Shown: piece by piece, positions 1-64,000 of the stretch
Layout: every line of letters starts with the position of its first letter
Numbering within the stretch: position 1 is the first letter of the stretch
Origin: a virus
Virus record (IMG/VR): IMGVR_UViG_3300044655_002046
Reading direction: 5' to 3' (one strand)
DNA: 64,000 nt
Position numbers and translations under genes: made by a program
The notes under the pieces: generated by a model
The model's database searches: none
The model's input: the letters and a program-made list of their open reading frames with translations, nothing else
Told to the model about the DNA's origin: nothing

Positions 1-3000
1 ACTGACAAGGGCCTCTCCTAGTAGTATCTGCCCTGGTGTAGTAGCTGTGCCATCCCGTAGTGATATAATTAGGGCCCCTGATGCCGGCGCCGATGCTATC
101 CTTATATCAAGGCCGCTCAGGTACATATCAGAGGGTGCCTGAAATGTCTGCATCAGGGGGTCGAAGCCTACTCTCGGCATCAGGGGTAAGGGCTGAGTAT
201 CTATTGAGGATGATGGTAAACCCCAGGAGGCCGCCCCGCCTAGCGCTACGTGGGTCAGGTTATTATTGAATATCGATATCGTATTACTTACACTCAGTGT
301 ATCAGACTGTAGCACTACGGCATGGACACCGGGGGGCAGTGCGGGTAGGAATAGCTCGACCTCGAGTATGCCATTAGAGCGGGGCCGGAACGCGAATGGT
401 AGGGTGCCCGATATTGGTGTGTTATTAATTGGTACTGCAGTAGTCATGATAGTATTAGCTATCAGTAGTTGATAACTGCCCTGGGGGAGCCCCTCTCCTC
501 GTATAGTGTATCGTATGTTCTGGGCCCGCGCCTTATCTATCTCCTCGCTCCCCATTAGATTAGCGCCTATAGCTGGTATAGCCTCACCTGTTGATATGGC
601 CTCTCGTACACGACGAGATAGCCGCGTGAACTCTGCTCTATTCCCCTCATTGATAAATCGATAGAGGGGATTACTAGTGGAGCTGAATAGAGCAGCTCCT
701 CGGATAGCCAGCTCGTCGCAAGGGTTAATTCGCCCTAGATCGCGATTAGCCATGACGACTCTACGGCAGAATAACCGCGGGGCTGTAGTCTGCTGTATAC
801 TCCGTTCTCCCGTCAGCTTAGTCTGCTCAAGGAAGATACTCTCTGTATAGGTAGGTACTACAATGTAAGGGTCTCCTGCGTTATTAGGTCTAGCCGAAGG
901 AGCCGTTGCTCTGACATCACTGTATACTCTATTGGATGTCAGACTATTAGTTAGAGGCGAGAGCATACCTGTACTCTCCGTTAGGTTAATGCCGCTACTA
1001 TCCACTAGGGCATCTATAGATGTAAAGTTGGGTACGGCCCCTGTGTTAGTGAAGGCCAGCCCCTCTGCTCTCGTTGTGAGTCGTAGTCTATCTATATCAT
1101 CTGATAGTGATGATACGGCGCTGGCTAGTTGCCGTATACTATCGTAATTGACAGGGCGGCAATCGATGGGCTCGATGATAGCGCTATTATTACTTATAAG
1201 CACACGAGCTAACGGTAATACTGAACCACTAACAGCAGGGGGCTGAGGGTTAACTCCTAGCTCACCGTATATAACAGCGGGCTGCCCCTCCTTATCTAGG
1301 GTCACTATAGCTATGCAGCTGAGGAAATAACTATAGTCTACCTGGAATGTAGTATTAGGTGCGGGGCTCCGTGTACCAGTAAATACTATAGTGTCAGTAG
1401 CCGTCAGGAGATTGAAATCTACTCCTAGTGTTAATTGACTAGAGTACGTATACGTCACAAAGTAGGTAGTGCCAGGTGCCGGCTCTAGAGCTCCTGCGTC
1501 ATTAGGGGACCACTCCAGTCTACCACCATCAAGAACCTGGAAATCCCGGCCCTCTGTGTAGTTAATAGAGCCCTGGAATACACGTTTCACACTAGATACA
1601 GTATCTCGTCCTAGGTAGTCACTAGTGCCAGATGTAGGCCCTCGCACTATAGCAGCCGTATTCTCCTGTAGCGTAGCTACTAGTCTCGTCACCTCCTTGA
1701 CGGGTCGGCGAGTTAACTTAAACTCATTAGTATTAGCGGCACCTCCAATGGGACCGCTGGGCACGTCAACGAGTAGTCTACTACTAGGAGCCCCTCCTGT
1801 GATAGTGATACCTATGGTGATGTTCACTAGGTTAGACGTGGTACCTATACCTATGGACTCCATGACGAGTGTCAGTTCATTACGGCGGAAGGCTATGGCA
1901 TCTCGTAGTAGATTGCGGGCCGCATCCGTAGTAATGTTGGTACCAGTAATAGTACTATTACTATCAGTACCAGTAGCTATACGAGCTATTATGTAGTCTA
2001 TGAAGGTTTCTACTGAGGTGGCCGCTGAAGTATTAGCCGTCACAGTTATAGTCGAGTTATTGATAGGAGCAAAGCTTATGCTTATGCGAGTGCCCTGCTC
2101 TACTACATTAGCCCATGTGGAGGTACCCTGCAGCGATATGGTGCGGTTGGCTATAGCAGTTATACCTGCATAAGTAAATGTAGCCGCTGTTACTACCTGA
2201 CTATCTGTGGTACGCTGTAATGCTAGGTTTACTGGTGTATCTATAACTACTCTCCGCCCCACAACGTAGGCCACTCCAGGAGCCAGTGACATACCGAGTG
2301 AAGACTCTGATCTACGGCGAGCCTCCTCTAATTCTGCTAGCCCGCCTCGTGCTGCCGCCTGTCTCTCTCTATAGTTAGCCTCTAGTCTGGCTACCAGGGC
2401 CTCTTCTTCTACTACACGTGTCTCGAGATCAGCAAGTATAGTCAGGTTAGCGGGTGTGGGGCTGACACTACTTATATCCCGCGCGTCATCTAGCCGCAGT
2501 AGTAATCCATCTAGTCTACTCTTACTCTCTAGGTATAGGTTACGTGACTCAGTGGCCCTCGCCTCTAGTGTAGAGTAGTTTTCATTGAGTGCCACTAGAC
2601 TAGTATCAGCTAGAGTGCGGGGGCGATCCAGAAGCGCTAGGCTCAGGCCGCGCACGCAGAAGTTACCGTGTCTCTCAAATACTCTCTCGGCTAGTGTCTC
2701 CTCGATACCACCAGGTAGGTCCCTCGCTCTATTAATAGGTATTCCATCGCGTATAGAGTAGAGGGGATACCCTCGCCCCGTAAGGACTATGCTGCTACTG
2801 ACTACTAATCGAGATGCCCCCCGGGGCCCGTATTGATTACCGGCCCGCATGCTCTCATCCTCGAGTACGGTAGTAGTGACCTCGAGATAAAATGTAGTCT
2901 CTCCTTCCCGCGATACCTGAAAGCGCGCGGGTTCAGTCTTGACTACCACGCCTGCGGCATATACGCGTCCCTCAGTTATCAGGATATCCATGGTCGTACC

Positions 3001-3213
3001 GTCATCACCTACAATGACTAACTCTACACCAGAGAGTATAGTACCATCTCTATAGAGCGTATCCATACCGGTCTGGAACTGGCCCTGCACTATTGATTGC
3101 ATCTCTAGGAGGTCCTGCGCCACTAAGGGTTGGCCGTCCTCTGGTAGTACCTTCACCCAATTACTATCGAGGGTATAATTCTCAGGGTATTCTGCTCTTT
3201 GTAATATGGACAT
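1..3213 (-). CDS. Large tail/baseplate-wedge protein, DUF4815-like N-terminus; runs off the window start (>1070 aa)
   Basis: ATG at 3213 reads MSILQRAEYPENYTLDSNWVKVLPEDGQPLVAQDLLEMQSIVQGQFQTGMDTLYRDG, resembling the DUF4815 N-terminal motif. The stretches I translated at both ends are stop-free. It is absent from the ORF track, consistent with truncation by the window edge. Confidence 0.75.
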   Translation of the reverse strand, partial: MSILQRAEYPENYTLDSNWVKVLPEDGQPLVAQDLLEMQSIVQGQFQTGMDTLYRDGTILSGVELVIVGDDGTTMDILITEGRVYAAGVVVKTEPARFQVSREGETTFYLEVTTTVLEDESMRAGNQYGPRGASRLVVSSSIVLTGRGYPLYSIRDGIPINRARDLPGGIEETLAERVFERHGNFCVRGLSLALLDRPRTLADTSLVALNENYSTLEARATESRNLYLESKSRLDGLLLRLDDARDISSVSPTPANLTILADLETRVVEEEALVARLEANYRERQAAARGGLAELEEARRRSESSLGMSLAPGVAYVVGRRVVIDTPVNLALQRTTDSQVVTAATFTYAGITAIANRTISLQGTSTWANVVEQGTRISISFAPINNSTITVTANTSAATSVETFIDYIIARIATGTDSNSTITGTNITTDAARNLLRDAIAFRRNELTLVMESIGIGTTSNLVNITIGITITGGAPSSRLLVDVPSGPIGGAANTNEFKLTRRPVKEVTRLVATLQENTAAIVRGPTSGTSDYLGRDTVSSVKRVFQGSINYTEGRDFQVLDGGRLEWSPNDAGALEPAPGTTYFVTYTYSSQLTLGVDFNLLTATDTIVFTGTRSPAPNTTFQVDYSYFLSCIAIVTLDKEGQPAVIYGELGVNPQPPAVSGSVLPLARVLISNNSAIIEPIDCRPVNYDSIRQLASAVSSLSDDIDRLRLTTRAEGLAFTNTGAVPNFTSIDALVDSSGINLTESTGMLSPLTNSLTSNRVYSDVRATAPSARPNNAGDPYIVVPTYTESIFLEQTKLTGERSIQQTTAPRLFCRRVVMANRDLGRINPCDELAIRGAALFSSTSNPLYRFINEGNRAEFTRLSRRVREAISTGEAIPAIGANLMGSEEIDKARAQNIRYTIRGEGLPQGSYQLLIANTIMTTAVPINNTPISGTLPFAFRPRSNGILEVELFLPALPPGVHAVVLQSDTLSVSNTISIFNNNLTHVALGGAASWGLPSSSIDTQPLPLMPRVGFDPLMQTFQAPSDMYLSGLDIRIASAPASGALIISLRDGTATTPGQILLGEALVS

Positions 3214-3216
3214 CGA

Positions 3217-3774
3217 TTAAATAGGTAATATGAATTTAACGCGCGTGCGGTCAGTAGGGGTAGCGTGAGTCACGGGAGTGAATAGGAGTGCCATCTGCGC
3301 AGGGCCCGTGTCGAGCCATTCGCCGGGTAGCCAGAAGTCAGCATTAGTATTCGCGCCTGTCTGTAATACTACATCAGTTAGCAGTGATGCAGAACGAAAG
3401 GCCCCGGGTACCTGCTCACCGGATACTATTGCCTCTACGTATAACGCCTGGGGTAATAGGCTTAGGAGCGATGTAAGGTTAGCTCTATCATTAGGTATTA
3501 TGTTCCAGCGCTGGTCCCCCTGTATAATATCACCGCCGCTCTCTACTCTATAGGCCAGTGATACTCGGTGAGGGCGCAATATAACCTGAGTGTTCAGGAA
3601 TGCAGGGCCCTGCGGTATAGGTCTATCCGGCGGCTCATCTATATTGAGTGGGTTATCGGGGGCCCATGTTGTATAGCGGCCTATTCCCACACGTAAGGGC
3701 AGTGTGTCTCTCATTTGTATCAGACGATATATCCGCCCTTCTGGTGTAGTCTTACTTATGATGGTAGTACTCAT
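3217..3774 (-). CDS. Putative baseplate/tail structural protein (185 aa)
   Basis: ORF track; start overlaps the upstream stop at 3774; lies in the tail operon. Confidence 0.55.
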   Translation of the reverse strand: MSTTIISKTTPEGRIYRLIQMRDTLPLRVGIGRYTTWAPDNPLNIDEPPDRPIPQGPAFLNTQVILRPHRVSLAYRVESGGDIIQGDQRWNIIPNDRANLTSLLSLLPQALYVEAIVSGEQVPGAFRSASLLTDVVLQTGANTNADFWLPGEWLDTGPAQMALLFTPVTHATPTDRTRVKFILPI

Positions 3775-4787
3775 TATCTCACTATGGCGTCTTCTATTAT
3801 GGCATTGACTATCTCGCGACTGGTTATACCAGCGCTAATCAATGAGTTCTGACGAGGCCCGTCGTATGCTGTAGCCCCTATTCCCGTTATGTATACATTC
3901 TTTATTAGACGAAAGCCGGGCTTAACTAGTGGAAATCTAACTAATATTGGATCAGCAGGATAATTCATTGGCCACGATGGGTAGAAGCCAGTCGCTAATA
4001 CAATAGAATTCACACCTGGTATCTCTTTACTATTAGTTATGCGTGGCATCTCTTTGTAATTATACTGGGCTAGCTCATTGGCTATATAGGGTGTGATGCT
4101 GGGCCCCCAACTCTTAACACGAGATAGGTACTCAGCACGTTTACTTAATGGGAGGGTTCTATAGTATCCGCCCAGCGCTGTCTTATTATACCAGTGCGCG
4201 TAGGATGGGGCGGGGTAATTATCTATACGGTACCCCCCGTGACTCCAGGTAACCTCATTGTTCTGCGCTAGGTACGCTACTGCCTCTGCCGCGCCCTGAC
4301 CGCTACCTAGTACCAGGAGGCGCTTATTATGTGCTGGGTGCTTCAGGTAGTGGCTGAGCGCATGAGTATCGTAACCCACTGTCCAATCAGGCACGCGTTG
4401 CTCTCGTTGTCCTGTGGCTATAACCAGGGGACCCTCCTCCAGAGGGCCTATCTCTAGACCCATGCTCAGTGCTCGTTGTAAGGCCCACTGTAAGTAGCTC
4501 TCGAATACATCCCTGTTGCACCGTTCCTGCACTGCCTCTATCTCACGCTGGCTCCCCAGTATACGCTCTCGTTGTAGGTAGTGACAGAGGCTGTAATCAG
4601 CACCCTCTATATTAGTACATAGGTCGAAGGAGATAGGACTCCTCATCTGTAGATTGGGTACTACTTCATCTTTAGACCAGCTGCTCAGGGGCGCGGAGTC
4701 CCATGCGCGTACAGCCAGACCTCGACTGAGAGCCTCTAGCGCTACTGATAGACCGCGCGGGCCTAGTCCCATTATGTTTACAATCAC
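3774..4787 (-). CDS. FAD/NAD(P)-dependent oxidoreductase, lysine/ornithine N-monooxygenase-like
   Basis: N-terminal GLGPRG Rossmann motif, PNLQMRSPISFDL, second GSGQGAAE motif, LATGF and IYITG-like C-terminal motifs. Confidence 0.75.
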   Translation of the reverse strand: MIVNIMGLGPRGLSVALEALSRGLAVRAWDSAPLSSWSKDEVVPNLQMRSPISFDLCTNIEGADYSLCHYLQRERILGSQREIEAVQERCNRDVFESYLQWALQRALSMGLEIGPLEEGPLVIATGQREQRVPDWTVGYDTHALSHYLKHPAHNKRLLVLGSGQGAAEAVAYLAQNNEVTWSHGGYRIDNYPAPSYAHWYNKTALGGYYRTLPLSKRAEYLSRVKSWGPSITPYIANELAQYNYKEMPRITNSKEIPGVNSIVLATGFYPSWPMNYPADPILVRFPLVKPGFRLIKNVYITGIGATAYDGPRQNSLISAGITSREIVNAIIEDAIVR

Positions 4788-4862
4788 AAATTATAGCCCC
4801 CGTTGTACACCGGCGAGTTAACCCTACCATGCTATATACTACGCCTGCCGTTAACCTGAATG

Positions 4863-6626
4863 TTAGGCAGCTTCCCAGAAGTACCAACCTACACCATCCC
4901 ACGTAAACTCCGCCTGTATACTAGCGCTGCTATTACCCAACGTCAATACAGTGGTGTTAGTATTGGGATCCTTAACTAGAATATTAAACGCGGGCGCCAG
5001 ATTGAGTATACGGAAGCGTGTGCCCGCCGCAGGGTTGGGTGGCAGGAATACATCTCTATTCATACCGTTAGGGTCTAGGTGCTGTGTGCCCGCGCTAGAT
5101 AGCGTGAGAATCAGTACACCAGTGAGAAGCTGTCTATTCAGTGATACCTGATTACTGGGATTAGCAGCGTTCCATCTACTAGTAGAGGCATTCCATGTTA
5201 GTACCTGGCCCTGCGTAGGGCTGGTGACAGCTACATCAGATAGGCCCGCTAGAGTACCCCCACTCCCACTACCAGTGGCTCCCCAGCGCAGACCAGTGGT
5301 CGTTGTGCTATCAGCCAGTAGTGCTTGGCCATCGCTACCTACGGGGAGCCGAACTAGTGTTGTGGCACTCTGTACTGCTAGATCCCCCTTAGCTACTGTG
5401 GGTAGTGGTAGGGGTGGCGCTGGTGTGACGGCTTCCCACTCGGTGCCTGTCCAGGTCAGCACATCGTTATCATTGGGATCTGGTGCATTAACATCAGTGA
5501 TGTTATTAAGGGATAGGGCCGCCCGCCATCGTAATCCCGTTGCCGTTGAGGAGTCAGCTACTAGAAAGCTATTATTAGGCCCTACGCCTAGACGAGCATT
5601 AGTAGTACTATATGTATATAGATCGCCCTTAGTAGTAAGAGGACCACCACCGGTAACTGGTCTCCAGTTACTAGTTGCGCTATTCCACGCTAGGTACTGC
5701 CCATTAGTAGCTGGTGTATTGCTGACATCCAGTAGATCAGATAATCTCGCCAGCTCGATACGCGCATCTACTCGAGCGCTTGTATAATAAAGGTTAGCCC
5801 CCTCAGGTAGATCAGTAGTAGTGGCTGGCCCCGCCCCTCCTGGCACCAGAGTAGTAGGTATCCAGTTACCACTCTGATATGCTAGAACCTGGCCATCAGT
5901 TACGCCTGCAGTATTAACATCATTGAGGTTATTGAGCATGGCTCTATCTAACCGTAGCCACTCAGTACCATTAGAATAATAGGCACCCCCCGCACCATTG
6001 ACTGCAGCAAACATACCTCGGTAGGTATTAGCTGGTGGTAGACCGCCTATATTAGCTATATTGGTGCTCCACCTAATAGTACCTGTAGTGTGGATGTTAT
6101 TATCACCATCTATTAGATTATTGAGCGCAGTCTGTGTGTTATTTACATCATCTAAATTATTGAGTGCCAGTAAATCCCCCCCACCAGATGCTGTAGCATT
6201 AACCCAGTTAGTACCATTCCATACCAGGCCCTGTCCTATAACAGGAGTAGCTATAGTTACATCACTCAGCGCATTAATACCAGTGTTGTTTATATGCGTG
6301 CGTACCCAGGCAGTAGTGGCTAACCGCGTGTTATTGTCGCCAATAGGAGGTGTGGGAGCAGTGGGGGCCCCGGTTAGTGATGCGTTATTGATAGGGGCCC
6401 GCGCTGCCAGGCCGGGTACGGTAGGCGCTGTTGCTGTACCACCTAAGTCACCGGTTAGCCTGATAGTACCTAGTACGCTGGCTGTAGAGGGCCCAGGTAA
6501 TAGGGTACTCAGATTAATGCGGTATGGTGTTACTGTTCCATTACGGATTAGTACTATTACCATTGAGTCCCCAGCTATTACGCTGGGGAGTAGTGGTAAT
6601 GCTGGTGCAGTATCTTGAATAGTCAT
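4863..6626 (-). CDS. Tail fibre protein (587 aa)
   Basis: Repeated L..L.DV....GQ.L.WN...W units, TTKGDL repeats and an APTAPT-GDNNTRLATTAWV fibre motif. Confidence 0.8.
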   Translation of the reverse strand: MTIQDTAPALPLLPSVIAGDSMVIVLIRNGTVTPYRINLSTLLPGPSTASVLGTIRLTGDLGGTATAPTVPGLAARAPINNASLTGAPTAPTPPIGDNNTRLATTAWVRTHINNTGINALSDVTIATPVIGQGLVWNGTNWVNATASGGGDLLALNNLDDVNNTQTALNNLIDGDNNIHTTGTIRWSTNIANIGGLPPANTYRGMFAAVNGAGGAYYSNGTEWLRLDRAMLNNLNDVNTAGVTDGQVLAYQSGNWIPTTLVPGGAGPATTTDLPEGANLYYTSARVDARIELARLSDLLDVSNTPATNGQYLAWNSATSNWRPVTGGGPLTTKGDLYTYSTTNARLGVGPNNSFLVADSSTATGLRWRAALSLNNITDVNAPDPNDNDVLTWTGTEWEAVTPAPPLPLPTVAKGDLAVQSATTLVRLPVGSDGQALLADSTTTTGLRWGATGSGSGGTLAGLSDVAVTSPTQGQVLTWNASTSRWNAANPSNQVSLNRQLLTGVLILTLSSAGTQHLDPNGMNRDVFLPPNPAAGTRFRILNLAPAFNILVKDPNTNTTVLTLGNSSASIQAEFTWDGVGWYFWEAA

Positions 6627-6686
6627 ATAATTTGCGCTGTAGTGTGAGGGTTAAATGTTGAGAGTCATATTAAATGCCTCTGGACT

Positions 6687-6812
6687 CTAACTTGTAGGAT
6701 GGCCTTCTTCTCCTGCACTATATATTATAATATTAGGATAGCCCATATTTAACCATAACCCTGGCAGCAGCGGCCTGATAGGTAGCGCATACTCAACGGA
6801 TTTAGTATTAAC
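6687..6812 (-). pseudogene. 3' half of a small phage ORF split by the 6.25-kb insertion
   Basis: Reads VNTKSVEYALPIRPLLPGLWLNMGYPNIIIYSAGEEGHPTS* with no start codon for its first part; joins in frame to 13064-13093. Confidence 0.5.
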
Positions 6813-6858
6813 CCTCTTTACCACTTTATCGCCTTAACGCTCGATCGACACCACCACT

Positions 6859-8283
6859 ATGACAGACCATCTCACCAATCCCTTTCTCAGTCTCCCTTAC
6901 GAAAGCGCCATGCAGGACTTGGGGGACCAATACTACGATCAAGTTGCAGCTGCGGATTTTCCCAGTCATATCCTTCGTTTTCGCAATGATGCTTTATTAC
7001 CTTTGGTGGGAATCCAGCCAGAATTAACCTTAGATGAGCATTTTATCGAGGCTTTTGGTAAATTTCAATCCCTGACCCCTTTTTTGGCCCTGCGTTACCA
7101 CGGTTATCAATTTGGCGAGTATAATCCTTTTTTAGGAGATGGTCGCGGTTTTCTCTACGGTCAAGTTAGGGGTATTGATGGCAAATTATACGATTTTGGC
7201 ACGAAAGGATCGGGACGAACCCCCTATTCCCGTCATGCGGACGGTAGGTTAACTCTCAAGGGTGGAGTTAGAGAAGTCTTAGCTGGGGAAGCTTTACGCG
7301 GTTTAGGGGTAAATACCTCTCGCTGTCTGAGTTTGGTGGAAACGGGGGAAGCTCTCTGGCGCGGCGATGAACCTTCCCCGACGCGATCTTCGGTGATGAT
7401 TCGAGTTAGTAATTCTCATATTCGTTTCGGGACTTTCGAGCGTTTATTTCATATTAAACGTAGTGATTTAATTAAAAGACTCCTCGATCATGTGATTATT
7501 TATTATTATCCTGAAATCAATCCCCAAGATAGCGATCGCTATTTAAAATTTTACGCCGCTTTAATCGAAAGAACCGCTAAATTAGCAGCCCAATGGATGG
7601 CCGCAGGTTTTTGTCATGGGGTTCTCAATACCGATAATATGTCAATTACTGGGGAAAGTTTTGATTATGGTCCCTACGCTTTTATTCCTTCCTATAACCC
7701 CCAATTTACGGCGGCTTATTTCGACTACGGCGGCCGTTATAGTTACGGTAATCAGCCTTTTATCTGTCGTTTAAATCTAGAGTTACTGCAATCTCCCCTG
7801 GCTATGGTTGTCTCCTTGTTAGAGTTAGATATGGCTTTGGCTAACTATGACCAGCGTTACAATTTTTATTATCAAAAAATGATGCTCAAAAAGTTAGGTT
7901 TTGAGGATATTTTTACTCCCGAATCTGCTTTACTGGTTAGCAAAACTGTGGAAGTTCTCCAAGAAACTGGCCTCGGTTATCACGACTTTTTCTATCAATT
8001 AAGTGAACAATTTAATTACGGTTGGCGAGAAAATAGTTCTCTAATTCTTGAAAATATGGATTTACCGAAAGCTGATTGGCAACGTTGGCGAGAGTTATAT
8101 AGTTTGGTCTTAAATCAATCACCCCCAGATTCCTTGTCTCAAATTGGCGATACCTTAACGCATTATAATCCTAAAACCGCTTTACTTAGACCGCTAATCG
8201 AATCAGTTTGGGAGGCAATTACCTATAAAGATGATTGGCAACCTTTCCACGAATTAGTGATAAAATTACAGAATAGACAGTAA
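6859..8283 (+). CDS. selO: Protein adenylyltransferase SelO/YdiU family
   Basis: [28 protein letters not shown] and [21 protein letters not shown] motifs are all intact. Confidence 0.95.
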
Positions 8284-8298
8284 TTAAGTAATAAGTAA

Positions 8299-8391
8299 TG
8301 GTCAGCTGTAGTTACCTATCGTCAAACCAAAATCCGTATTATTTCAGTCCGATGCTCTAGACCTAAAGAGGTAAAAATTTATGAAAGCTGA
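8299..8391 (+). pseudogene. brnT: 3' remnant of a BrnT-family toxin
   Basis: Translates WSAVVTYRQTKIRIISVRCSRPKEVKIYES*, the typical BrnT C-terminus. The 5' part is missing. Its end overlaps the antitoxin ATG. Confidence 0.7.
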
Positions 8392-8587
8392 AGATTTTGA
8401 CCTCAAATTTGATGATGGAGAAGATATGATCGAATATTTGAATTTAACTAAAATTAAACGTTCTAGTGTAGTTTCTCATCAACCAAAAATCTTATTTTCC
8501 GAAGAAGTAAACATTAAATCTCAGGAAAAATCCACTTGGAAACCTTGTGTTATAATTGATAAGTCTCGAATCGAAGATGATAACTAA
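8381..8587 (+). pseudogene. brnA: BrnA/CopG-like antitoxin N-terminus fused to unrelated sequence
   Basis: MKAEDFDLKFDDGEDMIEYLNLTKIKR matches the antitoxin start as I recall it; the remainder diverges. Confidence 0.55.
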
Positions 8588-8655
8588 TGATCTTTGGTAT
8601 GAGGCGGTAGATGCAAATGTTGAGTTAAGCCATCGTGCATAATGTTCTTATAGAA

Positions 8656-8710
8656 TAAGTACCTAAGCAAAATTAATTACACATATCTAATCCCCTCTTT
8701 ACCTCTTGCC
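8656..8710 (+). repeat. MITE-like cyanobacterial repeat, left copy
   Basis: TAAGTACCTAAGCAAAATTAATTACACATATCTAA...TACCTCTTGCC; an inverted partner lies at 13016-13062. Confidence 0.65.
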
Positions 8711-8739
8711 CCCTGCCTTTCTTCACTGGGAAATTTATT

Positions 8740-8985
8740 TTGCACGACTATTTATCATTTCTTGCTAATATTAAAGAGCAATGCAGCAAATGTCAACGAG
8801 ATGAACGGAAACAAGCTTTTAGAAAAGCTGAACGCTTTGTTACAGATGCTAGTGAGCAAGGTGGTGTCACTCCAGAGGCACAACCGTGCTCATTTCAGAG
8901 TTCTAAACGTAAAACTAAAAACGCCCGTGTAGATATTGAAATTCGCAGTGGTCTTACCTTTATTTCTTCGCCCCAAACAGAATGA
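8740..8985 (+). CDS. Small basic protein, possibly a truncated toxin tip
   Basis: ORF track; TTG start just after the repeat; ATGA overlap with the next gene. Confidence 0.4.
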   Translation: MHDYLSFLANIKEQCSKCQRDERKQAFRKAERFVTDASEQGGVTPEAQPCSFQSSKRKTKNARVDIEIRSGLTFISSPQTE

Positions 8986-9797
8986 CAACGATGCTTAGAA
9001 GAGTACAACAATTTTTAGACTCTGGCAATAGTGATAACGCTAGAGAAGAAATTGATAGAGCTTTCGGCAATCTGAGAAAGGTGGATAGTCATGTTAGAGA
9101 GTTTGCCGCTCTGTTGGCACTGGGATCGATCAAAGCTTCAGAAATTGGCTTAGGGGTATTGGGACGTAAGTTTCTACAGAATGACAGCGAGATTAACAAC
9201 GAGGTTGTTTGGTTATTTATTGCGTCAATTTTATCTCGCAATAGTATTCCCCCTGATAGTCCATCTAGAATCAGCCTACTTGTTCTTACCGCTTCTGTCA
9301 ATAATTGGGAATTACCAATTTTTGCGCTTCTTGCCCCTGCCCTCGACGCTTTTTTTAAAGTTAGTCTTGCGGACGGAACACCTTTAATTGCCGAACAAAC
9401 TCTTGATTTTTTGGCCACTTGGGGAAGACTTTATGCGAAAGCACCGCATATCAAAACGCAGCTTCAAGAACTTCAATCTCTTAGTAATAATCTATTAGAG
9501 CAAGTAGATGACTCAGAGTTAAAAGCTGAATGGTCAGAGGGAATTAATATATTTTTTGAAGAAGCCAGTACAACCAAATATTCAGATAGTAATGTTTTTT
9601 CTGCTGGTCAAGACTTAATTAAAAGAATATATAATACTCAAAGTTTACAGCGCGATACAGAAGATAAGAATTTGGCAGAGACAAAAGACAAGTTACTCCG
9701 ATTAGTCACTTCGTCTCTTGCTACTATTGGAACAGTTCTTGATAGTCATGGAGTCATACTAAATCCGGTTTTTGATAATTCTAGTAAAATAATGTAA
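8982..9797 (+). CDS. Alpha-helical hypothetical protein (271 aa), possible immunity protein
   Basis: ORF track; translationally coupled to the upstream ORF. Confidence 0.55.
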   Translation: MTTMLRRVQQFLDSGNSDNAREEIDRAFGNLRKVDSHVREFAALLALGSIKASEIGLGVLGRKFLQNDSEINNEVVWLFIASILSRNSIPPDSPSRISLLVLTASVNNWELPIFALLAPALDAFFKVSLADGTPLIAEQTLDFLATWGRLYAKAPHIKTQLQELQSLSNNLLEQVDDSELKAEWSEGINIFFEEASTTKYSDSNVFSAGQDLIKRIYNTQSLQRDTEDKNLAETKDKLLRLVTSSLATIGTVLDSHGVILNPVFDNSSKIM

Positions 9798-9826
9798 GAT
9801 TTAAATAATGAATCAAGGAGACAATT

Positions 9827-10057
9827 ATGAGTAAATTGCAAGATAGTGTTAATGAATTAGTTAAGTACATTCTTGAGTATAAAATTGATTATTGGAGTGA
9901 GCTAGACGTTCAATTAACCAAAGAGGAAGCTGAAAACATGACTGCTATTTTGATTGGCAGTTTAATTGATGACATTGAGGATGCTGACATTGAGGATGCT
10001 TATAATGAAATGTATGAACCACCAGATAATCCTGACCCACTTTATATATGGTTTTGA
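9827..10057 (+). CDS. Acidic hypothetical protein
   Basis: ORF track; leader AATGAATCAAGGAGACAATT-ATG. Confidence 0.65.
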   Translation: MSKLQDSVNELVKYILEYKIDYWSELDVQLTKEEAENMTAILIGSLIDDIEDADIEDAYNEMYEPPDNPDPLYIWF

Positions 10058-10109
10058 ATTTAGTTATCAGTTATTAGTTCAAAAACAACAATGAATCGAG
10101 GAGAAAATT

Positions 10110-10298
10110 ATGAAGCTTATTGCAAACATGAACACTACTACAATTAGATATTATGCTAATTTTTACGCAGGACAATATCGGAGTTCTAAGCAAGAATCTG
10201 GAGAAAATGTACAGAAAAAACGTGACACTTTATACTCGAAAATCAAAGAGTATAATAAAATTTTAGAACAGCGTGGACTTGAAAAAGTAAAGGTGTAG
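10110..10298 (+). CDS. Hypothetical protein
   Basis: ORF track; near-identical leader AATGAATCGAGGAGAAAATT-ATG. Confidence 0.65.
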   Translation: MKLIANMNTTTIRYYANFYAGQYRSSKQESGENVQKKRDTLYSKIKEYNKILEQRGLEKVKV

Positions 10299-10305
10299 GT
10301 ACAGA

Positions 10306-10470
10306 ATGATGACAAATTCAGAAAAGCGACTATGGAGTATAATCTTTCGGATAACTATTCTGGTTTATATAGTAGTTTCAACGGCTTTATCGCTAGAATT
10401 TATAGATTCTCATAAAGACTATAAGGCTAATTTAAGGTCTATCATACAGTACTGTTTAGACAACAAATGA
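10306..10470 (+). CDS. Small single-pass membrane protein (54 aa)
   Basis: Hand-translated MMTNSEKRLWSIIFRITILVYIVVSTALSLEFIDSHKDYKANLRSIIQYCLDNK*; below the track cut-off. Confidence 0.55.
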   Translation: MMTNSEKRLWSIIFRITILVYIVVSTALSLEFIDSHKDYKANLRSIIQYCLDNK

Positions 10471-10480
10471 AAGTGTAATC

Positions 10481-10642
10481 ATGGAGAAAGAAACTAAAAA
10501 AGTGTGGAAAACCTTATCAAATCAGTATGACATTGATAAGAACAAAGGACTTGTCAGAGGAACAGAAGAACAAGAGTCTGCTAATAGACTCAAAGCATAT
10601 TTAGATTATTGCAAAAAACACCTAAAGGATTGGAGACAATGA
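10481..10642 (+). CDS. Small hypothetical protein (53 aa)
   Basis: Hand-translated MEKETKKVWKTLSNQ...HLKDWRQ*; ATGA overlap with the next short frame. Confidence 0.5.
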   Translation: MEKETKKVWKTLSNQYDIDKNKGLVRGTEEQESANRLKAYLDYCKKHLKDWRQ

Positions 10643-10815
10643 GATACAGAATCAGGACAATAGATAAAAAAATAAGCCTTGCAGAATTAGAACATCTATG
10701 CACAAAAGCCGACTAATGGCTTACTTAGAAGCTCTAAGTCGCAACGGACATCATAGCATCGTAGTAGAGGAAACAGTAGGTATTTCCTAATAATTTCACC
10801 CAACAGGAGTAACAA

Positions 10816-11214
10816 ATGGACATACAGCTAGTAGCGGAAAAGCTATTCAATTTCTGTAAAGAAAAATACCCAGACTTAGACTGGAATTTTGATTTTACGG
10901 ATAATGACTATAAAATCATTCAATGCTTAACTTTTTATAATGACAACATAGAGATTAAATATGGTATTTGGGCGGGATTAGACGGACGACTCAAATGTGT
11001 TGAGTGGCAAAATAACCAAATGGGAAAGTTTAAAATTTGGATAAATCCTCCTACTGAAGACATGAGTGATCGGTATGAAGACTATATACGGTTTCAAAAT
11101 CTTGCCTATGATAGACATGAGCTATGGAGTGCAGAACATTGGGAATTAGTTAGTCAACACCGAAAAGTAATGCTAGATATTTTTAACTTCATCCTTGATG
11201 AAATTCAGGAATAA
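10816..11214 (+). CDS. Array gene A1 (conserved ends, variable core)
   Basis: AGGAG RBS; ends RKVMLDIFNFILDEIQE, identical to A2. Confidence 0.75.
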   Translation: MDIQLVAEKLFNFCKEKYPDLDWNFDFTDNDYKIIQCLTFYNDNIEIKYGIWAGLDGRLKCVEWQNNQMGKFKIWINPPTEDMSDRYEDYIRFQNLAYDRHELWSAEHWELVSQHRKVMLDIFNFILDEIQE

Positions 11215-11268
11215 AAACATTACTGGACAGAATATCTGTCCAGTAAATTCACCTAATAGGAGCAACAA

Positions 11269-11673
11269 ATGGACACATGGCAAATAGCTTACAAAATATT
11301 AGAGTTTTGCCAAGGAAAATACCCAGATTTAGAGTGGAATGTAAGTAAATTAAATAGTGAGTGTACGAATAAAACCGTAATTTGTGGGGTAGATTTTCCG
11401 TTTAAAATGACTCTAGAAATTGGCTCAGACAAAAGAGATGAGTCTTCTTTTTATAAGGAAGAAACTACTGACGATTATATAATCGGTCATTTTGACTTGG
11501 TTAATAAAGGTTGGCTGGGGACGTTTGGTATCGGTCTAAATTGTAATAAAAAAATAGATTTTCGTAGTTTCCCAGTAACAGAGTGGGATAAAAAAGACTG
11601 GGACTTGCACAAACAATATCGAAAAGTAATGCTAGATATTTTTAACTTCATCCTTGATGAGATTCAAGAGTAA
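11269..11673 (+). CDS. Array gene A2
   Basis: AGGAG RBS; shares a KYPDL.W N-terminal motif and the C-terminus with A1. Confidence 0.75.
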   Translation: MDTWQIAYKILEFCQGKYPDLEWNVSKLNSECTNKTVICGVDFPFKMTLEIGSDKRDESSFYKEETTDDYIIGHFDLVNKGWLGTFGIGLNCNKKIDFRSFPVTEWDKKDWDLHKQYRKVMLDIFNFILDEIQE

Positions 11674-11719
11674 AAACAATACTATTTTGTCTAGTAATTT
11701 CACCCAACAGGAGCAACAA

Positions 11720-12133
11720 ATGGACACATGGGAAATAGATGCTTACAAAATGATAGAAGTATTAAAACAAATCGGAGTTTTTTGTGATAATGCTTATAAA
11801 ATGGCTGATTACTCAAAATGGACTCTTAAGCTAAGGCAAATAGATGTTTTCACCAATTTAGTATTAGAGGGCTCTATTAATATTCTCTATCCAAACGAGC
11901 TAAAAGGAAGATACGATGTTTGGGTTGAGTATCGTTCCAAGTCATCTAAAACTCTAGTAGTTAGGGTAAAGGGGACAGCCACCTGGTATAATTGGGTTGA
12001 AATAGATTCGATTAAAAAAGAGTCAAAAAGTGAAGGAGACAACGAAACCTTAAATATTTTGATTCCAGAAGCAACAAAGATAATGGAGACTATTTTAGGC
12101 TTTATTAAAACAACTGAGGTTACAGACACTTAA
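11720..12133 (+). CDS. Array gene B1 (A-type start fused to a B-type body)
   Basis: Likely ATG at 11720 after the repeated CACCCAACAGGAGCAACAA leader; MDTW start, then MIEVLK; C-terminus shared with B2. Confidence 0.7.
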   Translation: MDTWEIDAYKMIEVLKQIGVFCDNAYKMADYSKWTLKLRQIDVFTNLVLEGSINILYPNELKGRYDVWVEYRSKSSKTLVVRVKGTATWYNWVEIDSIKKESKSEGDNETLNILIPEATKIMETILGFIKTTEVTDT

Positions 12134-12137
12134 AACA

Positions 12138-12470
12138 ATGGCAACAAACGAAGAACTAGGACTTCCGCCTAAAGGAACGTATCCAGCTAAGGTAATTAAA
12201 GTTATCGATGATTTTAAAGTAGTAATAAACCGTGGTGAATTAAATCGTATCCGAATAGATGACTCCCACTTGGTTTATTCAATTACAAACAAGCCAATAT
12301 ACGACCCAATAACTAGAGACTTCATTGGTCATCGTATCCTTTATAAAGGGTCGGGAATGGTTATTTCTGTTGAGGAAAATACCTCTATTATTCAAGCTTG
12401 TAGTAATTCTCGATATGACTGCGAGAAATTTATTAATGTTTGTGTCGGTGATCTAGTTATTTGTATTTGA
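12138..12470 (+). CDS. Array gene C1, hypothetical
   Basis: ORF track; a truncated second copy of its start occurs at 12989. Confidence 0.65.
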   Translation: MATNEELGLPPKGTYPAKVIKVIDDFKVVINRGELNRIRIDDSHLVYSITNKPIYDPITRDFIGHRILYKGSGMVISVEENTSIIQACSNSRYDCEKFINVCVGDLVICI

Positions 12471-12477
12471 GGCAAAA

Positions 12478-12984
12478 ATGATAGAAGTATTAAAAGAAAA
12501 ACTACTAGAAGAAATCTCTGATTTCTGTAAAGAAACTTTTAAGCAGCCTAAAAATTGGAGTCTTGAAGCGCAGAAGCTCGGCGCAAGTTCCTACGACAAG
12601 GATACCAATACTTTCGAGCATTTATATAGGGAGCTTGTCTTAAAAGGCGTGATTTTTGTTGTTTATCCTAGCGAATTACTACAAGGAGTTTTTCCTCCTG
12701 ACATATTACTAGGAAGATATTATATTTCAATTAAATATCTTTCCAAGCCGTCCAACATTTTAAAGACTAAAGTAGAAAGTTATTTGACACAAACTCAGAT
12801 GACTATGTTGCTAATAGGAGATTATCACCGAGAAAGTAAAAGCTGGGTTCAGCTTATTTCAACTAAAGAAGAATTAGATGTTGCGGGAGATAACGAAGGT
12901 TTAAAGATATTGATTCCAGAAGCAACAAAGATAATGGAGACTATTTTAGACTTTATTAAAACAACTGAGGCTACAGCCACTTAA
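12478..12984 (+). CDS. Array gene B2
   Basis: Starts MIEVLK and ends ILIPEATKIMETILDFIKTTE, as B1 does. Confidence 0.7.
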   Translation: MIEVLKEKLLEEISDFCKETFKQPKNWSLEAQKLGASSYDKDTNTFEHLYRELVLKGVIFVVYPSELLQGVFPPDILLGRYYISIKYLSKPSNILKTKVESYLTQTQMTMLLIGDYHRESKSWVQLISTKEELDVAGDNEGLKILIPEATKIMETILDFIKTTEATAT

Positions 12985-13015
12985 AACAATGGCAATAAAT
13001 GAAGAACTTAGAATA

Positions 13016-13062
13016 GGCAAGAGGTAGTTAAATATGTGTAATTAATTATCTCTAGCTACTTA
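13016..13062 (-). repeat. MITE-like cyanobacterial repeat, right (inverted) copy
   Basis: Reverse complement is TAAGTAGCTAGAGATAATTAATTACACATATTTAACTACCTCTTGCC; it forms the right boundary of the insertion. Confidence 0.65.
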
Positions 13063-13063
13063 C

Positions 13064-13093
13064 ATCTAATAGAATATCGCCGGGATAACTCAT
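13064..13093 (-). pseudogene. 5' part (MSYPGDILLD) of the split phage ORF
   Basis: ATG at 13093 preceded by CAGGATACA; cut by the repeat at 13062. Confidence 0.45.
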
Positions 13094-13211
13094 TGTATCC
13101 TGTATGCCCGGTGTTATTTGTTCAGTTGCTAGCCTAAGTTATATCACGGGAGACCTGAGTCTGGTATTTGTACAGCCTTAATAGATATAGCGTCAGAGCT
13201 ATACGCAGGTG

Positions 13212-14027
13212 CTAGCAGTATACTAGATGTTGTCCTATTACTCTCATCAGTATATTACCAGAGCCTAGACGACCACAACTTATATATAACTCATGTGAAT
13301 TACCTATTATGCTCGCTACGCCTCCAATTTCCAGCGGCCTATCCAACCATACTAGAAATGGCTGCGCCTTAATATATTCATCGAGGACTACATCACTAGC
13401 TGGCTTTGCCTGTTTCTCCCTACAACTTACATTAGGCCTGGGGGTTATAGTGCGGGCTGTAGTACTGGTATTATTAGTTATACCAAATACACCATTGTCA
13501 GTAGAGTCCCCTATTTTATACGACACTATGCAGTGTAGATCCATTGGATAGTTAACAGTGTATGCCTCAGTTGGATAACCTATATAATTAAACACATAAC
13601 CATTCTGATCTGGCACACCTGAGTTCAAGCGTATTTGTAGTATACCTAGGCCCGCACTAGAGGCTGCCATATATACGACTCGCTCACCTGTCAAGTTAGG
13701 TAGGACATATGGGTTCTGCACAGGAACAAATGGGCCGGGCGTAGTTTCATTGTGAGGATATACTCCTGCTATGCGTAAGTTGTTGTCAAATACTACACGA
13801 GTCTTACCATCACTAGCAGTAGTTGTAATGGCTCCAGATATAAGCTCTCGGGAAGGTATGCGCGCGTGGAACCCCATAACATTAGGTAATACTTCATTAT
13901 TAGCAGCACCTAGCGCTGTGTCTAGAAACTCTACTAATTGAGAACGCGTGATATCTATACCAGGACTGGGTCCTGATTTATAACCAAAGTATGTTATGCC
14001 GCTTATTGTGTTTATTGGAGTAATCAT
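13212..14027 (-). CDS. Putative tail-associated/receptor-binding protein; homologue of 56878-57813
   Basis: YFGYKS...FLD N-terminus and PFLVW...GNILMRV C-terminus are mirrored in 56878-57813. Confidence 0.55.
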   Translation of the reverse strand: MITPINTISGITYFGYKSGPSPGIDITRSQLVEFLDTALGAANNEVLPNVMGFHARIPSRELISGAITTTASDGKTRVVFDNNLRIAGVYPHNETTPGPFVPVQNPYVLPNLTGERVVYMAASSAGLGILQIRLNSGVPDQNGYVFNYIGYPTEAYTVNYPMDLHCIVSYKIGDSTDNGVFGITNNTSTTARTITPRPNVSCREKQAKPASDVVLDEYIKAQPFLVWLDRPLEIGGVASIIGNSHELYISCGRLGSGNILMRVIGQHLVYC

Positions 14028-14127
14028 TGTAAGTACGTAGAACAGAATACAAGTGCAACATTTAACCTAAACAAAGTTAAGTATTGCTACTCAAACCTTG
14101 AAAAGTACGGCATCATCTCGTAGGTGG

Positions 14128-17100
14128 TTAGGGGACAGGAATGACATTAGCGCCACTGATCCCAAATCCACTGGTGATAAACAGTCCGAAAATATTATCA
14201 TCATCGCTTGGGTTCACTGTTGCTAAGCGCAAGAAAGTATCTCCAGGCTGGATAAAAGGAGTGGCACTAGCACTATTGCCAAGAGCAAGGTTATAGTATT
14301 CGTCGTCCGGATTATTACCATTAGGTACAGCGGTTGGGTTGACATTGGCGGGGTTATCACCTATCCCCCCCACAGTTATCAGATTCCCGTTTACTGAATT
14401 TTGACCAGTAGTACGGTCATTCGCCCCTCCCGCACTCGAGGTTAAAAGTCGATTATTGGTTGAGTTGGTAGTTACGTTAATAATAGTAGTTTGCGGCTGC
14501 CCTGCGGCTGGCTGTCTACTATAACTAATGGCGAGGGAAACCAAAAAATCCCCGCTAACGTAAGGACTAGCAAAATTAAACTGAACTGTGTCTCCCGTCG
14601 TAGCAAGTTCGCCGTCTAAGATAACTGAGGTAAAACCTTGGGTAGAAGGATTGCTGTAGGCAACAACAAGAGCCGCACCATCGTTGGTTAGGTTTGGAGA
14701 GGGCGGTCCATTCTCAACGATACTAAAGTTTTGGAGTCCTCCGGTGAAAGCAGAAGCGATGATACTGGTGACATCCCAACGGAGGGTGATAGCTTGGTTT
14801 TTATCGGGACCAAGAATAATTGATGATTCTCGGGGAAGTGTATTCCCATTAAAAGTTACTCCGTAAACTTGTTCTAAATCCCAAACGGAAGCGGCGTAAA
14901 GATAAGCTTTCAGAATAGTAGAGCCCGCCGGTATATCAGTTTGAATAGATCCACTATTAGTTGTGCTTCCGAAACCGTCGGTAGAAAGGGCAGCATTGGG
15001 AATGATTTCAATAACTTCAATGATTTCTGTCGGCCTACTGGGTAAAACCCCAGGGCAATATATAGCAGATTGGCTGACTTCAATGATTTTTATCGGTCTA
15101 TTGGGTAAAACCCCAGGGCAATATATAACAGATTGGTTGACTTCAATAATTTTTATCGGTCTATTGGGTAAAACCCCAGGGCAATATATAGCAAATTGGC
15201 TGACTTCAATGATTTTTATCGGTCTATTGGGTAAAACCCCAGCGCAATATATCAACGATAATTCATATCCACAGAAGTCAAATCGACCTGCGAGACAACT
15301 CCATGGCTCTGGTGCCTCACAAATACCAAACCAGTAGCAGATATCGCACTCCTCGTCATCTGGGACTAGCGTGCCTACTGCTGGTGTATCATCTATAATG
15401 CCAGTCCCCAGTATATTACCTTCTCGTATAACCAGCACGCCGCCAGGAGCAGGATTAATTCTCTCTTCCCATCGTCCTAGTACTCCTACGCACGCTGATG
15501 GGCGGGGCATACCTAGTAGCCCTGCGCCTAGAGTGGTGCTACCGTAGGCAGGTAGATTACCAACTACGTGCAGTGCCTCTCTCCACGCCTCTGTAACATA
15601 TACTTCTTGATATCCTAATCCTGTTAGCCAGTCGAGAATACCTGATATAGTCACAGGGACCTTAGTTGGAGCCGTAGGTACTACTAGTGGTTTATTATAC
15701 GCTGCACTAATTGAGGGTACTAAGGCCCCCAGTATGTGGCCTAGATTACCTGATCTAATGGCTGTTTTACTGAATAGGCCAAAGTCTGTAGGTAGAGCCA
15801 CTCTTACGCGCGACATTGTTTTATCTATACGATAGAGATAGTTCCTATACAAAGGGCCCAGTTCATCTAGTACTCCTAGGAATGAGGTGCTGGATAGCTC
15901 TCTAGCCAGTGATAATCCACACTCTAGCGTAGGGTCATCATCTAGTAGAGTGCGGTATGTATTATTTAAACTAGCGTCTCCTACTAACTCTAGTTGGAGT
16001 GCTAGGAATGTAGAGCTCACTGTACCTGCCTGTCTTATTACATTAGTGAGGCTCGCCCGCGTCTGGCTAGGTGTATCGGCGTAGTCAACTAGCACGCGGC
16101 TTATAAGGGCCCCTAGTGTTATATCTATAGCATCAGTGCCCCAAGAGGATGTGTAATAATAGAGGCGCGCGCTCTCTATTAATCTATGGGCATGAGGTAG
16201 GTATGATCTATCTATACGACTATAGGCCAATATAGCTAGGGCTGCTGTTATAGTGCCACTAGCTGTAGGGTTATCCAGACTGAGTGACGTGCTTAGAGGT
16301 CGCGCGTCTGTCCAACCAGTAATCATTCTACCCCGGCTATCTATGCGACTCACTAGATACTCTGCTAGTGGGGCGGCCTTATCTCCGTAGCCCGCGATGC
16401 AGAGTGCTAGCAGTACAGCGGCGCATGATCTATCCCGTACCTCTCGAGATACGCGTTTATTATTGGGGCCCACCTCTATACAGTCGCTGCAGTTCTCTAC
16501 TACGCGTATCTCAGTTAATGCCTGTAGTTTCTCTGCCTCGGGGCCATATATATCGGCCTCAGAGCTCAGGCTATATACGAAGCGGGGGATACTCCCCCGT
16601 CTGCCCGGTAGACTGCCGGGATCCATTAGTTCTAGTAGGCCCGTGCATGCCCGTCTAACGTATTCGCTGACTGTCGCGTCTATTTCAGAACTGCGGTATA
16701 TTACATTAGCGTCTGGCCGTATAGATGCTCCTACCATACCTATGATAGTCCACGCTAACTCCTCAGTATCTATCGTCTGATCCGCTAGAGAGCGAGCTAT
16801 GCCTAGTTGCGCGTGAGGAAGGCCCTGTATCTTGTAGTAGCGTAATAAGAACTCTCCTGTCGTTGGGCTAACGCGCACTACCTCAGCGTACGGCAGACCT
16901 GGTATGAGGGGTGTAGTTAACTCAAGGGTACCTTGCTTCTGTGGATAGAGGGCGTAATTGGAGCGCCCCGGTGTGCCAGTGAGGGGGCACGCTACACCCA
17001 CGTTGATTACAGTAACTTTATTATCATCATCAGGTAAACCTGCTATGAAGAAGCCTCCTGTATCCAGTGGGCCTAGTGCCTGATTGCTCCATATACCTAT

Positions 17101-17283
17101 CCGCTCTACGCATTGCGTAGGGGTACAATTGAACTCCAGGCAATTGGGATCTGGTGGTAGGTCTATATTATTAACATAGCCCTCTCTATCACTAGCCAGG
17201 AATAGCTCTACCTCTCCTATCTCAGGATCAGGTATGCCTCCCGGGATTAGTAGTCGTGATAACCTATAACGATAATTAACCAA
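14128..17283 (-). CDS. Baseplate/tail-associated protein (1051 aa) with a captured bacterial surface-protein-like C-terminal domain
   Basis: Follows baseplate J. Composition shifts near 15270. The C-terminus has NLITVGGIGD...DDEYYNL...TVNPSDDDNIF motifs that I recall from PEP-CTERM-type extracellular proteins. Confidence 0.6.
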   Translation of the reverse strand: MVNYRYRLSRLLIPGGIPDPEIGEVELFLASDREGYVNNIDLPPDPNCLEFNCTPTQCVERIGIWSNQALGPLDTGGFFIAGLPDDDNKVTVINVGVACPLTGTPGRSNYALYPQKQGTLELTTPLIPGLPYAEVVRVSPTTGEFLLRYYKIQGLPHAQLGIARSLADQTIDTEELAWTIIGMVGASIRPDANVIYRSSEIDATVSEYVRRACTGLLELMDPGSLPGRRGSIPRFVYSLSSEADIYGPEAEKLQALTEIRVVENCSDCIEVGPNNKRVSREVRDRSCAAVLLALCIAGYGDKAAPLAEYLVSRIDSRGRMITGWTDARPLSTSLSLDNPTASGTITAALAILAYSRIDRSYLPHAHRLIESARLYYYTSSWGTDAIDITLGALISRVLVDYADTPSQTRASLTNVIRQAGTVSSTFLALQLELVGDASLNNTYRTLLDDDPTLECGLSLARELSSTSFLGVLDELGPLYRNYLYRIDKTMSRVRVALPTDFGLFSKTAIRSGNLGHILGALVPSISAAYNKPLVVPTAPTKVPVTISGILDWLTGLGYQEVYVTEAWREALHVVGNLPAYGSTTLGAGLLGMPRPSACVGVLGRWEERINPAPGGVLVIREGNILGTGIIDDTPAVGTLVPDDEECDICYWFGICEAPEPWSCLAGRFDFCGYELSLIYCAGVLPNRPIKIIEVSQFAIYCPGVLPNRPIKIIEVNQSVIYCPGVLPNRPIKIIEVSQSAIYCPGVLPSRPTEIIEVIEIIPNAALSTDGFGSTTNSGSIQTDIPAGSTILKAYLYAASVWDLEQVYGVTFNGNTLPRESSIILGPDKNQAITLRWDVTSIIASAFTGGLQNFSIVENGPPSPNLTNDGAALVVAYSNPSTQGFTSVILDGELATTGDTVQFNFASPYVSGDFLVSLAISYSRQPAAGQPQTTIINVTTNSTNNRLLTSSAGGANDRTTGQNSVNGNLITVGGIGDNPANVNPTAVPNGNNPDDEYYNLALGNSASATPFIQPGDTFLRLATVNPSDDDNIFGLFITSGFGISGANVIPVP
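15014..15251 (-). repeat. Tandem 63-bp repeat x4 (IYCPGVLPNRPIKIIEVSQxA)
   Basis: GGGTAAAACCCCAG starts at 15040, 15103, 15166 and 15229. Confidence 0.95.
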
Positions 17284-18256
17284 TTGGAACCACCTCTACA
17301 CTCTCTAGGACTGGCATAGTATCAACTGGTGCGAGTGGTAGTGTGCTTAACACTCGGGCTGCGCTGGCCCCTGAATTTACTAGAGCCAGACCTATACCTC
17401 TCGCTGATGGGCTAGTGAGAGGGGGGAGGTTTCTGAAGTACTGTCTTATAATTAGACCCGCGTTGACATTACCTGCTACAGCCACGCGTACATTATACGG
17501 GAATGGCCGTAGTGTCCTGACCCTGAACCCGATGCCTACGGCCTTATTCTTCTCTACAACACTACTTATCTGAAATAATGTGCGCTCATCGCTCGCGTCG
17601 GTATAGACGGTTATATAGCCGGGCGTGGGATCAGAATCAACTATAACTACTCGGCTAAGCGTATTTATTTCATTGATTATAGTCGCGCGTAGAGCCGATA
17701 GGCTGCTGCTATCCGATAAGTCCAGGTATTCAAGGACGCGTAGGCGTAGATTATCGTCACTCTCTCTATCAGTGCCATTTACAATATCACCTACGGCCTC
17801 ATTGAACGGGTTTCTATATAGGCCTACTACGCCAGTAGCGCCCGTTAAGGGATCTCGCAATGCGGTGCCGCCTGGTATGACGGCCTCGCCTGGTCTCCCT
17901 ACTGTTACAGCTACGCGTGTCTCCCCACTATTGCTTATGGCCTCATTTAGAATAATAGTTATATTATCAGGCGTCAGCATAATAGTCCCCTCAGGTACGG
18001 GGCCCAGTACCAGTGCGTAACCACTAGCTGGTGTGCCCTCTTTTCTAATTATCCCGTATAATAAGGCCATGGCATCTAACTCTACGCCGATGGCATCCAT
18101 TATAGTAACGGGCCGTGTCTCCTCGTATAGATCTACTATACAGGCGGCTATAGCTCGTAATAGGAAGTAGAGATTACTGAGTGGACTGATAGTACCATTT
18201 AATACTGTCCCCTGTAGTTTTTGCTGGATGGTACTTAATATAGTGTTTAGATTCAT
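17276..18256 (-). CDS. Baseplate J-like wedge protein
   Basis: A.G.ELDAMALLYGIIRKEGTPASG and G.DRESDDNLRLRVL motifs. Confidence 0.85.
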   Translation of the reverse strand: MNLNTILSTIQQKLQGTVLNGTISPLSNLYFLLRAIAACIVDLYEETRPVTIMDAIGVELDAMALLYGIIRKEGTPASGYALVLGPVPEGTIMLTPDNITIILNEAISNSGETRVAVTVGRPGEAVIPGGTALRDPLTGATGVVGLYRNPFNEAVGDIVNGTDRESDDNLRLRVLEYLDLSDSSSLSALRATIINEINTLSRVVIVDSDPTPGYITVYTDASDERTLFQISSVVEKNKAVGIGFRVRTLRPFPYNVRVAVAGNVNAGLIIRQYFRNLPPLTSPSARGIGLALVNSGASAARVLSTLPLAPVDTMPVLESVEVVPIG

Positions 18257-18294
18257 AAGAATACCCGTTATGTTTGACTCGCTCCTGGCGGCAC

Positions 18295-18672
18295 TTACGA
18301 AGGTGTCAATGTAGTGGTGAGGGAGCGGTTATCGTTATATACAACGTTAATGCGTACCTCGCGCGGGCCTGTTACCTGGATATCTACATCGCGTATATTA
18401 TACACAGATGGTAGGGCGCGTAGAGCGTTGGTTATAGCTATATCAGCCTTACCTATCCAGTCAAGGTTGAGAGGATCAGATAGATAATTATAGAGGGCAT
18501 TCCCCACGTCAGCGTCTACTAAACGGAAGTCGCTAGTACCAGGTACCCATATAGCTACGTGACCCAATGGAATCTCTAGAGCTCGCTTTACTAGATAGTC
18601 TCTTTCGTCTACTAGCAGTAGATCGCCATTTGTGCTGAGGAGTATATCTCCGTCTCTCGTCGCTATATCCAC
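18295..18672 (-). CDS. Baseplate wedge protein, gp25/W-like
   Basis: MDIATRDGDILLSTNGDLLLV start, size and position upstream of J. Confidence 0.7.
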   Translation of the reverse strand: MDIATRDGDILLSTNGDLLLVDERDYLVKRALEIPLGHVAIWVPGTSDFRLVDADVGNALYNYLSDPLNLDWIGKADIAITNALRALPSVYNIRDVDIQVTGPREVRINVVYNDNRSLTTTLTPS

Positions 18673-18674
18673 AG

Positions 18675-19028
18675 TTATAGAGCTATAGGGGGATAAATAC
18701 TATAGGGTAGCCCCACTATCCAGTAGTCGGTGGGCGCCGTTAACGCAATAGAACAGTAGCCTCGTCTATTATTTGCCTCTAGTATAAGCGTATAGTAGCC
18801 TTGAGTTAATTGATTATCCTTCTTCCATAGGAATAGGGTGCCCTTCTCCCCCTGTTCACTCTCTCGCTTCCATAGGCGCACACTAGTAGAGCAGGGTATA
18901 AGGCGGGGGTTGGGGCTCTCACTATAAAGAATCTCAAGCGTCAGACTATCTACGCTAGGTAGAGGAGGTGCGTATACTGCTATGCCGTAGCGTATGACTT
19001 GTGGGGCGTCTACTGGTGTTATCATCAA
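18675..19028 (-). CDS. Hypothetical virion-module protein
   Basis: ORF track; closely spaced with the next gene. Confidence 0.55.
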   Translation of the reverse strand: MMITPVDAPQVIRYGIAVYAPPLPSVDSLTLEILYSESPNPRLIPCSTSVRLWKRESEQGEKGTLFLWKKDNQLTQGYYTLILEANNRRGYCSIALTAPTDYWIVGLPYSIYPPIAL

Positions 19029-19055
19029 AAATCATAGGTTTGAAACCCCGTCCTT

Positions 19056-20075
19056 CTAGGACGGCTTTACAGTTCGCCAGGAGTTGTAGGTAAGAAACTT
19101 ACAATCTTCTGGCTTTGCGTTTTGGCAAAGACGTTTCCCAGTAGCAAGACTGTGGAGACTCACGCGAGATTTTACAATATCCTCGCCGCCGACGTAGTAT
19201 TTATCATACTTGGGATGTTTGACGATCCCGCCACGCTTTAATCCTTGAGAGAGGGGACCGCCATAAGGACGGCGATACCCGCCTGCTCCAGGATTGAAAA
19301 CATGCAACTGCCTACGATGCAGCCGGATTGGCCTGCATTCCATAACCACAGTGTTACCCGGGATGGAATTGCCGCCGACCAACAGGTAAGCCAATACCCA
19401 CGAGTCAACACAATGGGCGTTAAACTCGTTGGATAGCTTGTTCTTGGACTTCTTCAAACCCAACAATTGACGGGTTAAGTATGTGTCCTCGTAGCCATTG
19501 AAAACGGTCAAGTTAGCAATCCGACGCAACTCGGAATAGCAGTAATGCTTACTCACTTCAAGGGGAGAGAATGAGACATTCCAACGCTTACATCCTTTGC
19601 GAGTTTTGGCTTTTATATCCTCAATCCTAATGTGAGAGATGGGGAATATTGCAACATAAACCTTTACTATCCTGATCTTGAGTTGCCATCTAGCTTTAGT
19701 AGACGGAGGGATGCCGCCATGTTTACGGTTCTGACGATTGGCACGATAGGGAGTCTTACGATACCGCCGTGCCCGCCTTGTATTGGTGCTCATCTCTTCC
19801 GCATCCTTTACCCAATCAACAGCATGAAACTGCTGATTGAGATATGTGTGGGCCTGAGACTTCACCGTAAATCCTTCGCGCTTAGAGCCGGGGTCAATCC
19901 CTACTACTACAGGCTGAGTAATTCGATTGGATGGTTCAACGTTGAGCCGGATACAGAAAATCCCTTTACGAAAAAATGGGGTTGCCTTGTCTGATTTAAT
20001 CCAACGAGCAGCCCGGTTGGGTGTGGTTGGCATTAGGGGGCGCTGGCTTGAATCGACTACTGGAACGTACTGCAT
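19056..20075 (-). CDS. isrB: IsrB (HNH-less IscB homologue), RNA-guided nickase, ~339 aa
   Basis: PLMP domain (VPVVDSSQRPLMPTTP), RuvC-I GIDPGSK, bridge helix RRARRYRK, RuvC-II IEDI, RuvC-III HCVDS; no HNH. Likely ATG at 20075 (the track starts at 20129). Confidence 0.85.
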   Translation of the reverse strand: MQYVPVVDSSQRPLMPTTPNRAARWIKSDKATPFFRKGIFCIRLNVEPSNRITQPVVVGIDPGSKREGFTVKSQAHTYLNQQFHAVDWVKDAEEMSTNTRRARRYRKTPYRANRQNRKHGGIPPSTKARWQLKIRIVKVYVAIFPISHIRIEDIKAKTRKGCKRWNVSFSPLEVSKHYCYSELRRIANLTVFNGYEDTYLTRQLLGLKKSKNKLSNEFNAHCVDSWVLAYLLVGGNSIPGNTVVMECRPIRLHRRQLHVFNPGAGGYRRPYGGPLSQGLKRGGIVKHPKYDKYYVGGEDIVKSRVSLHSLATGKRLCQNAKPEDCKFLTYNSWRTVKPS

Positions 20076-20298
20076 GGTTTTGATTGCCCTATAAAGGCTA
20101 TTATGTAATTCTCTTCGACTTTGAACCATATAGCAGAGAGAATGCAGATTAGGGAGGTGTCCGCAACATCTTTTGAAGTGCCACCTTCAGCTATTTCAAA
20201 TTGGCTTCTCAGCCATTGTCTAGTCCCACTTACGCTTACTTTCCGCTATTGGCTTTAGCTTCTGGCAAGCCCTGTCGCTTCAGCGCGGGGTTGGTGAC
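20076..20298 (-). ncRNA. omegaRNA scaffold of IsrB
   Basis: ~220-nt non-coding region upstream of isrB beginning with the canonical GTCA.C.ACCCC...GGGCTTG hairpin. Confidence 0.75.
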
Positions 20299-23200
20299 TA
20301 TTTCACTAGGTATGATGATGAGATGATTGGAATGAGGCGACTCCCTATAGCAGTACTGGGTATAGTGTATATAGTACCTCTATCATCGATGAGACGGAGA
20401 TAACTATACTGACCATCATATATAGCATGGCCTACATTAGTCTCCCAATCGTAATCAGTTATCCTGTAGGTTAGCACTGAGGATGTATAGCTATTATCAA
20501 TCTGCACTGGGTACAGAGTACTATTATCGTATGTCCAGCTATCTACTATTATCTGTAAGTCATCCTCTCTACCGGGTAGTAACTCTAGCTGAGTATAGAA
20601 CAGTAATGGATTAGTTAGGCCCCACTTTAATTTAGTATTGATTGATAGTATCTGTGTATCTGCTAGGGCTAGCGTGAGGCGCGGCAGTCGGAAGCATTCA
20701 TCCAACCCTAGTCTCCAGCGGCCCTCCAGGAGCTCTACTGTAGTAGGTAATGGCTCTCGGGTAGTTACAGTATCCTCGTTATCAATAAGCCCCTCAATTA
20801 ATTCGATGATCTCTTGCCTTAACTCCTCATCTCCATTATTGTATAGATCAATTACAGTAGTAGGTAATGGCTCTCGGGGAGTTACAGGATCCTCGTTATC
20901 AATAAGCCTCTCAATTAATTCGATAATCTCTTGCCTTAACTCCTCATCTCCATTATTGTATAGATCAATTAAAGTAGCAGGTAGTGGTTCTCGGGGAGTT
21001 ACAGAATCCTCGTTATCAATAGGCCCCTCAATTAATTCTATGATCTCTTGCCTTAATTCCTCATCTCCATTATTGTATAGATCAATTAAAGTATTGGTAT
21101 ACTGAGTTAAACGTGGTAATAGAGATATAGTATCTAGTGTGTCTAATGTATCAGTAGTACCAGAGCGACCCGGGCGGCTCCTATTAGGCTGTGTATTGAT
21201 ATTACCTATGGCGGTGATTAGGTCGCGGGCCTGATCTACGACACCTAGACAAGAGATTATATCAATTAGTTGCACTATTTTTTGGATAGGGCTACCGCTT
21301 AGCGCGCCTATGATACTGGGCATTAATGCCAGTGACTTACCTAGGGCTAGTCCGGTGCGGCCTATATCAGTTGCTGCTCTGAGAAGGGCGGTATTATTCT
21401 CACCTATGATTTTATCTAGTCCTCCTGATAATAGGGCTTTGATGCCATCACCGCGTATGATGCTACCTATGTCCCCGGTGGATATATTTTTGGCTAGTAG
21501 AGCAGCACTATTATATATACTCTTTCCTAGTTCTTTATAACGTACAGCATCTTTTAGTAAATCAGAGTTCAGTGTAGTGCCTAATGAACTCATGAGAGAG
21601 GTTATCTCCTTATCAACGTCTATGGGGTCGTCATCGGGTTCTCTATTGGCCAGTCGTTTAGCTAAATTATATACTTTATTAGTTACGTCTGCCCCATCTA
21701 TACCCAGTGTTCTACTTAGGTTACGGCTAATAGAGTTAACTATTAGAGCGTCTGTAGTCTGTTCGTTTAGCTTCTGGCCATTTAATAGTGAGGTTCCCAG
21801 CTGTGCTAGTTGAGTGGTGTCTACGTATTGGCTAAGACCTGTGCTCTTGTATAGCCGGTCTAATGCAGGTGATACTAAGGAGTATACCCGCGCTAGGTCT
21901 GTTGAGTTATCGCTTACTACTAGCCCGCGGGCCGAGGTGTCTAGATCACTTAGTTCTAGGAAACCAATAGATAATAACGATAGGGCGTCTTTAATCTCAT
22001 TGATTATATAAGTCTTGAGTGAAGGAGAATTAAGAAATAATTGCTTCAATTCTGCAGGCACTAGATCCTGACTGGTCCCGCCCTCTAGCATGGCTATGGG
22101 GTCTATACTATTATTTCTACTGATAGTTAGTACCTGATTGACTAGAGCGGTTACCTGAGTGGCAGATACACTGAGCCCCAATCGTTGTAGACCCTCTCCT
22201 ACCTTCTGTACCTCTAGTTGCACGTCCCCTGCTATATCTATAAGGGGCGTATTAATAGATATAGTCAGCTCTCCTACTGCTTCACCCTCTCGCTCTAGAT
22301 ATACATCACTGGCTATTGATGGTACTGCGGCCGGTTCTACTGCTGCTAACGCTGGTGGATTCTTAGCTGTATCAGTAGCGCTCTTAGCTATGTTCTCCTT
22401 ACCTGGGTTCTTAGGAGCTACCTTAGAGGCTAATATAGAGCGCCGTATATCCTCTCCTAGTGAGCCTATAGCATCGCCTCCTGGCGTAGTGGCACCCGGC
22501 GTAGTGGCACTTGGCGTAGTGGTAGAGTCATTAGGCTCGGTGGGTACTTGAGCACCATCTGGATCAGACTGCTCTATATCAGACTGAGTTGGTTTATCAG
22601 GAGTATTTGTATTTTTAAGTATGTCCCCACATCCCTTAGGTAAATCAGGTAGTTTAGGGAACTCTGGTATGTGTGGGATGAGGTCGAGGATCAACTCTAT
22701 ATCATCAGGTATAGGCGGTAGTGTATTGAGAGTCATAACTCCGCTCAGGGAGATTACAGACCCCGCGCCTTGGAATATGCTGGGCCCCGCGGTTACGTGA
22801 TTGTGAGTTATGCCCTGGAATGCACTCTTCAACGCATAGGAGCTCATACCTTCAGGGCTGAAGGTCATACCTGATAACCCGACTCCTGGTACAGATGAGT
22901 ATATATTAACGCGGCCCACTGGTATCTCAGCTGGCTCCTCTTTATCATCTGCAGCAGGCTCTCCTATAGGTGATGCGGCTGCTATTATATCTACGTTAGT
23001 GGCTCTTGCTACCATCTCGCCGTAGCTATAAAGCTTCATTTCGTTTAATGATGTGCTGGTGTATGTAGTAGCGTAACTCTTGTAATCGGTAGAGACTCGC
23101 TCCATCTCGCCTAGGGCCGTAGCCTTATCTACTTGGGCTACTGTCTCACTTCTATCTGATAGGCGTAGTCTATTACCGGCTCGCTGTAAGTCGTCCCCCT

Positions 23201-23816
23201 CTATAATTCGAGTGCTATCCTTACCTATTGCGTAGTGGTGGTCGCTAATGTGATTAATGGAGTTCCCGGATTGCACTACATAGTTATCGGTGACGGACTG
23301 CATGAAGGGGGCCCGTTGCGTGATATTGGTATCACTCACAAACTGTATATTATTGGCCACCTGCGTGAGTCTATTGGCAGGGGCAATATTGATATTGCCC
23401 TGACTTATATCAGCTAGCTCTGCTCTATCACTAAAGAGTGAGCTCTCCTTGAGCTTACGGATTCCATCTAGTGATTGCTCAGTATTACCATTAACTGCCG
23501 TACCTACAGCGTTAATATTCTGTTCTGTATTAGACGCTATGCCCTCCCGCAGAACCTGGTTGGCCTGTAGGTTCATGTCTCTTAATTCTAATAGTCCCTC
23601 TACTGCCCGCACGGGCTCCACTATAATCTGAGAGCTAATGCGACGAGGTTCGAACGGAGCGGTAGATGCTGCTGCCTGCCCTAGTGTCTGTGTTGCTTGC
23701 TGATATGCCGTGTTCTTGGATACCTTATTGAGATCATTGAGCGCGGGCCCCAGCGTAGGAGTGTTGCGTCCCGCTCCTAGATCTCCTTTCAGTAGTTGAT
23801 CTTCTATTTTACTCAT
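20298..23816 (-). CDS. Large tail-tip/baseplate protein (1172 aa)
   Basis: ORF track; beta-helix-like N-terminal repeats, helical middle and internal 39-aa repeats; baseplate operon. Confidence 0.55.
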   Translation of the reverse strand: MSKIEDQLLKGDLGAGRNTPTLGPALNDLNKVSKNTAYQQATQTLGQAAASTAPFEPRRISSQIIVEPVRAVEGLLELRDMNLQANQVLREGIASNTEQNINAVGTAVNGNTEQSLDGIRKLKESSLFSDRAELADISQGNINIAPANRLTQVANNIQFVSDTNITQRAPFMQSVTDNYVVQSGNSINHISDHHYAIGKDSTRIIEGDDLQRAGNRLRLSDRSETVAQVDKATALGEMERVSTDYKSYATTYTSTSLNEMKLYSYGEMVARATNVDIIAAASPIGEPAADDKEEPAEIPVGRVNIYSSVPGVGLSGMTFSPEGMSSYALKSAFQGITHNHVTAGPSIFQGAGSVISLSGVMTLNTLPPIPDDIELILDLIPHIPEFPKLPDLPKGCGDILKNTNTPDKPTQSDIEQSDPDGAQVPTEPNDSTTTPSATTPGATTPGGDAIGSLGEDIRRSILASKVAPKNPGKENIAKSATDTAKNPPALAAVEPAAVPSIASDVYLEREGEAVGELTISINTPLIDIAGDVQLEVQKVGEGLQRLGLSVSATQVTALVNQVLTISRNNSIDPIAMLEGGTSQDLVPAELKQLFLNSPSLKTYIINEIKDALSLLSIGFLELSDLDTSARGLVVSDNSTDLARVYSLVSPALDRLYKSTGLSQYVDTTQLAQLGTSLLNGQKLNEQTTDALIVNSISRNLSRTLGIDGADVTNKVYNLAKRLANREPDDDPIDVDKEITSLMSSLGTTLNSDLLKDAVRYKELGKSIYNSAALLAKNISTGDIGSIIRGDGIKALLSGGLDKIIGENNTALLRAATDIGRTGLALGKSLALMPSIIGALSGSPIQKIVQLIDIISCLGVVDQARDLITAIGNINTQPNRSRPGRSGTTDTLDTLDTISLLPRLTQYTNTLIDLYNNGDEELRQEIIELIEGPIDNEDSVTPREPLPATLIDLYNNGDEELRQEIIELIERLIDNEDPVTPREPLPTTVIDLYNNGDEELRQEIIELIEGLIDNEDTVTTREPLPTTVELLEGRWRLGLDECFRLPRLTLALADTQILSINTKLKWGLTNPLLFYTQLELLPGREDDLQIIVDSWTYDNSTLYPVQIDNSYTSSVLTYRITDYDWETNVGHAIYDGQYSYLRLIDDRGTIYTIPSTAIGSRLIPIISSSYLVK
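20738..21093 (-). repeat. Tandem 117-bp repeat x3 (LIDLYNNGDEELRQEIIELIE..IDNED.VT.REPLP)
   Basis: Unit starts at 20741, 20858 and 20975. Confidence 0.95.
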
Positions 23817-24907
23817 AGGTCTAGATCCTGTATGGCTCCTCGTTGATTATCTATTTCAGATATGGCTGCTAGGTTATTACCCATTATCACCCAGTGATCT
23901 AGCGTAGACCGCCGTAAATACTGCGAGGCGGTATATAGTAGATTACGCACCCGTCCTAGGCGTGTTCTCTCTGCATCATCAGCGAGAACGTATACCTCTA
24001 CATCGGGTCGAGGGGAATTATAAGCATGTATGTAGGCCAGGTTGGTCATGTGTGCCGCCATAGCCACTAGGTGCGTATTGAGGCCCCCTGGATACGGCAA
24101 TGAAATTATGATACTGCTGCTTACCTGCCGTAGTAGGCCGGGCTCTGTAGGTATCAACCACTCTCGTAACTCATCTGGTGGGTCCTGGCTTAGGTCCTCA
24201 TAGAGATTAAATAACGCTGGGTCTATTTGTCCGTGCCATAGATCCCATAGTAGGTCCGGCCCGCCTGGCACTACCCAGTAGCGTTCTAGATAGGGAGCCT
24301 CCATATTCTGTATGGCGTTCAGGAAGCCAGCTACGCGAGTTATACCAGTGGGTTGGGATAGAAATGCCCTGAAGAAGCGATGGCTATCTAGTGGCTCCTC
24401 TGTTCCTAGTGTTGCGTAATACTCCTTCCAGTTAGGCTGCATGTTCCATAGAGTACGAGTGGCTTCATATACTAGACGACAGGGGGTGGCATAGTGCATT
24501 CTATAGCCTCCCAGTAGTAGGTAATAGCCTATGCTACTAGCAGAGGTCCCCCATACTCGCCTATCAGTTAGTAGTAGTGTTTCACTATAGTCATTGGGTG
24601 GTAGCCAATTAGGCCTCTCCGCTATACGCCTGTATCTATCTGCGTGCTGAGTAATGACCGTGTAGTCCAGATTACTCGATGTAGGTAGTGATAGTAGTAG
24701 TATGAGCTGTTCCTCTAGAGAGCGCGTTATATCTCTCCACGTAGGACGAGTACGAGGGAGGGGTACGTTACGCATGATACTGGCTAGTCTTTCGTGAGAG
24801 CCCGCTATCAGAATAGATAGATTATTAATAGCCGCCTCATCGATGCGTGTTACAGCATCTGTATTGGCCCCGGGTAATTGAGGTACGGCCTCTAGATTAA
24901 TTAGCAC
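23813..24907 (-). CDS. Hypothetical virion-module protein (364 aa)
   Basis: ORF track; ATGA overlap with the next gene. Confidence 0.6.
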   Translation of the reverse strand: MLINLEAVPQLPGANTDAVTRIDEAAINNLSILIAGSHERLASIMRNVPLPRTRPTWRDITRSLEEQLILLLSLPTSSNLDYTVITQHADRYRRIAERPNWLPPNDYSETLLLTDRRVWGTSASSIGYYLLLGGYRMHYATPCRLVYEATRTLWNMQPNWKEYYATLGTEEPLDSHRFFRAFLSQPTGITRVAGFLNAIQNMEAPYLERYWVVPGGPDLLWDLWHGQIDPALFNLYEDLSQDPPDELREWLIPTEPGLLRQVSSSIIISLPYPGGLNTHLVAMAAHMTNLAYIHAYNSPRPDVEVYVLADDAERTRLGRVRNLLYTASQYLRRSTLDHWVIMGNNLAAISEIDNQRGAIQDLDL

Positions 24908-25409
24908 GATATACTGCTCCTACTATGCTTTGCACTGATTCCTCCGAGTAGCCGAACCAACGCGCTAGTTGGGCCGCCACTATTGGCCTATTAGCCGAGT
25001 TGGCCAGCATCATAAAGTTGTTAATTAATGGTGTATCGGGCATTCGCTTTCTTATTAATACCTCGAGGCCCTCGGAGGTTACATTAGGCCTTTCTCTTCT
25101 ATCAGCTCGCATCTGCATGGCCTGCGGTAGTCTTACACCTATAGTAGCTGCATTTAGCGCTAGTACCTGGCCCGGCATCATACGACGGGGGCTATTAACT
25201 AACTCTATACCACTCAATAGCCATACAGCATCTAACCAGTAGGGCCTGGGTAGTATTACTGTTAGTGCGTAGCCCGCGCGCGCATCACGAGTATCCGCAT
25301 CGTACGTATATTGTGTTAGGAGCCTGAATTGATTTACATGAGAGCTAATACCGCCCGCGCGGGCTATAGCTCTCTCTAGTTCATCCCCATCCTTACTAGT
25401 AGTTCTCAT
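24897..25409 (-). CDS. Hypothetical virion-module protein (170 aa)
   Basis: ORF track. Confidence 0.6.
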   Translation of the reverse strand: MRTTSKDGDELERAIARAGGISSHVNQFRLLTQYTYDADTRDARAGYALTVILPRPYWLDAVWLLSGIELVNSPRRMMPGQVLALNAATIGVRLPQAMQMRADRRERPNVTSEGLEVLIRKRMPDTPLINNFMMLANSANRPIVAAQLARWFGYSEESVQSIVGAVYRAN

Positions 25410-25413
25410 AGGT

Positions 25414-26610
25414 CTATATTAATCCCTTTAATACACTAAGGCGCGGGTCTACTGCATTCAGACCCCCACCTATACCAGATCTTACTCTCCACTCGAAGTG
25501 AAGATGAGGGCCAGTGCTATGGCCAGTACTGCCTACTTCGCCTATTACTTGTCCCTGCTGCACTATGTCTCCTAGTTTAACAGCAAACTTGCTCATATGC
25601 GCGTACCAGCTCTGATTGCCCCCTACGTGTTCTAGTCTAACTATATTACCAAATCCATTATTCTCAAATCCGACTGATATCACTTTGCCCGCCATAGTGG
25701 CTAATATAGGTGTGCCTATTGGGGCCCCTATATCTATGCCGTTGTGCATCCTACCCCAGCGCCAGCCGAACCCACTAGTCAGAGATCCCTTAGAGGGTAT
25801 TATGCCACTCCCAGAGCCTGGCCTACCAGGTATTACCTGACCTGCCAATGCGCTTACCTCATTGAACTGAAACCCGGGGGCTCCTGCTCCATAGGATACA
25901 GTATTATTAGTCATAGCTCTATTAACCTGAGGTATAGAGCCCGTATGAGTAATAGCATCGCGCTGGTTATAGGGCCACTTGAATTCTCCTGTACGATTGA
26001 ATATAGCATTAACAAATCCATCTATACCCTCCGCTAATGCCTGCGCTAACTGTTCATTAGAATAAGCACTATCGCCCGGTATAGTGGGAGCATTACCCCC
26101 ACCACCACCACTCAAAGTAGATGGTGCCGGGCCCTGTCCTCGTCTATAGGCTAGGTACTGTTTATATAGAGTATCTAGCGTATTCTCGCCACCTCGTGCT
26201 TCAGAGGCCCCCGGTAGACTAGTCCATTGTTTCCGTAGCTTGTTATAGTAGCTTAGGATGTTACCACTCATGACCTCCTCTACCGTAGTACCAGTCTCAT
26301 CGAGTATTAAATATAATATCGCTAGATCCTGGTTCAGAGGGCTGAAGTCAGATAACATTCCCCCAGTTTCTCTATTAATACCATCCCATGTCACATCTAA
26401 GATCTGGTATCTACCTGCAGCCGTGGTGTAGTTCCCCCCACTTCGTATTGGGAATCTCTTGCGGGGGTGGTCCGCGTAACTACTGAATTTAGATCCACCG
26501 TATAGTGTGTTGTAGTCGGCCCCCTCAAATTGTCCATCACTAATTACATCCAGGAGGGCCCTAAACTCAGGCCTATTCAGTAGAGGTTGTAGATTCTCTC
26601 TATTCCACAT
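25414..26610 (-). CDS. Lambda-type muramidase fused to an M23 peptidase
   Basis: RALLDVIS...YNTLYGG...TAAGRYQIL..TW; C-terminal HNGIDIG, YAHMS and GHSTGPHLHFE. Confidence 0.9.
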   Translation of the reverse strand: MWNRENLQPLLNRPEFRALLDVISDGQFEGADYNTLYGGSKFSSYADHPRKRFPIRSGGNYTTAAGRYQILDVTWDGINRETGGMLSDFSPLNQDLAILYLILDETGTTVEEVMSGNILSYYNKLRKQWTSLPGASEARGGENTLDTLYKQYLAYRRGQGPAPSTLSGGGGGNAPTIPGDSAYSNEQLAQALAEGIDGFVNAIFNRTGEFKWPYNQRDAITHTGSIPQVNRAMTNNTVSYGAGAPGFQFNEVSALAGQVIPGRPGSGSGIIPSKGSLTSGFGWRWGRMHNGIDIGAPIGTPILATMAGKVISVGFENNGFGNIVRLEHVGGNQSWYAHMSKFAVKLGDIVQQGQVIGEVGSTGHSTGPHLHFEWRVRSGIGGGLNAVDPRLSVLKGLI

Positions 26611-28175
26611 TATCTTGGTGCTCCTCCCTTCAGGGATTGTAGAACAGCACGGGCCTTCCCTTCGAAATAGGCATTTTGTGCTGCTGTATCATTTCCTCTC
26701 ATTAGGGCCTCTACCTGCGCGTTCAATATTCCTACCTCAACTAGCGGTACTCCCCTATTGGGCCCGTATAAGCCATTGCGATGATTTCTCGTGAAGGCGC
26801 CGAATGTTTGAGCTAGTCTATCCTCGTATGGTAGTATTTCCTTACGGCTAGGTATGACGCCAGTGGAACCCCTATACTCCCCTGCCGCACCTGCGTCAAA
26901 GTGTATCTCTAGAACACCCGCGCCATTGGTCTTCTCTTGCACGGCTCTATCTAGCACTGATTGCCAGGAGGTACCTATTGGTGGTAAGAATATAGATAGT
27001 TGGAGACCGTAAGAGGGGGCTAGTCTCTCCATTATTTTGAGGACCTGTTCATTCATCCAGCTCTCCGCTGACTGACCGGGGGCCTGGGGTAGAGATGTGC
27101 CGGCAGCTCCACTAGTACCTGATCTACCATCGCGGTGGCCGGCTGTTATGAACCAGCGAGTAGGCTCCTTATTAGTAGCACTCTGCCAGTCCTTATCATT
27201 CTTACGGCTTTCATTATATGTATCAGATACCTCAGGCCCCCTCTGTGTAGGTATGTCTTGTGGTCTATCCTCAACGCGCGCTATGCCCTCAGCCTGTCGT
27301 TGTAGATTCTGGCGGCTAGCCTCTAGGTAGGCCTGACATAACCGCCTCTCTTCTTGTATACGATAGGAAACTGTTATAGCAGTAGTTGTAGATACAGGCT
27401 CCTCCTCCTGCCCCGCTACCATAGGTGTTATGCCGCTAGGCAGTGACTCCGTGGTAGCCGATGTAGGCCTGATACCCTGCATTCTCTCTAGTCCATCCGC
27501 CCGGGCGCAGTGTCGTGCTGATAGCTGCAGGAGGTGATTGACACTGCTGCGGCGGTCGCCGTTAGCTACCAGGTAGATGTTACTATCACTGAATAATATA
27601 TTCTCTCCGCTTGTATAGAGAGAGCGGGTGCCTGCGTCATTGCGTATCTCGATAACGCCTGGGCGGGGCTGTCTATCATAGGCCTCTGCTAGTGAGCCAT
27701 AATCAGGGCTATCATATGCCGTATCCAGTGAATTGATGCCTGTTACGTGAAAGAAGGCATTGGGCTGTGCTATACGATTAGGATGTCCTAGCGGTTGGTT
27801 GAATGTCTGACCCTCGGGGCCGCGCTGATTAGGCTCCTGTAAATCACCATCTACGTATAGCTTATCGTAGTTACCCTCCGAGGTATATCCGCCTAGGATG
27901 AAAGCATCCTCCATCTTCCCATCATTGAAGCCCACTATGACTGGCTGTCCTATCTCGAGTGGGTTGTATACACCTAGCCCATTATGACCAAAGGGCCCGC
28001 TCATCCTGACGTTATCCAGGATCATACCCTTCATTAGGCGCACCGAGCAGAAGTTACCTAGGCGGCCCTCCCTACTGATACTATGGACTATGCCGCGCTG
28101 TGTGCCCCACTGGCTCTTACTGTATTTATAGGAATGGGGCTCAGAGTATAGGCCGCCATTGTTATTAGCAAACAT
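26610..28175 (-). CDS. Baseplate spike gp5/gpV-like OB-fold fused to an Amidase_3 domain
   Basis: PLEIGQPVIVGFNDGKMEDAFILG (gp5-OB-like); AGH, E, LEIHFDA and LVEVG zinc-amidase motifs. Confidence 0.75.
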   Translation of the reverse strand: MFANNNGGLYSEPHSYKYSKSQWGTQRGIVHSISREGRLGNFCSVRLMKGMILDNVRMSGPFGHNGLGVYNPLEIGQPVIVGFNDGKMEDAFILGGYTSEGNYDKLYVDGDLQEPNQRGPEGQTFNQPLGHPNRIAQPNAFFHVTGINSLDTAYDSPDYGSLAEAYDRQPRPGVIEIRNDAGTRSLYTSGENILFSDSNIYLVANGDRRSSVNHLLQLSARHCARADGLERMQGIRPTSATTESLPSGITPMVAGQEEEPVSTTTAITVSYRIQEERRLCQAYLEASRQNLQRQAEGIARVEDRPQDIPTQRGPEVSDTYNESRKNDKDWQSATNKEPTRWFITAGHRDGRSGTSGAAGTSLPQAPGQSAESWMNEQVLKIMERLAPSYGLQLSIFLPPIGTSWQSVLDRAVQEKTNGAGVLEIHFDAGAAGEYRGSTGVIPSRKEILPYEDRLAQTFGAFTRNHRNGLYGPNRGVPLVEVGILNAQVEALMRGNDTAAQNAYFEGKARAVLQSLKGGAPR

Positions 28176-30046
28176 TAATCAGCGCTTCCTTGAATAGTAG
28201 TAGTGTAATCTCTGTGTGTTAACTTATGACGAATCGAGCGTACCTTGTACTTCGGTAGTACCGCATTAGCTAGATCAGCATCTACATTGCTGACTATGCG
28301 GCCACTATTAGGATCAGCATAGTTCTCATCAGTGGCATTGACGTGGGCGCCCACGTATCGTGTTAGTATATCACTGCCATCAGGAAAGGGCACGACCCGC
28401 GCCGAGGGACTACTTGCTACGTGTTCTCGCATGCGTGCTGATAGTTCACTCAGCTCCTTCTTAGTAGCGTGCATAGCCCTCTCCTCTGCTATAGAATCGT
28501 ATGCTGATATAATCTGCCTATCGTGTATCAATGTATTATACACCTGAAATATCTCATTCGGATACCAGGTGGGGTCCCCCACTATCGTGATTTGTATCGT
28601 GCTAATATCTCTACTGGTACGGCGGGCCATACCTAAACCAACTAGTAGTGCCCCTGTCTCCTTACTGATGCCTGCGTCAGTATAGGCGCTTAGGTTCTTA
28701 TCCTCAATGACAGTGGCTCTACATGCAATAGGAGGATTTCTATCAGCGTATTTATAGGGCGTGGCCTGTAATGTAACCTCAATGGCATCATTAAATGAAT
28801 CAGAGGCGCCATTACCTCCATCATCAGTCACTATAAAGCGGTTAGTTGTGGCTATACTACTACTTACTACCCGCATAGAGAGTATGCGTTGTCTCTCATC
28901 AGGACATATGTTAAGACCCGCTGGTAGGCTGCGGAAGAAATAGGTTCTATACAGCCTATTGGGATCTTGGAAGCCACTAGTATCGCCGCTATTAGGCGCT
29001 ATTATAAAATCACCATTGATATGGCTAAATGAGGCGTCTACTACGCGCTCCTCCTTGAGTAGAAACGCCGCTTGTATTATATCAGCGGGGCTCTCATTAA
29101 TAAAGTTGAATACCCCACGGTTCTGCCCCTGCTCGATAGGCGGGCGCTGTAACCATATATGAGTACGGGGGTTACCTCCTGGGCTCATAGGTGTGAACAT
29201 AGCAGCCCGTGTCCAACGCGGCGCATCTACTAGCTCTTCGCCTGGCGTAAGCTTATTCATGTCCTGTATAATCTTAACCTCAGAATTACTCGCATCTCCG
29301 GCTATTAGTTTATTAGCGAATAAGTATTCTATCTTACCATCTGCGCCTATGTCGTAGCCGCGTACAGTCATACCCTCCTTGAACTCTTTCCAGCAGCTGG
29401 CTACCTGCGGGCCGCTCTCTGTTTCAATAGGGGAGTAACCTACTGCAAAGTTCAGTATCTTACGCAGTATGAGGGCTCTATCGCCCTTCTGTTCCGGTGT
29501 GGGGGCACTGAATAAGGTATCTGGGTTAGATAGAACACGTGTGTTGTGTAATAGCCTCATACGATCTTGACACGATAGCACTACCTGCACACCTGTATTA
29601 GCATCAGCCGTTACCTCTACCTTCTCAATGAAGCCCCAGAATACAGGGAATAGAGTAGCGCCTTCCTTCGGTATCATATCTGTATCTGGTATAGGAAATG
29701 GGATATCAGATAGATTACTGATATCCAGTACCTGTTTATCTGACCCTACCATCCCCATGTAAATTCGTATCTCATCCTCCTCGCTGAGGTAGGGGTAGCG
29801 CCCGCCTCTGTACTTACTAACATCAGGCAGCGCTGGTAGTAATCCCGGCGCATCTGGTACGGTTAGTGTTACGCGAGCTCTATTTATATTCCAGTTATCG
29901 GCGTTGGTTATAACATCTACGGCGCGTACAGTCCAGCGACTCTTGTTTATATCAGTAGCACATATCTGAGTGCCAAATAATATAGGTTGTATATCATTAA
30001 CAGCTGTGGCCAGCGTTATTACTGCAGCAGGTGTCTTAGGACGCAT
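28175..30046 (-). CDS. Baseplate hub protein (gp27/gpD-like)
   Basis: FWGFIEKVEV...VVLSCQDRMRLL and ITIVGDP...KVRSIRHKL...YTTTI motifs; position. Confidence 0.7.
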   Translation of the reverse strand: MRPKTPAAVITLATAVNDIQPILFGTQICATDINKSRWTVRAVDVITNADNWNINRARVTLTVPDAPGLLPALPDVSKYRGGRYPYLSEEDEIRIYMGMVGSDKQVLDISNLSDIPFPIPDTDMIPKEGATLFPVFWGFIEKVEVTADANTGVQVVLSCQDRMRLLHNTRVLSNPDTLFSAPTPEQKGDRALILRKILNFAVGYSPIETESGPQVASCWKEFKEGMTVRGYDIGADGKIEYLFANKLIAGDASNSEVKIIQDMNKLTPGEELVDAPRWTRAAMFTPMSPGGNPRTHIWLQRPPIEQGQNRGVFNFINESPADIIQAAFLLKEERVVDASFSHINGDFIIAPNSGDTSGFQDPNRLYRTYFFRSLPAGLNICPDERQRILSMRVVSSSIATTNRFIVTDDGGNGASDSFNDAIEVTLQATPYKYADRNPPIACRATVIEDKNLSAYTDAGISKETGALLVGLGMARRTSRDISTIQITIVGDPTWYPNEIFQVYNTLIHDRQIISAYDSIAEERAMHATKKELSELSARMREHVASSPSARVVPFPDGSDILTRYVGAHVNATDENYADPNSGRIVSNVDADLANAVLPKYKVRSIRHKLTHRDYTTTIQGSAD

Positions 30047-30053
30047 AATTAAT

Positions 30054-30083
30054 AAAAAAGGGACTCAGGAAATCCTGAGTCCC
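30054..30083 (-). terminator. Intrinsic terminator after the tail tube gene
   Basis: GGGACTCAGGA-AA-TCCTGAGTCCC perfect stem followed by T6 on the minus strand. Confidence 0.85.
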
Positions 30084-30104
30084 ATAGGCGGAGAGAATGT
30101 GGGA

Positions 30105-30815
30105 TTATTGTGTAATACTATTCCCAAACGATGAGGAAGAGCTTCCCACAGATATAGGACGAGTTGTGTTTTTGAACTGCTGAACAGATTCAGGAATATA
30201 CCTAATACCTTCAGCTACACCTTCCCAACGTTGTGCAGGTACGCGACGACCAGGCATGAAGCCGACGCTGTAATTATCTACCTTGCATCTAGTTATCTCA
30301 TATCTAAACTTCGCCCTACGATTACGACTAGCAGCACTATTAGTAGGGAACTCTATGCCGCTCTGATTATCGCCATTAGAAGCGATATTCCAGTAATCGA
30401 GGGATCCTAATCTACGGCTATCTGCTCCACTACGAGTTAGTGGATTAGTTACTAACTCAGCCGCATTAGCATCGAAGGTAATCTGGAACCGGGGGCTCCG
30501 ACCTAGTATTTGATCACGACCAATTTCATTAGTGCCGAACGTGCGGCCCATAAATTCACCATCAACTAAACCTTGTTCTAGTACCCACGCGATGTTATAT
30601 TCCCCGTCTAGATAGACAGGTACGCGTTGGCCTAATTCTAAATAGGTCTCAGTCGAATTTCTAATACTGAGCGTCAGGGACTGGAACTTACCGAACCAGG
30701 CAACCTGTCCGCTACTAGTGTCATTAACCCAGACCTCGAAGTCAAACCCACTAAAGGGATCGAGACCGAAGTTATTGACAGCAGGAGTGAGGAAAAGAGC
30801 GTCTTTAGATGACAT
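30105..30815 (-). CDS. Tail tube protein
   Basis: Directly after the sheath; FQSLTLSIRNSTETYLELG...LDGEY.I...LEQG.V tube-like pattern. Confidence 0.8.
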   Translation of the reverse strand: MSSKDALFLTPAVNNFGLDPFSGFDFEVWVNDTSSGQVAWFGKFQSLTLSIRNSTETYLELGQRVPVYLDGEYNIAWVLEQGLVDGEFMGRTFGTNEIGRDQILGRSPRFQITFDANAAELVTNPLTRSGADSRRLGSLDYWNIASNGDNQSGIEFPTNSAASRNRRAKFRYEITRCKVDNYSVGFMPGRRVPAQRWEGVAEGIRYIPESVQQFKNTTRPISVGSSSSSFGNSITQ

Positions 30816-30819
30816 TATA

Positions 30820-33144
30820 TTACTCGCCTAAGGGACTGGTTTCTGTATCGCGGCTAATCGTTACGTAGATATAATCTGCGCTATAGAGGGGCTGGAATTG
30901 TAAACTAACGTATAGTTCGCGGTTAAAGTAAGACGCTGTACTATTATTGCTGCTATCGATAATGGCAGGCCGGAAGCTAACAATGCTACCATTCCGCTTG
31001 AGCTCACCCATAAAGGCATTAAGAGCAGCGGCTATCTGATTACGGACTAAACGACTATTAGGCATAGCCACATAATTCCGCAGGATAGCGTGAGCGCCCT
31101 GTCTAACAACGTCGTGAGCCCGGCGTAGATATATACGCTCCCACGCAGGATCAGTAGATAGTGTAACACCACTAGCAAAACGGTATGTACGGTCAATTGT
31201 ATCCAGACTTAGTACCTCTAACCGCGCAGCTGAATAGATGTCCTGATTGCTGCGGCTGGCATAATTATCCGTATCAGACTCTATGATGTTAGGGAGGGGC
31301 CCGACAATAGACCGCGCTGCAGGACTGACATAGAAGTCAATAGCAGCTAATTTACCTGCGTAAACAGCAGCACCAGGCGCGCCATAGCGACTACTATTAG
31401 GTTGGCCAGCGTACGTAAACCAGCCTGCTACCATAACCGCGCGGGTGGAGTTGAATCCACGTGTAACACTGGCGGCCAGAGTAGGGGTAGTGCGCGGAGG
31501 AGCAGCTAACACTGCTATACGAAGACCATCACTATCACGAGCACGTTCGGCTTCAGTAATAAGAGCCTGCTGAACACCTACGTTAGTAGTGCCCACTAGG
31601 AGAATATGCACAGGTTGGTTCTCTAGGGTACGGATGATGCTAACATAGTCATCATTAGCTACAGGAGGCCCGTCGTATCCATTCTCTAGTGTCACATCCA
31701 CCAACACATTAGGACCATAAAAGTCCACGTGGGTAGAGTTCTCAACATCAGTCTCACTCTCGTCAGGCGGGGCTAGTCTCAGCGGTGACTGACGTACTAG
31801 AGCGGCGTCGTAATTAATCGAGTCGATGGACTTAGGTAAGAAGAAGCCTCGGATAAACTTCGAATCGAGGAGTGCATTTAATTCACCTGATTCGTTTGTA
31901 TCCTCCAGTTTAACAGTGTAAACTTCATCAGCGAGAGGCGGGTTGAAGGCACTACCATTTAAGTCTTGTACAGTAAGGCGAAACTCGCTATTACTCACAG
32001 GATAGATACTAACCGTAACTTGATTACCCCAGTTACCCTCACTGGCTGCTTGGAGGCGCAAGAGAGGGGTACCATTGAAGGTATAGAAATCACGGAATGC
32101 GCTACGAGGACCATCCAATCCGCCCTGGAATGAAGTGAAATGAGTAACGGGATTCAGAGGAACAGTGACTAATGCCGGGCTAGTGGTAAATCCTCTATTA
32201 GTGGTGTTATCAACTGCCTCTACGTAGAACGAGAAGCGATTGCTGATAGAACCAGTGAGGGAGGGCTCTAATTGAATGACCACTCCGTTGTCCTGAGAGT
32301 TACGAGTAATTTCACCAAAGGGCTCCACACCTGCAGAGGCACTGATCAGGCTAGTGACAATCTGGTTAGGTAGGTCGCCGCTATAGATGGGTACAGAGAC
32401 TACATACTTGTTAACTCTAATACTCCAGCTATTACCCTCTACTATATTGAGGGCTGCACCGGCTACAGTGCCGAAACGAACTCTGATGTTATTACTAGTT
32501 AGTGGGATGAGAATGTTACTAGAACTACCTACACCAGCAGCAATATCAACCTCAATATTCGTAGTGACAGCCGCCCAGTTAAGTGGATTCTGACCCAGTG
32601 CTACAAATTGCCACTTAATAGTAGCTACACCGGCATCAACATCATCGACGCGAAGGAAATATCGGCCACTGGTAGAACCAGTATACGGGCCCTCTGCAGC
32701 TACCACCTCTTTACTATTGACTACAGGCGCTGCAGTAGTATTAGTGAGCATAGGCCACACTATATCAGCGGCTGCATCTTCGCGAGCAATAACCTCTCCC
32801 ACGAAGTTGGTGTGGATATTGAGAGTGTTATTAACTCCGGCTACACCAGAGAATGTAAGGGACGCAGCCGCAGGGCGGCCTCGGCCAGTAACTCGTACTA
32901 GGGCGATGTTAGCGTCCTCTGGATTAATGAATTGATCATATACAGCCTGGTATTGTAATGAACCTGGGCTAGTGTCGGAGCCATAGCGATACGCAAAGTC
33001 CGAGAAGCTACCAATGTAGGTCAGGAGGTTAGCCGGCCCCCGATTAAATCGGTCTATGATGGCGATCCGATTCAATACGTTCGGCCGCGGCAAGGCTAAA
33101 CCTACATTGGTATCTTGAAATTCTATAAAGGGGGCGCGAGCCAT
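30820..33144 (-). CDS. Tail sheath protein (774 aa)
   Basis: FNRGPANLLTYIGSFSDF..RYG, AASEGNWGNQV and WERIYLRR...RNYVAMPN sheath motifs; same length as I recall for the Ma-LMM01 sheath. Confidence 0.92.
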   Translation of the reverse strand: MARAPFIEFQDTNVGLALPRPNVLNRIAIIDRFNRGPANLLTYIGSFSDFAYRYGSDTSPGSLQYQAVYDQFINPEDANIALVRVTGRGRPAAASLTFSGVAGVNNTLNIHTNFVGEVIAREDAAADIVWPMLTNTTAAPVVNSKEVVAAEGPYTGSTSGRYFLRVDDVDAGVATIKWQFVALGQNPLNWAAVTTNIEVDIAAGVGSSSNILIPLTSNNIRVRFGTVAGAALNIVEGNSWSIRVNKYVVSVPIYSGDLPNQIVTSLISASAGVEPFGEITRNSQDNGVVIQLEPSLTGSISNRFSFYVEAVDNTTNRGFTTSPALVTVPLNPVTHFTSFQGGLDGPRSAFRDFYTFNGTPLLRLQAASEGNWGNQVTVSIYPVSNSEFRLTVQDLNGSAFNPPLADEVYTVKLEDTNESGELNALLDSKFIRGFFLPKSIDSINYDAALVRQSPLRLAPPDESETDVENSTHVDFYGPNVLVDVTLENGYDGPPVANDDYVSIIRTLENQPVHILLVGTTNVGVQQALITEAERARDSDGLRIAVLAAPPRTTPTLAASVTRGFNSTRAVMVAGWFTYAGQPNSSRYGAPGAAVYAGKLAAIDFYVSPAARSIVGPLPNIIESDTDNYASRSNQDIYSAARLEVLSLDTIDRTYRFASGVTLSTDPAWERIYLRRAHDVVRQGAHAILRNYVAMPNSRLVRNQIAAALNAFMGELKRNGSIVSFRPAIIDSSNNSTASYFNRELYVSLQFQPLYSADYIYVTISRDTETSPLGE

Positions 33145-33195
33145 TTATCTATATATCCGTAGGGACTTATTAGTCTTATCAGTTATTAGATAGAC

Positions 33196-33894
33196 TCAAG
33201 TAGGCTCTAGTATGGTAAATCTCTCTAGGGGCTGTCTTAATCTATCCCGCCAGCCCTTGCTGACGTAACTATCTATAGCTATTAATAGACTACCCTGATG
33301 AAAGTAAACGTTACCACTATCCTCCCACTTACTAGTTGAGTAATTACTACTCAGTACCTGTATATTATCACCTGGTAGCGGTACGCTGTGTTCATTATCA
33401 TATAATGCAAGGCGCGTTAGCTCCATGTAATTACTGATAATAGCCAATGGAGGACTAATAGCCAGCCTGGCAGTAGATACTATGTGTTCTTGTAGGCGGG
33501 GCTCTATATTATCAGTTATAAGTATAGGACACTCTTCTACATCGAGATCATCAAAGCTAACCTCCTGTATAGAGAATCGTATTATGAAGTTAAAGCAGGC
33601 CTGTTCGTAGCCCCCCATTCCTCCCATAGTATGCGACCTATATACGCTACTAACCTCATGATTCATAGCGCTATGAGGTGTGCTAGTCTCCGATTCATTA
33701 TTAGGGAATATAGAACAAACGAGGCCCGGCTGTGTAGCTAGTCCCGCTGCTTGTCTCCAGTACTCTATATTCACTACGTCTCCAGTGACAGGGTGCTTTA
33801 CTAGTGGGTAGTAAAGTAGAGGGTGATTAGATAAATATGTGAATAGACGGCGGCTGATGTCGTATAGTGAGTTCTCTATCCTGAGATCTGTCAT
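33196..33894 (-). CDS. Putative tail terminator/neck protein
   Basis: Size and position upstream of the sheath. Confidence 0.5.
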   Translation of the reverse strand: MTDLRIENSLYDISRRLFTYLSNHPLLYYPLVKHPVTGDVVNIEYWRQAAGLATQPGLVCSIFPNNESETSTPHSAMNHEVSSVYRSHTMGGMGGYEQACFNFIIRFSIQEVSFDDLDVEECPILITDNIEPRLQEHIVSTARLAISPPLAIISNYMELTRLALYDNEHSVPLPGDNIQVLSSNYSTSKWEDSGNVYFHQGSLLIAIDSYVSKGWRDRLRQPLERFTILEPT

Positions 33895-35768
33895 CTTAGT
33901 CTCCTGAGACGGTCAAATACATCCTGGAGGCGCGGGCTCATATCTCCTGTAGTTACTCTAATTACCTTACCGCCGTTCTTATTAGGGTCCAGTAAGGCTG
34001 CCTTATTCTCATTCAAGTTATCTTGCTTCTTAGCCGTTATGATTAGAGAGCGGGGGTTCGTTGTATAGGCTGATCTATTGACCACCTCATCTCCTACTCC
34101 TACCTCGAGTGTGCCAGGGAAGCCATCGTCTCCTGCTAGTAAATCAATTACCTCCCTTATCTCACGAGATGACTCTCTGAAAGATGTGAAGGTTATGCCC
34201 GGCACGCCCTCCCTATCAACACGTATAGCCCCTAATACCTCAGTGTAAGGGCTTATGGAGTATGTGGCCTGCAGTAGAGCCTCTACTAGTGCCATGGGTG
34301 TCAGGCCATCTACGTCTATGAGTAGCGTATCGTCAGTACCTAAGAATGCATAACTATCTTCTGTAGGTTCACTACTACTAATACGAAGTCTTAGGGTTCC
34401 TTCTAGGGGGCCCGTAGTTCTGAAGTAGAATGTATTGAGCTCATAGTCAGTAGATAGTGTGGGCTCCAGGGCCTTATAATTACCCTCCTTGACCTCGAGT
34501 ATAAGAGAGCGACTTCCCCACTCTCCCATAGAGCTGAAGTCGGGTTCCGTGCTATGAAGTAATCCTGGGATATGGTACTCACTAGAGGTACGGGCGGCTA
34601 TAGCCATGGCAGGTGTTATAGTAACAGCCCCCCACTGCGTACTGGGAGGAGCTGGGTTCAGACCTGCTACCAGCGAGCGGTAGAATAGACCATTATATCT
34701 GACTACATTGCCAATAGCGTATGTAGTGCCTGCAACCCACTCGCCTAGGTAGCCTGGTAATATAGCGCTTAGCGCTATAGTATGGGCCGACATTATCACC
34801 AACTCTTTACCAATGGTAACATCGTGGCGTCGTACTCCCAGACTCATACTTACCGTCTCGAACCATACAGAGGCCCTCGTGCGCTTAGGTAGTTCGTTCG
34901 GGAAATAACTCTTACTATCTATATCTAGTTGTACAGAGCGGGGCCTCTTACTATTAGGGCCCACTAGTAGATTGGTGCAGTCTAGCGCGCCTAGCGTAGC
35001 ATTATTAACCGCCGTAATGACACTAGATATGACGTCGTGAATAGTATAACCATTTATCATAGGCACTATGACTTCTAGCGCACCAGAGTTACTGACTACA
35101 TATCCATCGACGGGCCCCGTCTTATTAGATAAGTAGAGATATACATAGCTATAGTTATCGTCATCTATATGCAGTGTCTCTAACTGTTGTACTGGTGAGT
35201 TGGGCCGGCTCGTATCTAGGTTGATAGATGCAAAGTCAGTGTAGGATAGCGAGTATAGATCGAGGTTAAGCGCGAAGTATAGAGTGCGCTCCCGATTAGT
35301 ATCTAGCTCACGCGCCCCGTCTCCTGATACTAAGCCATCCTTATAGAGAGCTATGATACGCTCTAGATCGACTATAGCCGCCTTCTCTAGATTCTCCGCT
35401 AGCGTTATATTCTTAACACTAGCATCAATAGGAATGGAGGCTATTAGGCGACTAGCAGTGAGAGTAGCTGCTATGGCTAGTAGACCCTCCTGGAATGGGC
35501 CGCTAGGATCGCTTAGTATCTCGACTACTCGTTGGAATACTATGGAATACGTATCGCCAAATAGATATGTGTTATCCAGAGCGCGGGCTGCGCTCAGTAT
35601 CAAGCCCATACGCGGATAGGCCTGCTGCAGCGCTACAGCCACTACCTCATCCTGCCGCCGTCTATAGGCTGATAATAGAACACTGTGAGAAACCACCATA
35701 TCGAGGAATGCCTCGCGGTTGGTCTCTATGTAGGTGCGGATGGGACCACTCTGGCCAAAACTGTTCAA
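33891..35768 (-). CDS. Putative neck/head-tail protein with an inserted CBM5/12-like module
   Basis: EWVAGTTYAIGNVVRYNGLFYRSL...P.....W at ~34625-34752. Confidence 0.55.
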   Translation of the reverse strand: MNSFGQSGPIRTYIETNREAFLDMVVSHSVLLSAYRRRQDEVVAVALQQAYPRMGLILSAARALDNTYLFGDTYSIVFQRVVEILSDPSGPFQEGLLAIAATLTASRLIASIPIDASVKNITLAENLEKAAIVDLERIIALYKDGLVSGDGARELDTNRERTLYFALNLDLYSLSYTDFASINLDTSRPNSPVQQLETLHIDDDNYSYVYLYLSNKTGPVDGYVVSNSGALEVIVPMINGYTIHDVISSVITAVNNATLGALDCTNLLVGPNSKRPRSVQLDIDSKSYFPNELPKRTRASVWFETVSMSLGVRRHDVTIGKELVIMSAHTIALSAILPGYLGEWVAGTTYAIGNVVRYNGLFYRSLVAGLNPAPPSTQWGAVTITPAMAIAARTSSEYHIPGLLHSTEPDFSSMGEWGSRSLILEVKEGNYKALEPTLSTDYELNTFYFRTTGPLEGTLRLRISSSEPTEDSYAFLGTDDTLLIDVDGLTPMALVEALLQATYSISPYTEVLGAIRVDREGVPGITFTSFRESSREIREVIDLLAGDDGFPGTLEVGVGDEVVNRSAYTTNPRSLIITAKKQDNLNENKAALLDPNKNGGKVIRVTTGDMSPRLQDVFDRLRRLR

Positions 35769-35780
35769 TGTAACCTCCGG

Positions 35781-36449
35781 TTACTCAAGGTTCATTAGAG
35801 CATCAATAGTGCGTGCCTTACCAATGAAACGAATACCCTTTTCTGTAGCCATATTCTTGATTTCAATAGATGTTAGTTTCTCTAACTGGGCTCGTTTATT
35901 TAAATTAGCAGCATCAACAATATTAGGGCTATCAACGCCGCCAATCTCAATCTTCTCCCCATCTGCTGTTAGAAAGACTGTAGCTTCGTCACTATCCTCA
36001 TCGTAGATATTAGGCTCTACGGGAGGCATGCCGGACTGCCCTAACTCAGGGGCCTTCTCTTCAATAGGTACTAGAGGCTCTCCTGGTAAGCCCACCGGAA
36101 TATCATATACTTCGTAACTGATAACACTCTCTTCTTGAGTAGAGACGCCGTGGGTGACTGCGCCCTCAATGTAATCGTAGTTGGCGCCCTCGCGGTTTAC
36201 CTCATCCATTAATTCATTATAGCCCTGCTGATATTCATCGAGATAGAAGTAGTCCAGATGAATAGACTGCGGGCTAACTAGAAACTTGAGCTCCTCTCTC
36301 GCCTGTGCGTCATCAAGGTCGAAGTGAGGTCTATCTCCTGTAAAGTAAGCGCGGCCTTTGCCCCCGAACTCATAGTCAAAAGGACTTAGGATGGTGAGTA
36401 CTAATGTGGTCATATATTTAGAAAATGGATACCATATACAATTTAACAC
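35781..36449 (-). CDS. Acidic hypothetical protein with a C-terminal HeH/Rho-N-like helix pair
   Basis: C-terminal LEKLTSIEIKNMATEKGI...KARTIDALM. Confidence 0.55.
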   Translation of the reverse strand: MLNCIWYPFSKYMTTLVLTILSPFDYEFGGKGRAYFTGDRPHFDLDDAQAREELKFLVSPQSIHLDYFYLDEYQQGYNELMDEVNREGANYDYIEGAVTHGVSTQEESVISYEVYDIPVGLPGEPLVPIEEKAPELGQSGMPPVEPNIYDEDSDEATVFLTADGEKIEIGGVDSPNIVDAANLNKRAQLEKLTSIEIKNMATEKGIRFIGKARTIDALMNLE

Positions 36450-36470
36450 TTAAAGACGCTCTAAAGAGTA

Positions 36471-36506
36471 ATATAAAACGCTAGGATTTCTCCTAGCGTT
36501 TTATAT
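36471..36506. terminator. Symmetric intrinsic terminator after the head genes
   Basis: ATATAAAACGCTAGGA-TTTC-TCCTAGCGTTTTATAT. Confidence 0.85.
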
Positions 36507-36519
36507 AGGCATCGCACTA

Positions 36520-37626
36520 CTAGATTAAGCTTCTGTAGATAGTGCGGGAGATGGTGAGAGCAGCAGATGCGCCTACGGTCACTTCAACTAGGTCAACGGG
36601 ATCGGCCCATTTAGTTAGGCGAGAGTCACCTGGTTTTCCCACCTTGCGCATAGGAGCCTCATTCTCTAAGTAGATAGGATTGATGCGTCCTAGTAGTGCC
36701 GAGTCGGAACGAGTTAATACGCGCTGGATAGCCGGTTCGCTACCAGTCTGAGCAGACGCAGTAGTGCTGGGCATGTAGTACTCGAATACAGAGATGTGAG
36801 TACCAGACGCAGCGTTGATGTTATTGATGTCAGCAACAGCAGTGCCCGCCGTACCAGTGTTAGCGTTGCCGATGTTAGCGTAATGAAACGCGGTGCCAGG
36901 CTTAATTAGGAAGGACTTACCGGCGGTGTTGTAGCGGGCTACAGCATCGGCCTTAGTAAATACCTTACGGACTGCAGGGAACTCAGGTACCTGAGCGCTT
37001 AACTCGAGGAACGCAGTAGAGGTGATACTCTCTAATAGATTCTGGGATGCTGCATTGGTCTGGGGAATTACTTCTCTGAGAACTAAACGCACGCCAGAAG
37101 GAACGAGGGGATAAGGAGCATAGGGGCGGCTGGTACCCTTAGCGCGCTCTTCTTCATAATTGTTGAAGGCTACAATATCAGCTGCGCTAGCGGATCCCTT
37201 GAATACGCGGTTACGTACATTATCAATACCACCAAGAGCGGCTACTGCAGCCTCTACAGTGGGGTTGATGAATACATCAGCGTAGGCCTCAAGATTAGCA
37301 TCGTAGTTAACGAAGTAATTGACACCAGCGGCGACAGCAGCAGTTTTATCGGCGGGTTCTACATAACTGGGTACTGCGCTAATGATGAAGCGTTGCCCCT
37401 GCGCTACAAGAGAACCAAGAGCGCCGAAGTCAAGAGATAAGCCATTGAGAGAGATAGGAATACCGTCGAACTCAATAGTACCGCCAGTGAAGTTAATCGT
37501 GTCTTCGTTAGGAGGGGACTGCACAGCTGCAGAGGGGGCGGTAGTTACCCCACCCAACACATACAGCGTATCATAGATCGGCTTACGCGCTCCAGGGAGG
37601 GCTTGCCAAACATTGTGGATAGACAT
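36520..37626 (-). CDS. Second major head/decoration protein
   Basis: Immediately after the capsid gene and ahead of a strong terminator; Ala-rich. Confidence 0.65.
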   Translation of the reverse strand: MSIHNVWQALPGARKPIYDTLYVLGGVTTAPSAAVQSPPNEDTINFTGGTIEFDGIPISLNGLSLDFGALGSLVAQGQRFIISAVPSYVEPADKTAAVAAGVNYFVNYDANLEAYADVFINPTVEAAVAALGGIDNVRNRVFKGSASAADIVAFNNYEEERAKGTSRPYAPYPLVPSGVRLVLREVIPQTNAASQNLLESITSTAFLELSAQVPEFPAVRKVFTKADAVARYNTAGKSFLIKPGTAFHYANIGNANTGTAGTAVADINNINAASGTHISVFEYYMPSTTASAQTGSEPAIQRVLTRSDSALLGRINPIYLENEAPMRKVGKPGDSRLTKWADPVDLVEVTVGASAALTISRTIYRSLI

Positions 37627-37654
37627 AGTTTAAAAATATGCGGGGGGTGAGGAA

Positions 37655-38968
37655 TTATAAACCAGGGAAGAATAACTCTCCTTGAATACCGAGGCGCTCA
37701 TTGATTTGCGCTACGGTACAGGGGGTTATGTGACAAACGCGATAGGGGAACTTGAAGTAGGGTAGACCAGCATTACCCATCTGAACCGCGATACCAGGTG
37801 CTGCCGGAGGAGGAACATCAGTAACAGTACGAGTCCATAAGCCGGGGCTATCAATACTGTTTTCACTAGAGCAATACTGAGTTCTGCCTGGTGCTTCTAC
37901 GTTGCCATCGCTATCAAGGAAGCTGAGAGCTACAATTTTGTTCTTAGGCCATACGCGCTTCTCAACACCATCAACGGGATCCTTATAGATAGTATCTACT
38001 ACATGGACGTTGACTCCCGCAATAGAGAGGATCTCACCGCGAGTACCTAATACTAAGCCCATGCCAGTTCCCAACCCACCAGGAGGGAGGGGACCAAATG
38101 ACCCGCCATTGCCGTTGGCATCAATTGTGCTGTCTCCAAACACTGCGCCGAGCTTAGGAATAATACCGCCTTGTGCAAGACGAGCTTCTTCAGACATGAG
38201 AATAACATCGCGCATCTCGGGACCAATATACATATCGGTGATATCCGATTTATTGGTATCCTTAAACCAACGGTTTAGTCGACGCACGAAGTTGGAGAGA
38301 GCAAACTGAGGATCAGTGATAGGGACGCCTGCACTAGGAGTACCGCCTGCGTTTAAATCAATAAGGTTACGGAATAAATGGGCCTCATTCCGGCCACGGT
38401 AACCTTGGGTAATGTTGAAGCCAAAGAAGTTACGCGCGGGGATGTACGCGGGGGCCTTAACGCGAACTCCAGAACGAGGATCAGTGTAATTGATACCGCC
38501 GAGCATCATAGCGGCGCGGAACACGTTCCAGGTTAACTGGTGCTTCTGCATCTGACGGGTGAGTTTCTTCTCAATCTGTTCAGCAGCAGTAGCGCGCTCA
38601 TTATTAGTACCCTCTCTTACAGTGTTATTGAGCTGAGCATAACTCATGTACATAGATTGACGGATAGGGAGGGGCTGATAAGACTGGCGGTACACTGTAT
38701 AACCGTCGTCATCAACGAATAGATCAGGTCTACCCCACTCAACCACAGGGAAAATAGTAGTGACACCTTCGATGATGTGCTCAGCAATGACAATGCGCTC
38801 AGCAATCGTCTCATCGGGGAATACAGTGCTGAGAGGAGTCTCAGGTAACTTAGCGAGAATAGAGCGGGCTAACTCAGTGTATACGGGCTCCCGAGGGAAC
38901 GTAGTGTTGTCTACTAAGTAGGGGCTGCTGATAAGCTCTTGAAAGTTGGGGCTTCGAATATCTGCCAT
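37655..38968 (-). CDS. Major capsid protein (HK97 fold, cap_E-like)
   Basis: Follows the protease/scaffold gene; LARSIL...PLSTVFPDE, size 437 aa, VWPKNKIVAL. Confidence 0.85.
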   Translation of the reverse strand: MADIRSPNFQELISSPYLVDNTTFPREPVYTELARSILAKLPETPLSTVFPDETIAERIVIAEHIIEGVTTIFPVVEWGRPDLFVDDDGYTVYRQSYQPLPIRQSMYMSYAQLNNTVREGTNNERATAAEQIEKKLTRQMQKHQLTWNVFRAAMMLGGINYTDPRSGVRVKAPAYIPARNFFGFNITQGYRGRNEAHLFRNLIDLNAGGTPSAGVPITDPQFALSNFVRRLNRWFKDTNKSDITDMYIGPEMRDVILMSEEARLAQGGIIPKLGAVFGDSTIDANGNGGSFGPLPPGGLGTGMGLVLGTRGEILSIAGVNVHVVDTIYKDPVDGVEKRVWPKNKIVALSFLDSDGNVEAPGRTQYCSSENSIDSPGLWTRTVTDVPPPAAPGIAVQMGNAGLPYFKFPYRVCHITPCTVAQINERLGIQGELFFPGL

Positions 38969-38994
38969 ATTAGTGGGAAGTTAGTAAATTAGGA

Positions 38995-40344
38995 CTAGAC
39001 CTTGGATTTCTTAGCTGAATCCCAGTTCTTCTGGGCTAGCTCGCGGAGCTGGGCTTCTAGACCAGATGAGCGGGTGGCTGCGCTCTGGCCAAACTGTTGC
39101 ACTACTACAGGCTTACTGTTAACAGCAATATTTAATAGCTCCTCTAATTCATCGGTTACATCACGCTCGCCGCCAGCCTCTGTAGAAAGCTTGATAACAC
39201 GAGAACCACTGTAAAGTGCATCGGCTAGTAAACTGAAGCGCTCAATTAACGCAGGGGGTACGCCTCTGCTTTGTAAGCGCTTAGCACGGTTGGCCTTCTC
39301 TCTAACACTCACCTCAGTAGAATAGGCCTGAGCTACAGACTGAGTCAGATCTAGCTTCTCCTCGATAGTCTCTAACTGTTTAGTGAGGGTAGCTATTACA
39401 TCAGCCTGGGCCTTAGTCATAGCTGCTAGCTTCTCTTCGTACACCGCTTCTAGACTAACGCGCATGTTCTCAAGGGCATCTTTAGCCGCTGCTAGTGAGG
39501 GCTCCGTTGCCTCGTCGGTCTCGGTCTCGGGAGTTTCCATAATAATCTCATCCGGCATAGTTGTTTGATTAGAAATTGTTTGTTCAGGTATAACTGCGCT
39601 TAATTTAAACACTGCTCCGGCTATTGTTTGTGGGCTCTGGCTAAGTGCCACTACCTTCTCTCTATGAGGAATGAATGGAGCATTAGTTAATGCAGTTCTA
39701 ACTAATACAGTTCCTCGATTAACTCCTGTTTTCTTATCAGTGAAATTAGTCAGGAATTCGCCTGAGCTGTATTCGTACTCTCCCCTGCTAACTGCATCAT
39801 AGGCTTCTGGCTTAGGCGTGTAGTAACCTACCAGCATGTCGCCTTCAATGCGTAACTGCTCGAGATCCCCGCGCTTACGCTGACCATCAAGTGCCTCTGC
39901 AGTCTCTATGAATTCATCGTAGCTATTAACGTCGGAGCTCTCAATAGGGTGGCCGAATGTAAGATACGGCTCAAAGCCTAGTACATCATTCTCGAAGTTA
40001 GTAACAGCCTCTGTGAATTTCTCCATGGTGAAGGTTACCTCACCGTAGGTATTGTGCTTCCAGGTGCCTATCTTAGCCTGCGGTACTCTCAGCTTACCCT
40101 TTAATAACTCTATACTGGCGTCCCCTACGGCAGCTGAGCTGAATAGTCTGGGCCCGTCAGGTTCTATATTAGTTGGGCAGAGGTCGTCAGTGCACTCTCT
40201 GGATGCTTCAACCTTTATGAGCGTAGTCTCAACCGATGGAGCCTCGGCTTCGTTAGGCGTGGTCCCTGATACCTCGAAGGTAAGGTTATTTATAGTTAAT
40301 TTATCCTCTACAATAGAGGTATCAATAGTTTCGGGCATAAGCAT
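38995..40344 (-). CDS. Prohead protease/scaffold (Mu gpI-like)
   Basis: GTWKH..YGEVTFT, LTFGH, YEYSSGEF and VLVRTALTNAPF, followed by a coiled-coil scaffold tail. Confidence 0.8.
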   Translation of the reverse strand: MLMPETIDTSIVEDKLTINNLTFEVSGTTPNEAEAPSVETTLIKVEASRECTDDLCPTNIEPDGPRLFSSAAVGDASIELLKGKLRVPQAKIGTWKHNTYGEVTFTMEKFTEAVTNFENDVLGFEPYLTFGHPIESSDVNSYDEFIETAEALDGQRKRGDLEQLRIEGDMLVGYYTPKPEAYDAVSRGEYEYSSGEFLTNFTDKKTGVNRGTVLVRTALTNAPFIPHREKVVALSQSPQTIAGAVFKLSAVIPEQTISNQTTMPDEIIMETPETETDEATEPSLAAAKDALENMRVSLEAVYEEKLAAMTKAQADVIATLTKQLETIEEKLDLTQSVAQAYSTEVSVREKANRAKRLQSRGVPPALIERFSLLADALYSGSRVIKLSTEAGGERDVTDELEELLNIAVNSKPVVVQQFGQSAATRSSGLEAQLRELAQKNWDSAKKSKV

Positions 40345-40399
40345 AATTGCTAGTGGCTTTACTAGCTTGTATTAATTAACATCACTAAAGGTAGGAAAT

Positions 40400-40798
40400 A
40401 TGCAATTAGAGAGATTATTGGTTTTAGAGGCTCTAGAGCGACTTCTAGTTCGCCGTATTCGTAATGCGACTATTGAGGGTACCTATCTGGTCTTTAACCT
40501 CGATGAGGGGTTGAGTACCAAGCCGTATAAGATAAATATAGCTACTCTATTACACGGCACGCTTGAGTCTACATATTATAATTACCTGGCCGGCCGTATG
40601 CTAACTGAGGGCTACACCTATACTGCAATTGAGGGAGGTGAGATAGTAGAGTCACCTCGTGGTAATATCTATCAAATACATGGCACAGACTGCAGCTGTC
40701 CTCAGCGAGGTTACTGTAAGCATCTCATACTGCGGGACTGGCACCTGACATACCGAGCGCGGCAGAATGATCTACGGCATCGCGTAAAACCTAAATAG
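40400..40798 (+). CDS. SWIM zinc-finger protein
   Basis: DCSCPQRGYCKHL (CxC-x-CxH). Confidence 0.75.
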   Translation: MQLERLLVLEALERLLVRRIRNATIEGTYLVFNLDEGLSTKPYKINIATLLHGTLESTYYNYLAGRMLTEGYTYTAIEGGEIVESPRGNIYQIHGTDCSCPQRGYCKHLILRDWHLTYRARQNDLRHRVKPK

Positions 40799-42131
40799 AA
40801 CTAATAGCATCGGGCAATCCAGTAATGGAGCGTATGTGGTTCTTATCTCCATCTACTAGGAAGCCCATGTCGTGCATTTGCTTAATGGCTCCTATTAGTG
40901 CTGCTAGATCAGTGGCCCGCCCCGGTAAGCGAGTTATATAACCTGTGTTGTTAGCTAGTGGGTATAGCGCGGGGTCGAAGTTCATCTTGATTAGATTACC
41001 TATGACCTGTTCAGTGAAGGCATGTATCACTGTATCGAATATACTGTTGATCTTACCATCGAAGAGCTCTAGTTGAATCTCACTGGCCCGCCCTGTGCCA
41101 AAGGTAGTCTCTTTATTTTGCATCAGTAGGTTAGGAATACCCATACCCATTAGCATATTGCTATCGCAGAGTGATATGGCTCTCTCGAATGAGTCGCTGA
41201 AGTTATTACCTGTAGTTAGGGCCCCCACCTGTACCGGCTGCTCCTTACTGAGCTGTGTTAATACTAAACCAGAGTCAGTGCTCAGACGCCGGAGTGCGTC
41301 CTCTGCCTGCTCCGCTATAGTAGTGGTTATCTCTGTACCATCGGGGGCCTCCTCCACTACGCCTGTATTACCAGGCGGTACTATTACGTATATGAGGGGG
41401 GTACCATAGCGGTCTAGAGCTATGAGCATCATATCTCGGAAGGCCCGCTTAAAAATAGAGTAGTCTAGCACGCTAGTGAGGCAGCTGGTACCCCAAGGAT
41501 TATTACCCTTAGTGTTGTAGTTAATGAATAGCCGTTTGTTACTAGGGAGCCGTACGTGACTACCTACCACGTCTACTCTCTTAGGGGGGTCTACTATTTT
41601 ATAGGGAGGCAGGGGTACCCAGTAGCCCGACTTGTATTGACTAGCTGTTACTGTATCACCATCTACTATACGGCCATTGTCGTTAGTGACGAGCATAACC
41701 TGTAGTGGATGATAATTGACTATGTCATCTAATACTGTAGCCGGCATATTATCCCGCGTGCCGTGGGCGTATATCTGCTCGCTTAAGCTGAAGCCATACG
41801 TCATAATAGACTTCACGCAATGAGATATCCATGTCTTGGCTCTATTGCGTAGTTGATCATCTATGAACTTCTTAATGCGCTTATCCTCGTGTTGATAGGG
41901 CCCGACCTTATTAAGCACGCTCAGTGCTATAGAGTCGAGGCCCTGCGCTATGATAGGCTCTACCTGCGCTGCCTCATCCCAGGCACTCAGCTGCTGGTAG
42001 GTAGGCTTGCCTGCTCGTCTATAGCCGCCATCCTCAGATAGATAGCTAGTGGCTAGACCTAGGTGCTCCATAGCGTAGATAGTGCGCCGGCGTATTGCTG
42101 GCGTGGGGGCATTGCGTACTTCCATATTCAC
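40791..42131 (-). CDS. Portal protein (DUF935/Mu gp29-like)
   Basis: SIMTYGFSLSEQIY, GNNPWGTSCL, LIALDRYGTPLIY and FGTGRASE..LELF. Confidence 0.88.
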   Translation of the reverse strand: MNMEVRNAPTPAIRRRTIYAMEHLGLATSYLSEDGGYRRAGKPTYQQLSAWDEAAQVEPIIAQGLDSIALSVLNKVGPYQHEDKRIKKFIDDQLRNRAKTWISHCVKSIMTYGFSLSEQIYAHGTRDNMPATVLDDIVNYHPLQVMLVTNDNGRIVDGDTVTASQYKSGYWVPLPPYKIVDPPKRVDVVGSHVRLPSNKRLFINYNTKGNNPWGTSCLTSVLDYSIFKRAFRDMMLIALDRYGTPLIYVIVPPGNTGVVEEAPDGTEITTTIAEQAEDALRRLSTDSGLVLTQLSKEQPVQVGALTTGNNFSDSFERAISLCDSNMLMGMGIPNLLMQNKETTFGTGRASEIQLELFDGKINSIFDTVIHAFTEQVIGNLIKMNFDPALYPLANNTGYITRLPGRATDLAALIGAIKQMHDMGFLVDGDKNHIRSITGLPDAISSI

Positions 42132-42613
42132 CAGAATGAGGGTCTTTTAATCTCAGATAGTGGGTTAGAGTTCATATTCTCTAAAGATTTAGTCATTTCT
42201 TCTAGGGATTGCTTTTGTTTCTTATTCTGATTCTGAATATAGTTAGACGCTGCTTGATAGGCGGCCTCCTGCATATATTCGTCTTGCTGAATGAACTCCT
42301 GCAATCCTATACCAGTGACGCTAGCTATTATAACCCACTTCTCTAGTTGATAGTACTTGGTATAGTTCTGCGCCACCTGAACTACATAGTTATGTTTAAT
42401 AACGGGTAGATAGGGGTCAGGTGGCGGCGATACTATAAACCTAGCACTAGGGAATATACTGCCAGCAATTTGTAGCAGAGGGTCGGCTATACGCTGGAGC
42501 GCGGCATTCTTACAGAATAACTCAGTGTTTATTAGATGGAAGTACGTTAGATGAATGTTTAGATGACTTGCTTCGATTTTGTAGTCGTAGCTCGCGTGGA
42601 AACACCCATAAGC
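42128..42613 (-). CDS. T-part of the tail assembly chaperone G-T fusion (entered by -1 frameshift)
   Basis: The frame of the track ORF 42128-42376 stays open, with no ATG, for 79 more codons up to the slippery site at 42613-42619. Confidence 0.75.
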   Translation of the reverse strand, partial: AYGCFHASYDYKIEASHLNIHLTYFHLINTELFCKNAALQRIADPLLQIAGSIFPSARFIVSPPPDPYLPVIKHNYVVQVAQNYTKYYQLEKWVIIASVTGIGLQEFIQQDEYMQEAAYQAASNYIQNQNKKQKQSLEEMTKSLENMNSNPLSEIKRPSFW

Positions 42614-42921
42614 TTTTTTGCCTCCGCTTGGGCCTTCTCGCGCCCTTTATCGTCAATGAGGTATAGGGTACTGAATACCTCCATGAAATATTGTTGATCC
42701 TCGACACACCAGTCGTCGGTGATACCATCGGGTTCGTAATCGTAGGCATCGCTATCCAGGACCCGGCCATTGATGTTAACAATACAACGGATAGCTAGTA
42801 CTTCTTCAGGTAATAGGCCGCACTCCTTATTATAATTCTTGATCATCTCGCGACGGTCGTGAACCAGGGGGGGCTTGAAGCTAACCTCGAATTGACCCTT
42901 CGGTAATATGATAGTGTGCAT
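42559..42921 (-). CDS. Tail assembly chaperone (G-part)
   Basis: 120-aa acidic protein with in-frame GCA AAA AAG near its 3' end. Confidence 0.75.
   Translation of the reverse strand: MHTIILPKGQFEVSFKPPLVHDRREMIKNYNKECGLLPEEVLAIRCIVNINGRVLDSDAYDYEPDGITDDWCVEDQQYFMEVFSTLYLIDDKGREKAQAEAKKLMGVSTRATTTKSKQVI
42613..42619 (-). other. -1 ribosomal frameshift heptamer A_AAA_AAG
   Basis: Correctly phased X_XXY_YYZ; the -1 frame is open to the stop at 42128, giving a 264-aa product. Confidence 0.8.
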
Positions 42922-42977
42922 AACGTCTCTCCATGTATGTGTTATAAGATATCAGATAAGCTGATTGATATAATCCT

Positions 42978-45900
42978 ATGAGGCCGCTGCCCGCTAAAGT
43001 AGGCAGTTTTTCAGCTATAGCTCTATTTAATAGGTTTTGTACTCTACTGATGGACATCAATAGCTCACTATTCTCTAGTAATCGATTTAATGACAGTGCT
43101 CGTTGGAATGCCCTCTACCGTATCCCTGAGGATACCCGTAGTAGATTACTGCAGGGCTATAATCCTCTAGAAGTACTAATAGACCCTAGCTTTATACCGC
43201 CTGGTACCGACGCCTCTATGGAGATGGTACTAGCTGATGCTTTCTATGATAGGGTAGTTGATACTAGTAGTAGTCGAGCTGCTATCTCGAGCCTATGGGA
43301 TAGTATGGAGGGCCCCGCTCGTCAGGAGTACTTCGAATACATGGCAGGTATGGGGGGTACAGCTACTCCTGCTCGTACCCAGACTGATGATATGCTTAAT
43401 TGGATGGCCCAGCGAGATCAACTCACTATGCGGTCTAACCTAGAGGGCATAGATGATGAGCGTCGCCTACTACTAGAGAATCGCTCTAGCATGTTGGATC
43501 TATTATCTGATGATGGTTATAATGTACGGCCGGGCCTACTACCTATTGCCGCGCTAGTGGATACAGCAGAGAGAGAACTGCGTATAGACATCTATCAGTT
43601 CCAGAATGAGCGCGCTATAGATATGGTGGGTGAGGCTGTAGAGAGAATGGCCGGTAGTGGTCTGGGCGGCCGTGTGGTAGTTCGTATGGCCGCTCCATCT
43701 GAGACTGATGGGGACTCTCGTAAGAATTATGATATCCTGGGCCCCAACATTATGTTTTATAAGCGGCTGTCTTATCTACGGGACCGCTTCGGGACTGATG
43801 TAGATATAGATATCCAATGGGCTGATAGACGTAATCACCCTAAGTTCTTCGTCAGTGATAGGGCCGCTCTCATAGGTACAATGAACGTGACGCGGCCACT
43901 AGGACAATCGCTAGAGCAGGCTGGCTCTAACGTAGAGTTCACGCGGACTATACGCACTAACCTAACTTATAGCCAGATTCAGAATGCCGATAGGGGCATA
44001 CTGCCTGATAGTATGACGCGGGCCGATAAGTTATATCTACAGGCCCGTGACATTATGGATAGATTAGATGGCGGCGATAGAGTTCTATTCACGGGACAGG
44101 ATAGTATAGGTGGTGCCGGCGATGTTAATACTGCTCTACGCCGCCATGTAAATGAGCTCACTAATATACCTACTATCGATGGCAAGACAGGTCGCCTCTA
44201 TATGGTACTTAATCAGGTGTTCCTGCTCAAGCACGATAAGTCCCTGATGGCAAGTCAGCTTAAAGGAGAGATGGGAGAGAACCCTGAGTCGGAGAGAATA
44301 CTATCGGGTTACCAGGCCTATATGCAGGCCAGAGAACAGGAATACTCTAAACTCCAGGCTAATGTACTAGATCTAATTATAGGGGGCCGCGCTCGTGTAG
44401 GTGTAGATGTACATACCTATCGAGAGGATGTGCAGGACCCCATGAACCGCTTATTACTGAGTAACCAGAAACTGGCTGCTGAGTTATCTCAGTCTAATTA
44501 CGACGTAACCCGTTGGATTAAGGAAAACCGGGGCTCTGATGTTAGTGATATGGCTAACGTGCTAAACACGTATGGCTTCTATAGTGGAGATCTCGAGGGT
44601 CGCCAGCGTATGGCTCGACAATTATTAGCTATAGCTAGTGGTAATATAGAGCCGACTGCAGTGCCGCGCAGCCACGTTAAGGCATACCTGGCGACTTATG
44701 AGAATGACGTCATAAATCAAGGGGCCGGGCTGGGCATGCAGAATATAGACAATCGCCAGACCTTCGATATCCTGGGCGGTAGTCAGGGATCCAGTAACTA
44801 TGGTCTTAATTCTCTGGCAGATAATGATGACCCCCTGAGCCGTCGACTGGTTAACCAGGAGATCAATATGATTTACGATAGGGTGAGTGGGACAAGCCCC
44901 CTTAGTCTCTCTGATGAGGAGCGCGATGAGGAGAATAGAGAATACGCGCGGGCCTTCTATAAATTACAGAGCTCCCTGGGAATACAACGAATAGGTGAGA
45001 CTCATTATAGTGGACGGGACCGTAGGTCTATGTACGGTAATAGAGTAGATAGAGGAGCCATACTGGACCTAATCGACGAAATAGAGAGAGTTAATGCAGC
45101 TGTCGGCTCTGAGGTCATAGGTATACAGCAAGACTACGATGGTCTTAATCTAGAGGGCGCTACTCTAACCCTCAATAAGGGTCTACCTACTCAGCGTATA
45201 TATAAATGGGGCGCCTATAAGGACGCTAGTGGACGGGGGCCCGCCGCCTTCATAGATATAAGCGGGGGCCGTCAGATAGAGTCAGCTGAGCTATTCAATA
45301 CTGGCACAATGCGCATGGAGCTGGCTATAGAACATGATGGTCGCGGAGTGGGCTTGGATCCTCGTAGACGCCTGCGCCTTAATCCACTGGATGTAGTAGT
45401 GGGCCTCATGAGCTCTATTGCGTTAGAGAGTGAGACTACTCGTTTAGTGCGGGCCCCACTTATAGAGTACCAGAGGTACTATAGCCCTGATAATATACGC
45501 GCCGCCCAGGCCGTACAGCGTAACCCCGGCGCTCAGTATCAGAGTGCCATGAACTTCTTCGAGAAGCTACTGGGCGTGAGTGGTCTTGACTTAACCACAG
45601 ATGAAGGTACCAGTAGAGTACAGCAGGGCCTCAGTAACCTGACCTCCTTGTTCTACTCTAGTGATCCTGATCTAGATCGCATACGAGACCTAGCGAGTAT
45701 ATCTCGTACTGATAGTCGCCGTAGAGTGGCCTTCGAGGAACTATCTAATATATTCCTTACCTATGCGCGGTCTATAGATGAGAGGGGCCAGCCCATAATA
45801 GACCTAGAGGCACATCGCAGAGGAGCCCTTAATCTTGCCGCTAATAAGTTATATGAGATTATGGATCAGGGCCCCATGTTCGCTGATGTGTTATTCAAGT

Positions 45901-48900
45901 TCATCGAATCCCAGAGTGATAGTCGCTATAAGACTGATGTGCGCGAGAGGTTAAAGGAGATACATGATAGCGCATTCGCCGCGTTCCTTACTCCTACGCA
46001 GGCTCGTAATTATGGTACTACGCAGGCAAGTAATCGGTTACTAGCCTATGGCTTTGGTCAGGGTAGGCAACCCGCTGGTATATCTATAGTTAATGCCGCG
46101 CTACGTCGTATTAAGGCTAATGATACTACCTTTAGTAATCTGAGTGCTTTCGCTTATACTGCTAGCCCATTGCCTATAGGCCCGGTATCTGACCTCGGTG
46201 TAGGTGATGATTTCCTCTTCGTACGAGTTGCTGAAGGTAACGTGAGTCCTACGACTACCGATGAGAGTCAGTACTTCACTGCCTATAGTAACGTGCTGCC
46301 TCTATCTCGCGGCGCTACTGCCAGTGAGGTATTCGACCTATCCATCATACGCAGTGCTGGTGTGGGGAATATCATACGGCGGGATGAGCTGAGTGAATAC
46401 ATGAAGGCAGTGAGTCACCTGGGTATAGACCGCTCTCTGCTAGAGGCAGAGTTCGATGCCCGCGGCGATAACCTGCTCAGGTTCTTCTTTGATCCTAATA
46501 AGCCGGACCAGATGCCTCAGCGTCTCAAGAACGTGATTGGTATGCGCCCCCTCATGGATATAAGTGAGGGTTACACACAGGTGCTGGAGCTAGTTAGTCC
46601 TATTAATACTGGTAAGGTTATACCTGAGTTGACTCCCGTTAGGTATCAGGCTCGCTACGGTGGGAGCAATGTAGATGTACTGCAGGGCAGTATGTATCAG
46701 GACGCATACCTAGCTGATCTGCGCGCAGGGCTAGAGGCACGAGGGCTAGATAGCAGTATCGTAGATGATAGCTATCGCTATGGTGCTATATTCAGTGGTA
46801 GAATATCGCGCTTCATGAGCAGTGAGGCGGCTGTAGAACTAGAGGCTATACGGGATGAGCTGGCCGACCGCCTGGGTATCGATAGTGAGGATATACCCAC
46901 CGAGGATGATAGCGTACTGGCCGAGCTATTCCGCGCTACTATAGTGCAATCTCAGCTCTTCGCTAGTAGAGAGCGGGGATTGATAGGCTCTGGACAGGCC
47001 CGCCCTACTGTTATGATTATGGCATTAGAGGGGGCCTATAGTGACTACGCGTATGCTAACCCATTACATAGGGTAAGACGTGGCTTCCTAGATCAGGCCA
47101 CTAAGAGCAGTAAGGCCAGTCTATTAGGGCGAGATTGGACATTCGATAATATACTAGTGAGTAGCGATGACCGCATTGTATTCGATGAGAGAGAGCAGCG
47201 CTACTATCTACTAGATAGAGAGGGGCGTCGTAAGCAGACCATCACTAGTCGTAGCGAGATGCGCGTATTCCTGGACCAGATAGAGAGTACATCTCGTAAT
47301 CCTAAGATGGGGGCCTCTATGGCTACTAGTGCCGCAGCAGGTATACGCGGCGAGTATGCTATTGAGCAACTACTACAGGTTAGTAGGCTGACTGGTAGCG
47401 ATGCTACTAATGAAGTGCAGGTGCAGATACAATTCCTGCGTACTCTACTTGAGGGCGGCTCCCGACGGGTAGAGGCAGAGCGCGGGCTAGCTAAGATAGT
47501 CCCTGTGTTCCTGAGTGAGGATATTATGCGTAGTGAGGTGTTCCCCACTATACAGCAGGGGGGCTATCATAGTGCTCTCGAGATAGAGGACATTCAGTAT
47601 ATAATTAGCCCCACTAATCTGAAGAGCTATGCATTCAACCACGGGGCCACTCTACTTACCTATAATGGTGGGGAGCTATTCCGTCGGGGGGTACTGGAAC
47701 GAAATGATCAACAGATAGCGGCGGCCCTGCTTTCCATAGCTGATTCGCGTCTCTTTAGTAATAGCAGCAATATTAATATAGACAGTGTTCATATAGAGAT
47801 AGCACAGTTGGCAGCGCAGGGGCGGCTCGGTAATTACTATCGTGACCTCTATATGTCTACTATGCTGGAACTTATGCGGAGCGGTAAGCTAGGAGATGAC
47901 TCACCTCATCTCGAAATAGGGAGGAAGCTAGTACGCGGGAGCGATGATGCTATTAATAGATTACAGAGTCCTGTTTTAAGAGCCATTGATATATCAGAGA
48001 TAATGGCCGCTCTGCGTAGTGGGACTAGTAGCGGGGCATTATCTGATAAGGTAGGGCTGATGGTAGATGCGGCAGATGCAGCGCGCAGGGGTTATGTAGA
48101 TACTGGGGCTATGGGCCGGGGCTTTGAGCGCGCTGCTTTAGCCGGTAACCTAGAGATTATGATGCAGCTCATGTCACTTAATAATACCCTAGAGCTCAAG
48201 ACCGCACCAGTGACTGGTAGCGATAGTATATCCCGCCACGCGTATGCGGCTATGAGCGCTATAGCAGGTGTTACGCAGGCAGATGAGATGAACATAGGCC
48301 AGGAGAACGTGGCCGCTATGCTCGATAGACTGAGTAATTACTCTCGCTACGTGGTGTTATATAATGCCGTGATGGGTAGTAGCTCTAAGGTGCCATTGAG
48401 TAGTAAGGACACTGCGCAATTAGAAATGCAGCATATAGTATCTAGCCCCTTCATGGCTAACGTGGATAAATTCAAGCGCGATGGTAGTGTCGATAGTATG
48501 CGTAGGGCTATCCTCGGTGTTATGAAGATGGCTATAGGGGCAGACCCCAATAAGATAGCGGTGGATGATATTCCTATGTATGACCTAGCTAGTCTGGACT
48601 TCCATGCTAACTCTACGTTGGGAGAGATACTACTAGGAGCGTATAATGATGCGCGGGCCCCACTGAGCGATATAACTAATCTACGCGAGCGATACCGGCA
48701 GTTCCACACTGCATTATCTCTACTCGAGAGCGCCAGTGATACTGACATGGTGTCATATACTAGAGGGTCGGGCCTCGATACTACTAATGTTACTCATACT
48801 ATACTTGATGAGATAGCGGCATGGGTAGGGCAACCTGCTGGGACTGATAGAGATACTCTGCGTAGTGTAGTGCGCCAGTCACTTCGTGTCCTGAAGAACG

Positions 48901-51900
48901 ATATATATGCCCACGCGTCTCGCTGGCGTCTAGCAGGGGATAAGGTATTGGGTGTAGAGGCTACTGAAGCTACCGTGCAGTCAATGGGCCAGAAGGGTCT
49001 TCGTCGTATAGCCTATGAGTTTCCCTCCTTCCGTATAGAGGGGAATAACGTTGTATTCAATACAACTATTAAGGATAGGGGATTTATCCTGAGTCCTGAG
49101 GATGTCAGGATAGCAGGTATCCAGTTCGGTAGTCACGAGAATGAGATAGCTGCTGCTACGGTAGATAAATGGATTATGCTGGCTCCCGGTAGTGCAGTAC
49201 GTGATATCTTCGAGAAGGTAGCCATTGAGTCTGGCTCGAAAACTACTATTGAACTGGAGGGCCTCAGTGATTTCCAGATACAGGAGTTGACTCGGTTCCA
49301 GGAACTCAACAACACTTATGAGGCCCGCGTTTATAATGACCTGGCAAGCTCGTATCTGCAGTCTATCACTGGTAATAAGATAGGTGTGACAGGTACTACT
49401 GGCGTGGGGGCCGCTAGCTGGTATGTACCTGTGCGCGGCGCCGTATTAGCAGAGGCTACTATGGAGCGCTTCGGTACGCGAGGTAGTCAGACACGAGAGG
49501 AGATACTCACTAGATTAGGAGACCATCTTAAGAATAACCTGTCTGTTATTGGCCAGTCAGGTGATAAGAGAATTGGGCGCAGGTTAATACAACAACAGAT
49601 ATACGCTATAACCGAGGGACTCAGTATAGCGGGCATGTATGGGCTGGAGACAGTAGTAGATAAAAGTAAGAACTTCCAGAGTAGGATAGCCGGTATAGGA
49701 AAACTAGCTCCTGCTTTACAGGCGGCTGAATATGCCCAATTAGAGATAGAAGTTAAGGCCGAGATGGATAGATTCAGTAGCATGAAATTCAGCGGCAGCG
49801 GGGATTCTCTGATATCTACTCTAGGTGAAGCCGAGATGGGCACAATACTAGAATCTCTGCCTGGAGCTAAGACTCATAAGTATATAGACCTGGGCCACTT
49901 ACCTGTTATTATCTCTGGGCTCGTGATAGGTAGTCAGGGCCCGGCCCGCTCTATCATACCTGATAATATGCGGATCTACATTGACACTAATGCATTAGGT
50001 AATAGGTTTGATAACCTGGATCTACTACAGGGCCGTATACGTAAGAATCCCATAGACCTATCCTTCTTCAGCGATACGCGCGGTAAGGATGGCGCTGAGA
50101 TGCTGAGTACATTCTCTACTAGACTAGATAGTCTAGAGAGAACTATTAATGATGTGACCTCTGCTGTAGATACGTACTTAGAGGGTAGGAGCCCGCGGGG
50201 CACTGATTTACATAATAGAGGTGGGGCCCTCATAACTCAGTATAGGAAGCTGGTAAGTGATGCAAATGCTGCCTATGCAGTGGAACTAGATACAGTAATG
50301 GCTAATCGTGCGGCGCGCGATTCATTATTCATAATGAATAGTACTCTGCAGGCTGATATGAGTATATTCTTCACTGAGCTGGAGTTAACGAGAGCCTGGA
50401 TTCAACGTAGCCCGCCTCCTGGTAACACCCATCTTGATAAGCTGGTGTTCGGACTAGATACACTCAATAGTATCAATAACATATACCGAGACCTGACAGG
50501 CAGTGGCTTTAACTTCTTTGATGATACTCGTAATAAGTCGTTGACTCTACTCAATCCCATCAGCTTTATAACTAGTAACCTAGGGGACTTCGATGGGGAT
50601 ACCTTCAGCGCTATATTCTTCAATTACTCTCAGATGAAGTTGCAGCGCGATGATATGCTGGAGCGTGCTAAGGAACGGCGGGAGATGGCATCTCAGGCCG
50701 CTGATCCCGCTAAGCGTACCATTCTAGAGAAGCAAGCTAGTGACCTAGAGACGCGCGCCAGTGCTCTACTGGATACTATACAGCAGGTAACTACTAATGC
50801 TAATTGGAATGAGTATACCGACTCAGTGTATAGCTGGGTAGCGGGCTATATGAAATTAGATAAGGGTATGCTGGAACAGAGAGGTATAGAGCATGCTCTG
50901 GTACTAGTAGAACAGGCCCGCGGTCTCTTCGGTATGATGGAGGATGTATATGCGCGTATACAGCCGGCCCATGAACCCCTATTAGAATTAATACAGCAGA
51001 GCAGAACTGATAGTGCAGTTGATATAGTTAATAGACTATCTACCTCTACAGACCAGAACATACTAACCGATCTCGTTAATAATCCCGATACGGGGCCGTT
51101 CGTGCGGGCTAGTCTACATGATATCCTGAGCGCTACAGGTAATGATCAGGAAGAGAAGGCCTATGACTTCCTGCATAAGCTAACTGCTGTTAATACCCGC
51201 GATAATCTCAGCAAGTACATGAAGCGCGCTGATGGTAGTGTCATGAGCGGGGGCCAATTTGATATGATGCAGAAGGTGCTGGGTCAGGCAGGTAGTGTAA
51301 TCCTTGGTAAGACGTATAACACTACCGTGGGTATGCTATACGAGCGCTCCCCTATCATGGCCGTATCTCACGCACTAGAGAATAGCTCGGCTCTACAGGA
51401 TGACATACGCCGTATACTAATAGACCAGGGTATGGCAGGCGGCATGAGCGCAGGTGATGCTAATCTAGAGGCCGATAGTAAGATAGCGGATATACAGAGA
51501 CTGGCCCGCCAGAGTAGAACAGAGGTAGGTGAGGTGGGTACATTCCTGCAGGAGATACAGCAAATGCTGCGGGACGCTATTAAGCCTAAGATGGGGGGCG
51601 CTGAGTTCCTAGAGAACTTATCGCAGTACCATAAGCGTTTTGTAGATGCTGTCGATGATGTGGAGCGCCAGCGCGTAGTAGATGATATGAGTAAGCTACT
51701 ACCGTCTATAACTCCTCTATTTAAGTTAGATGCGTATATAGGGGCTCATAAGGAATTACTGGCATCAGCTACTAATGATGCTCAGGACTCTAAGATTAAT
51801 GATCTACTGACTAAACTATCCATTGGAGAGACTGAGCAGTTAGATTTATCCCGCCGATTGAGTGTACTGCGAGGAGATGAGATAGGTACTCATAGCCGCG

Positions 51901-53666
51901 CCCTCATAGCCAGTTATCAACTACGACAGGACCTAGTGGGTATGACGGCTGTATTCGCCTTCGAGCGGGCTATGCCAACCGATAAGGCAGGTAACCCCAT
52001 TAGCTCTGGTAGAGGCCTAGCAGAGAGTGTAGAGACCTACATAAATAGTGAGCCCGCGCGGGCCGCTCAGATAGATACTCTCATAGCAGGGGGCATCACT
52101 AATGGCCTCACCGAGATGGAGATAGAAGTAGAAGAGTTCCAGAACTTCACTCGTGATGTAATAGGAGATAAGCGCTTCCAGGATATGGGTACAGATACTA
52201 AGCGTTTATTAGCTATGAACTTCCTACGTAGTAGAGAGAGCGCATCGCTCTGGGCTAATACTGATGGCAGTAAGCTACTGCGCTTCGCTATTAATGATAG
52301 TACCCGCTCCACACTATACGGAGGACAATTAGAGGATGTACTCGGTCAGGATCTGATTACTGCCGCCGGTGACCCTACTGGCTCAGGAGCTAGTCCGCTA
52401 GTTAGATCACTGTTACAGGCTGTATCGGCCGGGAAGATAAACGAGCCTGAGCAGGTAACACGGGCCCTCGAGTCTCTTATGGATACCTTCACCCACGCTG
52501 ATGGTAAGCGCTACGAGATAGCAGATATCTTTAGTGTGTTACTCAATAGTGGTACCCCTAGCCCAGCTGATAAGGAGATAGCAGAGTTTATTCAGAAGAC
52601 AGTTCTCACAGATGAGACGGCCACTAGTCGATTGGTTACTTATGTTCGCGCTACAGCACTAGGTCAGCAGGTAGATACAGCTGATAGGCTAGTAGAGGAG
52701 CTACGGGACTATGAGAGCCGTGACGTCGATACGCGCTATATAAAGCTGCTACAGGATATGGGTGTCGCCCCAGATAGAGCTAAGGAACTATCAGCTCGTC
52801 GACGCGATTACCTACTGGCCGGCTCTCCTCCTGATATGGACCCACTGGACCCCAGCCCGCGACCGGCCCGCCCTATCTTACGTGTAGCAGATGATCTACC
52901 TATTCTTAACAATACTGCCGGTAATCTAATGGATGTACTTCTCTTCCCCCTAATGGCACTGGCAGGAGATATGATTAGTAGTGGTGGAGCCCGCCCCGAG
53001 GCAATGCAGCAGACTATGGGTAATATGCTAGGTGCTATGGCTTACGTAAGCGCCCCAGCAGGTAACCAGATGGGACGTTTCGCCGCAGGTACTCTGATGA
53101 GTATGGGATTCAAGGGACGCCTAGCAGGTCAACTACACGAGGACTATACAATCGGTGTCGGTATGCTACTAGCACAAGAAATAGCCTTTGGCGCAACAGC
53201 TCAACTCGCAGGCCGCTATATCATCAACCCATTCGTAGAGAAGACACTCGGTAAGGCCCCCACAATAGACTCTGACCCATTCGCGGGCCTGCGTAATGTA
53301 GCTAGCAACGTCATCACGGGAGCATTGAGTCTCGTATCAGCAGGCTTCGTAAATAAGTTACTCCATCGTGGGTTAGAGGTCAGTATGCAGCGTAGTATAG
53401 CCCCCGTGGCTCTAGACGCTGTTAGTGCCGGTATACGCGCTACTCAAGAGAGTATGAATCGAGCTCGCATGGAACGAGAGGATAATGCTGAAACCGAGGT
53501 CGTGGATGACACGGGCTCCCCTGTTGAGTTCTTCGTACAAACTATATTCAATGGTGATGAATACGACACTTATGACGCCCTCTACATGAGCGACCTAACA
53601 GTAGACCGTCCTAATAGTATGGCCTATCGAGATGAGAACGAGAGTTACTCTATGGATCTGGTTTAA
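42978..53666 (+). CDS. Giant virion protein (~3540 aa; likely ATG at 43050): PLD-like domains, putative two-barrel RNA polymerase, tape-measure-like C-terminus
   Basis: HPKFFVSD..GTMN (H287); HVK..GSSN (H566); ERGLAK1506 and ISPTNLK1549; QR2477SPP; NPISFITSNLGD2537FDGD; Gly/Ala-rich hydrophobic helices at ~52920-53360. Confidence 0.7.
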   Translation: MRPLPAKVGSFSAIALFNRFCTLLMDINSSLFSSNRFNDSARWNALYRIPEDTRSRLLQGYNPLEVLIDPSFIPPGTDASMEMVLADAFYDRVVDTSSSRAAISSLWDSMEGPARQEYFEYMAGMGGTATPARTQTDDMLNWMAQRDQLTMRSNLEGIDDERRLLLENRSSMLDLLSDDGYNVRPGLLPIAALVDTAERELRIDIYQFQNERAIDMVGEAVERMAGSGLGGRVVVRMAAPSETDGDSRKNYDILGPNIMFYKRLSYLRDRFGTDVDIDIQWADRRNHPKFFVSDRAALIGTMNVTRPLGQSLEQAGSNVEFTRTIRTNLTYSQIQNADRGILPDSMTRADKLYLQARDIMDRLDGGDRVLFTGQDSIGGAGDVNTALRRHVNELTNIPTIDGKTGRLYMVLNQVFLLKHDKSLMASQLKGEMGENPESERILSGYQAYMQAREQEYSKLQANVLDLIIGGRARVGVDVHTYREDVQDPMNRLLLSNQKLAAELSQSNYDVTRWIKENRGSDVSDMANVLNTYGFYSGDLEGRQRMARQLLAIASGNIEPTAVPRSHVKAYLATYENDVINQGAGLGMQNIDNRQTFDILGGSQGSSNYGLNSLADNDDPLSRRLVNQEINMIYDRVSGTSPLSLSDEERDEENREYARAFYKLQSSLGIQRIGETHYSGRDRRSMYGNRVDRGAILDLIDEIERVNAAVGSEVIGIQQDYDGLNLEGATLTLNKGLPTQRIYKWGAYKDASGRGPAAFIDISGGRQIESAELFNTGTMRMELAIEHDGRGVGLDPRRRLRLNPLDVVVGLMSSIALESETTRLVRAPLIEYQRYYSPDNIRAAQAVQRNPGAQYQSAMNFFEKLLGVSGLDLTTDEGTSRVQQGLSNLTSLFYSSDPDLDRIRDLASISRTDSRRRVAFEELSNIFLTYARSIDERGQPIIDLEAHRRGALNLAANKLYEIMDQGPMFADVLFKFIESQSDSRYKTDVRERLKEIHDSAFAAFLTPTQARNYGTTQASNRLLAYGFGQGRQPAGISIVNAALRRIKANDTTFSNLSAFAYTASPLPIGPVSDLGVGDDFLFVRVAEGNVSPTTTDESQYFTAYSNVLPLSRGATASEVFDLSIIRSAGVGNIIRRDELSEYMKAVSHLGIDRSLLEAEFDARGDNLLRFFFDPNKPDQMPQRLKNVIGMRPLMDISEGYTQVLELVSPINTGKVIPELTPVRYQARYGGSNVDVLQGSMYQDAYLADLRAGLEARGLDSSIVDDSYRYGAIFSGRISRFMSSEAAVELEAIRDELADRLGIDSEDIPTEDDSVLAELFRATIVQSQLFASRERGLIGSGQARPTVMIMALEGAYSDYAYANPLHRVRRGFLDQATKSSKASLLGRDWTFDNILVSSDDRIVFDEREQRYYLLDREGRRKQTITSRSEMRVFLDQIESTSRNPKMGASMATSAAAGIRGEYAIEQLLQVSRLTGSDATNEVQVQIQFLRTLLEGGSRRVEAERGLAKIVPVFLSEDIMRSEVFPTIQQGGYHSALEIEDIQYIISPTNLKSYAFNHGATLLTYNGGELFRRGVLERNDQQIAAALLSIADSRLFSNSSNINIDSVHIEIAQLAAQGRLGNYYRDLYMSTMLELMRSGKLGDDSPHLEIGRKLVRGSDDAINRLQSPVLRAIDISEIMAALRSGTSSGALSDKVGLMVDAADAARRGYVDTGAMGRGFERAALAGNLEIMMQLMSLNNTLELKTAPVTGSDSISRHAYAAMSAIAGVTQADEMNIGQENVAAMLDRLSNYSRYVVLYNAVMGSSSKVPLSSKDTAQLEMQHIVSSPFMANVDKFKRDGSVDSMRRAILGVMKMAIGADPNKIAVDDIPMYDLASLDFHANSTLGEILLGAYNDARAPLSDITNLRERYRQFHTALSLLESASDTDMVSYTRGSGLDTTNVTHTILDEIAAWVGQPAGTDRDTLRSVVRQSLRVLKNDIYAHASRWRLAGDKVLGVEATEATVQSMGQKGLRRIAYEFPSFRIEGNNVVFNTTIKDRGFILSPEDVRIAGIQFGSHENEIAAATVDKWIMLAPGSAVRDIFEKVAIESGSKTTIELEGLSDFQIQELTRFQELNNTYEARVYNDLASSYLQSITGNKIGVTGTTGVGAASWYVPVRGAVLAEATMERFGTRGSQTREEILTRLGDHLKNNLSVIGQSGDKRIGRRLIQQQIYAITEGLSIAGMYGLETVVDKSKNFQSRIAGIGKLAPALQAAEYAQLEIEVKAEMDRFSSMKFSGSGDSLISTLGEAEMGTILESLPGAKTHKYIDLGHLPVIISGLVIGSQGPARSIIPDNMRIYIDTNALGNRFDNLDLLQGRIRKNPIDLSFFSDTRGKDGAEMLSTFSTRLDSLERTINDVTSAVDTYLEGRSPRGTDLHNRGGALITQYRKLVSDANAAYAVELDTVMANRAARDSLFIMNSTLQADMSIFFTELELTRAWIQRSPPPGNTHLDKLVFGLDTLNSINNIYRDLTGSGFNFFDDTRNKSLTLLNPISFITSNLGDFDGDTFSAIFFNYSQMKLQRDDMLERAKERREMASQAADPAKRTILEKQASDLETRASALLDTIQQVTTNANWNEYTDSVYSWVAGYMKLDKGMLEQRGIEHALVLVEQARGLFGMMEDVYARIQPAHEPLLELIQQSRTDSAVDIVNRLSTSTDQNILTDLVNNPDTGPFVRASLHDILSATGNDQEEKAYDFLHKLTAVNTRDNLSKYMKRADGSVMSGGQFDMMQKVLGQAGSVILGKTYNTTVGMLYERSPIMAVSHALENSSALQDDIRRILIDQGMAGGMSAGDANLEADSKIADIQRLARQSRTEVGEVGTFLQEIQQMLRDAIKPKMGGAEFLENLSQYHKRFVDAVDDVERQRVVDDMSKLLPSITPLFKLDAYIGAHKELLASATNDAQDSKINDLLTKLSIGETEQLDLSRRLSVLRGDEIGTHSRALIASYQLRQDLVGMTAVFAFERAMPTDKAGNPISSGRGLAESVETYINSEPARAAQIDTLIAGGITNGLTEMEIEVEEFQNFTRDVIGDKRFQDMGTDTKRLLAMNFLRSRESASLWANTDGSKLLRFAINDSTRSTLYGGQLEDVLGQDLITAAGDPTGSGASPLVRSLLQAVSAGKINEPEQVTRALESLMDTFTHADGKRYEIADIFSVLLNSGTPSPADKEIAEFIQKTVLTDETATSRLVTYVRATALGQQVDTADRLVEELRDYESRDVDTRYIKLLQDMGVAPDRAKELSARRRDYLLAGSPPDMDPLDPSPRPARPILRVADDLPILNNTAGNLMDVLLFPLMALAGDMISSGGARPEAMQQTMGNMLGAMAYVSAPAGNQMGRFAAGTLMSMGFKGRLAGQLHEDYTIGVGMLLAQEIAFGATAQLAGRYIINPFVEKTLGKAPTIDSDPFAGLRNVASNVITGALSLVSAGFVNKLLHRGLEVSMQRSIAPVALDAVSAGIRATQESMNRARMEREDNAETEVVDDTGSPVEFFVQTIFNGDEYDTYDALYMSDLTVDRPNSMAYRDENESYSMDLV

Positions 53667-53925
53667 CTAGCTTCTCTATCATACGCAGTGGTACTATATT
53701 GCAGGTAACCACTAGCGTAGTACTGTGCACATATTGATTAGATAACTCTATCAAATTACCTGACTTATCGAATAGTGAAAAGCGACACTCGATAGGACCA
53801 TTAATGGGCGGCACCTCGAAACGAGTGAAGTGAAATGGCTCATCCGCAGCAGTCATCCCAGCGAATATTATAGTCGGTAGTGATGTTATCTCGTATGTGA
53901 GTCTGTAGTCTGAGAGTATTACCAT
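53650..53925 (-). CDS. Hypothetical protein
   Basis: ORF track; chain of overlapping minus-strand ORFs. Confidence 0.5.
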   Translation of the reverse strand: MVILSDYRLTYEITSLPTIIFAGMTAADEPFHFTRFEVPPINGPIECRFSLFDKSGNLIELSNQYVHSTTLVVTCNIVPLRMIEKLVKPDP

Positions 53926-54173
53926 GCTAATTGAGTAGGACTTACGTGAATATTAAATTCTAGTACGCCGTACTCCATCAGCATGGCGCATATATATCCT
54001 ATATTATCCCCTATATCATCTTCTATGGCTAGTACTGCCTCGTATGGTTCCAACTTCTCTACTATAATATTGTCCTCCCCCGCTGTCTGTAGCCAGCCAA
54101 AGGCATCCTCTCCTATTGTATGTGACCAATCAAGGGACTGATGCTGTGAGAATGTAATTGATATATAAGTCAA
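53919..54173 (-). CDS. Hypothetical acidic protein
   Basis: ORF track; ATGA overlap with the upstream gene. Confidence 0.55.
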   Translation of the reverse strand: MTYISITFSQHQSLDWSHTIGEDAFGWLQTAGEDNIIVEKLEPYEAVLAIEDDIGDNIGYICAMLMEYGVLEFNIHVSPTQLAW

Positions 54174-54418
54174 CGTATAACTCCTGATTTCTTAAGGTAG
54201 TGTCCTAAGTAAACGTATAGTAACTTAAGGTGCTGAAGATAGGTACGGTTAACTCCGCGTAGTAATCTCTTACTTATTCTAATCCTAAGGATATCTATAT
54301 CAGCCGGTGTATCTAGGTAATATAAATGTAGGAGTTGGTGCATGTCCTCTGGCTCCAACTCCTCTAACTTCACCTTATCTAGTGGCGCTAGCTTATCTAG
54401 TAGTATTAGCTTGTCCAT
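54170..54418 (-). CDS. Hypothetical protein
   Basis: ORF track. Confidence 0.55.
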   Translation of the reverse strand: MDKLILLDKLAPLDKVKLEELEPEDMHQLLHLYYLDTPADIDILRIRISKRLLRGVNRTYLQHLKLLYVYLGHYLKKSGVIR

Positions 54419-55272
54419 GATCCATTCCCCTGGCGAGCCCAGTAATTATCTACTAATGGGGCTGTATCCCCACCGTTATTCCAGAAGTTCTGCGGCATAC
54501 TACTCCTATTGGGGGGTAATAATCTGGTCTCTAGACTAGAGCCTACGGGGTGCTGTAGTATATCGCTCTCTCCTGAGTGATTTATCTCGGGACTGAAGCG
54601 AGAGAATAGATACTCCCCCCAGAACTCCACGGTTACGGTACAGGGGGCCTCTAGTAATAACTCTAGTAGTTTAATACGTATAATAGGCCGGTGCAATAAG
54701 AATATACCACTGACTCCCTGGGCCGGCCCATCAGGAGTCTGTAGTATTTCTACCGTATGAGATACGGGGGGATCTACGACTACACGGGCGGCCACCCTCT
54801 TACCTGCATTGACTAGAGGTAATACATAGGGTGTAGTAGGAACGGTACCCTGCCATACTAGCGTATCTACACACTTAGGTCTATAGTGCTTCTCCTGCCT
54901 ATACGTATTAATACGCTTCTGCCACCGCAGGAAATCACTATCACTGGGCGGGCCCATATTATAGGGATTAGACACTGAGCCAGAGTATACGTCCTCGTAG
55001 AAGGGGCGTATGAGTCTATAGTAGTGATCTGCCTCATACACACGAGAGTATTGGCCCAGGCTGACCATATCTAATCGTACGGGGTCTGTTTCATTGAAGC
55101 GTATCTCGTGATATCGGCGACTATACACGCGGGCTCCCTGTGTGGTAACCTGCTGCTCTCCTACTACCCATTCCTCCTCCAATTCACTATTGAACTGCTG
55201 TATGACAGCATTAGTAGTAGCGGGGGGTGAGTTTATGGTAGTAGGTTGTGGATCTCTATTAAATGTAAGCAT
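54406..55272 (-). CDS. Hypothetical protein coupled to PAAR
   Basis: ORF track; TAATG overlap at 55272. Confidence 0.6.
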   Translation of the reverse strand: MLTFNRDPQPTTINSPPATTNAVIQQFNSELEEEWVVGEQQVTTQGARVYSRRYHEIRFNETDPVRLDMVSLGQYSRVYEADHYYRLIRPFYEDVYSGSVSNPYNMGPPSDSDFLRWQKRINTYRQEKHYRPKCVDTLVWQGTVPTTPYVLPLVNAGKRVAARVVVDPPVSHTVEILQTPDGPAQGVSGIFLLHRPIIRIKLLELLLEAPCTVTVEFWGEYLFSRFSPEINHSGESDILQHPVGSSLETRLLPPNRSSMPQNFWNNGGDTAPLVDNYWARQGNGSWTS

Positions 55273-55529
55273 TAATCTATGAAGGTATCCTCACTACCTG
55301 TTACTATAACGCCGCAGAAGACGCGATCTATAATACTCACGGCGGGTATGCCATTAATGAACGTGCGCGGGCTGCCAGTGATAGCGGGCCCCGGCACTGA
55401 CTTGTCTCCTATTCGTATGGCGGGTCTACCATTAATCATAGTATCAGGACTACCTGTGTAGAAAGGCCCGCTGGGTATCCCGGGGCATATGCTTCTCACC
55501 ATATCTCCTATCCTGCACGCTGGAAACAT
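55272..55529 (-). CDS. PAAR-repeat spike-tip protein
   Basis: PACRIGD...GSPDTMINGRPAIRIGD...GSPRTFINGIPAV..ID; AGGAGG RBS. Confidence 0.92.
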   Translation of the reverse strand: MFPACRIGDMVRSICPGIPSGPFYTGSPDTMINGRPAIRIGDKSVPGPAITGSPRTFINGIPAVSIIDRVFCGVIVTGSEDTFID

Positions 55530-55731
55530 TTGGTCTACTATCCTCCTTATGATTGCAATTAATCATCATATGATTACTGGTATCTATACTCATCTCCCCC
55601 TGACCTACACGGATTACCACTCCCTCGTAGTCTACTGTGATATACGGGCCGGCCCATGTAAGATGAGCTCGACTCAGTAGGCGTACTAGAGTTAGTAAAT
55701 TACTTAAGAATCGTATTAGTTTCACCACCAT
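55450..55731 (-). CDS. Hypothetical protein overlapping the PAAR start
   Basis: ORF track; 80-nt overlap makes the 3' end doubtful. Confidence 0.35.
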   Translation of the reverse strand: MVVKLIRFLSNLLTLVRLLSRAHLTWAGPYITVDYEGVVIRVGQGEMSIDTSNHMMINCNHKEDSRPNVSSVQDRRYGEKHMPRDTQRAFLHR

Positions 55732-56071
55732 GCTCCGACTTACCGTACGTGTGTTCTGGGGCCTGCTCTGTTATAAAGATAGTGTACCCCTCGTCTTCTA
55801 GTGCTTGCATCAAGTCCTCCTGATTAACCTCAGCTGAGGGACAGTCTAGCAATTCTATCTGCTCCTGAAGCCACTCACATCCATCTTCATCTAGGCTATT
55901 GTAAGCCATATAAACTGCTAATTCTATCTGCTCGGCCTCTGTGAATAATAGAGCGATGACATCTAGAATAGCCTCAGTGGCTTCCTCATTTCTCTTGATT
56001 ACTGTTGCTACTAGTAGTTGACTAGCACAATCTTCGAGTTGTGTGTGCATGTTTTTCAATGATAATACCAT
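55700..56071 (-). CDS. Hypothetical acidic protein
   Basis: ORF track. Confidence 0.55.
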   Translation of the reverse strand: MVLSLKNMHTQLEDCASQLLVATVIKRNEEATEAILDVIALLFTEAEQIELAVYMAYNSLDEDGCEWLQEQIELLDCPSAEVNQEDLMQALEDEGYTIFITEQAPEHTYGKSEHGGETNTILK

Positions 56072-56098
56072 ACTTCAATCCATTCTAAACTATATTCT

Positions 56099-56812
56099 AT
56101 GTATAAAAGTAGTACCCTCGTGATATGGAGTGGCCCTTCTCTCTGGGACAGCCAACCTATAGTAGTTCTCGCCAGTGGATTCCAGCGCCCCAGTATGAAC
56201 CGTAAGACGGGCTTTATGATACAGACATATATTCTGCGTCAGGAGGGCTCGCCTATATCTAATATACAGTCTGGTGCCGATAGTAGTATATGCGGTGATT
56301 GTCCTCTGCGGAGACGGGTGTGTTATGTGGACCCGCGGGCCTCTAATAACCTATGGCGTATGTGGGAACGAGGTGATCTCGATACATGGAATAATACTAC
56401 GCTACCATTCCCCCTGCGCCTGGGGGCCTACGGTGATCCAGCTATGGTGCCCCTCTCTGCCTGGCTACCTCTAATTAATAAGGCACCAGGATGGACTGGT
56501 TATACCCATCGATGGCGTGACTGTGACCCTGAGTGGCGAAACTATCTCCATGCTAGTGTAGAGTCATACGAGGATTTGAAGCTGGCTCACTCTATGGGCT
56601 GGGCTACTTATCGAGTTGCTGTAGATGGTGAGCTACCTATTAGAGGAGAGCAGGCCTGTCTCTATTCAGTTAACGGGACTCAGTGTAGCGCGTGTCTTAA
56701 ATGTAGTGGCAATACAGGTAAGAATATAGTTATACCAGTGCACGGCGTGGCCTACAAGATACAGGTATTCAACAAGCTTAGGTCAGCTATGCCAGATTTA
56801 ACTCAAGGCTGA
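56099..56812 (+). CDS. Radical-SAM-like phage protein (gp88-like)
   Basis: CGDCPLRRRVCYV, LRLGAYGDP, WTGYTH and a C-terminal CSACLKC. Confidence 0.7.
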   Translation: MYKSSTLVIWSGPSLWDSQPIVVLASGFQRPSMNRKTGFMIQTYILRQEGSPISNIQSGADSSICGDCPLRRRVCYVDPRASNNLWRMWERGDLDTWNNTTLPFPLRLGAYGDPAMVPLSAWLPLINKAPGWTGYTHRWRDCDPEWRNYLHASVESYEDLKLAHSMGWATYRVAVDGELPIRGEQACLYSVNGTQCSACLKCSGNTGKNIVIPVHGVAYKIQVFNKLRSAMPDLTQG

Positions 56813-56877
56813 TTAGTATTGATTGACTTTGAGAAGATTAAGTGTTGCGCCCTCAATCAATCTGGTGCTTACTGCTT

Positions 56878-57813
56878 CTATGGCAAAGTGTAATTTTCAG
56901 TAATAATTGGCATTAATATGCTGCCGCCACCAGAAACAGAGCTGACTACTATGTGAAAGTGATCTTCTGGTGTCGGTGGGGTTGATATAACCCTCACTAG
57001 ACTATTCACTGCTAGATTTTGGTTACTAAATAATAAAAAGGGCCGGGCTCTTCCTAGCGGATAGTTAGTTCCATAGTCTGTGGCGCCGTTATCTCTAAAC
57101 ATAAGATCAGTAACATTGGCATCGGGATTAGGACTAACGCAATTAATAGATTCAATAACTACCACAGGTTGAGGAGGCACAGAACCAGGTAATGGCACTG
57201 CGGGCTGTGTCATCTCCTTAATCCTTACAAATCCCAACGCTTGGCCGCTGCTGGAACCACCAATATAATCCAATGGATAGGAGTCATTATCGCCGAAATA
57301 AAATACGGATGCCGGATCATCACAGTACCCAATATAGTGAAAGGATGTCTCCCCGCTATATGTACTTAATCCAGTATTAGTCGCGGCGAACATAGCAATC
57401 CCTCGATTATCGGCGCAGGCGTAGAAGTATCCTGAGGCCGCGCTATTATCATCAATAGTTGATGATCTATTATCGCCCAGTTGAGTTTTTGTGTCATAGG
57501 TATGCCCTAGAAGCGACCAGAAGAATGGGTTAGTTCCGAGATTATTGTTAACACGTTGTATCGTGACTCTATGCCGCCCATCATTAGAATTGCTAGTGAC
57601 ATCTCCCAACTGGATTAGGTCCGCATCAACCTGTGGGAATCGAATATTAATTAGTGTGCCATCCTGGTTGGCAAATCGATGCGTCGATGTGATGCCAATG
57701 GCATCCAGGAATAAAAAAAAGTCGGCCATATTAAAGTGGACTCCCCCAACGTCAGATGTACGCCATCCGTAAGTTGCGTATCCGTATCTCGAGCCGACAA
57801 TAGGTAACGTCAT
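56878..57813 (-). CDS. Putative tail-associated/receptor-binding protein; homologue of 13212-14027
   Basis: YGYATYGWR...FLD and PFLLF...GSILMPI; codon usage differs from the backbone. Confidence 0.55.
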   Translation of the reverse strand: MTLPIVGSRYGYATYGWRTSDVGGVHFNMADFFLFLDAIGITSTHRFANQDGTLINIRFPQVDADLIQLGDVTSNSNDGRHRVTIQRVNNNLGTNPFFWSLLGHTYDTKTQLGDNRSSTIDDNSAASGYFYACADNRGIAMFAATNTGLSTYSGETSFHYIGYCDDPASVFYFGDNDSYPLDYIGGSSSGQALGFVRIKEMTQPAVPLPGSVPPQPVVVIESINCVSPNPDANVTDLMFRDNGATDYGTNYPLGRARPFLLFSNQNLAVNSLVRVISTPPTPEDHFHIVVSSVSGGGSILMPIITENYTLP

Positions 57814-57897
57814 AAATTAACTCCTAATTGAATTTTGTGGACAATAGCCAAATTGCGGAGGAACCACAATAAATTTGCGGGGCCGCCTCTGCCAATA

Positions 57898-58308
57898 CTA
57901 TCTGTATCTCTTGTATATATACTCTCCTATCTGGCTCATTACCGTACCTAGCGTATACGCTAGTGTCTCCTCATCATCATCTATATCTTCTCCTAGTTTA
58001 AGTAGACCCTTCAGTCTTAGATATGATGTAGCTATGTGTAGAGCCTCGTGTGTTATTATACCGGCATCCAGATAGGGGAGGCATAACCCTACCCATCCTA
58101 CTCTACTAGGTATACGGCCGTTCTCATCTACATTATAGTCTGGTATTACTATGGCCTTATAGTCTACTGCATGGCCCCCTCTCTTCTGGTGCCCCCATAA
58201 CAGTAGAGATCCCATAGTGTCGTGAATGCGGGCCTCGTAGTAGTGTCCATCCTCCTCGAGCATATAGTTGTCTCTACTGGGGTATATACGAAACCTTCCT
58301 ATTATCAT
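57898..58308 (-). CDS. Small HExxH metalloprotease-like protein
   Basis: ITHEALHIA...EETLAY. Confidence 0.6.
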   Translation of the reverse strand: MIIGRFRIYPSRDNYMLEEDGHYYEARIHDTMGSLLLWGHQKRGGHAVDYKAIVIPDYNVDENGRIPSRVGWVGLCLPYLDAGIITHEALHIATSYLRLKGLLKLGEDIDDDEETLAYTLGTVMSQIGEYIYKRYR

Positions 58309-59054
58309 GTCAGTACCGCCTGTATTCTCTTCCAGTGCTCTAGTCTATCTAATAACCCTATCAGCCCGCCATTAATACGTCGTGTTACCTGTCTGAATGC
58401 ATCTATATCATTCTTGTCTGCTATTTCATTTAGCCCCCGTGCTCTCCAGTAGTGCGCCGCTATACGCGCTGAGTTGACAGGCTCCTTTGCTAGTTCTGGG
58501 TTATCTACTAGCGGTAGCCCTAGCATATTCCCCATGTTTTGGTAATTGGCCCGGCCCGTTAATTGAAATAAACCTCTACCCCTGAATCTTCGTCCATCTC
58601 CTACGTTTGTATTACCGAGGTCTCTCCTGCCCTCGTATCCCCGCTGTATTGGTGTGGGCCCCCATATCTCCTCATCGTAGCGTAGATTCCCTGACTCGTG
58701 CATCAGCTGAGCTAGGAACATCGCTATACGCGCGGGCCCCTTTATATTACACTCCTCCATCGCCGCCATTAGAGGCCTGTAGTATCGGTCTCTATCTCTC
58801 TTAGAGGCGGGGGCTAACGCTAGATCATACTCCTCTCTCGGCATAACTCCCCCAGCTAATAATAAACGTACGGAGCCTGGTCCTATTAGGTTGGGCTCCG
58901 CTTGATTATTTGCCTTCTTCCACTCCTTCCATCTGGCCCGTGTCCTCGGTCCCATCACTCCATCTACTACGAGGCCTAGCTCCTGTTGTAACTCCCGCAC
59001 CTGCTGACTATTTAGCTCCTGCAGTTGCATTGCCCTGTCAATGTCTCTTAGCAT
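58305..59054 (-). CDS. Endolysin: peptidoglycan-binding domain plus GH19 lysozyme
   Basis: FLAQLMHESGNLRYDEE, GRGLFQLTGRANY and VTRRINGGLIGL.DR. Confidence 0.93.
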   Translation of the reverse strand: MLRDIDRAMQLQELNSQQVRELQQELGLVVDGVMGPRTRARWKEWKKANNQAEPNLIGPGSVRLLLAGGVMPREEYDLALAPASKRDRDRYYRPLMAAMEECNIKGPARIAMFLAQLMHESGNLRYDEEIWGPTPIQRGYEGRRDLGNTNVGDGRRFRGRGLFQLTGRANYQNMGNMLGLPLVDNPELAKEPVNSARIAAHYWRARGLNEIADKNDIDAFRQVTRRINGGLIGLLDRLEHWKRIQAVLT

Positions 59055-59111
59055 ACTTCTATTTGTATCAGTATGCTAATGCTCCTTGTCTTGTATAGGG
59101 CACAGTGGGCA

Positions 59112-59738
59112 TTAGTATCTCCAGCGGGGCCCCTTCTTTCCTCCTGCTCTCCACCCCCTCGTTAACCCTAGGTGCGTGAAGCCCCTCCCACTCTGGACCC
59201 CCCACCCTAGGGGTCCGTACCAATGCTCGTCTAACCACCTCTCGAACTCGATTAGCTCGGCGGGGTCTATGGGCGCTATGTCTACTGCTAGCCCCTGTAT
59301 ATGCTGACTATTATCCACTCCTCCTACTGCTCTGTTAATCGCAAGGGGCCTATACCAACTCGTTACTATAATGGGCTTACCCCACTCCTCCCTTATCTTA
59401 TCTAACTCCTTAGCTAGTCTCACTATATTGTCCTGGATGACTTTACTCGTTGGTATGCGCGCCGCCTGTCCCTTCGTTACCTCCCTCACAGTAAAGTACT
59501 TGCTTACCTTACTCGTCATATCCGTCCAGTCTATCTCCTCTAGTAATAGACCTATAGAACCCGGCCCTATTAACCCCGGTTCCTCCATACCCTTACTCCT
59601 CTTCCAGTCCTCCCAGGCCTTCCTCGTCATTGGCCCCATTATTCCTGTCTGTTGTATCCCTAGCCTCCTCTGTAATTGCCTTACCTGTATCTCACTCAAC
59701 TTCTCTATACTAACCGCTCCCTTGATGTCCTCTAGCAT
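59112..59738 (-). CDS. Peptidoglycan-binding domain plus peptidase M15A
   Basis: SWYRP.AINRAVGGVDNSQHIQGLAVDI...FTHLG. Confidence 0.9.
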   Translation of the reverse strand: MLEDIKGAVSIEKLSEIQVRQLQRRLGIQQTGIMGPMTRKAWEDWKRSKGMEEPGLIGPGSIGLLLEEIDWTDMTSKVSKYFTVREVTKGQAARIPTSKVIQDNIVRLAKELDKIREEWGKPIIVTSWYRPLAINRAVGGVDNSQHIQGLAVDIAPIDPAELIEFERWLDEHWYGPLGWGVQSGRGFTHLGLTRGWRAGGKKGPRWRY

Positions 59739-59755
59739 ACTATTACCTAAATTTT

Positions 59756-60066
59756 GGGTTAAAGCCCCGTCCTTTTAGAACGGCTTTTTAAACTATATCT
59801 TGTTAACTTAACTTTTATTGTGCTATACCAAGTGACTCCGCGCTAAAAAGACTGTATCTTAGAACACATTTTACCCACCAAATCCAAGAGAGCCTCCAGA
59901 TTCCCACTACCCACGTTATTAACGAAAAGAAGGGTATATTGATAATAAGACTCTAATCATGGCTCAGTATTAGCGAAAACAATAATAACATTGAACCACA
60001 CGAGCACTAATCAATTAATCTCTGTGATCTAAGAATCCTTATGCCTTTAGGCAACGGGAGTGTCAA
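59756..60066 (+). mobile_element. Miniature IS200/IS605 derivative (two ends, no ORF)
   Basis: Left hairpin GGGTTAAAGCCCCGTCCTTTTAGAACGGCTTT; right end AAGAATCCTTATGCCTTTAGGCAACGGGAGTGTCAA. Confidence 0.7.
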
Positions 60067-60068
60067 TG

Positions 60069-60247
60069 AGCTCTTAGATTCTGAATATTTGCTGGCGGTA
60101 TTTTGGCCTATTATAGGGTATACCCCCTCCCCCACCCTCCTACTGGTAATATTAAACCATATGCGTATTAATACCTAAAGCTCTTAGATTCTCGATATTT
60201 GCTAGCGGTATTTTGGTGTATTATAGGAGATACCCCCTCCCCCACCC
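60069..60247 (+). repeat. Two imperfect 69-bp direct repeats, 110-bp period (promoter/origin candidate)
   Basis: AGCTCTTAGATTCT..ATATTTGCT.GCGGTATTTTGG..TATTATAGG..ATACCCCCTCCCCCACCC at 60069-60137 and 60179-60247. Confidence 0.85.
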
Positions 60248-60341
60248 AGGGGCTGTCCATTCCAACTAATCTAGGGATGCTCGATCCTCTTGGGTATTGA
60301 TATCACCTGCTTCAAGTAGGCGATGGTATAGCATTAATAAT

Positions 60342-60398
60342 AGGGCTTGCGGGCCCCTTTTTCCTTCTGGTGAGTTTTAGTCCCAGGAGGACAATTCC
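60342..60398 (+). promoter_or_regulatory. Hairpin-TTTT-CT(A/G)GTGA-RBS element, copy 1
   Basis: GGGCTTGCGGGCCCCTTTTTCCTTCTGGTGAG...CCCAGGAGG...ATG. Confidence 0.65.
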
Positions 60399-62477
60399 AT
60401 GTCTAAGTTTATAAAATCTGCCAAAACCAAGGCGGCCCGCCTTCAGCTTGCCTACTCCTTTGAGTGGGAGATGCAAGCTGAGTTGGGAGTTGACTCCGCT
60501 CCCTACTATTCCTCTCTTTATAACATTCTACTTGAGTTCCGGGAGTGGCTGGAACTCAATCCACATACTCCCTGGAGTGAGTGGGAGGAGTGGAATAGTC
60601 TATCCAGCTCCGAGCGCTGGATTATCTCTCGGGTCATACTCCGAGAAATAACCTTGGAGGAGGCAAAGGAAGCAAATAAAGTGCGCCTCCGCCTTATTCG
60701 ATACCTTCATTTAAACGAAGGTATCGGACTCCCCTACGAGAAAGAGGGAGTTTGGTTCGAGGAGCTAAGAACTCCTCAGTTAGCTCAACGCTTAGTAGAT
60801 CTAGGTGTTAAACACTGGTGGGAAGTCAAGCGTTTTCTCCCTTTATGGGAGGGTGTCCGCGCCCCCGGGCGGGTATGGAACTCCGGTTATAATCCGGACT
60901 ACAGTACGGTATTGGCGGTAGCATGCACTCCGAACTATAACCGCTTACCCATTTGGGTTAAGCGGATACTGGTTCGTATGCCTGTTCCCACCCGCATTGG
61001 TAACGTCTGGGATTATATCCCAGCTGCGCGGGTATGGAAATACAATACAGAGATTCCTAAGTCTCTGGCTGTACGGCTGGGAACTCTGTACAAGTCTCGC
61101 CCAGACCTCCGAGCCCTTGCTGGGGTCATCTGGAAAGAGGAGGGGGGACAATGGGATCGTCGTTCCCGTACCGAACGTGTAAATGCTTTCTGGCAACGCT
61201 TTAATAAGGTGTGCCACTCGGGGCGCACGGCTATAGCTCAGTACCTATGGGTTAGTGGCCACAAGCGCCTAGCCCTCCGTAAACTCTACGGGGAGCTTAG
61301 TTGTGCTATTGAACGCCCTCTGCTCAAAGCCTTTAAGGATAACGAAGAGGCTATCTTTGGGGAGGAGGGGCATATACCCGCCCTGAAGGTAGCAGTAGCT
61401 AATAAGCTAATGCTACGTGAGGATCCTCCAGAGTATCTCGTCCCATTAGTGACCACTTTCGGAAGCCGCTCTGAGGAGTGGCTCAGTAAGATAGCCAAAC
61501 TCGGCTACAGCGAGCATGACGCCACCTATTGGCTGCCCCTCGGCGGACAGGGATTGAGCGAGTTCCTATTCGCACAGGGGGAGCGCCTACGCCAGCGCTC
61601 CACCTCAGTCTCTGAACTCGGCTTAATATGCCGAGTCTGGCACAAACTGAGCGTGGAGGAGCGCTCTTTGCCATTCCGTCAACTGGTGACGGTTTGTAAG
61701 GTGCACAAGTACGCGAGTATTAACCATCGGGAGTTTGCCCTTGAGTGTGCCAATTGGGGCGTATCTACCCGGGATTTCGAGTACTACGAGGGGCGTTTTA
61801 TACCTTCCCTACAAGTACCAAACTTCCTCCCAGAGATTGATGCTACTCGGGATGGAATACGGGCTTACTTCCTCCCCCGAGAAGATACGCGAGGGCTCTT
61901 CCTCGGTGAGTATACCAACTGCTGCCAGCACCCAGACGGGGAAGGAGAGGCCTGCGCCTGGTATGGACAAGAAAAGCCCAACTCCGGATTCCTCGTATTT
62001 GAGAATGATTCAAGAACCATAATAGCCCAGTCCTGGACCTGGATTAACCAGTCCGGGGATCTGTGCTTCGACAATTGCGAAGCACTTGGGTTAGGGCAAC
62101 AAGAGCCCACGGTTATTCTTCTCTACGAAGAGATAGCCCAAAAGATTCTTGAGAAGATGCACCCCGTCGACCGGGTGCTCCTCGGAGCAAACGGGGATCT
62201 CTATGGTGCCCTTGCCGCATGGGGCGAGCCACTTAAAGTAGGACGGTCTCTTCTACCAGAAGATTACCAAGATTACACGGATGCTAAACGCGTCCATGTG
62301 CTAAGGGAGCGCCTAGCTCCGTATTTTACTCTAGGAGGTAAATTTTATCTTCAATTAGGCTATCAGACGACTCAACGTCGGTCTGTAGATGGGCTAGCGT
62401 GTCATATAGATCTCGATGGTCATCGCTGGTATGTCCAACCAGATGGTGATTTAGAGTTTATCACTCTAATGGAATAA
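60399..62477 (+). CDS. Early-region protein (692 aa) with a PcfJ-like C-terminal domain
   Basis: GEYTNCCQHP...GFLVFE...IIAQSWTW...LCFDNCE. Confidence 0.6.
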   Translation: MSKFIKSAKTKAARLQLAYSFEWEMQAELGVDSAPYYSSLYNILLEFREWLELNPHTPWSEWEEWNSLSSSERWIISRVILREITLEEAKEANKVRLRLIRYLHLNEGIGLPYEKEGVWFEELRTPQLAQRLVDLGVKHWWEVKRFLPLWEGVRAPGRVWNSGYNPDYSTVLAVACTPNYNRLPIWVKRILVRMPVPTRIGNVWDYIPAARVWKYNTEIPKSLAVRLGTLYKSRPDLRALAGVIWKEEGGQWDRRSRTERVNAFWQRFNKVCHSGRTAIAQYLWVSGHKRLALRKLYGELSCAIERPLLKAFKDNEEAIFGEEGHIPALKVAVANKLMLREDPPEYLVPLVTTFGSRSEEWLSKIAKLGYSEHDATYWLPLGGQGLSEFLFAQGERLRQRSTSVSELGLICRVWHKLSVEERSLPFRQLVTVCKVHKYASINHREFALECANWGVSTRDFEYYEGRFIPSLQVPNFLPEIDATRDGIRAYFLPREDTRGLFLGEYTNCCQHPDGEGEACAWYGQEKPNSGFLVFENDSRTIIAQSWTWINQSGDLCFDNCEALGLGQQEPTVILLYEEIAQKILEKMHPVDRVLLGANGDLYGALAAWGEPLKVGRSLLPEDYQDYTDAKRVHVLRERLAPYFTLGGKFYLQLGYQTTQRRSVDGLACHIDLDGHRWYVQPDGDLEFITLME

Positions 62478-62483
62478 TATTAT

Positions 62484-62561
62484 AGGCCCGCGTTTATCCT
62501 TGAGATAGGAGAGATACGCGGGCCTTTTTATTCTAGTGAACATTAACTCCTAGGAGAAGAT
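62484..62561 (+). promoter_or_regulatory. Hairpin-CTAGTGA-RBS element, copy 2
   Basis: AGGCCCGCGT...ACGCGGGCCTTTTTATTCTAGTGAACATTAACTCCTAGGAG. Confidence 0.7.
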
Positions 62562-62705
62562 ATGAAGCTAGATAAATATAATATCGCCTACATTGTATCT
62601 ATGGTAGTGTTGGCGTTTACCTGTTCTGCTATTGCTGGTGTAGTAGCTGTAGAGGCATGTTACGGAGACCCGAAGTCTCCACTCTGTGAGGAGATAAATA
62701 AATAA
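62562..62705 (+). CDS. Small membrane peptide 1 (47 aa)
   Basis: Hand-translated MKLDKYNIAYIVSMVVLAFTCSAIAGVVAVEACYGDPKSPLCEEINK*. Confidence 0.8.
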   Translation: MKLDKYNIAYIVSMVVLAFTCSAIAGVVAVEACYGDPKSPLCEEINK

Positions 62706-62708
62706 TAA

Positions 62709-62763
62709 AAAGGGGCCTTACCAAGGTCCCTTTTTAGTGATCTTTATACCCAAAGAGAGTGCC
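62709..62763 (+). promoter_or_regulatory. Hairpin-TAGTGA element, copy 3 (degenerate)
   Basis: AGGGGCCTTACCAAGGTCCCTTTTTAGTGATCT. Confidence 0.6.
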
Positions 62764-62904
62764 ATGAATACCAAACTATCAATTGCCATTGCTGTCAGTG
62801 CTGTTTTACTAACATGCTCCGCCATCATTGGCGGAGTATACGTAGGCATTTGTCACGGTAACTACCCCGTGACGGCGTGCCAAGTAGAAGTAGATAAAGA
62901 CTAA
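62764..62904 (+). CDS. Small membrane peptide 2 (46 aa)
   Basis: Hand-translated MNTKLSIAIAVSAVLLTCSAIIGGVYVGICHGNYPVTACQVEVDKD*. Confidence 0.8.
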   Translation: MNTKLSIAIAVSAVLLTCSAIIGGVYVGICHGNYPVTACQVEVDKD

Positions 62905-62909
62905 AAGAT

Positions 62910-62966
62910 AAGGGGCCTGGGCGGGGCCCCTTTTCCTTCTAGTGATCTATAACCCTAGGAGGGATT
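62910..62966 (+). promoter_or_regulatory. Hairpin-CTAGTGA-RBS element, copy 4
   Basis: AAGGGGCCTGGGCGGGGCCCCTTTTCCTTCTAGTGATCTATAACCCTAGGAG. Confidence 0.75.
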
Positions 62967-63101
62967 ATGAAATACACATTATCTTACATAGCAGCTATTG
63001 TGGTAATTCTTGGCGCATGCGGCGCCATCGTTGGCCTTGTATACCATGAGGCCTGTTATGGACCTCTACCTACCTCACTATGTAAGGTAGACAAAGAGTA
63101 G
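62967..63101 (+). CDS. Small membrane peptide 3 (44 aa)
   Basis: Hand-translated MKYTLSYIAAIVVILGACGAIVGLVYHEACYGPLPTSLCKVDKE*. Confidence 0.8.
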   Translation: MKYTLSYIAAIVVILGACGAIVGLVYHEACYGPLPTSLCKVDKE

Positions 63102-63106
63102 TAGTT

Positions 63107-63166
63107 AAGGGGCCTGGGCGAGGGCCCCTTTTTCCTTCTAGTGATCTATAATCCTAGGAGTACATC
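63107..63166 (+). promoter_or_regulatory. Hairpin-CTAGTGA-RBS element, copy 5
   Basis: AAGGGGCCTGGGCGAGGGCCCC-T-run-CCTTCTAGTGATCTATAATCCTAGGAG. Confidence 0.75.
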
Positions 63167-63682
63167 ATGAATGGTTTACAGATGGAGAAAGTAGTGTTGC
63201 GTGTAATCGAAGAGTTAGGTTTTAAATGTCCCAAGCCCCGTGAGGTATGGGGTGAGGGTTACTTGTATGGCGCCGCCCGTGATCTCGCGAGTAAGCATCT
63301 AGAGCTCAACTCCCGAGGCGGTGTCCTTCGTCGTCTCGTCCCCACCGATGATTGGGGAGTCCTAGACCGGGTGTACAAAGTAGATGTAATAGTCCGCCAG
63401 TATACTGAGGAGTTGTGGGCTCTTCAGCTCACTACTGACGCAGACGCAGTATATAAGAAGCTGGGACAGCTCTATAGTACCGACAGTCTTCGTCTGGCTG
63501 TTGGCATCACCAAGACCTGCTTGGTTGAAATTAAACCCCCTCAGCCTACCTGGGAGGGGCTCGGTTTGACTAGCCGGGCGGACCACGACCAAATAGAGGA
63601 GCGCCTCTATGAGATGTTCGAGATGATAGAGAAGAGTGACAAACTTCTTCACTATCAGTTAGACCTAAGCTGGTTAAAGTAA
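63167..63682 (+). CDS. Hypothetical protein, possible PD-(D/E)XK-type nuclease fold
   Basis: LDRVYKVDVIV...WALQLT pattern. Confidence 0.45.
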   Translation: MNGLQMEKVVLRVIEELGFKCPKPREVWGEGYLYGAARDLASKHLELNSRGGVLRRLVPTDDWGVLDRVYKVDVIVRQYTEELWALQLTTDADAVYKKLGQLYSTDSLRLAVGITKTCLVEIKPPQPTWEGLGLTSRADHDQIEERLYEMFEMIEKSDKLLHYQLDLSWLK

Positions 63683-63839
63683 TAGGGTATAGGCAAGTCC
63701 TAGTTACTGAGGAGTCTATTAATCGAATACTCCTCAAAGTAAATGTGATGCCTATGCTACCTGGGTGGAGTCACGGCTGTGGTTCCACTCGCTCGATTAC
63801 ATAGGCGCTAAGTGCATCTATGTAATCAATTAATACTCA

Positions 63840-63894
63840 GGGGGCCCACTCCCCCTTTTCTTTCTAGTGAATATTTACTCTAGGAGGTAAATCC
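63840..63894 (+). promoter_or_regulatory. Hairpin-CTAGTGA-RBS element, copy 6
   Basis: GGGGCCCACTCCCCCTTTTCTTTCTAGTGAATATTTACTCTAGGAGG. Confidence 0.65.
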
Positions 63895-64000
63895 ATGTCC
63901 CCTTATCACACTTATCTTCAATTAAATCATCAAACGATTCAACTCCGGTCCGTAGATGGGCCAGCATGTCATCTAGACCTGGATGGTCACCGCTGGTATG
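63895..64000 (+). CDS. Small ORF (truncated by the window) homologous to the C-terminal module of 60399-62477
   Basis: MSPYHTYLQLNHQTIQLRSVDGPACHLDLDGHRWY versus YLQLGYQTTQRRSVDGLACHIDLDGHRWY. Confidence 0.8.
   Translation, partial: MSPYHTYLQLNHQTIQLRSVDGPACHLDLDGHRWY

Follow-up and report, generated by a model that had tools for sequence, protein, structure and literature searches.

In bacterial chromosomes, OMEGA nucleases have a known role in restoring the transposons that encode them, while a role in driving transposons through phage populations has only been proposed. A 2026 review lists "transposon non-restorative homing" between co-infecting phages as theoretical (PMC13565253), and the only experimental hint of such spread, as cited in that review, comes from plasmids. 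The guide of IscB and IsrB systems lies 5' of the scaffold (10.1101/2023.03.14.532601; PMC9581776), and in DtIsrB the TAM is read by R323 and Q326, so that ATGA is cut and ATGG is not (PMC9581776). Both an IsrB in the cyanophage Ma-LMM01 and a jump of a host IsrB into phage Mic1 at an ATGA have already been published. Here we describe an IsrB element in a viral stretch of 64,000 nt, called the window in the following, and compare its insertion site with the same site in related phages. Our explanation as a whole, that is the identity of the element together with a homing mechanism, is in our estimate close to an even chance but short of it.

The element and its insertion site

The inserted DNA lies on the minus strand and comprises an omegaRNA scaffold and a gene for an IsrB of 339 aa (Table 1). 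Comparison with empty alleles in five contigs (L007, L030, L011, L012 and L032) delimits an insert of 1273 nt, GTCACC...AAACCTATGATTTTTG, which entered without target-site duplication, AAATA/ATGA becoming AAATA[1273 nt]ATGA. The other phage copies have 1274 nt and carry a T6 run where the window copy has T5; in the T6 form a mini-ORF, ATG ATT TTT TGA, overlaps the ATG of gp099. There is no tnpA among the ORFs of the element, which is almost certainly a non-autonomous transposon of the IS200/IS605 type (ISC1-like) consisting of an omegaRNA gene and isrB only. Its ends read GTCAC.../...GGACGGGGTTTC, and the hairpins near them (CCCCGCGC..GCGACGGGG and CCGTCC..GGACGG) are subterminal and not inverted terminal repeats. 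The second of these, CCGTCC-TAGAA-GGACGG at 19064-19048 in the LE, holds the stop codon of IsrB in its loop. Phage Mic1 has an identical copy of the 34-nt end motif, which is multi-copy in cyanobacterial genomes. An ORF-less element in Mic1 was considered as a deleted copy of the window element and rejected, since only the first ~20 and the last 34 nt match.

The insertion point is situated between TA and ATG of the TAATG overlap of the gp098 stop and the gp099 start in a Ma-LMM01-like (Fukuivirus) phage, and the element has the same orientation as the upstream gene gp098. Owing to this overlap the insertion is silent for both proteins. The two flanking genes are tail genes, and the carrier is a Microcystis phage. 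In the empty alleles gp098 ends GTG AAA TAA, and on insertion the stop TAA becomes TAG. The first-pass annotation, made from the letters of the window, had reconstructed an empty site AAA TA/A TGA with this exchange of stop codons and had advised a search for it in related phages; exactly this junction is found in the wild contigs L007 and L030. It had also put the start of the element at the G of the upstream TAG, and three lines of evidence concur with it: position 1 of the Rfam HEARO model falls at 20298, albeit with a weak match (22.9 bits, E 0.047), homology across 19 loci begins abruptly at GTCAC with unrelated flanks upstream, and the empty alleles break exactly at 20298. The far end had been drawn too short, as the empty alleles set the true end 10 nt further, at 19026.

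Table 1. Positions, in window coordinates, of the element, its parts and its neighbours
Feature	Coordinates	Strand	Remarks
gp098 homologue	20298..23816	-	1172 aa, Ma-LMM01 gp098; third base of TAG (20298) is base 1 of the element
Predicted 20-nt guide TCATCATACCTAGTGAAATA	20299..20318	-	just 5' of the scaffold; last gp098 codons
Whole inserted element	19026..20298	-	from comparison with empty alleles
omegaRNA scaffold (transposon RE side)	20076..20298	-	HEARO RF02033, 22.9 bits; 19-sequence alignment
IsrB ORF, 339 aa	19056..20075	-	PLMP 13-16; RuvC D61, E152, H221/D224; R315/Q318
TAM-proximal end (transposon LE)	19026..19070	-	hairpin and tail GGTTTCAAACCTATGATTTTTG
TAM ATGA	19022..19025	-	gp099 start codon plus A
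gp099 homologue, 116 aa	18675..19025	-	start is ATG 19025, not the TTG 19028 of the ORF finder
Segment missing from relic allele, 1140 nt	19123..20262	-	between TTGCC(A) direct repeats

The IsrB protein, its omegaRNA and the ATGA motif

The identification as an IsrB-omegaRNA element, already made in the first-pass annotation, is borne out by both the protein and the RNA. The ORF contains an RRXRR domain (PF14239, E 6.5e-32, residues 22-177 of the longer ORF), and no HNH family was found in it at E 0.01 or better in the domain search. Its best relative in the PDB is DtIsrB (8DMB, E 1.7e-32), with a continuous alignment over residues 3-318, and IscB structures match residues 3-118 only. An RPLMP motif occupies residues 12-16. 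The three RuvC acidic residues claimed earlier are indeed present: D61 (GIDPG), E152 (IED) and H221/D224 (HCVD) correspond in the alignment with 8DMB to its motifs DPG, ED and HAND, and these catalytic positions are invariant across 16 homologues. R315 and Q318, which align with the TAM-reading R323 and Q326 of DtIsrB, are conserved as well. The protein is predicted to be an RNA-guided nickase of the non-target strand.

As the HEARO score is far below the gathering score of 83, the omegaRNA call is based on our own alignment of 19 sequences and on covariation, with compensatory changes at 21 of 49 predicted scaffold pairs. The fold of the single scaffold sequence was uninformative (z-score 0.24), and the promoter/terminator scan returned nothing upstream on the strand of the element. 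Parts of the ORF and scaffold are covered at 95-99% by Logan contigs from four metatranscriptomes, but contigs give neither 5' ends nor strand and do not even prove an RNA template; none of them spans the junction of guide and scaffold with 31 nt on either side.

The element is directly followed by ATGA at all 12 sites in cyanobacteria that this IsrB family has entered independently, where the flanks diverge right after this motif, and in all phage copies too. The original HEARO paper reportedly gave ATGA/GTGA flanks. The motif named as TAM in the first-pass annotation was accordingly the right one, while the copy to which it was assigned (19035-19032) is internal to the element and the true one lies at 19025-19022. 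Empty sites were reconstructed for 12 cyanobacterial loci, which include two probable pairs at one shared site; at 7 of the 12 the ATG is the first start after an in-frame stop at most 39 nt upstream and begins an ORF of 127 aa or more. ATGA is the target and TAM motif of this IsrB family and commonly coincides with a start codon, so that insertions tend to fall precisely at the border of a gene and the signals preceding it. This accounts for the neatness of the present insertion. The guide likewise comes from flanking DNA, as had been proposed, namely from the 3' end of gp098. With an assumed guide length of 20 nt, the window guide and the empty alleles agree at 19 of 20 positions and differ at position 15 from the TAM. 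Next to the element's own guide DNA stands GTCA, which differs from NTGA at a single base.

The earlier description of the window copy as intact is correct for the reading frame, which is open, and doubtful for the rest. Eight derived non-synonymous changes fall at positions invariant in 15 homologues. Among them G150R adjoins the catalytic E152, and G29D, G175S and G291D hit glycines conserved even in DtIsrB; C293Y and S274P are further derived changes. Two omegaRNA pairs appear broken in the window copy only, one certainly and the other as read from the alignment. The window branch shows 8 non-synonymous against 4 synonymous changes, which rejects an omega of 0.1 (p 0.003) but not neutrality. 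Relaxed selection on this branch was considered and not retained, other close pairs of the family being similar (0.27-0.38), and nothing is claimed from a G-to-A excess (13 of 24 singletons), as the flanks lean the same way. The five other phage copies have 5 synonymous and 2 non-synonymous polymorphisms (p 0.009 against neutrality), which points to purifying selection among them. The window copy looks mutationally worn and would therefore be a poor choice as the compact editing tool for which it had been put forward. The copies in L005, L008, L009, L010 and L031 look better, and those of the L008 type would be the better starting points for tool-building.

Allele states and possible homing

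Three states of the gp098/gp099 site are found in related phages, namely empty, full length and relic. The empty state (...GTGAAATA/ATGA or /ATGG) occurs in five contigs, of which L007 and L030 have ATGA and L011, L012 and L032 have ATGG after the same guide match; within the sample of 15 alleles these empties amount to just two haplotypes. Full-length copies are present in the window and in five contigs, all six with open frames and in three diverged gp098 backgrounds. A relic of 134 nt with an internal deletion is carried by all seven cultured Fukuivirus isolates and one contig. Its joint also occurs in an RNA-library contig, and relic and full-length pieces were found together in one sample, X4. 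An IMG/VR search for the same IsrB subfamily elsewhere returned only the same four contigs. The element-free sister phages postulated in the first-pass annotation thus exist in the wild, whereas in the cultured relatives the site is not empty but holds what a deletion has left of this insertion.

A single insertion almost certainly took place in a Fukuivirus ancestor, without duplication and immediately 5' of an ATGA, presumably catalysed by a Y1 TnpA acting in trans. The three states may be connected by a mechanism of nick-driven homing, which we put forward tentatively and rate at rather less than an even chance. Read-through from gp098, a late gene, would yield an omegaRNA guided at its 5' end by the final ~20 nt of gp098. 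The IsrB-omegaRNA complex would then bind any co-infecting genome with the empty allele, where the guide match directly adjoins ATGA, and would nick the non-target strand. Replication would convert the nick to a break, and recombination with the carrier genome would copy the element, together with nearby gp098/gp099 sequence, into the empty genome. The outcome would be non-restorative homing with co-conversion. Occupied and relic alleles would be immune because their guide match and TAM are separated. ATGG alleles should escape, and are predicted to be resistant since the TAM readers R315/Q318 are conserved. Fixation of the element in a lineage would end selection on it, which would account for the relic of 134 nt in the isolates as well as for the worn window copy. 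Points against this mechanism are that the nick of an IsrB is a weaker trigger of recombination than a double-strand break, that nothing promoter-like was found upstream on the strand of the element, that the window copy bears G150R and the other changes at conserved residues, and that the sample of alleles is small.

Cognate empty alleles with a full target do exist, as L007 and L030 combine the 19 matching guide positions with ATGA. The element is 99.5-99.9% identical between contigs that differ by ~15% in the C-terminal region of gp098, L031 is a recombinant in which the parent switches ~200 nt from the element, and IsrB of the window has a dS of 0.04 to the other copies, compared with 0.12-0.28 in adjacent genes (rows of 699 nt for gp098 dN/dS were computed without alignment across indels and are to be ignored). 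We asked whether an element of lower age than the flanking genes would prove homing and regard this as suggestive only, because in a sliding-window comparison of the window with L008 other parts of gp098 are also ~97% identical and recombination has made a mosaic of the whole region. The patterns of divergence and mosaicism fit homing, and ordinary recombination explains them as well. As judged from these alleles, co-infecting phages may plausibly pass on the element by homing, though this is unproven.

The element may also be a passive passenger, neither useful nor selfish in the phage, that made one jump from a cyanobacterial host to an ancestral phage at a harmless ATGA. It would since have passed down by vertical inheritance, been reshuffled in ordinary recombination and be on its way out by deletion, the empty lineages never having been hit. 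We consider this a real possibility, though on balance doubtful. The relic in all seven cultured isolates, the worn window copy and the 97% identity that is not confined to the element are consistent with it, as is the Mic1 case, where an IsrB that jumped from the host at an ATGA merely broke a gene (PMC11237433). Position 6 of the guide, counted from the TAM, has the same tendency: it is C in all occupied alleles except the window and G in every sampled empty allele, so that the commonest guide mismatches the known empties in its probable seed. A passenger is less easily reconciled with the departure from neutrality in the five other phage copies, with six open-frame full-length copies in three diverged backgrounds, and with nearly identical elements in backgrounds differing by 15%.

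Two further explanations appear improbable. The nuclease may have a restorative role only, with a Y1 TnpA, either of the host or of the phage's IS605, excising the element in replication and no spread between lineages; this is the shown function of TnpB and IscB in bacteria (10.1101/2023.03.14.532601), and Fukuivirus genomes do encode a Y1 TnpA elsewhere (25743-26111 in Ma-LMM01, and also in the L011 contig), but that gene sits in an IS605 whose ends show no similarity to those of the IsrB element, the element itself has no tnpA, and the sampled empties, with G at -6, are not fresh excision products of the occupied alleles, most of which have C. Equally unlikely is interference without copying, in which the nick damages competing empty genomes (marker exclusion or killing) and gives the carrier an advantage rather than spread: phage homing endonucleases can act so according to one account (PMC11620839) and the altered TAM in three of five empty contigs is as expected under escape pressure, but these ATGG contigs are one haplotype, one nick among many replicating genomes is a weak weapon, and the data cannot separate interference from homing.

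The homing mechanism, taken further, would make the element a natural RNA-guided homing drive in lytic cyanophages, which nicks empty gp098/gp099 junctions during co-infection, copies itself and drags gp098 C-terminal sequence along. This extension is speculative and we judge it to be well short of an even chance. If it were true, the dragged sequence might be host-range sequence, and the ATGG variants, in which codon 2 of gp099 is changed, would be TAM-escape alleles. Lakes would then hold all stages of a homing cycle (empty ATGA, active full-length, the decaying window copy, the immune 134-nt relic and ATGG), and this would be the first natural case of transposon non-restorative homing between co-infecting phages. 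With empty, full, relic and TAM-variant alleles at one defined site, and with cultivable Microcystis and Ma-LMM01-like phages, homing-like spread is testable.

Comparison with known systems

DtIsrB (Desulfovirgula thermocuniculi, 8DMB; PMC9581776) has the same architecture of PLMP, split RuvC and TI without HNH, an omegaRNA that precedes the ORF and begins with the guide, an NTGA-type TAM and the R/Q readers. Identity is, however, only about one third, and the scaffold before the ORF has 223 nt here and 262 nt in DtIsrB. DtIsrB sits in a bacterial chromosome, whereas the present element is in a lytic cyanophage and encodes a predicted nickase. The non-autonomous Geobacillus IscB elements (ISGst, Meers et al., 10.1101/2023.03.14.532601) resemble it in that the RE bounds the omegaRNA and the TAM, TTCAT or ATGAA in the nuclease sense, abuts the LE, that no tnpA lies inside, that orientation follows the upstream gene, and that guide and TAM specify the empty donor joint. 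They differ in that IscB has HNH and makes double-strand breaks, and in that they were studied as restorative homing in the chromosome with a known TnpA.

Within the Microcystis host-phage community, the IsrB-like orf2067 was inserted into Mic1 gp49 at an ATGA, the IsrB gene having moved with ~200 nt upstream and tens of nt downstream (PMC11237433). The Mic1 insertion disrupted a gene and made the phage less infective in culture, while the element described here is silent for both neighbours and occupies one fixed site, at which it is polymorphic in wild phages and has a relic form. The "IsrB nickase-like" ORF171 of Ma-LMM01 (10.1101/2024.12.13.628456) is likewise an RRXRR protein with a HEARO-like RNA upstream, from the same phage genus, but lies at another locus (~152 kb) and has 35% identity over 203 residues; at the gp098/gp099 site Ma-LMM01 carries only the 134-nt relic.

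The free-standing homing endonucleases of T-even phages (SegF, SegB and MobE; PMC13565253) share with the element a nuclease gene placed between two conserved late genes, a target that is the cognate site of relatives lacking the gene, an expected co-conversion of the flanks, and gain, decay and loss. They recognise their site by protein and break it, in contrast to the putative RNA guide, TAM and nick of the present element, and they tell self from non-self by substitutions, where here the presence of the insert would serve.

Insertion site and boundaries of the element

The window comes, by its sequence, from a Ma-LMM01-type Microcystis myophage (Fukuivirus). When a 3.5-kb stretch around the element was used as query, Ma-LMM01, MaMV-DC and five further isolates matched it at about 92%. 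Reading along the minus strand, the gp098 TAG is directly followed by GTCACCAACCCC..., the ORF and ...GGACGGGGTTTCAAACCTATGATTTTTG, and then by ATGATAACACC. The junction was compared across 15 alleles, the gp099 protein having been used to retrieve relatives from IMG/VR and from JGI metagenomes. Five contigs, representing two haplotypes, are empty and read ...CCTAGTGAAATA/ATGATAACACC (L007 and L030) or ...GTGAAATA/ATGGTAACACC (L011, L012 and L032). In the empty state TAATG is the overlap of the gp098 stop with the gp099 start, and occupied and empty alleles reveal no duplication at the insertion site. The empty contigs match the empty site reconstructed in the first-pass annotation and bear out its exchange of TAA for TAG. 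The end it assigned to the element was wrong, since the element extends 10 nt further, to 19026, and the ATGA it proposed as TAM (the short motif 3' of the target) was right as a motif but misplaced.

Features at the insertion site and related loci
Feature	Position	Strand	Remarks
gp098 homologue	20298..23816	-	3' end ...CTA GTG AAA TAG
Inserted element	20298..19026	-	exactly 1273 nt between TA and ATG
IsrB ORF	ATG 20075 to stop 19056	-	339 codons
Functional TAM ATGA	19025-19022	-	from empty-allele comparison
gp099 homologue start	ATGATAACACC	-	directly after element
ORF171 (second, distant IsrB)	Ma-LMM01 152163-152693, within 150663-154193 (L033)	-	HEARO-like RNA upstream, 27.4 bits
IS605-type pair	L034 (Ma-LMM01 24243-27611), L035 (IMG/VR contig of L011)		Y1 tnpA, 148-163 aa, divergent from tnpB-like ORF, 397-413 aa
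ORF-less element, ~298 nt	L004:2748-3045 (Microcystis phage Mic1, MN013189 about 23334-23631)		between paralogues Mic1_18 and Mic1_19

Cyanobacterial members of the same IsrB family end ...CATTTTTCTG, and ATGA follows the element at all 12 independent cyanobacterial insertion sites, with the flanks diverging beyond it. In the empty sites rebuilt for 12 cyanobacterial loci (including two probable pairs at one shared site), the ATG is in seven cases the first possible start, with an in-frame stop at most 39 nt upstream, and the ORF it opens is at least 127 codons long. This indicates that the family typically sits immediately before a start codon. This rule, together with the TAATG overlap, accounts for an insertion that falls within a stop codon and yet is silent.

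At seven cyanobacterial loci (L014, L016, L018, L022, L023, L025 and L027; junctions near 3549) the family separates the upstream region from the downstream ATG at their exact boundary, the downstream gene being on the same strand with ORFs of 127-561 aa. The cyanobacterial guide sequences are often A-rich, Shine-Dalgarno-like leaders, and translation signals for the displaced gene may have to come from the element. Next to the phage insertion, the C-terminal part of gp098 contains a hypervariable block (window 20762-21100; about 520-712 nt upstream of the stop) with about 55% difference between haplogroups and an indel relative to the contigs L005 and L008, suggesting that gp098 is a tail protein that binds receptors or evolves quickly for some other reason.

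The IsrB protein, its scaffold and the state of the window copy

The ORF belongs to Pfam RRXRR (E 6.5e-32), and the Pfam search found no HNH family in it. Its closest solved structure is the IsrB of Desulfovirgula thermocuniculi, DtIsrB (8DMB, E 1.7e-32, residues 3-318), and matches to IscB structures are limited to the N-terminal 118 residues. RPLMP, D61 (GIDPG), E152 (IED) and H221/D224 (HCVD) are all present, so the three RuvC acidic residues previously noted (D61, E152 and D224) are in place. The Rfam HEARO match is weak, with model position 1 at window 20298. The 260 nt upstream of the ORF were aligned over 19 loci, namely two phage copies (that of the window and one more) and 17 loci from cyanobacteria encoding proteins 75-83% identical; similarity starts abruptly at GTCAC in 19/19, with unrelated sequence upstream, and 21 of the 49 pairs predicted by RNAalifold stay paired through changes on both sides. 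The region is an omegaRNA scaffold, conserved and structured, about 223 nt long; its 5' neighbour is the guide, supplied by whatever sequence is upstream. The element is a genuine IsrB-omegaRNA transposon, an assignment borne out by the protein matches and by the covarying pairs of the 19-locus alignment.

When changes were polarised with ten cyanobacterial homologues, eight non-synonymous (G29D, A99T, G150R, G175S, S274P, G291D, C293Y and A329T) and four synonymous changes were derived on the window lineage. All eight replacements fall at residues invariant across the other 15 sequences; DtIsrB also has glycine at the G29, G175 and G291 positions, and G150R adjoins the catalytic E152. Two scaffold pairs are apparently broken in the window only, as C-A in the first hairpin and as A-G in a long-range helix (read from the alignment). 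The earlier description of the element as intact thus holds for the open frame but is otherwise not established, given these replacements and pairs.

Of the 24 substitutions specific to the window within the element (19026-20298), 13 are G-to-A on the IsrB sense strand, and these include seven of the eight derived amino-acid changes; the right flank leans more mildly (12/39). The phage copies end ...CCT ATG ATT TTT TGA TG (window 19026-19035), and the poly-T before gp099 is T6 in every copy except the window, where it is T5. The T6 form carries a 3-codon mini-ORF with its TGA overlapping the gp099 ATG, which might bring back the translational coupling that disappeared along with TAATG. With T5, the mini-ORF ATG opens an out-of-frame ORF of 27 codons that runs across the start of gp099; the shorter run may be genuine or may reflect a homopolymer sequencing error.

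Allele states, predicted targeting and spread

Full-length alleles occur in the window, L005, L008, L009, L010 and L031, with the 339-codon frame open in all. The seven cultured isolates (nine records) and L006 carry a 134-nt relic, in which a 1140-nt deletion between TTGCC(A) repeats has left the scaffold's first 36 nt fused to the element's last 98 nt. The empty allele anticipated in relatives is therefore found in wild contigs but not in the cultured phages. In the metatranscriptome library X4, one contig has the relic joint and another comes from inside the deleted segment, so relic and full forms co-occur in one sample.

The window guide (20 nt before the scaffold) differs from the empty alleles only at the 15th position from the TAM. 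Position 6 is C in all other occupied alleles and relics, and G in the window and the empty alleles. The window contains a single near-match to the guide plus NTGA: the DNA of the guide itself, where GTCA follows and differs from the TAM by one base. Because DtIsrB nicks ATGA targets but not ATGG targets (PMC9581776) and Q318 is conserved, ATGG alleles are predicted to be resistant.

The five non-window copies, 99.5-99.9% identical to each other, differ in the ORF by five synonymous and two non-synonymous changes (p 0.009 against neutrality), and dN/dS in the family over the long term is 0.06-0.08; at the sequence level, both are evidence for selection in phages. L031 has an LMM01-like gp098 whose last 700 nt differ by about 15% from those of L008, and its sequence turns L008-like some 200 nt short of the element. 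For the window against the other copies, dS is 0.04 in IsrB, compared with 0.12-0.28 for gp099, gp100 and the gp098 end. The near-identical copies, the L031 switch and the low IsrB dS are compatible with lateral spread. However, the gp098 region is a mosaic in which other stretches reach similarity as high, and the allele sample is small, which argues against reading much into these patterns. We therefore propose homing between phages tentatively, at somewhat less than an even chance; that the element is a passive passenger is a reasonable alternative of lower probability, and the remaining explanations rank below both.

Comparison with related elements

Homing of OMEGA transposons into co-infecting phages is classed as theoretical (2026 review, PMC13565253), and our literature search found no published description of the gp098/gp099 insertion site or its polymorphism. 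The value of the element lies in the series of alleles that occurs in nature, through which RNA-guided homing among phages can be tested.

A host IsrB gene has jumped into phage Mic1 at ATGA in culture (PMC11237433). The ORF-less Mic1 element starts GTCACTAACCCCG and shares its last 34 nt with the window element; 11 nt separate these from the ATGA of the Mic1_19 start. Its middle is unrelated to the IsrB scaffold, with no HEARO match found. From its sequence, it looks like a miniature element using the same transposase as the window element. The hairpin end motif GCCGTCCTAGAAGGACGGGGTTTC (window 19037-19071) is present in about 17-20 copies per cyanobacterial genome (G002, G003), far more commonly than IsrB itself, and occurs with other flanks in metatranscriptome contigs (depth 77); it is probably common to a family of miniature elements. 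In an uncultured 485-kb phage (LR745208.1 280013-280216), 204 nt match the sequence that encodes the IsrB N-terminal part at 67%, which suggests an IscB/IsrB-like gene there. No similarity was found between the ends of the IS605-type pair and those of the IsrB element.

Ma-LMM01 ORF171, named IsrB-like from structure prediction (10.1101/2024.12.13.628456), is a different gene from the window IsrB (35% identical over 203 aa); with its HEARO-like RNA, it indicates that, in addition to the gp098/gp099 site, there are at least two OMEGA loci in Fukuivirus genomes. R315 and Q318 of the window IsrB (GKRLCQ) align with R323 and Q326 of DtIsrB (GKRIGQ), the readers of G and A in the NTGA TAM (PMC9581776), and these TAM-reading residues are thus kept. 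In IscB elements, the transposon RE lies on the omegaRNA side and the LE borders the TAM, the GstIscB TAM is TTCAT (ATGAA in the nuclease sense), tnpA is rare and orientation tends to follow the upstream gene (10.1101/2023.03.14.532601); the window element shares this RE/LE layout, the ATGA-type TAM, the lack of tnpA and the upstream-gene orientation.

Follow-up and report, generated by a model that had tools for sequence, protein, structure and literature searches.

A giant head-module protein of Microcystis myoviruses as a very probable single-chain RNA polymerase with a PLD-superfamily domain

The locus and the giant-protein family

The window is the whole 64,000-nucleotide stretch of viral DNA that was analyzed (IMG/VR record IMGVR_UViG_3300044655_002046). 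One intact ORF on its plus strand (42978..53666) encodes a protein of 3562 aa, the orthologue of gp080 from Ma-LMM01 (95.7% identity); the host of the phage is the bloom-forming cyanobacterium Microcystis, for whose toxic blooms Ma-LMM01 and its relatives serve as the model lytic viruses. Adjacent to the gene is a head module of capsid genes on the minus strand (36520..42921), which includes the major head protein (37655-38968), the portal (40791-42131), and a small conserved gene (42559-42921). Distant homologues have the same neighbors, the portal at 17 of 22 loci and the major head protein at 13 of 22, with many loci cut by contig ends. Family members range from 3,200 to 5,400 aa. In an alignment of 39 homologues, with 20 to 31% identity to the query over residues 1150 to 2900 and one at 49%, invariance is confined to 50 of the 2624 well-filled columns. 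The reading frame is intact in five close relatives, and comparison with these shows purifying selection, with about 3 synonymous codon differences per nonsynonymous one, rising to about 10:1 near the catalytic loop described below. Contigs from four RNA libraries span the gene in relatives, mostly at 90 to 99% identity; they were not used as evidence, because contigs cannot reveal transcription, strand, or level.

The only PHROGs match of the protein is PHROG 31006 (function unknown), i.e., its own family; Pfam gave no match to the full-length protein, and UniProt lists the Ma-LMM01 protein as "PLD phosphodiesterase domain-containing." MaMV-DH01 is said to be without an RNA polymerase (PMC9927357). 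This report and the family annotation bear out the suspicion, voiced in an earlier note on this DNA, that Microcystis myoviruses carry no RNA polymerase annotation. Our literature search, with the Ma-LMM01 genome paper and Iyer and Aravind 2012 outside its range, found no paper reporting the polymerase described here, and the P23-45 supplements do not name these phages.

A PLD-superfamily domain, identified by motif conservation and Pfam, occupies residues ~185 to 630 (43530..44867, plus strand, as are all features of the protein given below). It contains two invariant HxK motifs, H287/K289/N303 (from 43836; 34/34 sequences) and H566/K568/N607 (from 44673; 36/36). Pfam PLDc_2 was found in 10 of 14 family members (best E value, 6.7e-8), and there were weak matches to the vaccinia nicking-joining enzyme, PLD4, NucT, DpdK, and DrmC. 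These two-HKD nucleases likewise carry two HxK...GSxN-type motifs; every catalytic H, K, and N is invariant here, but the second motif is without the aspartate. A search for stand-alone or shorter forms returned a cut fragment only, the domain being seen only within the giant family, and we found no report in the literature of a PLD domain fused to an RNA polymerase. We slightly favor a nucleic-acid phosphodiesterase acting on incoming or host DNA or RNA as its most likely function; a phospholipase acting at entry appears less likely. At the other end of the protein are Gly/Ala-rich, moderately hydrophobic helices (52905..53357). A hydrophobic 19-mer lies ~230 to 310 and/or 110 to 120 residues from the C terminus in 36 of 39 sequences, which suggests a membrane role for these helices.

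The beta-like half

An AlphaFold2 model and fold comparisons assigned residues 980 to 1813 (45915..48416) as an RNA polymerase beta/RPB2-like half. The model, which covered residues 980 to 1900, had a pTM of 0.78. The best 50 Foldseek matches were all RNA polymerase second-largest subunits (top E value, 2.1e-4), and the top nine matches in a wide search with VIA were all beta/RPB2 (Z, 7.7 to 9.6); re-alignment of the model on RPB2 residues 439 to 1104 gave a Z of 10.3 and an rmsd of 5.4 over 348 residues. At the level of the predicted structure, a beta/RPB2-type fold is shown for this region. A flap-like insert lies within the beta barrel (residues 1368 to 1489; 47079..47444) and, as model residues 389 to 510, aligned with the E. 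coli beta-flap (3tbi_B, residues 830 to 1057) with a Z of 5.1 and an rmsd of 3.2 over 88 residues; this Z is modest by itself and is backed by the spacing of the residues that flank the insert. D1356 (47043..47045; 36/36 sequences) falls within the region aligned to RPB2, and order and spacing point to it as the equivalent of the metal-B residue, Rpb2 D837. It precedes R1497 by 141 residues, compared with 142 from D837 to K979 in Rpb2 (numbers from PMC2919709).

Basic residues of the same barrel, R1497, K1506, and K1549 (47466..47624), are conserved in 37/39, 38/38, and 37/37 sequences, respectively, and one further sequence has K in place of R1497. The earlier note had proposed K1506 (47493) and K1549 (47622) as the two conserved lysines of the second barrel. 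Both are conserved, but by order and spacing the first pair is instead R1497 and K1506, 9 residues apart, which we infer to be the equivalents of Rpb2 K979 and K987; K1549 would be the basic residue that comes after them, of the Rpb2 R1020 type.

The best structural matches of the half were cellular beta/RPB2 subunits and the non-virion beta-like subunits of phiKZ and AR9 (8jh3_B, 8qma_A, 6j9e_C, 7ogp_C, and 7s00_C; Z, 8.6 to 10.3 over 210 to 348 residues). These share the flap-like insert and the Asp-to-basic spacing with the 3562-aa protein at 6 to 10% sequence identity. They differ in that here both halves are in one chain, with large insertions, the PLD domain, and the hydrophobic tail, and in that R replaces the first lysine and RxxP replaces RxP. 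In phiKZ/AR9-type multisubunit enzymes, beta and beta-prime are split over several polypeptides, whereas here they occupy a single ORF; both halves are in one chain in nearly all homologues, an in-frame TGA splitting one locus.

The earlier note had placed the protein in the class of phi14:2 gp66, P23-45 gp96, and QDE-1. The single-chain two-barrel core agrees with that assignment, but the protein does not fit the class in every respect, because it has a flap-sized insert and its best matches are cellular and phiKZ/AR9 subunits; gp66, gp96, and QDE-1 are all absent from the matches listed for the beta-half model. The QDE-1/eukaryotic RdRP/YonO clade likewise has a single chain, and its first basic residue is also R (QDE-1 R738), but it is without the flap (SBHM) insert (PMC7824862), in contrast to the ~120-residue beta insert found here, and QDE-1 D709 and R738 are 29 rather than 141 residues apart. 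In its modeled fold, the beta half is nearer to the cellular enzymes than to QDE-1 or YonO. Protein gp66 of crAss-like phage phi14:2 (bioRxiv 10.1101/2020.03.07.982082) likewise belongs to a tailed phage and is a giant two-barrel enzyme in one chain, with a catalytic DxDxD loop. It is closest to QDE-1, with a connector of ~140 residues and the loop DFDID, whereas the 3562-aa protein has DFDGD, the flap-sized insert, and the PLD domain; among the listed matches there is no similarity to gp66.

Catalytic motifs and the beta-prime-like half

The catalytic segment R2477-x-x-P2480 plus D2537-F-D2539-G-D2541 spans 50406..50600, with R2477 at 50406 and DFDGD at 50586-50600. These motifs and the lysines above were all located where the earlier note had described them, in one ORF. 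R2477, P2480, G2482, D2537, D2539, G2540, and D2541 are each present in 39/39 sequences, so that DFDGD is conserved in orthologues, as the note had proposed to check. R2477 lies 60 residues before D2537 and by position is equivalent to Rpb1 R446. Of the proposed RxP...DxDGD pair, the arginine and the aspartate loop stand, but it is at +3 that proline is invariant (RxxP); proline at +2, the place of Rpb1 P448, is kept in 18/39 sequences, including the query. Eight invariant residues define the two-barrel polymerase superfamily (PMC2919709; the basic pair in QDE-1 is R738 and K743), and seven of these or their equivalents are invariant here and in the correct order. DxDGD arose in 11.5% of shuffles of the 3562-aa protein, and we rejected that motif alone as evidence for a polymerase, taking conservation as the proper test. 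RxxP followed by GDxDGD 45 to 80 residues on arose in 0.1% of shuffles.

The beta-prime-like half is separated from the beta-like half by ~320 residues, counted from residue 1813 to the putative start of the second barrel (~2132). Residues 2126 to 2160 (49353..49457; G2139 in 39/39) are probably the first strands of the beta-prime barrel, presumably so on account of their likeness to the beta-prime GKRVDYSG segment. Downstream, LGKxYN (residues 2776 to 2781) and QxxRDxIK (residues 2862 to 2869; together 51303..51590) are conserved in 37 to 38 of 38 sequences. From their positions and their apparent likeness to motifs of the RdRP/YonO/QDE-1 clade, they are candidates for the bridge helix and the trigger helix.

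A model of residues 1950 to 3000 left the barrel unformed (pTM, 0.39; catalytic-loop pLDDT, <50). With this model, Foldseek found no match in the PDB, VIA found helical bundles only and no RNA polymerase, and a search of BFVD yielded, besides the Ma-LMM01 orthologue, nothing but helical proteins of a generic kind; the ESM Atlas gave no usable match for residues 2121 to 2900. The AlphaFold and Foldseek comparison suggested in the earlier note thus placed the beta half with RNA polymerases and did not do so for the beta-prime barrel, although a failed model is no evidence against that fold. Since the barrel did not fold, the case for this half rests on motifs and a complex model. When residues 2455 to 2880 were modeled with residues 1330 to 1830 plus 2110 to 2180, the complex scored 0.83, and the best of three controls scored 0.07. 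Of 80 solved pairs, 58 passed the mark used for this score, compared with 2 of 110 mismatched ones; these counts are rough (own alignment, with Mg riding along). Runs agreed in at least 43% of contacts, and partner pLDDT was at least 62. In the prediction, a helical segment (residues 2642 to 2761; 50901..51260) packs against the beta half at its D1356 and K1549 loops; these loops are among the confident contacts, and the DFDGD loop is not. The partners were cut from a single chain, and resemblance to RNA polymerases of solved structure may account for the pass.

The earlier note had claimed a cryptic single-chain two-barrel RNA polymerase core, and that claim holds up through the invariant catalytic residues, the fold of the beta half, and the modeled contact of that half with the segment after the DFDGD loop. 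We conclude that the 3562-aa protein is very probably such an enzyme and is highly likely to be active. It would be DNA dependent; along the chain, the PLD domain comes first, the beta-like half with its flap second, the beta-prime-like half third, and the hydrophobic tail last. A structural ejection protein that has a polymerase-derived fold without the activity, or in which the DFDGD loop serves only to bind metal, would fit the unmodeled beta-prime barrel and the sequence searches: profiles gave no family link to any RNA polymerase, for the polymerase regions, neither phmmer nor alignment profiles found anything among PDB sequences but coiled-coil and antibody noise, and Pfam on the catalytic region of 24 family members returned noise only. 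However, both halves have their catalytic residues within the invariant set of 50 columns, and an inactive enzyme would not have retained precisely those positions, so we regard this reading as most improbable.

Thermus phage P23-45 gp96 (PMC10770324) is also a giant protein that contains DFDGD and hydrophobic segments. It is a siphovirus tape measure with an N-terminal RNA polymerase and a metallopeptidase domain, whereas here the gene belongs to a myovirus head module, the polymerase is central, and the extra enzyme is PLD. A polymerase fused to a tape measure protein, as in gp96, would account for the giant size, for the helical and hydrophobic C-terminal part, and for weak fold matches of residues 1950 to 3000 to tape measure proteins (E value, 6e-3 or worse). 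We consider it very unlikely here: the gene's place is in the head module, away from the tail genes, which run in the opposite direction, only ~650 residues follow the polymerase core, there is no PHROG tape-measure match, and the weak fold matches are generic helical ones (TM ~0.1).

Timing of expression and a possible role in early transcription

In Ma-LMM01, gp080 RNA was at 0, 0, 7.3, and 8.5 log2 FPKM at 0, 1, 3, and 6 h, and the gene clusters with middle genes (B5), apart from late head genes; RNA of the early genes gp054 to gp063 was already at 5.4 to 7.9 log2 FPKM at 1 h (PMC5780444, Table S3). Any early role of the protein would therefore require that it arrive in the particle. From the head-gene synteny, this timing, and the hydrophobic tail, packaging in the virion and early transcription by the protein are moderately likely, and a little more so if the enzyme is active. 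The earlier note's naming of it as a virion protein goes beyond what can be read from the sequence. The best overall explanation, in which we also place moderate confidence, is a PLD-fused RNA polymerase whose synthesis would begin in mid-infection. It would be packaged in the head at low copy and, once ejected into the next host, would transcribe the first phage genes independently of the host polymerase; the hydrophobic tail may aid its passage across the envelope or its anchoring there. Phi14:2 gp66 and P23-45 gp96 serve as precedents. For gp66, too, it is proposed that the enzyme enters alongside the DNA to carry out early transcription, the virion location being proven for gp66 only. We found no virion proteome and no rifampicin test of early transcription for these phages in the literature.

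An active two-barrel enzyme could instead be a non-virion polymerase made in mid-infection for the late structural genes, like YonO or the non-virion enzymes of jumbo phages. Expression of gp080 at 3 h, in the middle class, precedes a steep rise of the head and sheath genes at 6 h, the phage is without late factors of the gp55/gp33 type, and a specificity factor could dock on the flap-like insert. The fixed position in the head module, the great size, the hydrophobic C terminus, and the PLD domain fit an ejected protein better, and gp064, where present, is the more natural non-virion enzyme; we therefore judge this alternative rather unlikely. Ma-LMM01 gp064, a second candidate polymerase, adjoins the early cluster, and its RNA is likewise near zero at 1 h. 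It could share part of the early-transcription role, and Ma-LMM01 may follow the same two-enzyme plan as P23-45, with gp96 in the virion and gp64 outside it (PMC10770324).

All Ma-LMM01 promoters have been assigned to host sigma-70, from BPROM predictions, with the conclusion that the phage is transcribed throughout by means of this factor, and the origin of the three temporal classes was left open (PMC5780444). A two-barrel enzyme with no role in mRNA synthesis, which would pull in the genome by transcription or make primers or noncoding RNA, with PLD processing the product, would be consistent with sigma-70-like phage promoters, with a host transcription that is barely altered, and with the obligate fusion to an intact PLD active site. 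Yet the beta half resembles DNA-dependent cellular enzymes over ~350 residues, and the early promoters listed in that study match sigma-70 poorly, making this a distinctly unlikely reading. A 42-bp repeat upstream of Ma-LMM01 gp063 was considered as a candidate promoter array; its exact 12-base core occurred in at most one copy in 18 relatives, and degenerate copies were present in the one relative locus inspected.

One or two phage polymerases would answer how the three temporal classes arise. A single chain that joins a PLD domain to a beta half of cellular type, flap included, and to a beta-prime half is new to the literature searched and adds a branch to the history of two-barrel polymerases; it is a variant rather than a new category, because single-chain virion RNA polymerases are already known. 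More tentatively, and doubtful as a whole, a large cyanomyovirus lineage (Microcystis, Microcoleus, and Calothrix hosts) might eject this polymerase fused to an active PLD nuclease that prepares the template or processes the product, start its cascade at phage-specific hairpin-TAGTG cassettes, and hand over to the RdRP-like gp064. Were this true, the enzyme would represent a separate virion RNA polymerase lineage, between cellular and QDE-1-type enzymes, and the host-only model of Ma-LMM01 transcription would be overturned. The earlier note had missed gp064, along with the N-terminal PLD domain and the hydrophobic C terminus.

Invariant residues in the giant protein

The whole finding lies in a single ORF of 3562 aa (window 42978-53666, plus strand), whose core is very probably derived from an RNA polymerase (RNAP). 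Over the region searched, the product is 95.6-95.9% identical to hypothetical proteins of Ma-LMM01 (gp080), MaMV-DC, MaMV-DH01, and four other Microcystis phages; a hypothetical protein of Microcoleus phage My-WqHQDG is 25% identical to it. A Pfam search of the giant protein gave no match, and a PHROGs search returned its own unknown family and nothing else. The suspicion in the earlier note that Microcystis myoviruses carry no RNAP annotation was borne out, as the homologues are named hypothetical proteins and MaMV-DH01 is said to be without an RNA polymerase (PMC9927357). A literature search, in which coverage of the relevant papers was incomplete, found no paper naming gp080.

Homologue searches yielded 38 homologues, the complete ones being 3,200 to 5,400 aa long, with identities over aa 1150-2900 of 20-31% and, in one case, 49%. 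Most were found through matches outside the catalytic loop, so the motif did not decide which sequences entered the set. DxDGD by itself occurs in 11.5% of shuffles and on its own proves little. All motif positions claimed in the earlier note were found as placed in the one ORF, and its proposed residues proved to be conserved. Only 50 of 2624 well-filled alignment columns are invariant, and among these are D1356, K1506, K1549, R2477, P2480, and the DFDGD aspartates D2537, D2539, and D2541, while R1497 is kept in 37 of 39 sequences. The claimed RxP...DxDGD pair held only in part; the arginine and DxDGD are invariant, but the proline is shifted, being invariant at +3 and present at +2 in only 18 of 39 sequences. 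The two-barrel family is defined by eight residues, D-D-D, R446, and P448 of Rpb1 and D837, K979, and K987 of Rpb2 (PMC2919709), and seven of them have an invariant or near-invariant counterpart in the giant protein, in the correct order. Against five close relatives, the giant gene shows about three synonymous codon differences for each nonsynonymous one, a ratio that rises to about 10:1 around the loop. We consider it highly likely that the protein is an active enzyme; an inactive protein is the least probable of the alternatives.

A homologue (P0067, locus L011) lies on a 359-kb contig of the Calothrix sp. FACHB-1219 assembly, and members of the family thus occur in phages of several genera of cyanobacteria. 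Several records are classed as proviruses; taken with the Calothrix contig, this suggests that some of the lineage could be temperate. The gene is interrupted in two relatives. One in-frame TGA (L009:13796-13798) splits a homologue at about residue 1470, within the flap-like insert, which may reflect an error in sequencing, read-through, or a gene that is naturally split; in a close relative (L008:8242-16223) the gene lies in two frames with a break near 10188, probably an assembly error. In locus L020 and protein P0032 (5372 aa), and in P0025 (4838 aa), the two halves of the beta-prime-like region are separated by extra sequence, from several hundred to over 1,000 residues long.

Predicted folds of the two halves and a modeled contact between them

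The AlphaFold2 model of aa 980-1900, built from 37 sequences, has a pTM of 0.78 and a mean pLDDT of 76.5. Among the best 50 Foldseek matches, all were second-largest RNAP subunits (best E 2.1e-4). An independent structure search of 48,161 chains placed beta/RPB2-type subunits in the first nine rows (Z 7.7-9.6; next row, Z 6.0), including those of plastid, Pol I, III, and IV, bacterial, vaccinia, phiKZ, and AR9 enzymes. Upon re-alignment, model residues 1-833 matched RPB2 439-1104 (Z 10.3, rmsd 5.4, 348 residues). The Z values are moderate, yet all matches belong to the same class and cover a long colinear range. In addition, the segment aa 1368-1489 can be superposed on the beta flap of E. coli (Z 5.1, rmsd 3.2, 88 residues), and D1356 and R1497 are 141 residues apart, compared with 142 for D837 to K979 in Rpb2 and 29 for D709 to R738 in QDE-1 (residue numbers from PMC2919709). 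A flap insert is common to cellular and phiKZ-type enzymes and missing in RdRPs and YonO (PMC7824862), so the flap-like insert and the spacing assign the beta half to the cellular type; we infer its residue-level equivalences to Rpb2 from order and spacing. The fold of the beta half agrees with the two-barrel polymerase proposed earlier, but the comparison made then, with the virion RNAPs gp66 (phi14:2) and gp96 (P23-45) and with QDE-1, misses the cellular type. The giant protein probably works in like manner to gp66 and gp96; the QDE-1/YonO clade, however, is without a flap, and the phiKZ/AR9 class has split subunits, whereas the giant protein is a single chain.

The model of aa 1950-3000 was of low confidence (pTM 0.39; pLDDT below 50 at R2477 and at the DFDGD loop), and no RNAP was among its structure-search matches; profile searches with the polymerase regions likewise gave no RNAP match. 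A complex of aa 2455-2880, aa 1330-1830, aa 2110-2180, and Mg was modeled, and it scored 0.83, compared with 0.07 for the best control. As benchmarks, 58 of the 80 solved complexes and 2 of the 110 mismatched pairs attain the score mark, counts that apply only roughly here because we supplied our own alignment and included Mg. Runs had at least 43% of contacts in common, and the partner's pLDDT was 62 or higher. Two loops of the beta half, aa 1348-1356 (with D1356) and aa 1544-1553 (with K1549), make confident contacts with aa 2642-2761; no confident contact involves the DFDGD loop. The model supports a predicted active site shared by the two halves and does not demonstrate it, since all the pieces belong to one chain and the score may reflect resemblance to solved polymerases. 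Downstream of the DFDGD loop, LGKxYN and QxxRDxIK are nearly invariant, and from their position and likeness to RdRP motifs we take them to be candidate bridge and trigger helices.

Accessory domains, gene neighborhood, and expression

Two features of the protein had been overlooked in the earlier note. A PLD domain at aa ~185-630 has two HxK motifs in which H, K, and N are all invariant; Pfam PLDc_2 matches 10 of 14 family members (best E 6.7e-8), and weak matches link the domain to nucleases (vaccinia nicking-joining enzyme, PLD4, NucT, DpdK, and DrmC). The UniProt name of the Ma-LMM01 protein is taken from this domain, so the PLD was already known and the polymerase was not. A search for the domain outside the giant family found none, and no fusion of PLD and virion polymerase was found in the literature, within incomplete coverage of the relevant papers. 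One or two moderately hydrophobic helices lie near the C terminus in 36 of 39 sequences.

The giant gene adjoins portal and capsid genes in the window. The portal gene (40791-42131, minus strand; phrog_113 portal family, E 8.6e-38) corresponds to gp083, annotated "tail protein" in Ma-LMM01. Among 22 distant loci, many of them cut by contig ends, portal genes flank the homologue in 17 and a major head protein gene in 13. Small genes of no known function (53650-53925, 54406-55272, and 42559-42921, minus strand; 40400-40798, plus strand) accompany it in 12 to 17 of these loci and are candidate partners, e.g., chaperone, ejection, or specificity proteins. A fusion to a tape measure is improbable, slightly more so than an enzyme put to another use, which is itself very unlikely. 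Elsewhere, window 8000-14000 has a GC content of 34-38%, compared with 45-51% in the rest, a sign that the tail region may hold an acquired island, and ORFs of 1051 aa (14128-17283, minus strand) and 692 aa (60399-62477, plus strand) had no PHROG match.

In Ma-LMM01, gp080 RNA stood at 0, 0, 7.3, and 8.5 log2 FPKM at 0, 1, 3, and 6 h; early genes gp054-063 had already reached 5.4-7.9 log2 FPKM at 1 h (PMC5780444, Table S3). Newly made gp080 therefore cannot drive early transcription, which could come from a copy packaged in the particle; all Ma-LMM01 promoters have been ascribed to host sigma-70 (PMC5780444). The time course also fits a nonvirion late enzyme. This is the main rival, which we consider unlikely, and we lean toward an enzyme that travels in the particle and makes the first transcripts.

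A second candidate polymerase and hairpin cassettes

Past the window's end, beside the early gene cluster, Ma-LMM01 gp064 (1673 aa; L065:18812-23833, minus strand) is a candidate second two-barrel RNA polymerase on the strength of its motifs, RTP followed by EGDADGD. Homologues occur in relatives at L081:7992-13088 (plus strand) and G002:C1:42836-46612; across six, with identity down to 29%, RTP, EGDxDGD, and a K-x-R...K block are invariant. The ESM Atlas gave a lead to RdRPs at a score of 0.94, with low recognition; Pfam PF05183 stands on 57% of that Atlas cluster. One complete distant genome carries gp064; in another genome with the giant gene, it was looked for and not found.

Six hairpin cassettes, against a chance expectation of 0.2 per 64 kb, lie in window 60330-63900 (plus strand; T-runs starting at 60356, 62523, 62729, 62929, 63127, and 63854). 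Each precedes a small gene and comprises a GC hairpin, a T-run, T(A/G)GTG(A/G), a ribosome-binding site, and ATG; they may be terminator/promoter cassettes for a phage polymerase. All five copies in Ma-LMM01 lie within 43.7-50.9 kb, flanking gp064. Directly upstream of early gene gp063, Ma-LMM01 also carries 6.7 copies of a 42-bp repeat (L065:18272-18552), whose exact core occurs at most once in each of 18 relatives, with degenerate copies in L081.

Follow-up and report, generated by a model that had tools for sequence, protein, structure and literature searches.

The window analysed here, a stretch of 64,000 nucleotides (IMG/VR record IMGVR_UViG_3300044655_002046), comes from a Ma-LMM01-type Microcystis myophage. 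Phages of this type control toxic Microcystis blooms, and are described in papers as having neither a polymerase nor a known tape measure. The region of interest holds a giant open reading frame, the homologue of gp080 of Ma-LMM01, to which it is 96.6% identical across the final 1,663 aa; nucleotide 52000 falls at residue 3008 of its product. The features on which the argument draws are the following.

20298..23816, minus strand: gene for a 1,172-aa protein of the baseplate-hub cluster, rival tape-measure candidate by length and position
40791..42131, minus strand: Mu-type portal protein gene (PF06074, E 3e-26), which adjoins the frameshift pair and the giant throughout
42128..42921, minus strand: pair of ORFs of 120 aa and 82 aa with a -1 programmed frameshift, G/GT-like (sequence, relatives)
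42978..53666, plus strand: giant ORF of 3,562 aa, gp080 homologue (sequence comparison)
43836..43859, plus strand: HxK(x)4D phospholipase-D-type motif (H287-D294) of the N-terminal nuclease-like domain (motif, family profile)
50586..50600, plus strand: DFDGD (residues 2537-2541), candidate catalytic metal-binding motif, invariant in 13 giants of 24-44% identity
51885..52817, plus strand: all-helical domain with short helices, residues 2970-3280 (AlphaFold2 model m1b43f137d3e4)
52818..52913, plus strand: Pro-rich linker of variable length before the C-terminal module, residues 3281-3312 (family alignment)
52926..52988, plus strand: hydrophobic helix H1 with a conserved L-F-P core, residues 3317-3337 (alignment, hydropathy)
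53148..53213, plus strand: Gly/Ala-rich helix H3 with a conserved central (R/Q)-E pair, residues 3391-3412 (alignment)
53295..53363, plus strand: hydrophobic helix H4, the most transmembrane-like segment, residues 3440-3462 (alignment, hydropathy)
53460..53663, plus strand: acidic C-terminal tail with a conserved aromatic Y-S/A-x-x-x motif at its end, residues 3495-3562 (alignment of 19 homologues)

The giant gene is flanked on one side by a PAAR spike-tip gene cluster (PF05488) and on the other by the frameshift pair, the portal gene and head genes. Neighbourhoods in relatives were taken from IMG/VR loci; the order PAAR cluster, giant, frameshift pair, portal is kept in 10 relatives, one inversion notwithstanding, and the synteny of portal gene, pair and giant holds in all ten. 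The gp080-like giants range from 3,511 to 4,379 aa, and in one relative the protein is split into parts of 1,467 and 2,186 aa, with the C-terminal module kept on the polymerase-like half. A literature search for this phage group brought up neither a virion proteome nor a cryo-EM study. In Ma-LMM01, gp080 is transcribed alongside the structural genes and not early, and its level is low: at 6 h its log2 value is 8.5, whereas capsid and sheath stand at 13-14 (supplement of PMC5780444).

A Pfam search with the giant gave no match, the sole PHROG match was a singleton PHROG, and sequence and profile searches of the PDB returned the PLD motif and coiled-coil noise and nothing else. The PLD / Nuc superfamily motif HxK(x)4D(x)6G is expected twice per active site. 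One copy, at H287, is complete; another H-x-K occurs at 566, with a G-S-x-G-S-S-N stretch after it. The family profile matched PLD-family nucleases weakly (the poxvirus virion nicking-joining enzyme and the PLD4 exonuclease, E 0.009-0.02), and PLDc_2 was detected in two relatives (E 5e-4).

Further along the chain, G-D-F-D-G-D and R-S-P-P-P-G show no variation among the 13 giants and correspond to the two-barrel polymerase signature, DxDGD preceded by R-x-P. The invariant residues R2477-P2480-G2482 lie upstream of DFDGD, and downstream of it GK.YN within AGSVILGKTYN (2771-2781) and RD.IKPK (2865-2871) are invariant too. The giant thus contains a candidate polymerase-like core, assigned from motifs, and DFDGD and R-S-P-P-P-G align with the equivalent motifs of gp96 of the Thermus phage P23-45. 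The polymerase of the original prediction finds support in these motifs only; the similarity found by hhalign between the two families stops at the motif block, with a probability of 1.6-11%. The whole score is contributed by the DFDGD block of 17 columns, and in 15 of 60 runs templates with shuffled blocks did as well. The AlphaFold2 model of residues 1900-2950 has pLDDT below 50 around DFDGD, and the ESM Atlas gave no usable match to the same residues. VIA-align wide and Foldseek searches of the PDB with both AlphaFold2 models returned generic helical hairpins only, below the noise level of helical proteins, so that they speak neither for nor against a tape-measure fold or a polymerase fold. 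A G-K-T-Y match between the giant and gp96 was dropped because it is not conserved in phage TSP4.

The C-terminus had been described as helical, with Gly/Ala/Met-rich hydrophobic segments, and this was borne out. The three quoted segments lie at residues 3321-3330, 3392-3412 and 3445-3458, and the model of residues 2950-3562 consists of 23 helices with zero strands of at least 3 residues. The mean pLDDT of this model is only 57.6 and is below 55 in the hydrophobic part, and at this low confidence the helices are 10-38 residues long, with no long coiled coils; in m1b43f137d3e4 the values rise to 70-92 at residues ~2970-3125 and 75-85 at ~3250-3280. The compositional enrichment is modest, since the share of Gly, Ala and Met is 27% in residues 3201-3400 and about 20% elsewhere, but also 28% in residues 1601-1800.

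The final ~250 residues (~3313-3562) form a conserved, moderately hydrophobic helical module. Nowhere in the family alignment are gaps more frequent and conservation lower than in the linker before it, and in the model the helix runs to about 3281 and gives way from about 3282 to coil with pLDDT below 50. This gapped linker separates the module from the upstream domain, which argues that the module is not simply the tail of an enzyme fold. A search with the module gave 20 matches, each at the extreme C-terminus of giants of 3,500-4,300 aa or of giant fragments, and the hydrophobic segments match column for column among 19-20 homologues at 21-45% identity. The distance from a G-F-K-x-R motif to the protein end is constant across the family (172-208 aa), as is the stretch after the polymerase motifs (about 680-790 aa, ~700 aa).

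H1 has a family mean hydropathy of 1.18 and is followed by an invariant P-E-A-x-Q-Q-x-x-G motif. H4 has a mean of 1.38 and a maximum of 1.93, is charge-free in 13 of the 19 relatives, and shows a small-xxx-small-xxx-small pattern in 10 of them. H3 carries 2.9 charged residues on average and is therefore unlikely to cross a membrane alone. A Kyte-Doolittle scan of this protein in windows of 19 residues peaks at a mean of 1.54 and nowhere attains 1.6, so that H1 and H4 are borderline transmembrane (1.4-1.5). They are stronger in relatives, where 19-residue windows rise to 1.6-1.9 and fall in the same range as the membrane segments annotated in the P23-45 tape measure. The top hydrophobic window of the entire protein of 3,500-4,300 aa lies within the last ~7% of the chain in all seven family members scanned, the peaks being H1 and H4, and the hydrophobic segments are more than chance.

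The reading that we favour, with a probability of roughly 45%, is that the module is the end by which an ejected multi-enzyme protein is anchored to a membrane or to the particle, and not a tail-length ruler. It is favoured by the virion-gene context, the late and low expression, the conservation of the module, the hydropathy of H1 and H4, and the split giant that keeps the module. The giant would be a low-copy, late multi-enzyme protein that runs from a PLD-type nuclease-like domain through a DFDGD polymerase-like core, a helical domain and the linker to the module, and we infer that it is carried inside the particle and ejected together with the DNA. The module, with H1 and H4 around a conserved polar core and an acidic tail with its aromatic motif, would serve as the anchoring or translocation end. 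Before ejection it may retain the giant in the particle, at the portal or in the tail lumen, and after ejection it may enter the cytoplasmic membrane, which would place the enzymes at the site of DNA entry. If the giant is ejected, the module decides where the nuclease and the polymerase-like enzyme land in the host, and the 'no host shut-off' course of infection, an unusual trait of these phages, would have to be read differently.

Ejected giants have precedents in N4 gp50 and P1 DarB. Another is P23-45 gp96 (PMC10770324). The virion RNA polymerase gp50 of coliphage N4, a protein of about 3,500 aa ejected with the DNA, has a central polymerase between large injection and encapsidation domains, and so resembles the giant in size and in a polymerase set amid large domains, but it is a T7-type single-subunit enzyme from a podovirus and no sequence or fold relation between the two was found. 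T7 gp14-gp16 and P1 DarB are large low-copy proteins that are stored in the particle and delivered through the tail, some of them inserting into the host envelope; they share no homology with the giant and carry other enzymes. We know of no ejection or internal protein that combines PLD and DFDGD domains.

A doubtful alternative is that the giant is a tape measure fused to enzymes, as in P23-45, and chaperoned by the frameshift pair. Its C-terminal part would then lie in the tube at the baseplate end, set or help to set the length, exit first and form a membrane channel, with the polymerase and nuclease following. Such a fusion has a natural precedent in P23-45 gp96, a tape measure of 5,002 aa with an N-terminal two-barrel virion RNA polymerase (PMC10770324). 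Both are giant proteins among virion genes that share an identical DFDGD with R-x-P-x-x-G before it, and the polarity is the same, with the polymerase preceding hydrophobic Gly/Ala segments (PMC10770324). However, no similarity is detectable past the DFDGD block, and gp96 alone occupies the canonical tape-measure slot, belongs to a siphovirus, fits in length an 800 nm tail, and has an M23 peptidase and five strong hydrophobic segments, whereas the present giant, from a phage with a contractile tail, is PLD-like at its N-terminus and far longer than its tail would need. The Microcystis phages are not in the survey of viral two-barrel polymerases (PMC10770324).

The frameshift pair speaks for this alternative. 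The slippery heptamer A_AAA_AAG lies at 42619-42613, and the -1 frame is open for 144 codons past the stop, with no start codon before 42376. The arrangement occurs in 10 of 10 relatives, with the -1 frame open for 141-158 aa past the stop, and 8 of them have an in-phase heptamer at the same site (A_AAA_AAG in six, G_GGA_AAG in two), so that the neighbouring frameshift which had been proposed was confirmed. Judged from its sequence and that of its relatives, this is a genuine conserved -1 frameshift pair of G/GT architecture. Its predicted products, 120 aa and about 264 aa, have tail-chaperone sizes, and in each of the 10 relatives it directly adjoins the giant. Xu, Hendrix and Duda reportedly described in 2004 how gpG and gpGT of lambda act as chaperones with the tape measure gpH; the pair resembles these in having a short product and a -1 extension, an XXXYYYZ heptamer located some 20 codons ahead of the stop, and similar product sizes. 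It differs in adjoining the portal gene instead of lying between tube and tape-measure genes, and in having no sequence match to any tail-chaperone family; neither Pfam and PHROG searches nor a profile search of 5.8 billion proteins yielded a named relative. Nor is it a canonically placed chaperone gene, since it is divergent from the giant or, in two relatives, downstream of it, and never upstream on the same strand. When the 120-aa protein was modelled in complex with residues 3284-3562 of the giant, the score was 0.00; the prediction was run without controls and so speaks neither for nor against binding. A G/GT-like pair suits a tape-measure client better than a head-packaged protein, and in this respect speaks against the anchoring reading.

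The canonical slot is indeed empty: the gene after the tube gene (30105-30815) starts 58 nt on and is not helical, and neither a chaperone nor a tape measure was found there. The giant is flanked by PAAR and other tail-tip genes, but lies 12 kb from the tube gene on the opposite strand, away from the canonical tape-measure position. Its hydrophobic segments H1 and H4 are of the kind expected of a tape measure, borderline here and at 1.6-1.9 in relatives. No Pfam or PHROG tape-measure family matched the giant or 13 relatives, which is weak evidence because tape measures are diverse; PF10145 and PF20155 are absent from five related genomes, and no Pfam tape-measure domain occurs anywhere in them.

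Length argues against a ruler. At about 0.15 nm per residue as extended helix, the 3,562 aa correspond to about 530 nm, and the ~700 aa after the polymerase motifs to about 105 nm. The tail of Ma-LMM01 measures 209 nm. That of MaMV-DH01 is 230-260 nm (PMC9927357). The full length thus far exceeds what the tail needs, as had been noted, and neither value fits a tail of 209-260 nm; the C-terminal part is constant while the giants span their whole range of sizes, and the predicted helices are short. The ruler role is therefore not supported, and the nuclease-RNAP-tape measure polyprotein originally proposed is supported in part. Reported tail lengths of isolates vary between laboratories and all three candidate proteins are constant in length, so that comparing them is uninformative.

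The two other candidates weigh against the giant as well. The 1,172-aa protein of the baseplate-hub cluster (1,112-1,222 aa in relatives) would span about 176 nm as helix, a fitting length, and contains, besides a single Gly-rich hydrophobic stretch, three tandem repeats of ~40 aa; it lies where T4 has its tape measure gp29. The ESM Atlas gave no usable match to it, and PDB searches with it and with its neighbours of 623 aa and 288 aa gave none. The other candidate, gp120, whose gene lies after the terminase gene, is a second conserved giant of the same phages (2,898 aa; family 2,800-4,150 aa). Like the gp080 homologue, its family is conserved in the same clade, equally low in expression and provided with Gly/Ala-rich hydrophobic helices, but it lacks DFDGD, and BLAST gave weak matches to only two relatives of the gp080-like family (E at least 0.05) and none to this giant. 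It has nine transmembrane-like Gly/Ala-rich windows with hydropathy of at least 1.6 (up to 2.42) spread along the chain, against none at that threshold in the giant. As the far more hydrophobic protein, gp120 may be the real channel former, which weakens the proposal that one gene supplies ruler, channel and enzymes.

The question is which of the three large conserved proteins gp080, gp098 and gp120 lies inside the tail tube, and which is served by the conserved frameshift pair. If it is gp080, fusing a polymerase to a tape measure would have to be seen as a solution that recurs, not as a curiosity of Thermus phages. One could then imagine, though we regard it as a doubtful proposition too, that throughout a clade of large cyanophages with contractile tails (95-250 kb contigs) a unit of chaperone and tape measure moved beside the portal gene, that the tape measure was fused there to both a two-barrel RNA polymerase and a PLD nuclease, which would be the first such fusion in a myovirus and, after P23-45, the second independent one, and that the hydrophobic module opens the membrane.

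It is unlikely, in our estimate, that the module has no membrane role and that its Gly/Ala helices are the buried core of a soluble bundle, acting as a capsid- or portal-targeting (encapsidation) signal or forming the C-terminal part of the polymerase-like enzyme. The borderline hydrophobicity of H1 and H4 in this phage (maximum 1.54), below the usual transmembrane threshold, speaks for such a bundle and against anchoring, as do the conserved charged and polar motifs within and between the helices, among them the central charge pair of H3; and since the confidence of the module's model is low, the helices could be buried in this way. The C-terminal domain of N4 gp50 serves encapsidation, and the roughly 1,000 aa beyond DFDGD here resemble what comes after this motif in bacterial beta-prime; the conserved linkage to the portal gene is also in line with this alternative. 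Against it, H4 is in most relatives a 19-residue charge-free stretch with hydropathy of 1.6-1.9, and the variable Pro-rich linker sets the module apart from the upstream domain.

That the giant works outside the virion, as an intracellular middle or late enzyme such as a replication or transcription factor tethered by the module to thylakoid or cytoplasmic membranes, is very unlikely. Its expression class B5 ('middle'), shared with replication genes (PMC5780444), speaks for this, but most structural genes are in that class as well, and the gene lies outside the early cluster gp054-gp063 and within the structural block, linked to the portal gene in 10 relatives.

The stretch studied (52000-53666) comprises the final 555 codons of a giant ORF, in a window with 95% DNA identity to the Microcystis myophages Ma-LMM01, MaMV-DC and MaMV-DH01. 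The Ma-LMM01 homologue, gp080, is annotated in databases as 'hypothetical protein'; a Pfam search of the 3,562-aa giant gave no match, and a PHROG search gave a single one, to a singleton PHROG. The giant and the genes discussed with it are the following:

25414-26610, minus strand: 398-aa tail protein, lysozyme-like N-terminal part and M23 peptidase (PF01551, E 2e-32)
40791-42131, minus strand: Mu-type portal, gp083 homologue (PF06074, E 3e-26; PHROG 113)
42128-42921, minus strand: 120-aa/82-aa ORF pair with a -1 programmed frameshift, between the giant and the portal gene
42978..53666, plus strand: giant ORF, 3,562 aa, homologue of Ma-LMM01 gp080
55272-55529, minus strand: PAAR spike-tip protein (PF05488), heading the operon 53650-55529

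The region after the polymerase-like motifs had been predicted to be helical and to end in Gly/Ala/Met-rich, membrane-active segments. The hydrophobic segments named are present in the giant at residues 3321-3330, 3392-3412 and 3445-3458, and the helical character is borne out by an AlphaFold2 model of residues 2950-3562 (20 aligned sequences), which is predicted to be wholly helical, with 23 helices of 4-38 residues each (mean pLDDT 57.6; confident for about 2970-3125 and 3250-3280, below 55 in the hydrophobic part). The Gly+Ala+Met enrichment exists but is modest, 27% versus about 20%. Residues 2950-3562 served as query in an exhaustive HMMER search, which retrieved 20 proteins; each was either a giant of 3,500-4,300 aa, matched at its very C-terminal end, or a fragment of such a giant. 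Hydrophobic helices, intervening polar motifs and an acidic tail capped by an aromatic motif align in 19-20 sequences (21-45% identity), and a gapped Pro-rich linker (residues 3281-3312) sets the C-terminal module apart in the family alignment. The module is real and conserved. The top 19-residue Kyte-Doolittle mean is 1.54, and no segment of this phage's giant reaches the usual transmembrane threshold of 1.6 for such a window, whereas the module in relatives reaches 1.6-1.9, resembling the annotated membrane segments of the tape measure of Thermus phage P23-45. The most hydrophobic window of the entire protein falls within the module in each of the seven giants scanned, and the feature is more than chance despite the sub-threshold value here. 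The first helix, H1 (3317-3337), has a conserved L-F-P core; H3 (3391-3412), with an (R/Q)-E pair conserved at its centre, is unlikely to span the membrane by itself; and H4 (3440-3462) is uncharged in 13 of 19 relatives and shows a small-xxx-small-xxx-small pattern in 10 of 19.

The module is plausibly membrane- or particle-anchoring, and the reading we prefer, with a probability of roughly 0.45, is that it would be the end by which an ejected giant carrying several enzymes is anchored and translocated, and not a tail-length ruler. Around residue 290, 13 full-length relatives (24-44% identity) have in common an HxK(x)4D motif, whose region has weak profile matches to PLD-family nucleases, including a poxvirus virion nicking-joining enzyme. 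An R-S-P-P-P-G ... G-D-F-D-G-D pair (residues 2477-2541) is invariant in the same 13, as are two further motifs at residues 2771-2781 and 2865-2871. The virion RNA polymerase part of P23-45 gp96 likewise carries an R-x-P-x-x-G ... D-F-D-G-D pair (PMC10770324), and outside the motif block no similarity between the two proteins was detected. The predicted model of residues 1900-2950 is too poor around DFDGD for a barrel to be seen; judged from its motifs, the region is probably a polymerase. The P23-45 paper surveys two-barrel polymerases of viruses, and Ma-LMM01 is not among its entries (PMC10770324).

The original prediction went further, with one gene supplying ruler, channel and enzymes as a tape measure fused to a nuclease and a polymerase. 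The lengths speak against a ruler. The part that follows the last polymerase-like motif is about 680-790 aa long in every family member, while full length ranges from 3,511 to 4,379 aa. At 0.15 nm per residue the post-polymerase part would span about 105 nm and the entire giant about 530 nm. The tail of Ma-LMM01 is 209 nm long. That of MaMV-DH01 measures 230-260 nm (PMC9927357). The full length therefore far exceeds what a tail needs, as had been stated, and the near-constant post-motif part falls short, so neither span fits a 209-260 nm tail. Searches for tape-measure families gave no match in 14 proteins or 5 genomes.

We nevertheless regard the fusion, although unlikely, as still viable, mainly because of a conserved G/GT-like neighbour and an empty slot. 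P23-45 offers a precedent, in which a polymerase is fused to the tape measure upstream of its hydrophobic segments (PMC10770324); its M23 peptidase lies inside the tape measure, whereas in the window this is a separate gene adjoining the spike. Pair, giant and portal lie side by side in each of the ten relatives compared (IMG/VR loci and Microcoleus phage My-WqHQDG), including two with the giant inverted. On the other flank the minus-strand operon, with the PAAR gene followed by genes for 288-, 82-, 84- and 91-aa proteins, converges on the giant's 3' end, and the 288-, 82- and 91-aa genes keep their position in most relatives. The slot is indeed empty: downstream of the sheath gene and that of an unannotated 236-aa protein, presumed to be the tube from this location, there is no chaperone or helical protein, and the next gene, starting 58 nt further on, encodes a non-helical 623-aa protein. 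(Ma-LMM01 gp083, identified here as a Mu-type portal, is annotated 'tail protein'.)

The frameshift pair itself is real and shares the architecture of the lambda G/GT tail chaperones, although it matched no chaperone family in our searches. A slippery A_AAA_AAG (42619-42613) lies in phase 18 codons ahead of the stop of the 120-aa ORF, and the -1 frame stays open over 144 further codons, entering the 82-aa ORF, with no start codon upstream of the latter. All ten relatives have the two-ORF arrangement, eight with an in-phase A_AAA_AAG or, in two, G_GGA_AAG at the same site. The stretch between the ORFs is conserved as protein; databases annotate the 82-aa ORF too short and treat this stretch as intergenic. 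The loci carrying the pair include L007, L008, L009, L010, L011, L012, L014, L016 and L017. Against the fusion, in neither the window nor any of the ten relatives does the pair precede the giant on its own strand, and two other proteins compete for the role:

20298-23816, minus strand: 1,172-aa hub-cluster protein (gp098 in Ma-LMM01), rival tape-measure candidate
L029:37619-46315, Ma-LMM01 genome, outside the window: gp120, 2,898 aa, after the terminase gene

The hub-cluster protein would span about 176 nm, which fits the tail (homologues 1,112-1,222 aa), and has three tandem repeats of about 40 aa near residues 925-1030; its conservation in relatives is strongest in the C-terminal 137-aa domain (32-37% identity). 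Against a ruler role, its N-terminal part appears beta-rich, with a Pro/Thr-rich linker near residues 400-500. gp120 has nine Gly/Ala-rich windows with a hydropathy of at least 1.6 (maximum 2.42), compared with none in the giant and five in the P23-45 tape measure. A Pfam search of gp120 gave no match; it is 98.7-100% conserved across all isolates, and of the five distant relatives that were searched, four have a homologue (ORFs of 2,798-4,152 aa), both complete genomes among them. As the tape measure or membrane channel of the phage group it is a candidate so far unrecognised, and if any protein of this phage is tape-measure-like and membrane-active by composition, gp120 fits best.

In the Ma-LMM01 transcriptome gp080 shares class B5 with the majority of structural genes; it shows no expression at 0-1 h and is at log2 8.5 at 6 h, similar to gp120 (9.0) and gp098 (9.7), and both ORFs of the frameshift pair reach log2 13.2-13.6 at 6 h, the level of capsid and sheath (PMC5780444). 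This is consistent with a low-copy late giant and with a pair made in abundance as chaperone or structural protein, and does not separate gp080, gp098 and gp120 as tape-measure candidates. A soluble packaging or enzyme-core role of the module is a doubtful reading, ranking behind the fusion, and a non-virion enzyme is improbable.

In one distant relative (L007:3926-15025) the giant is broken into ORFs of 1,467 and 2,186 aa with a gap of 135 nt, so that the PLD-bearing third is separable from the polymerase-like part and the C-terminal module.
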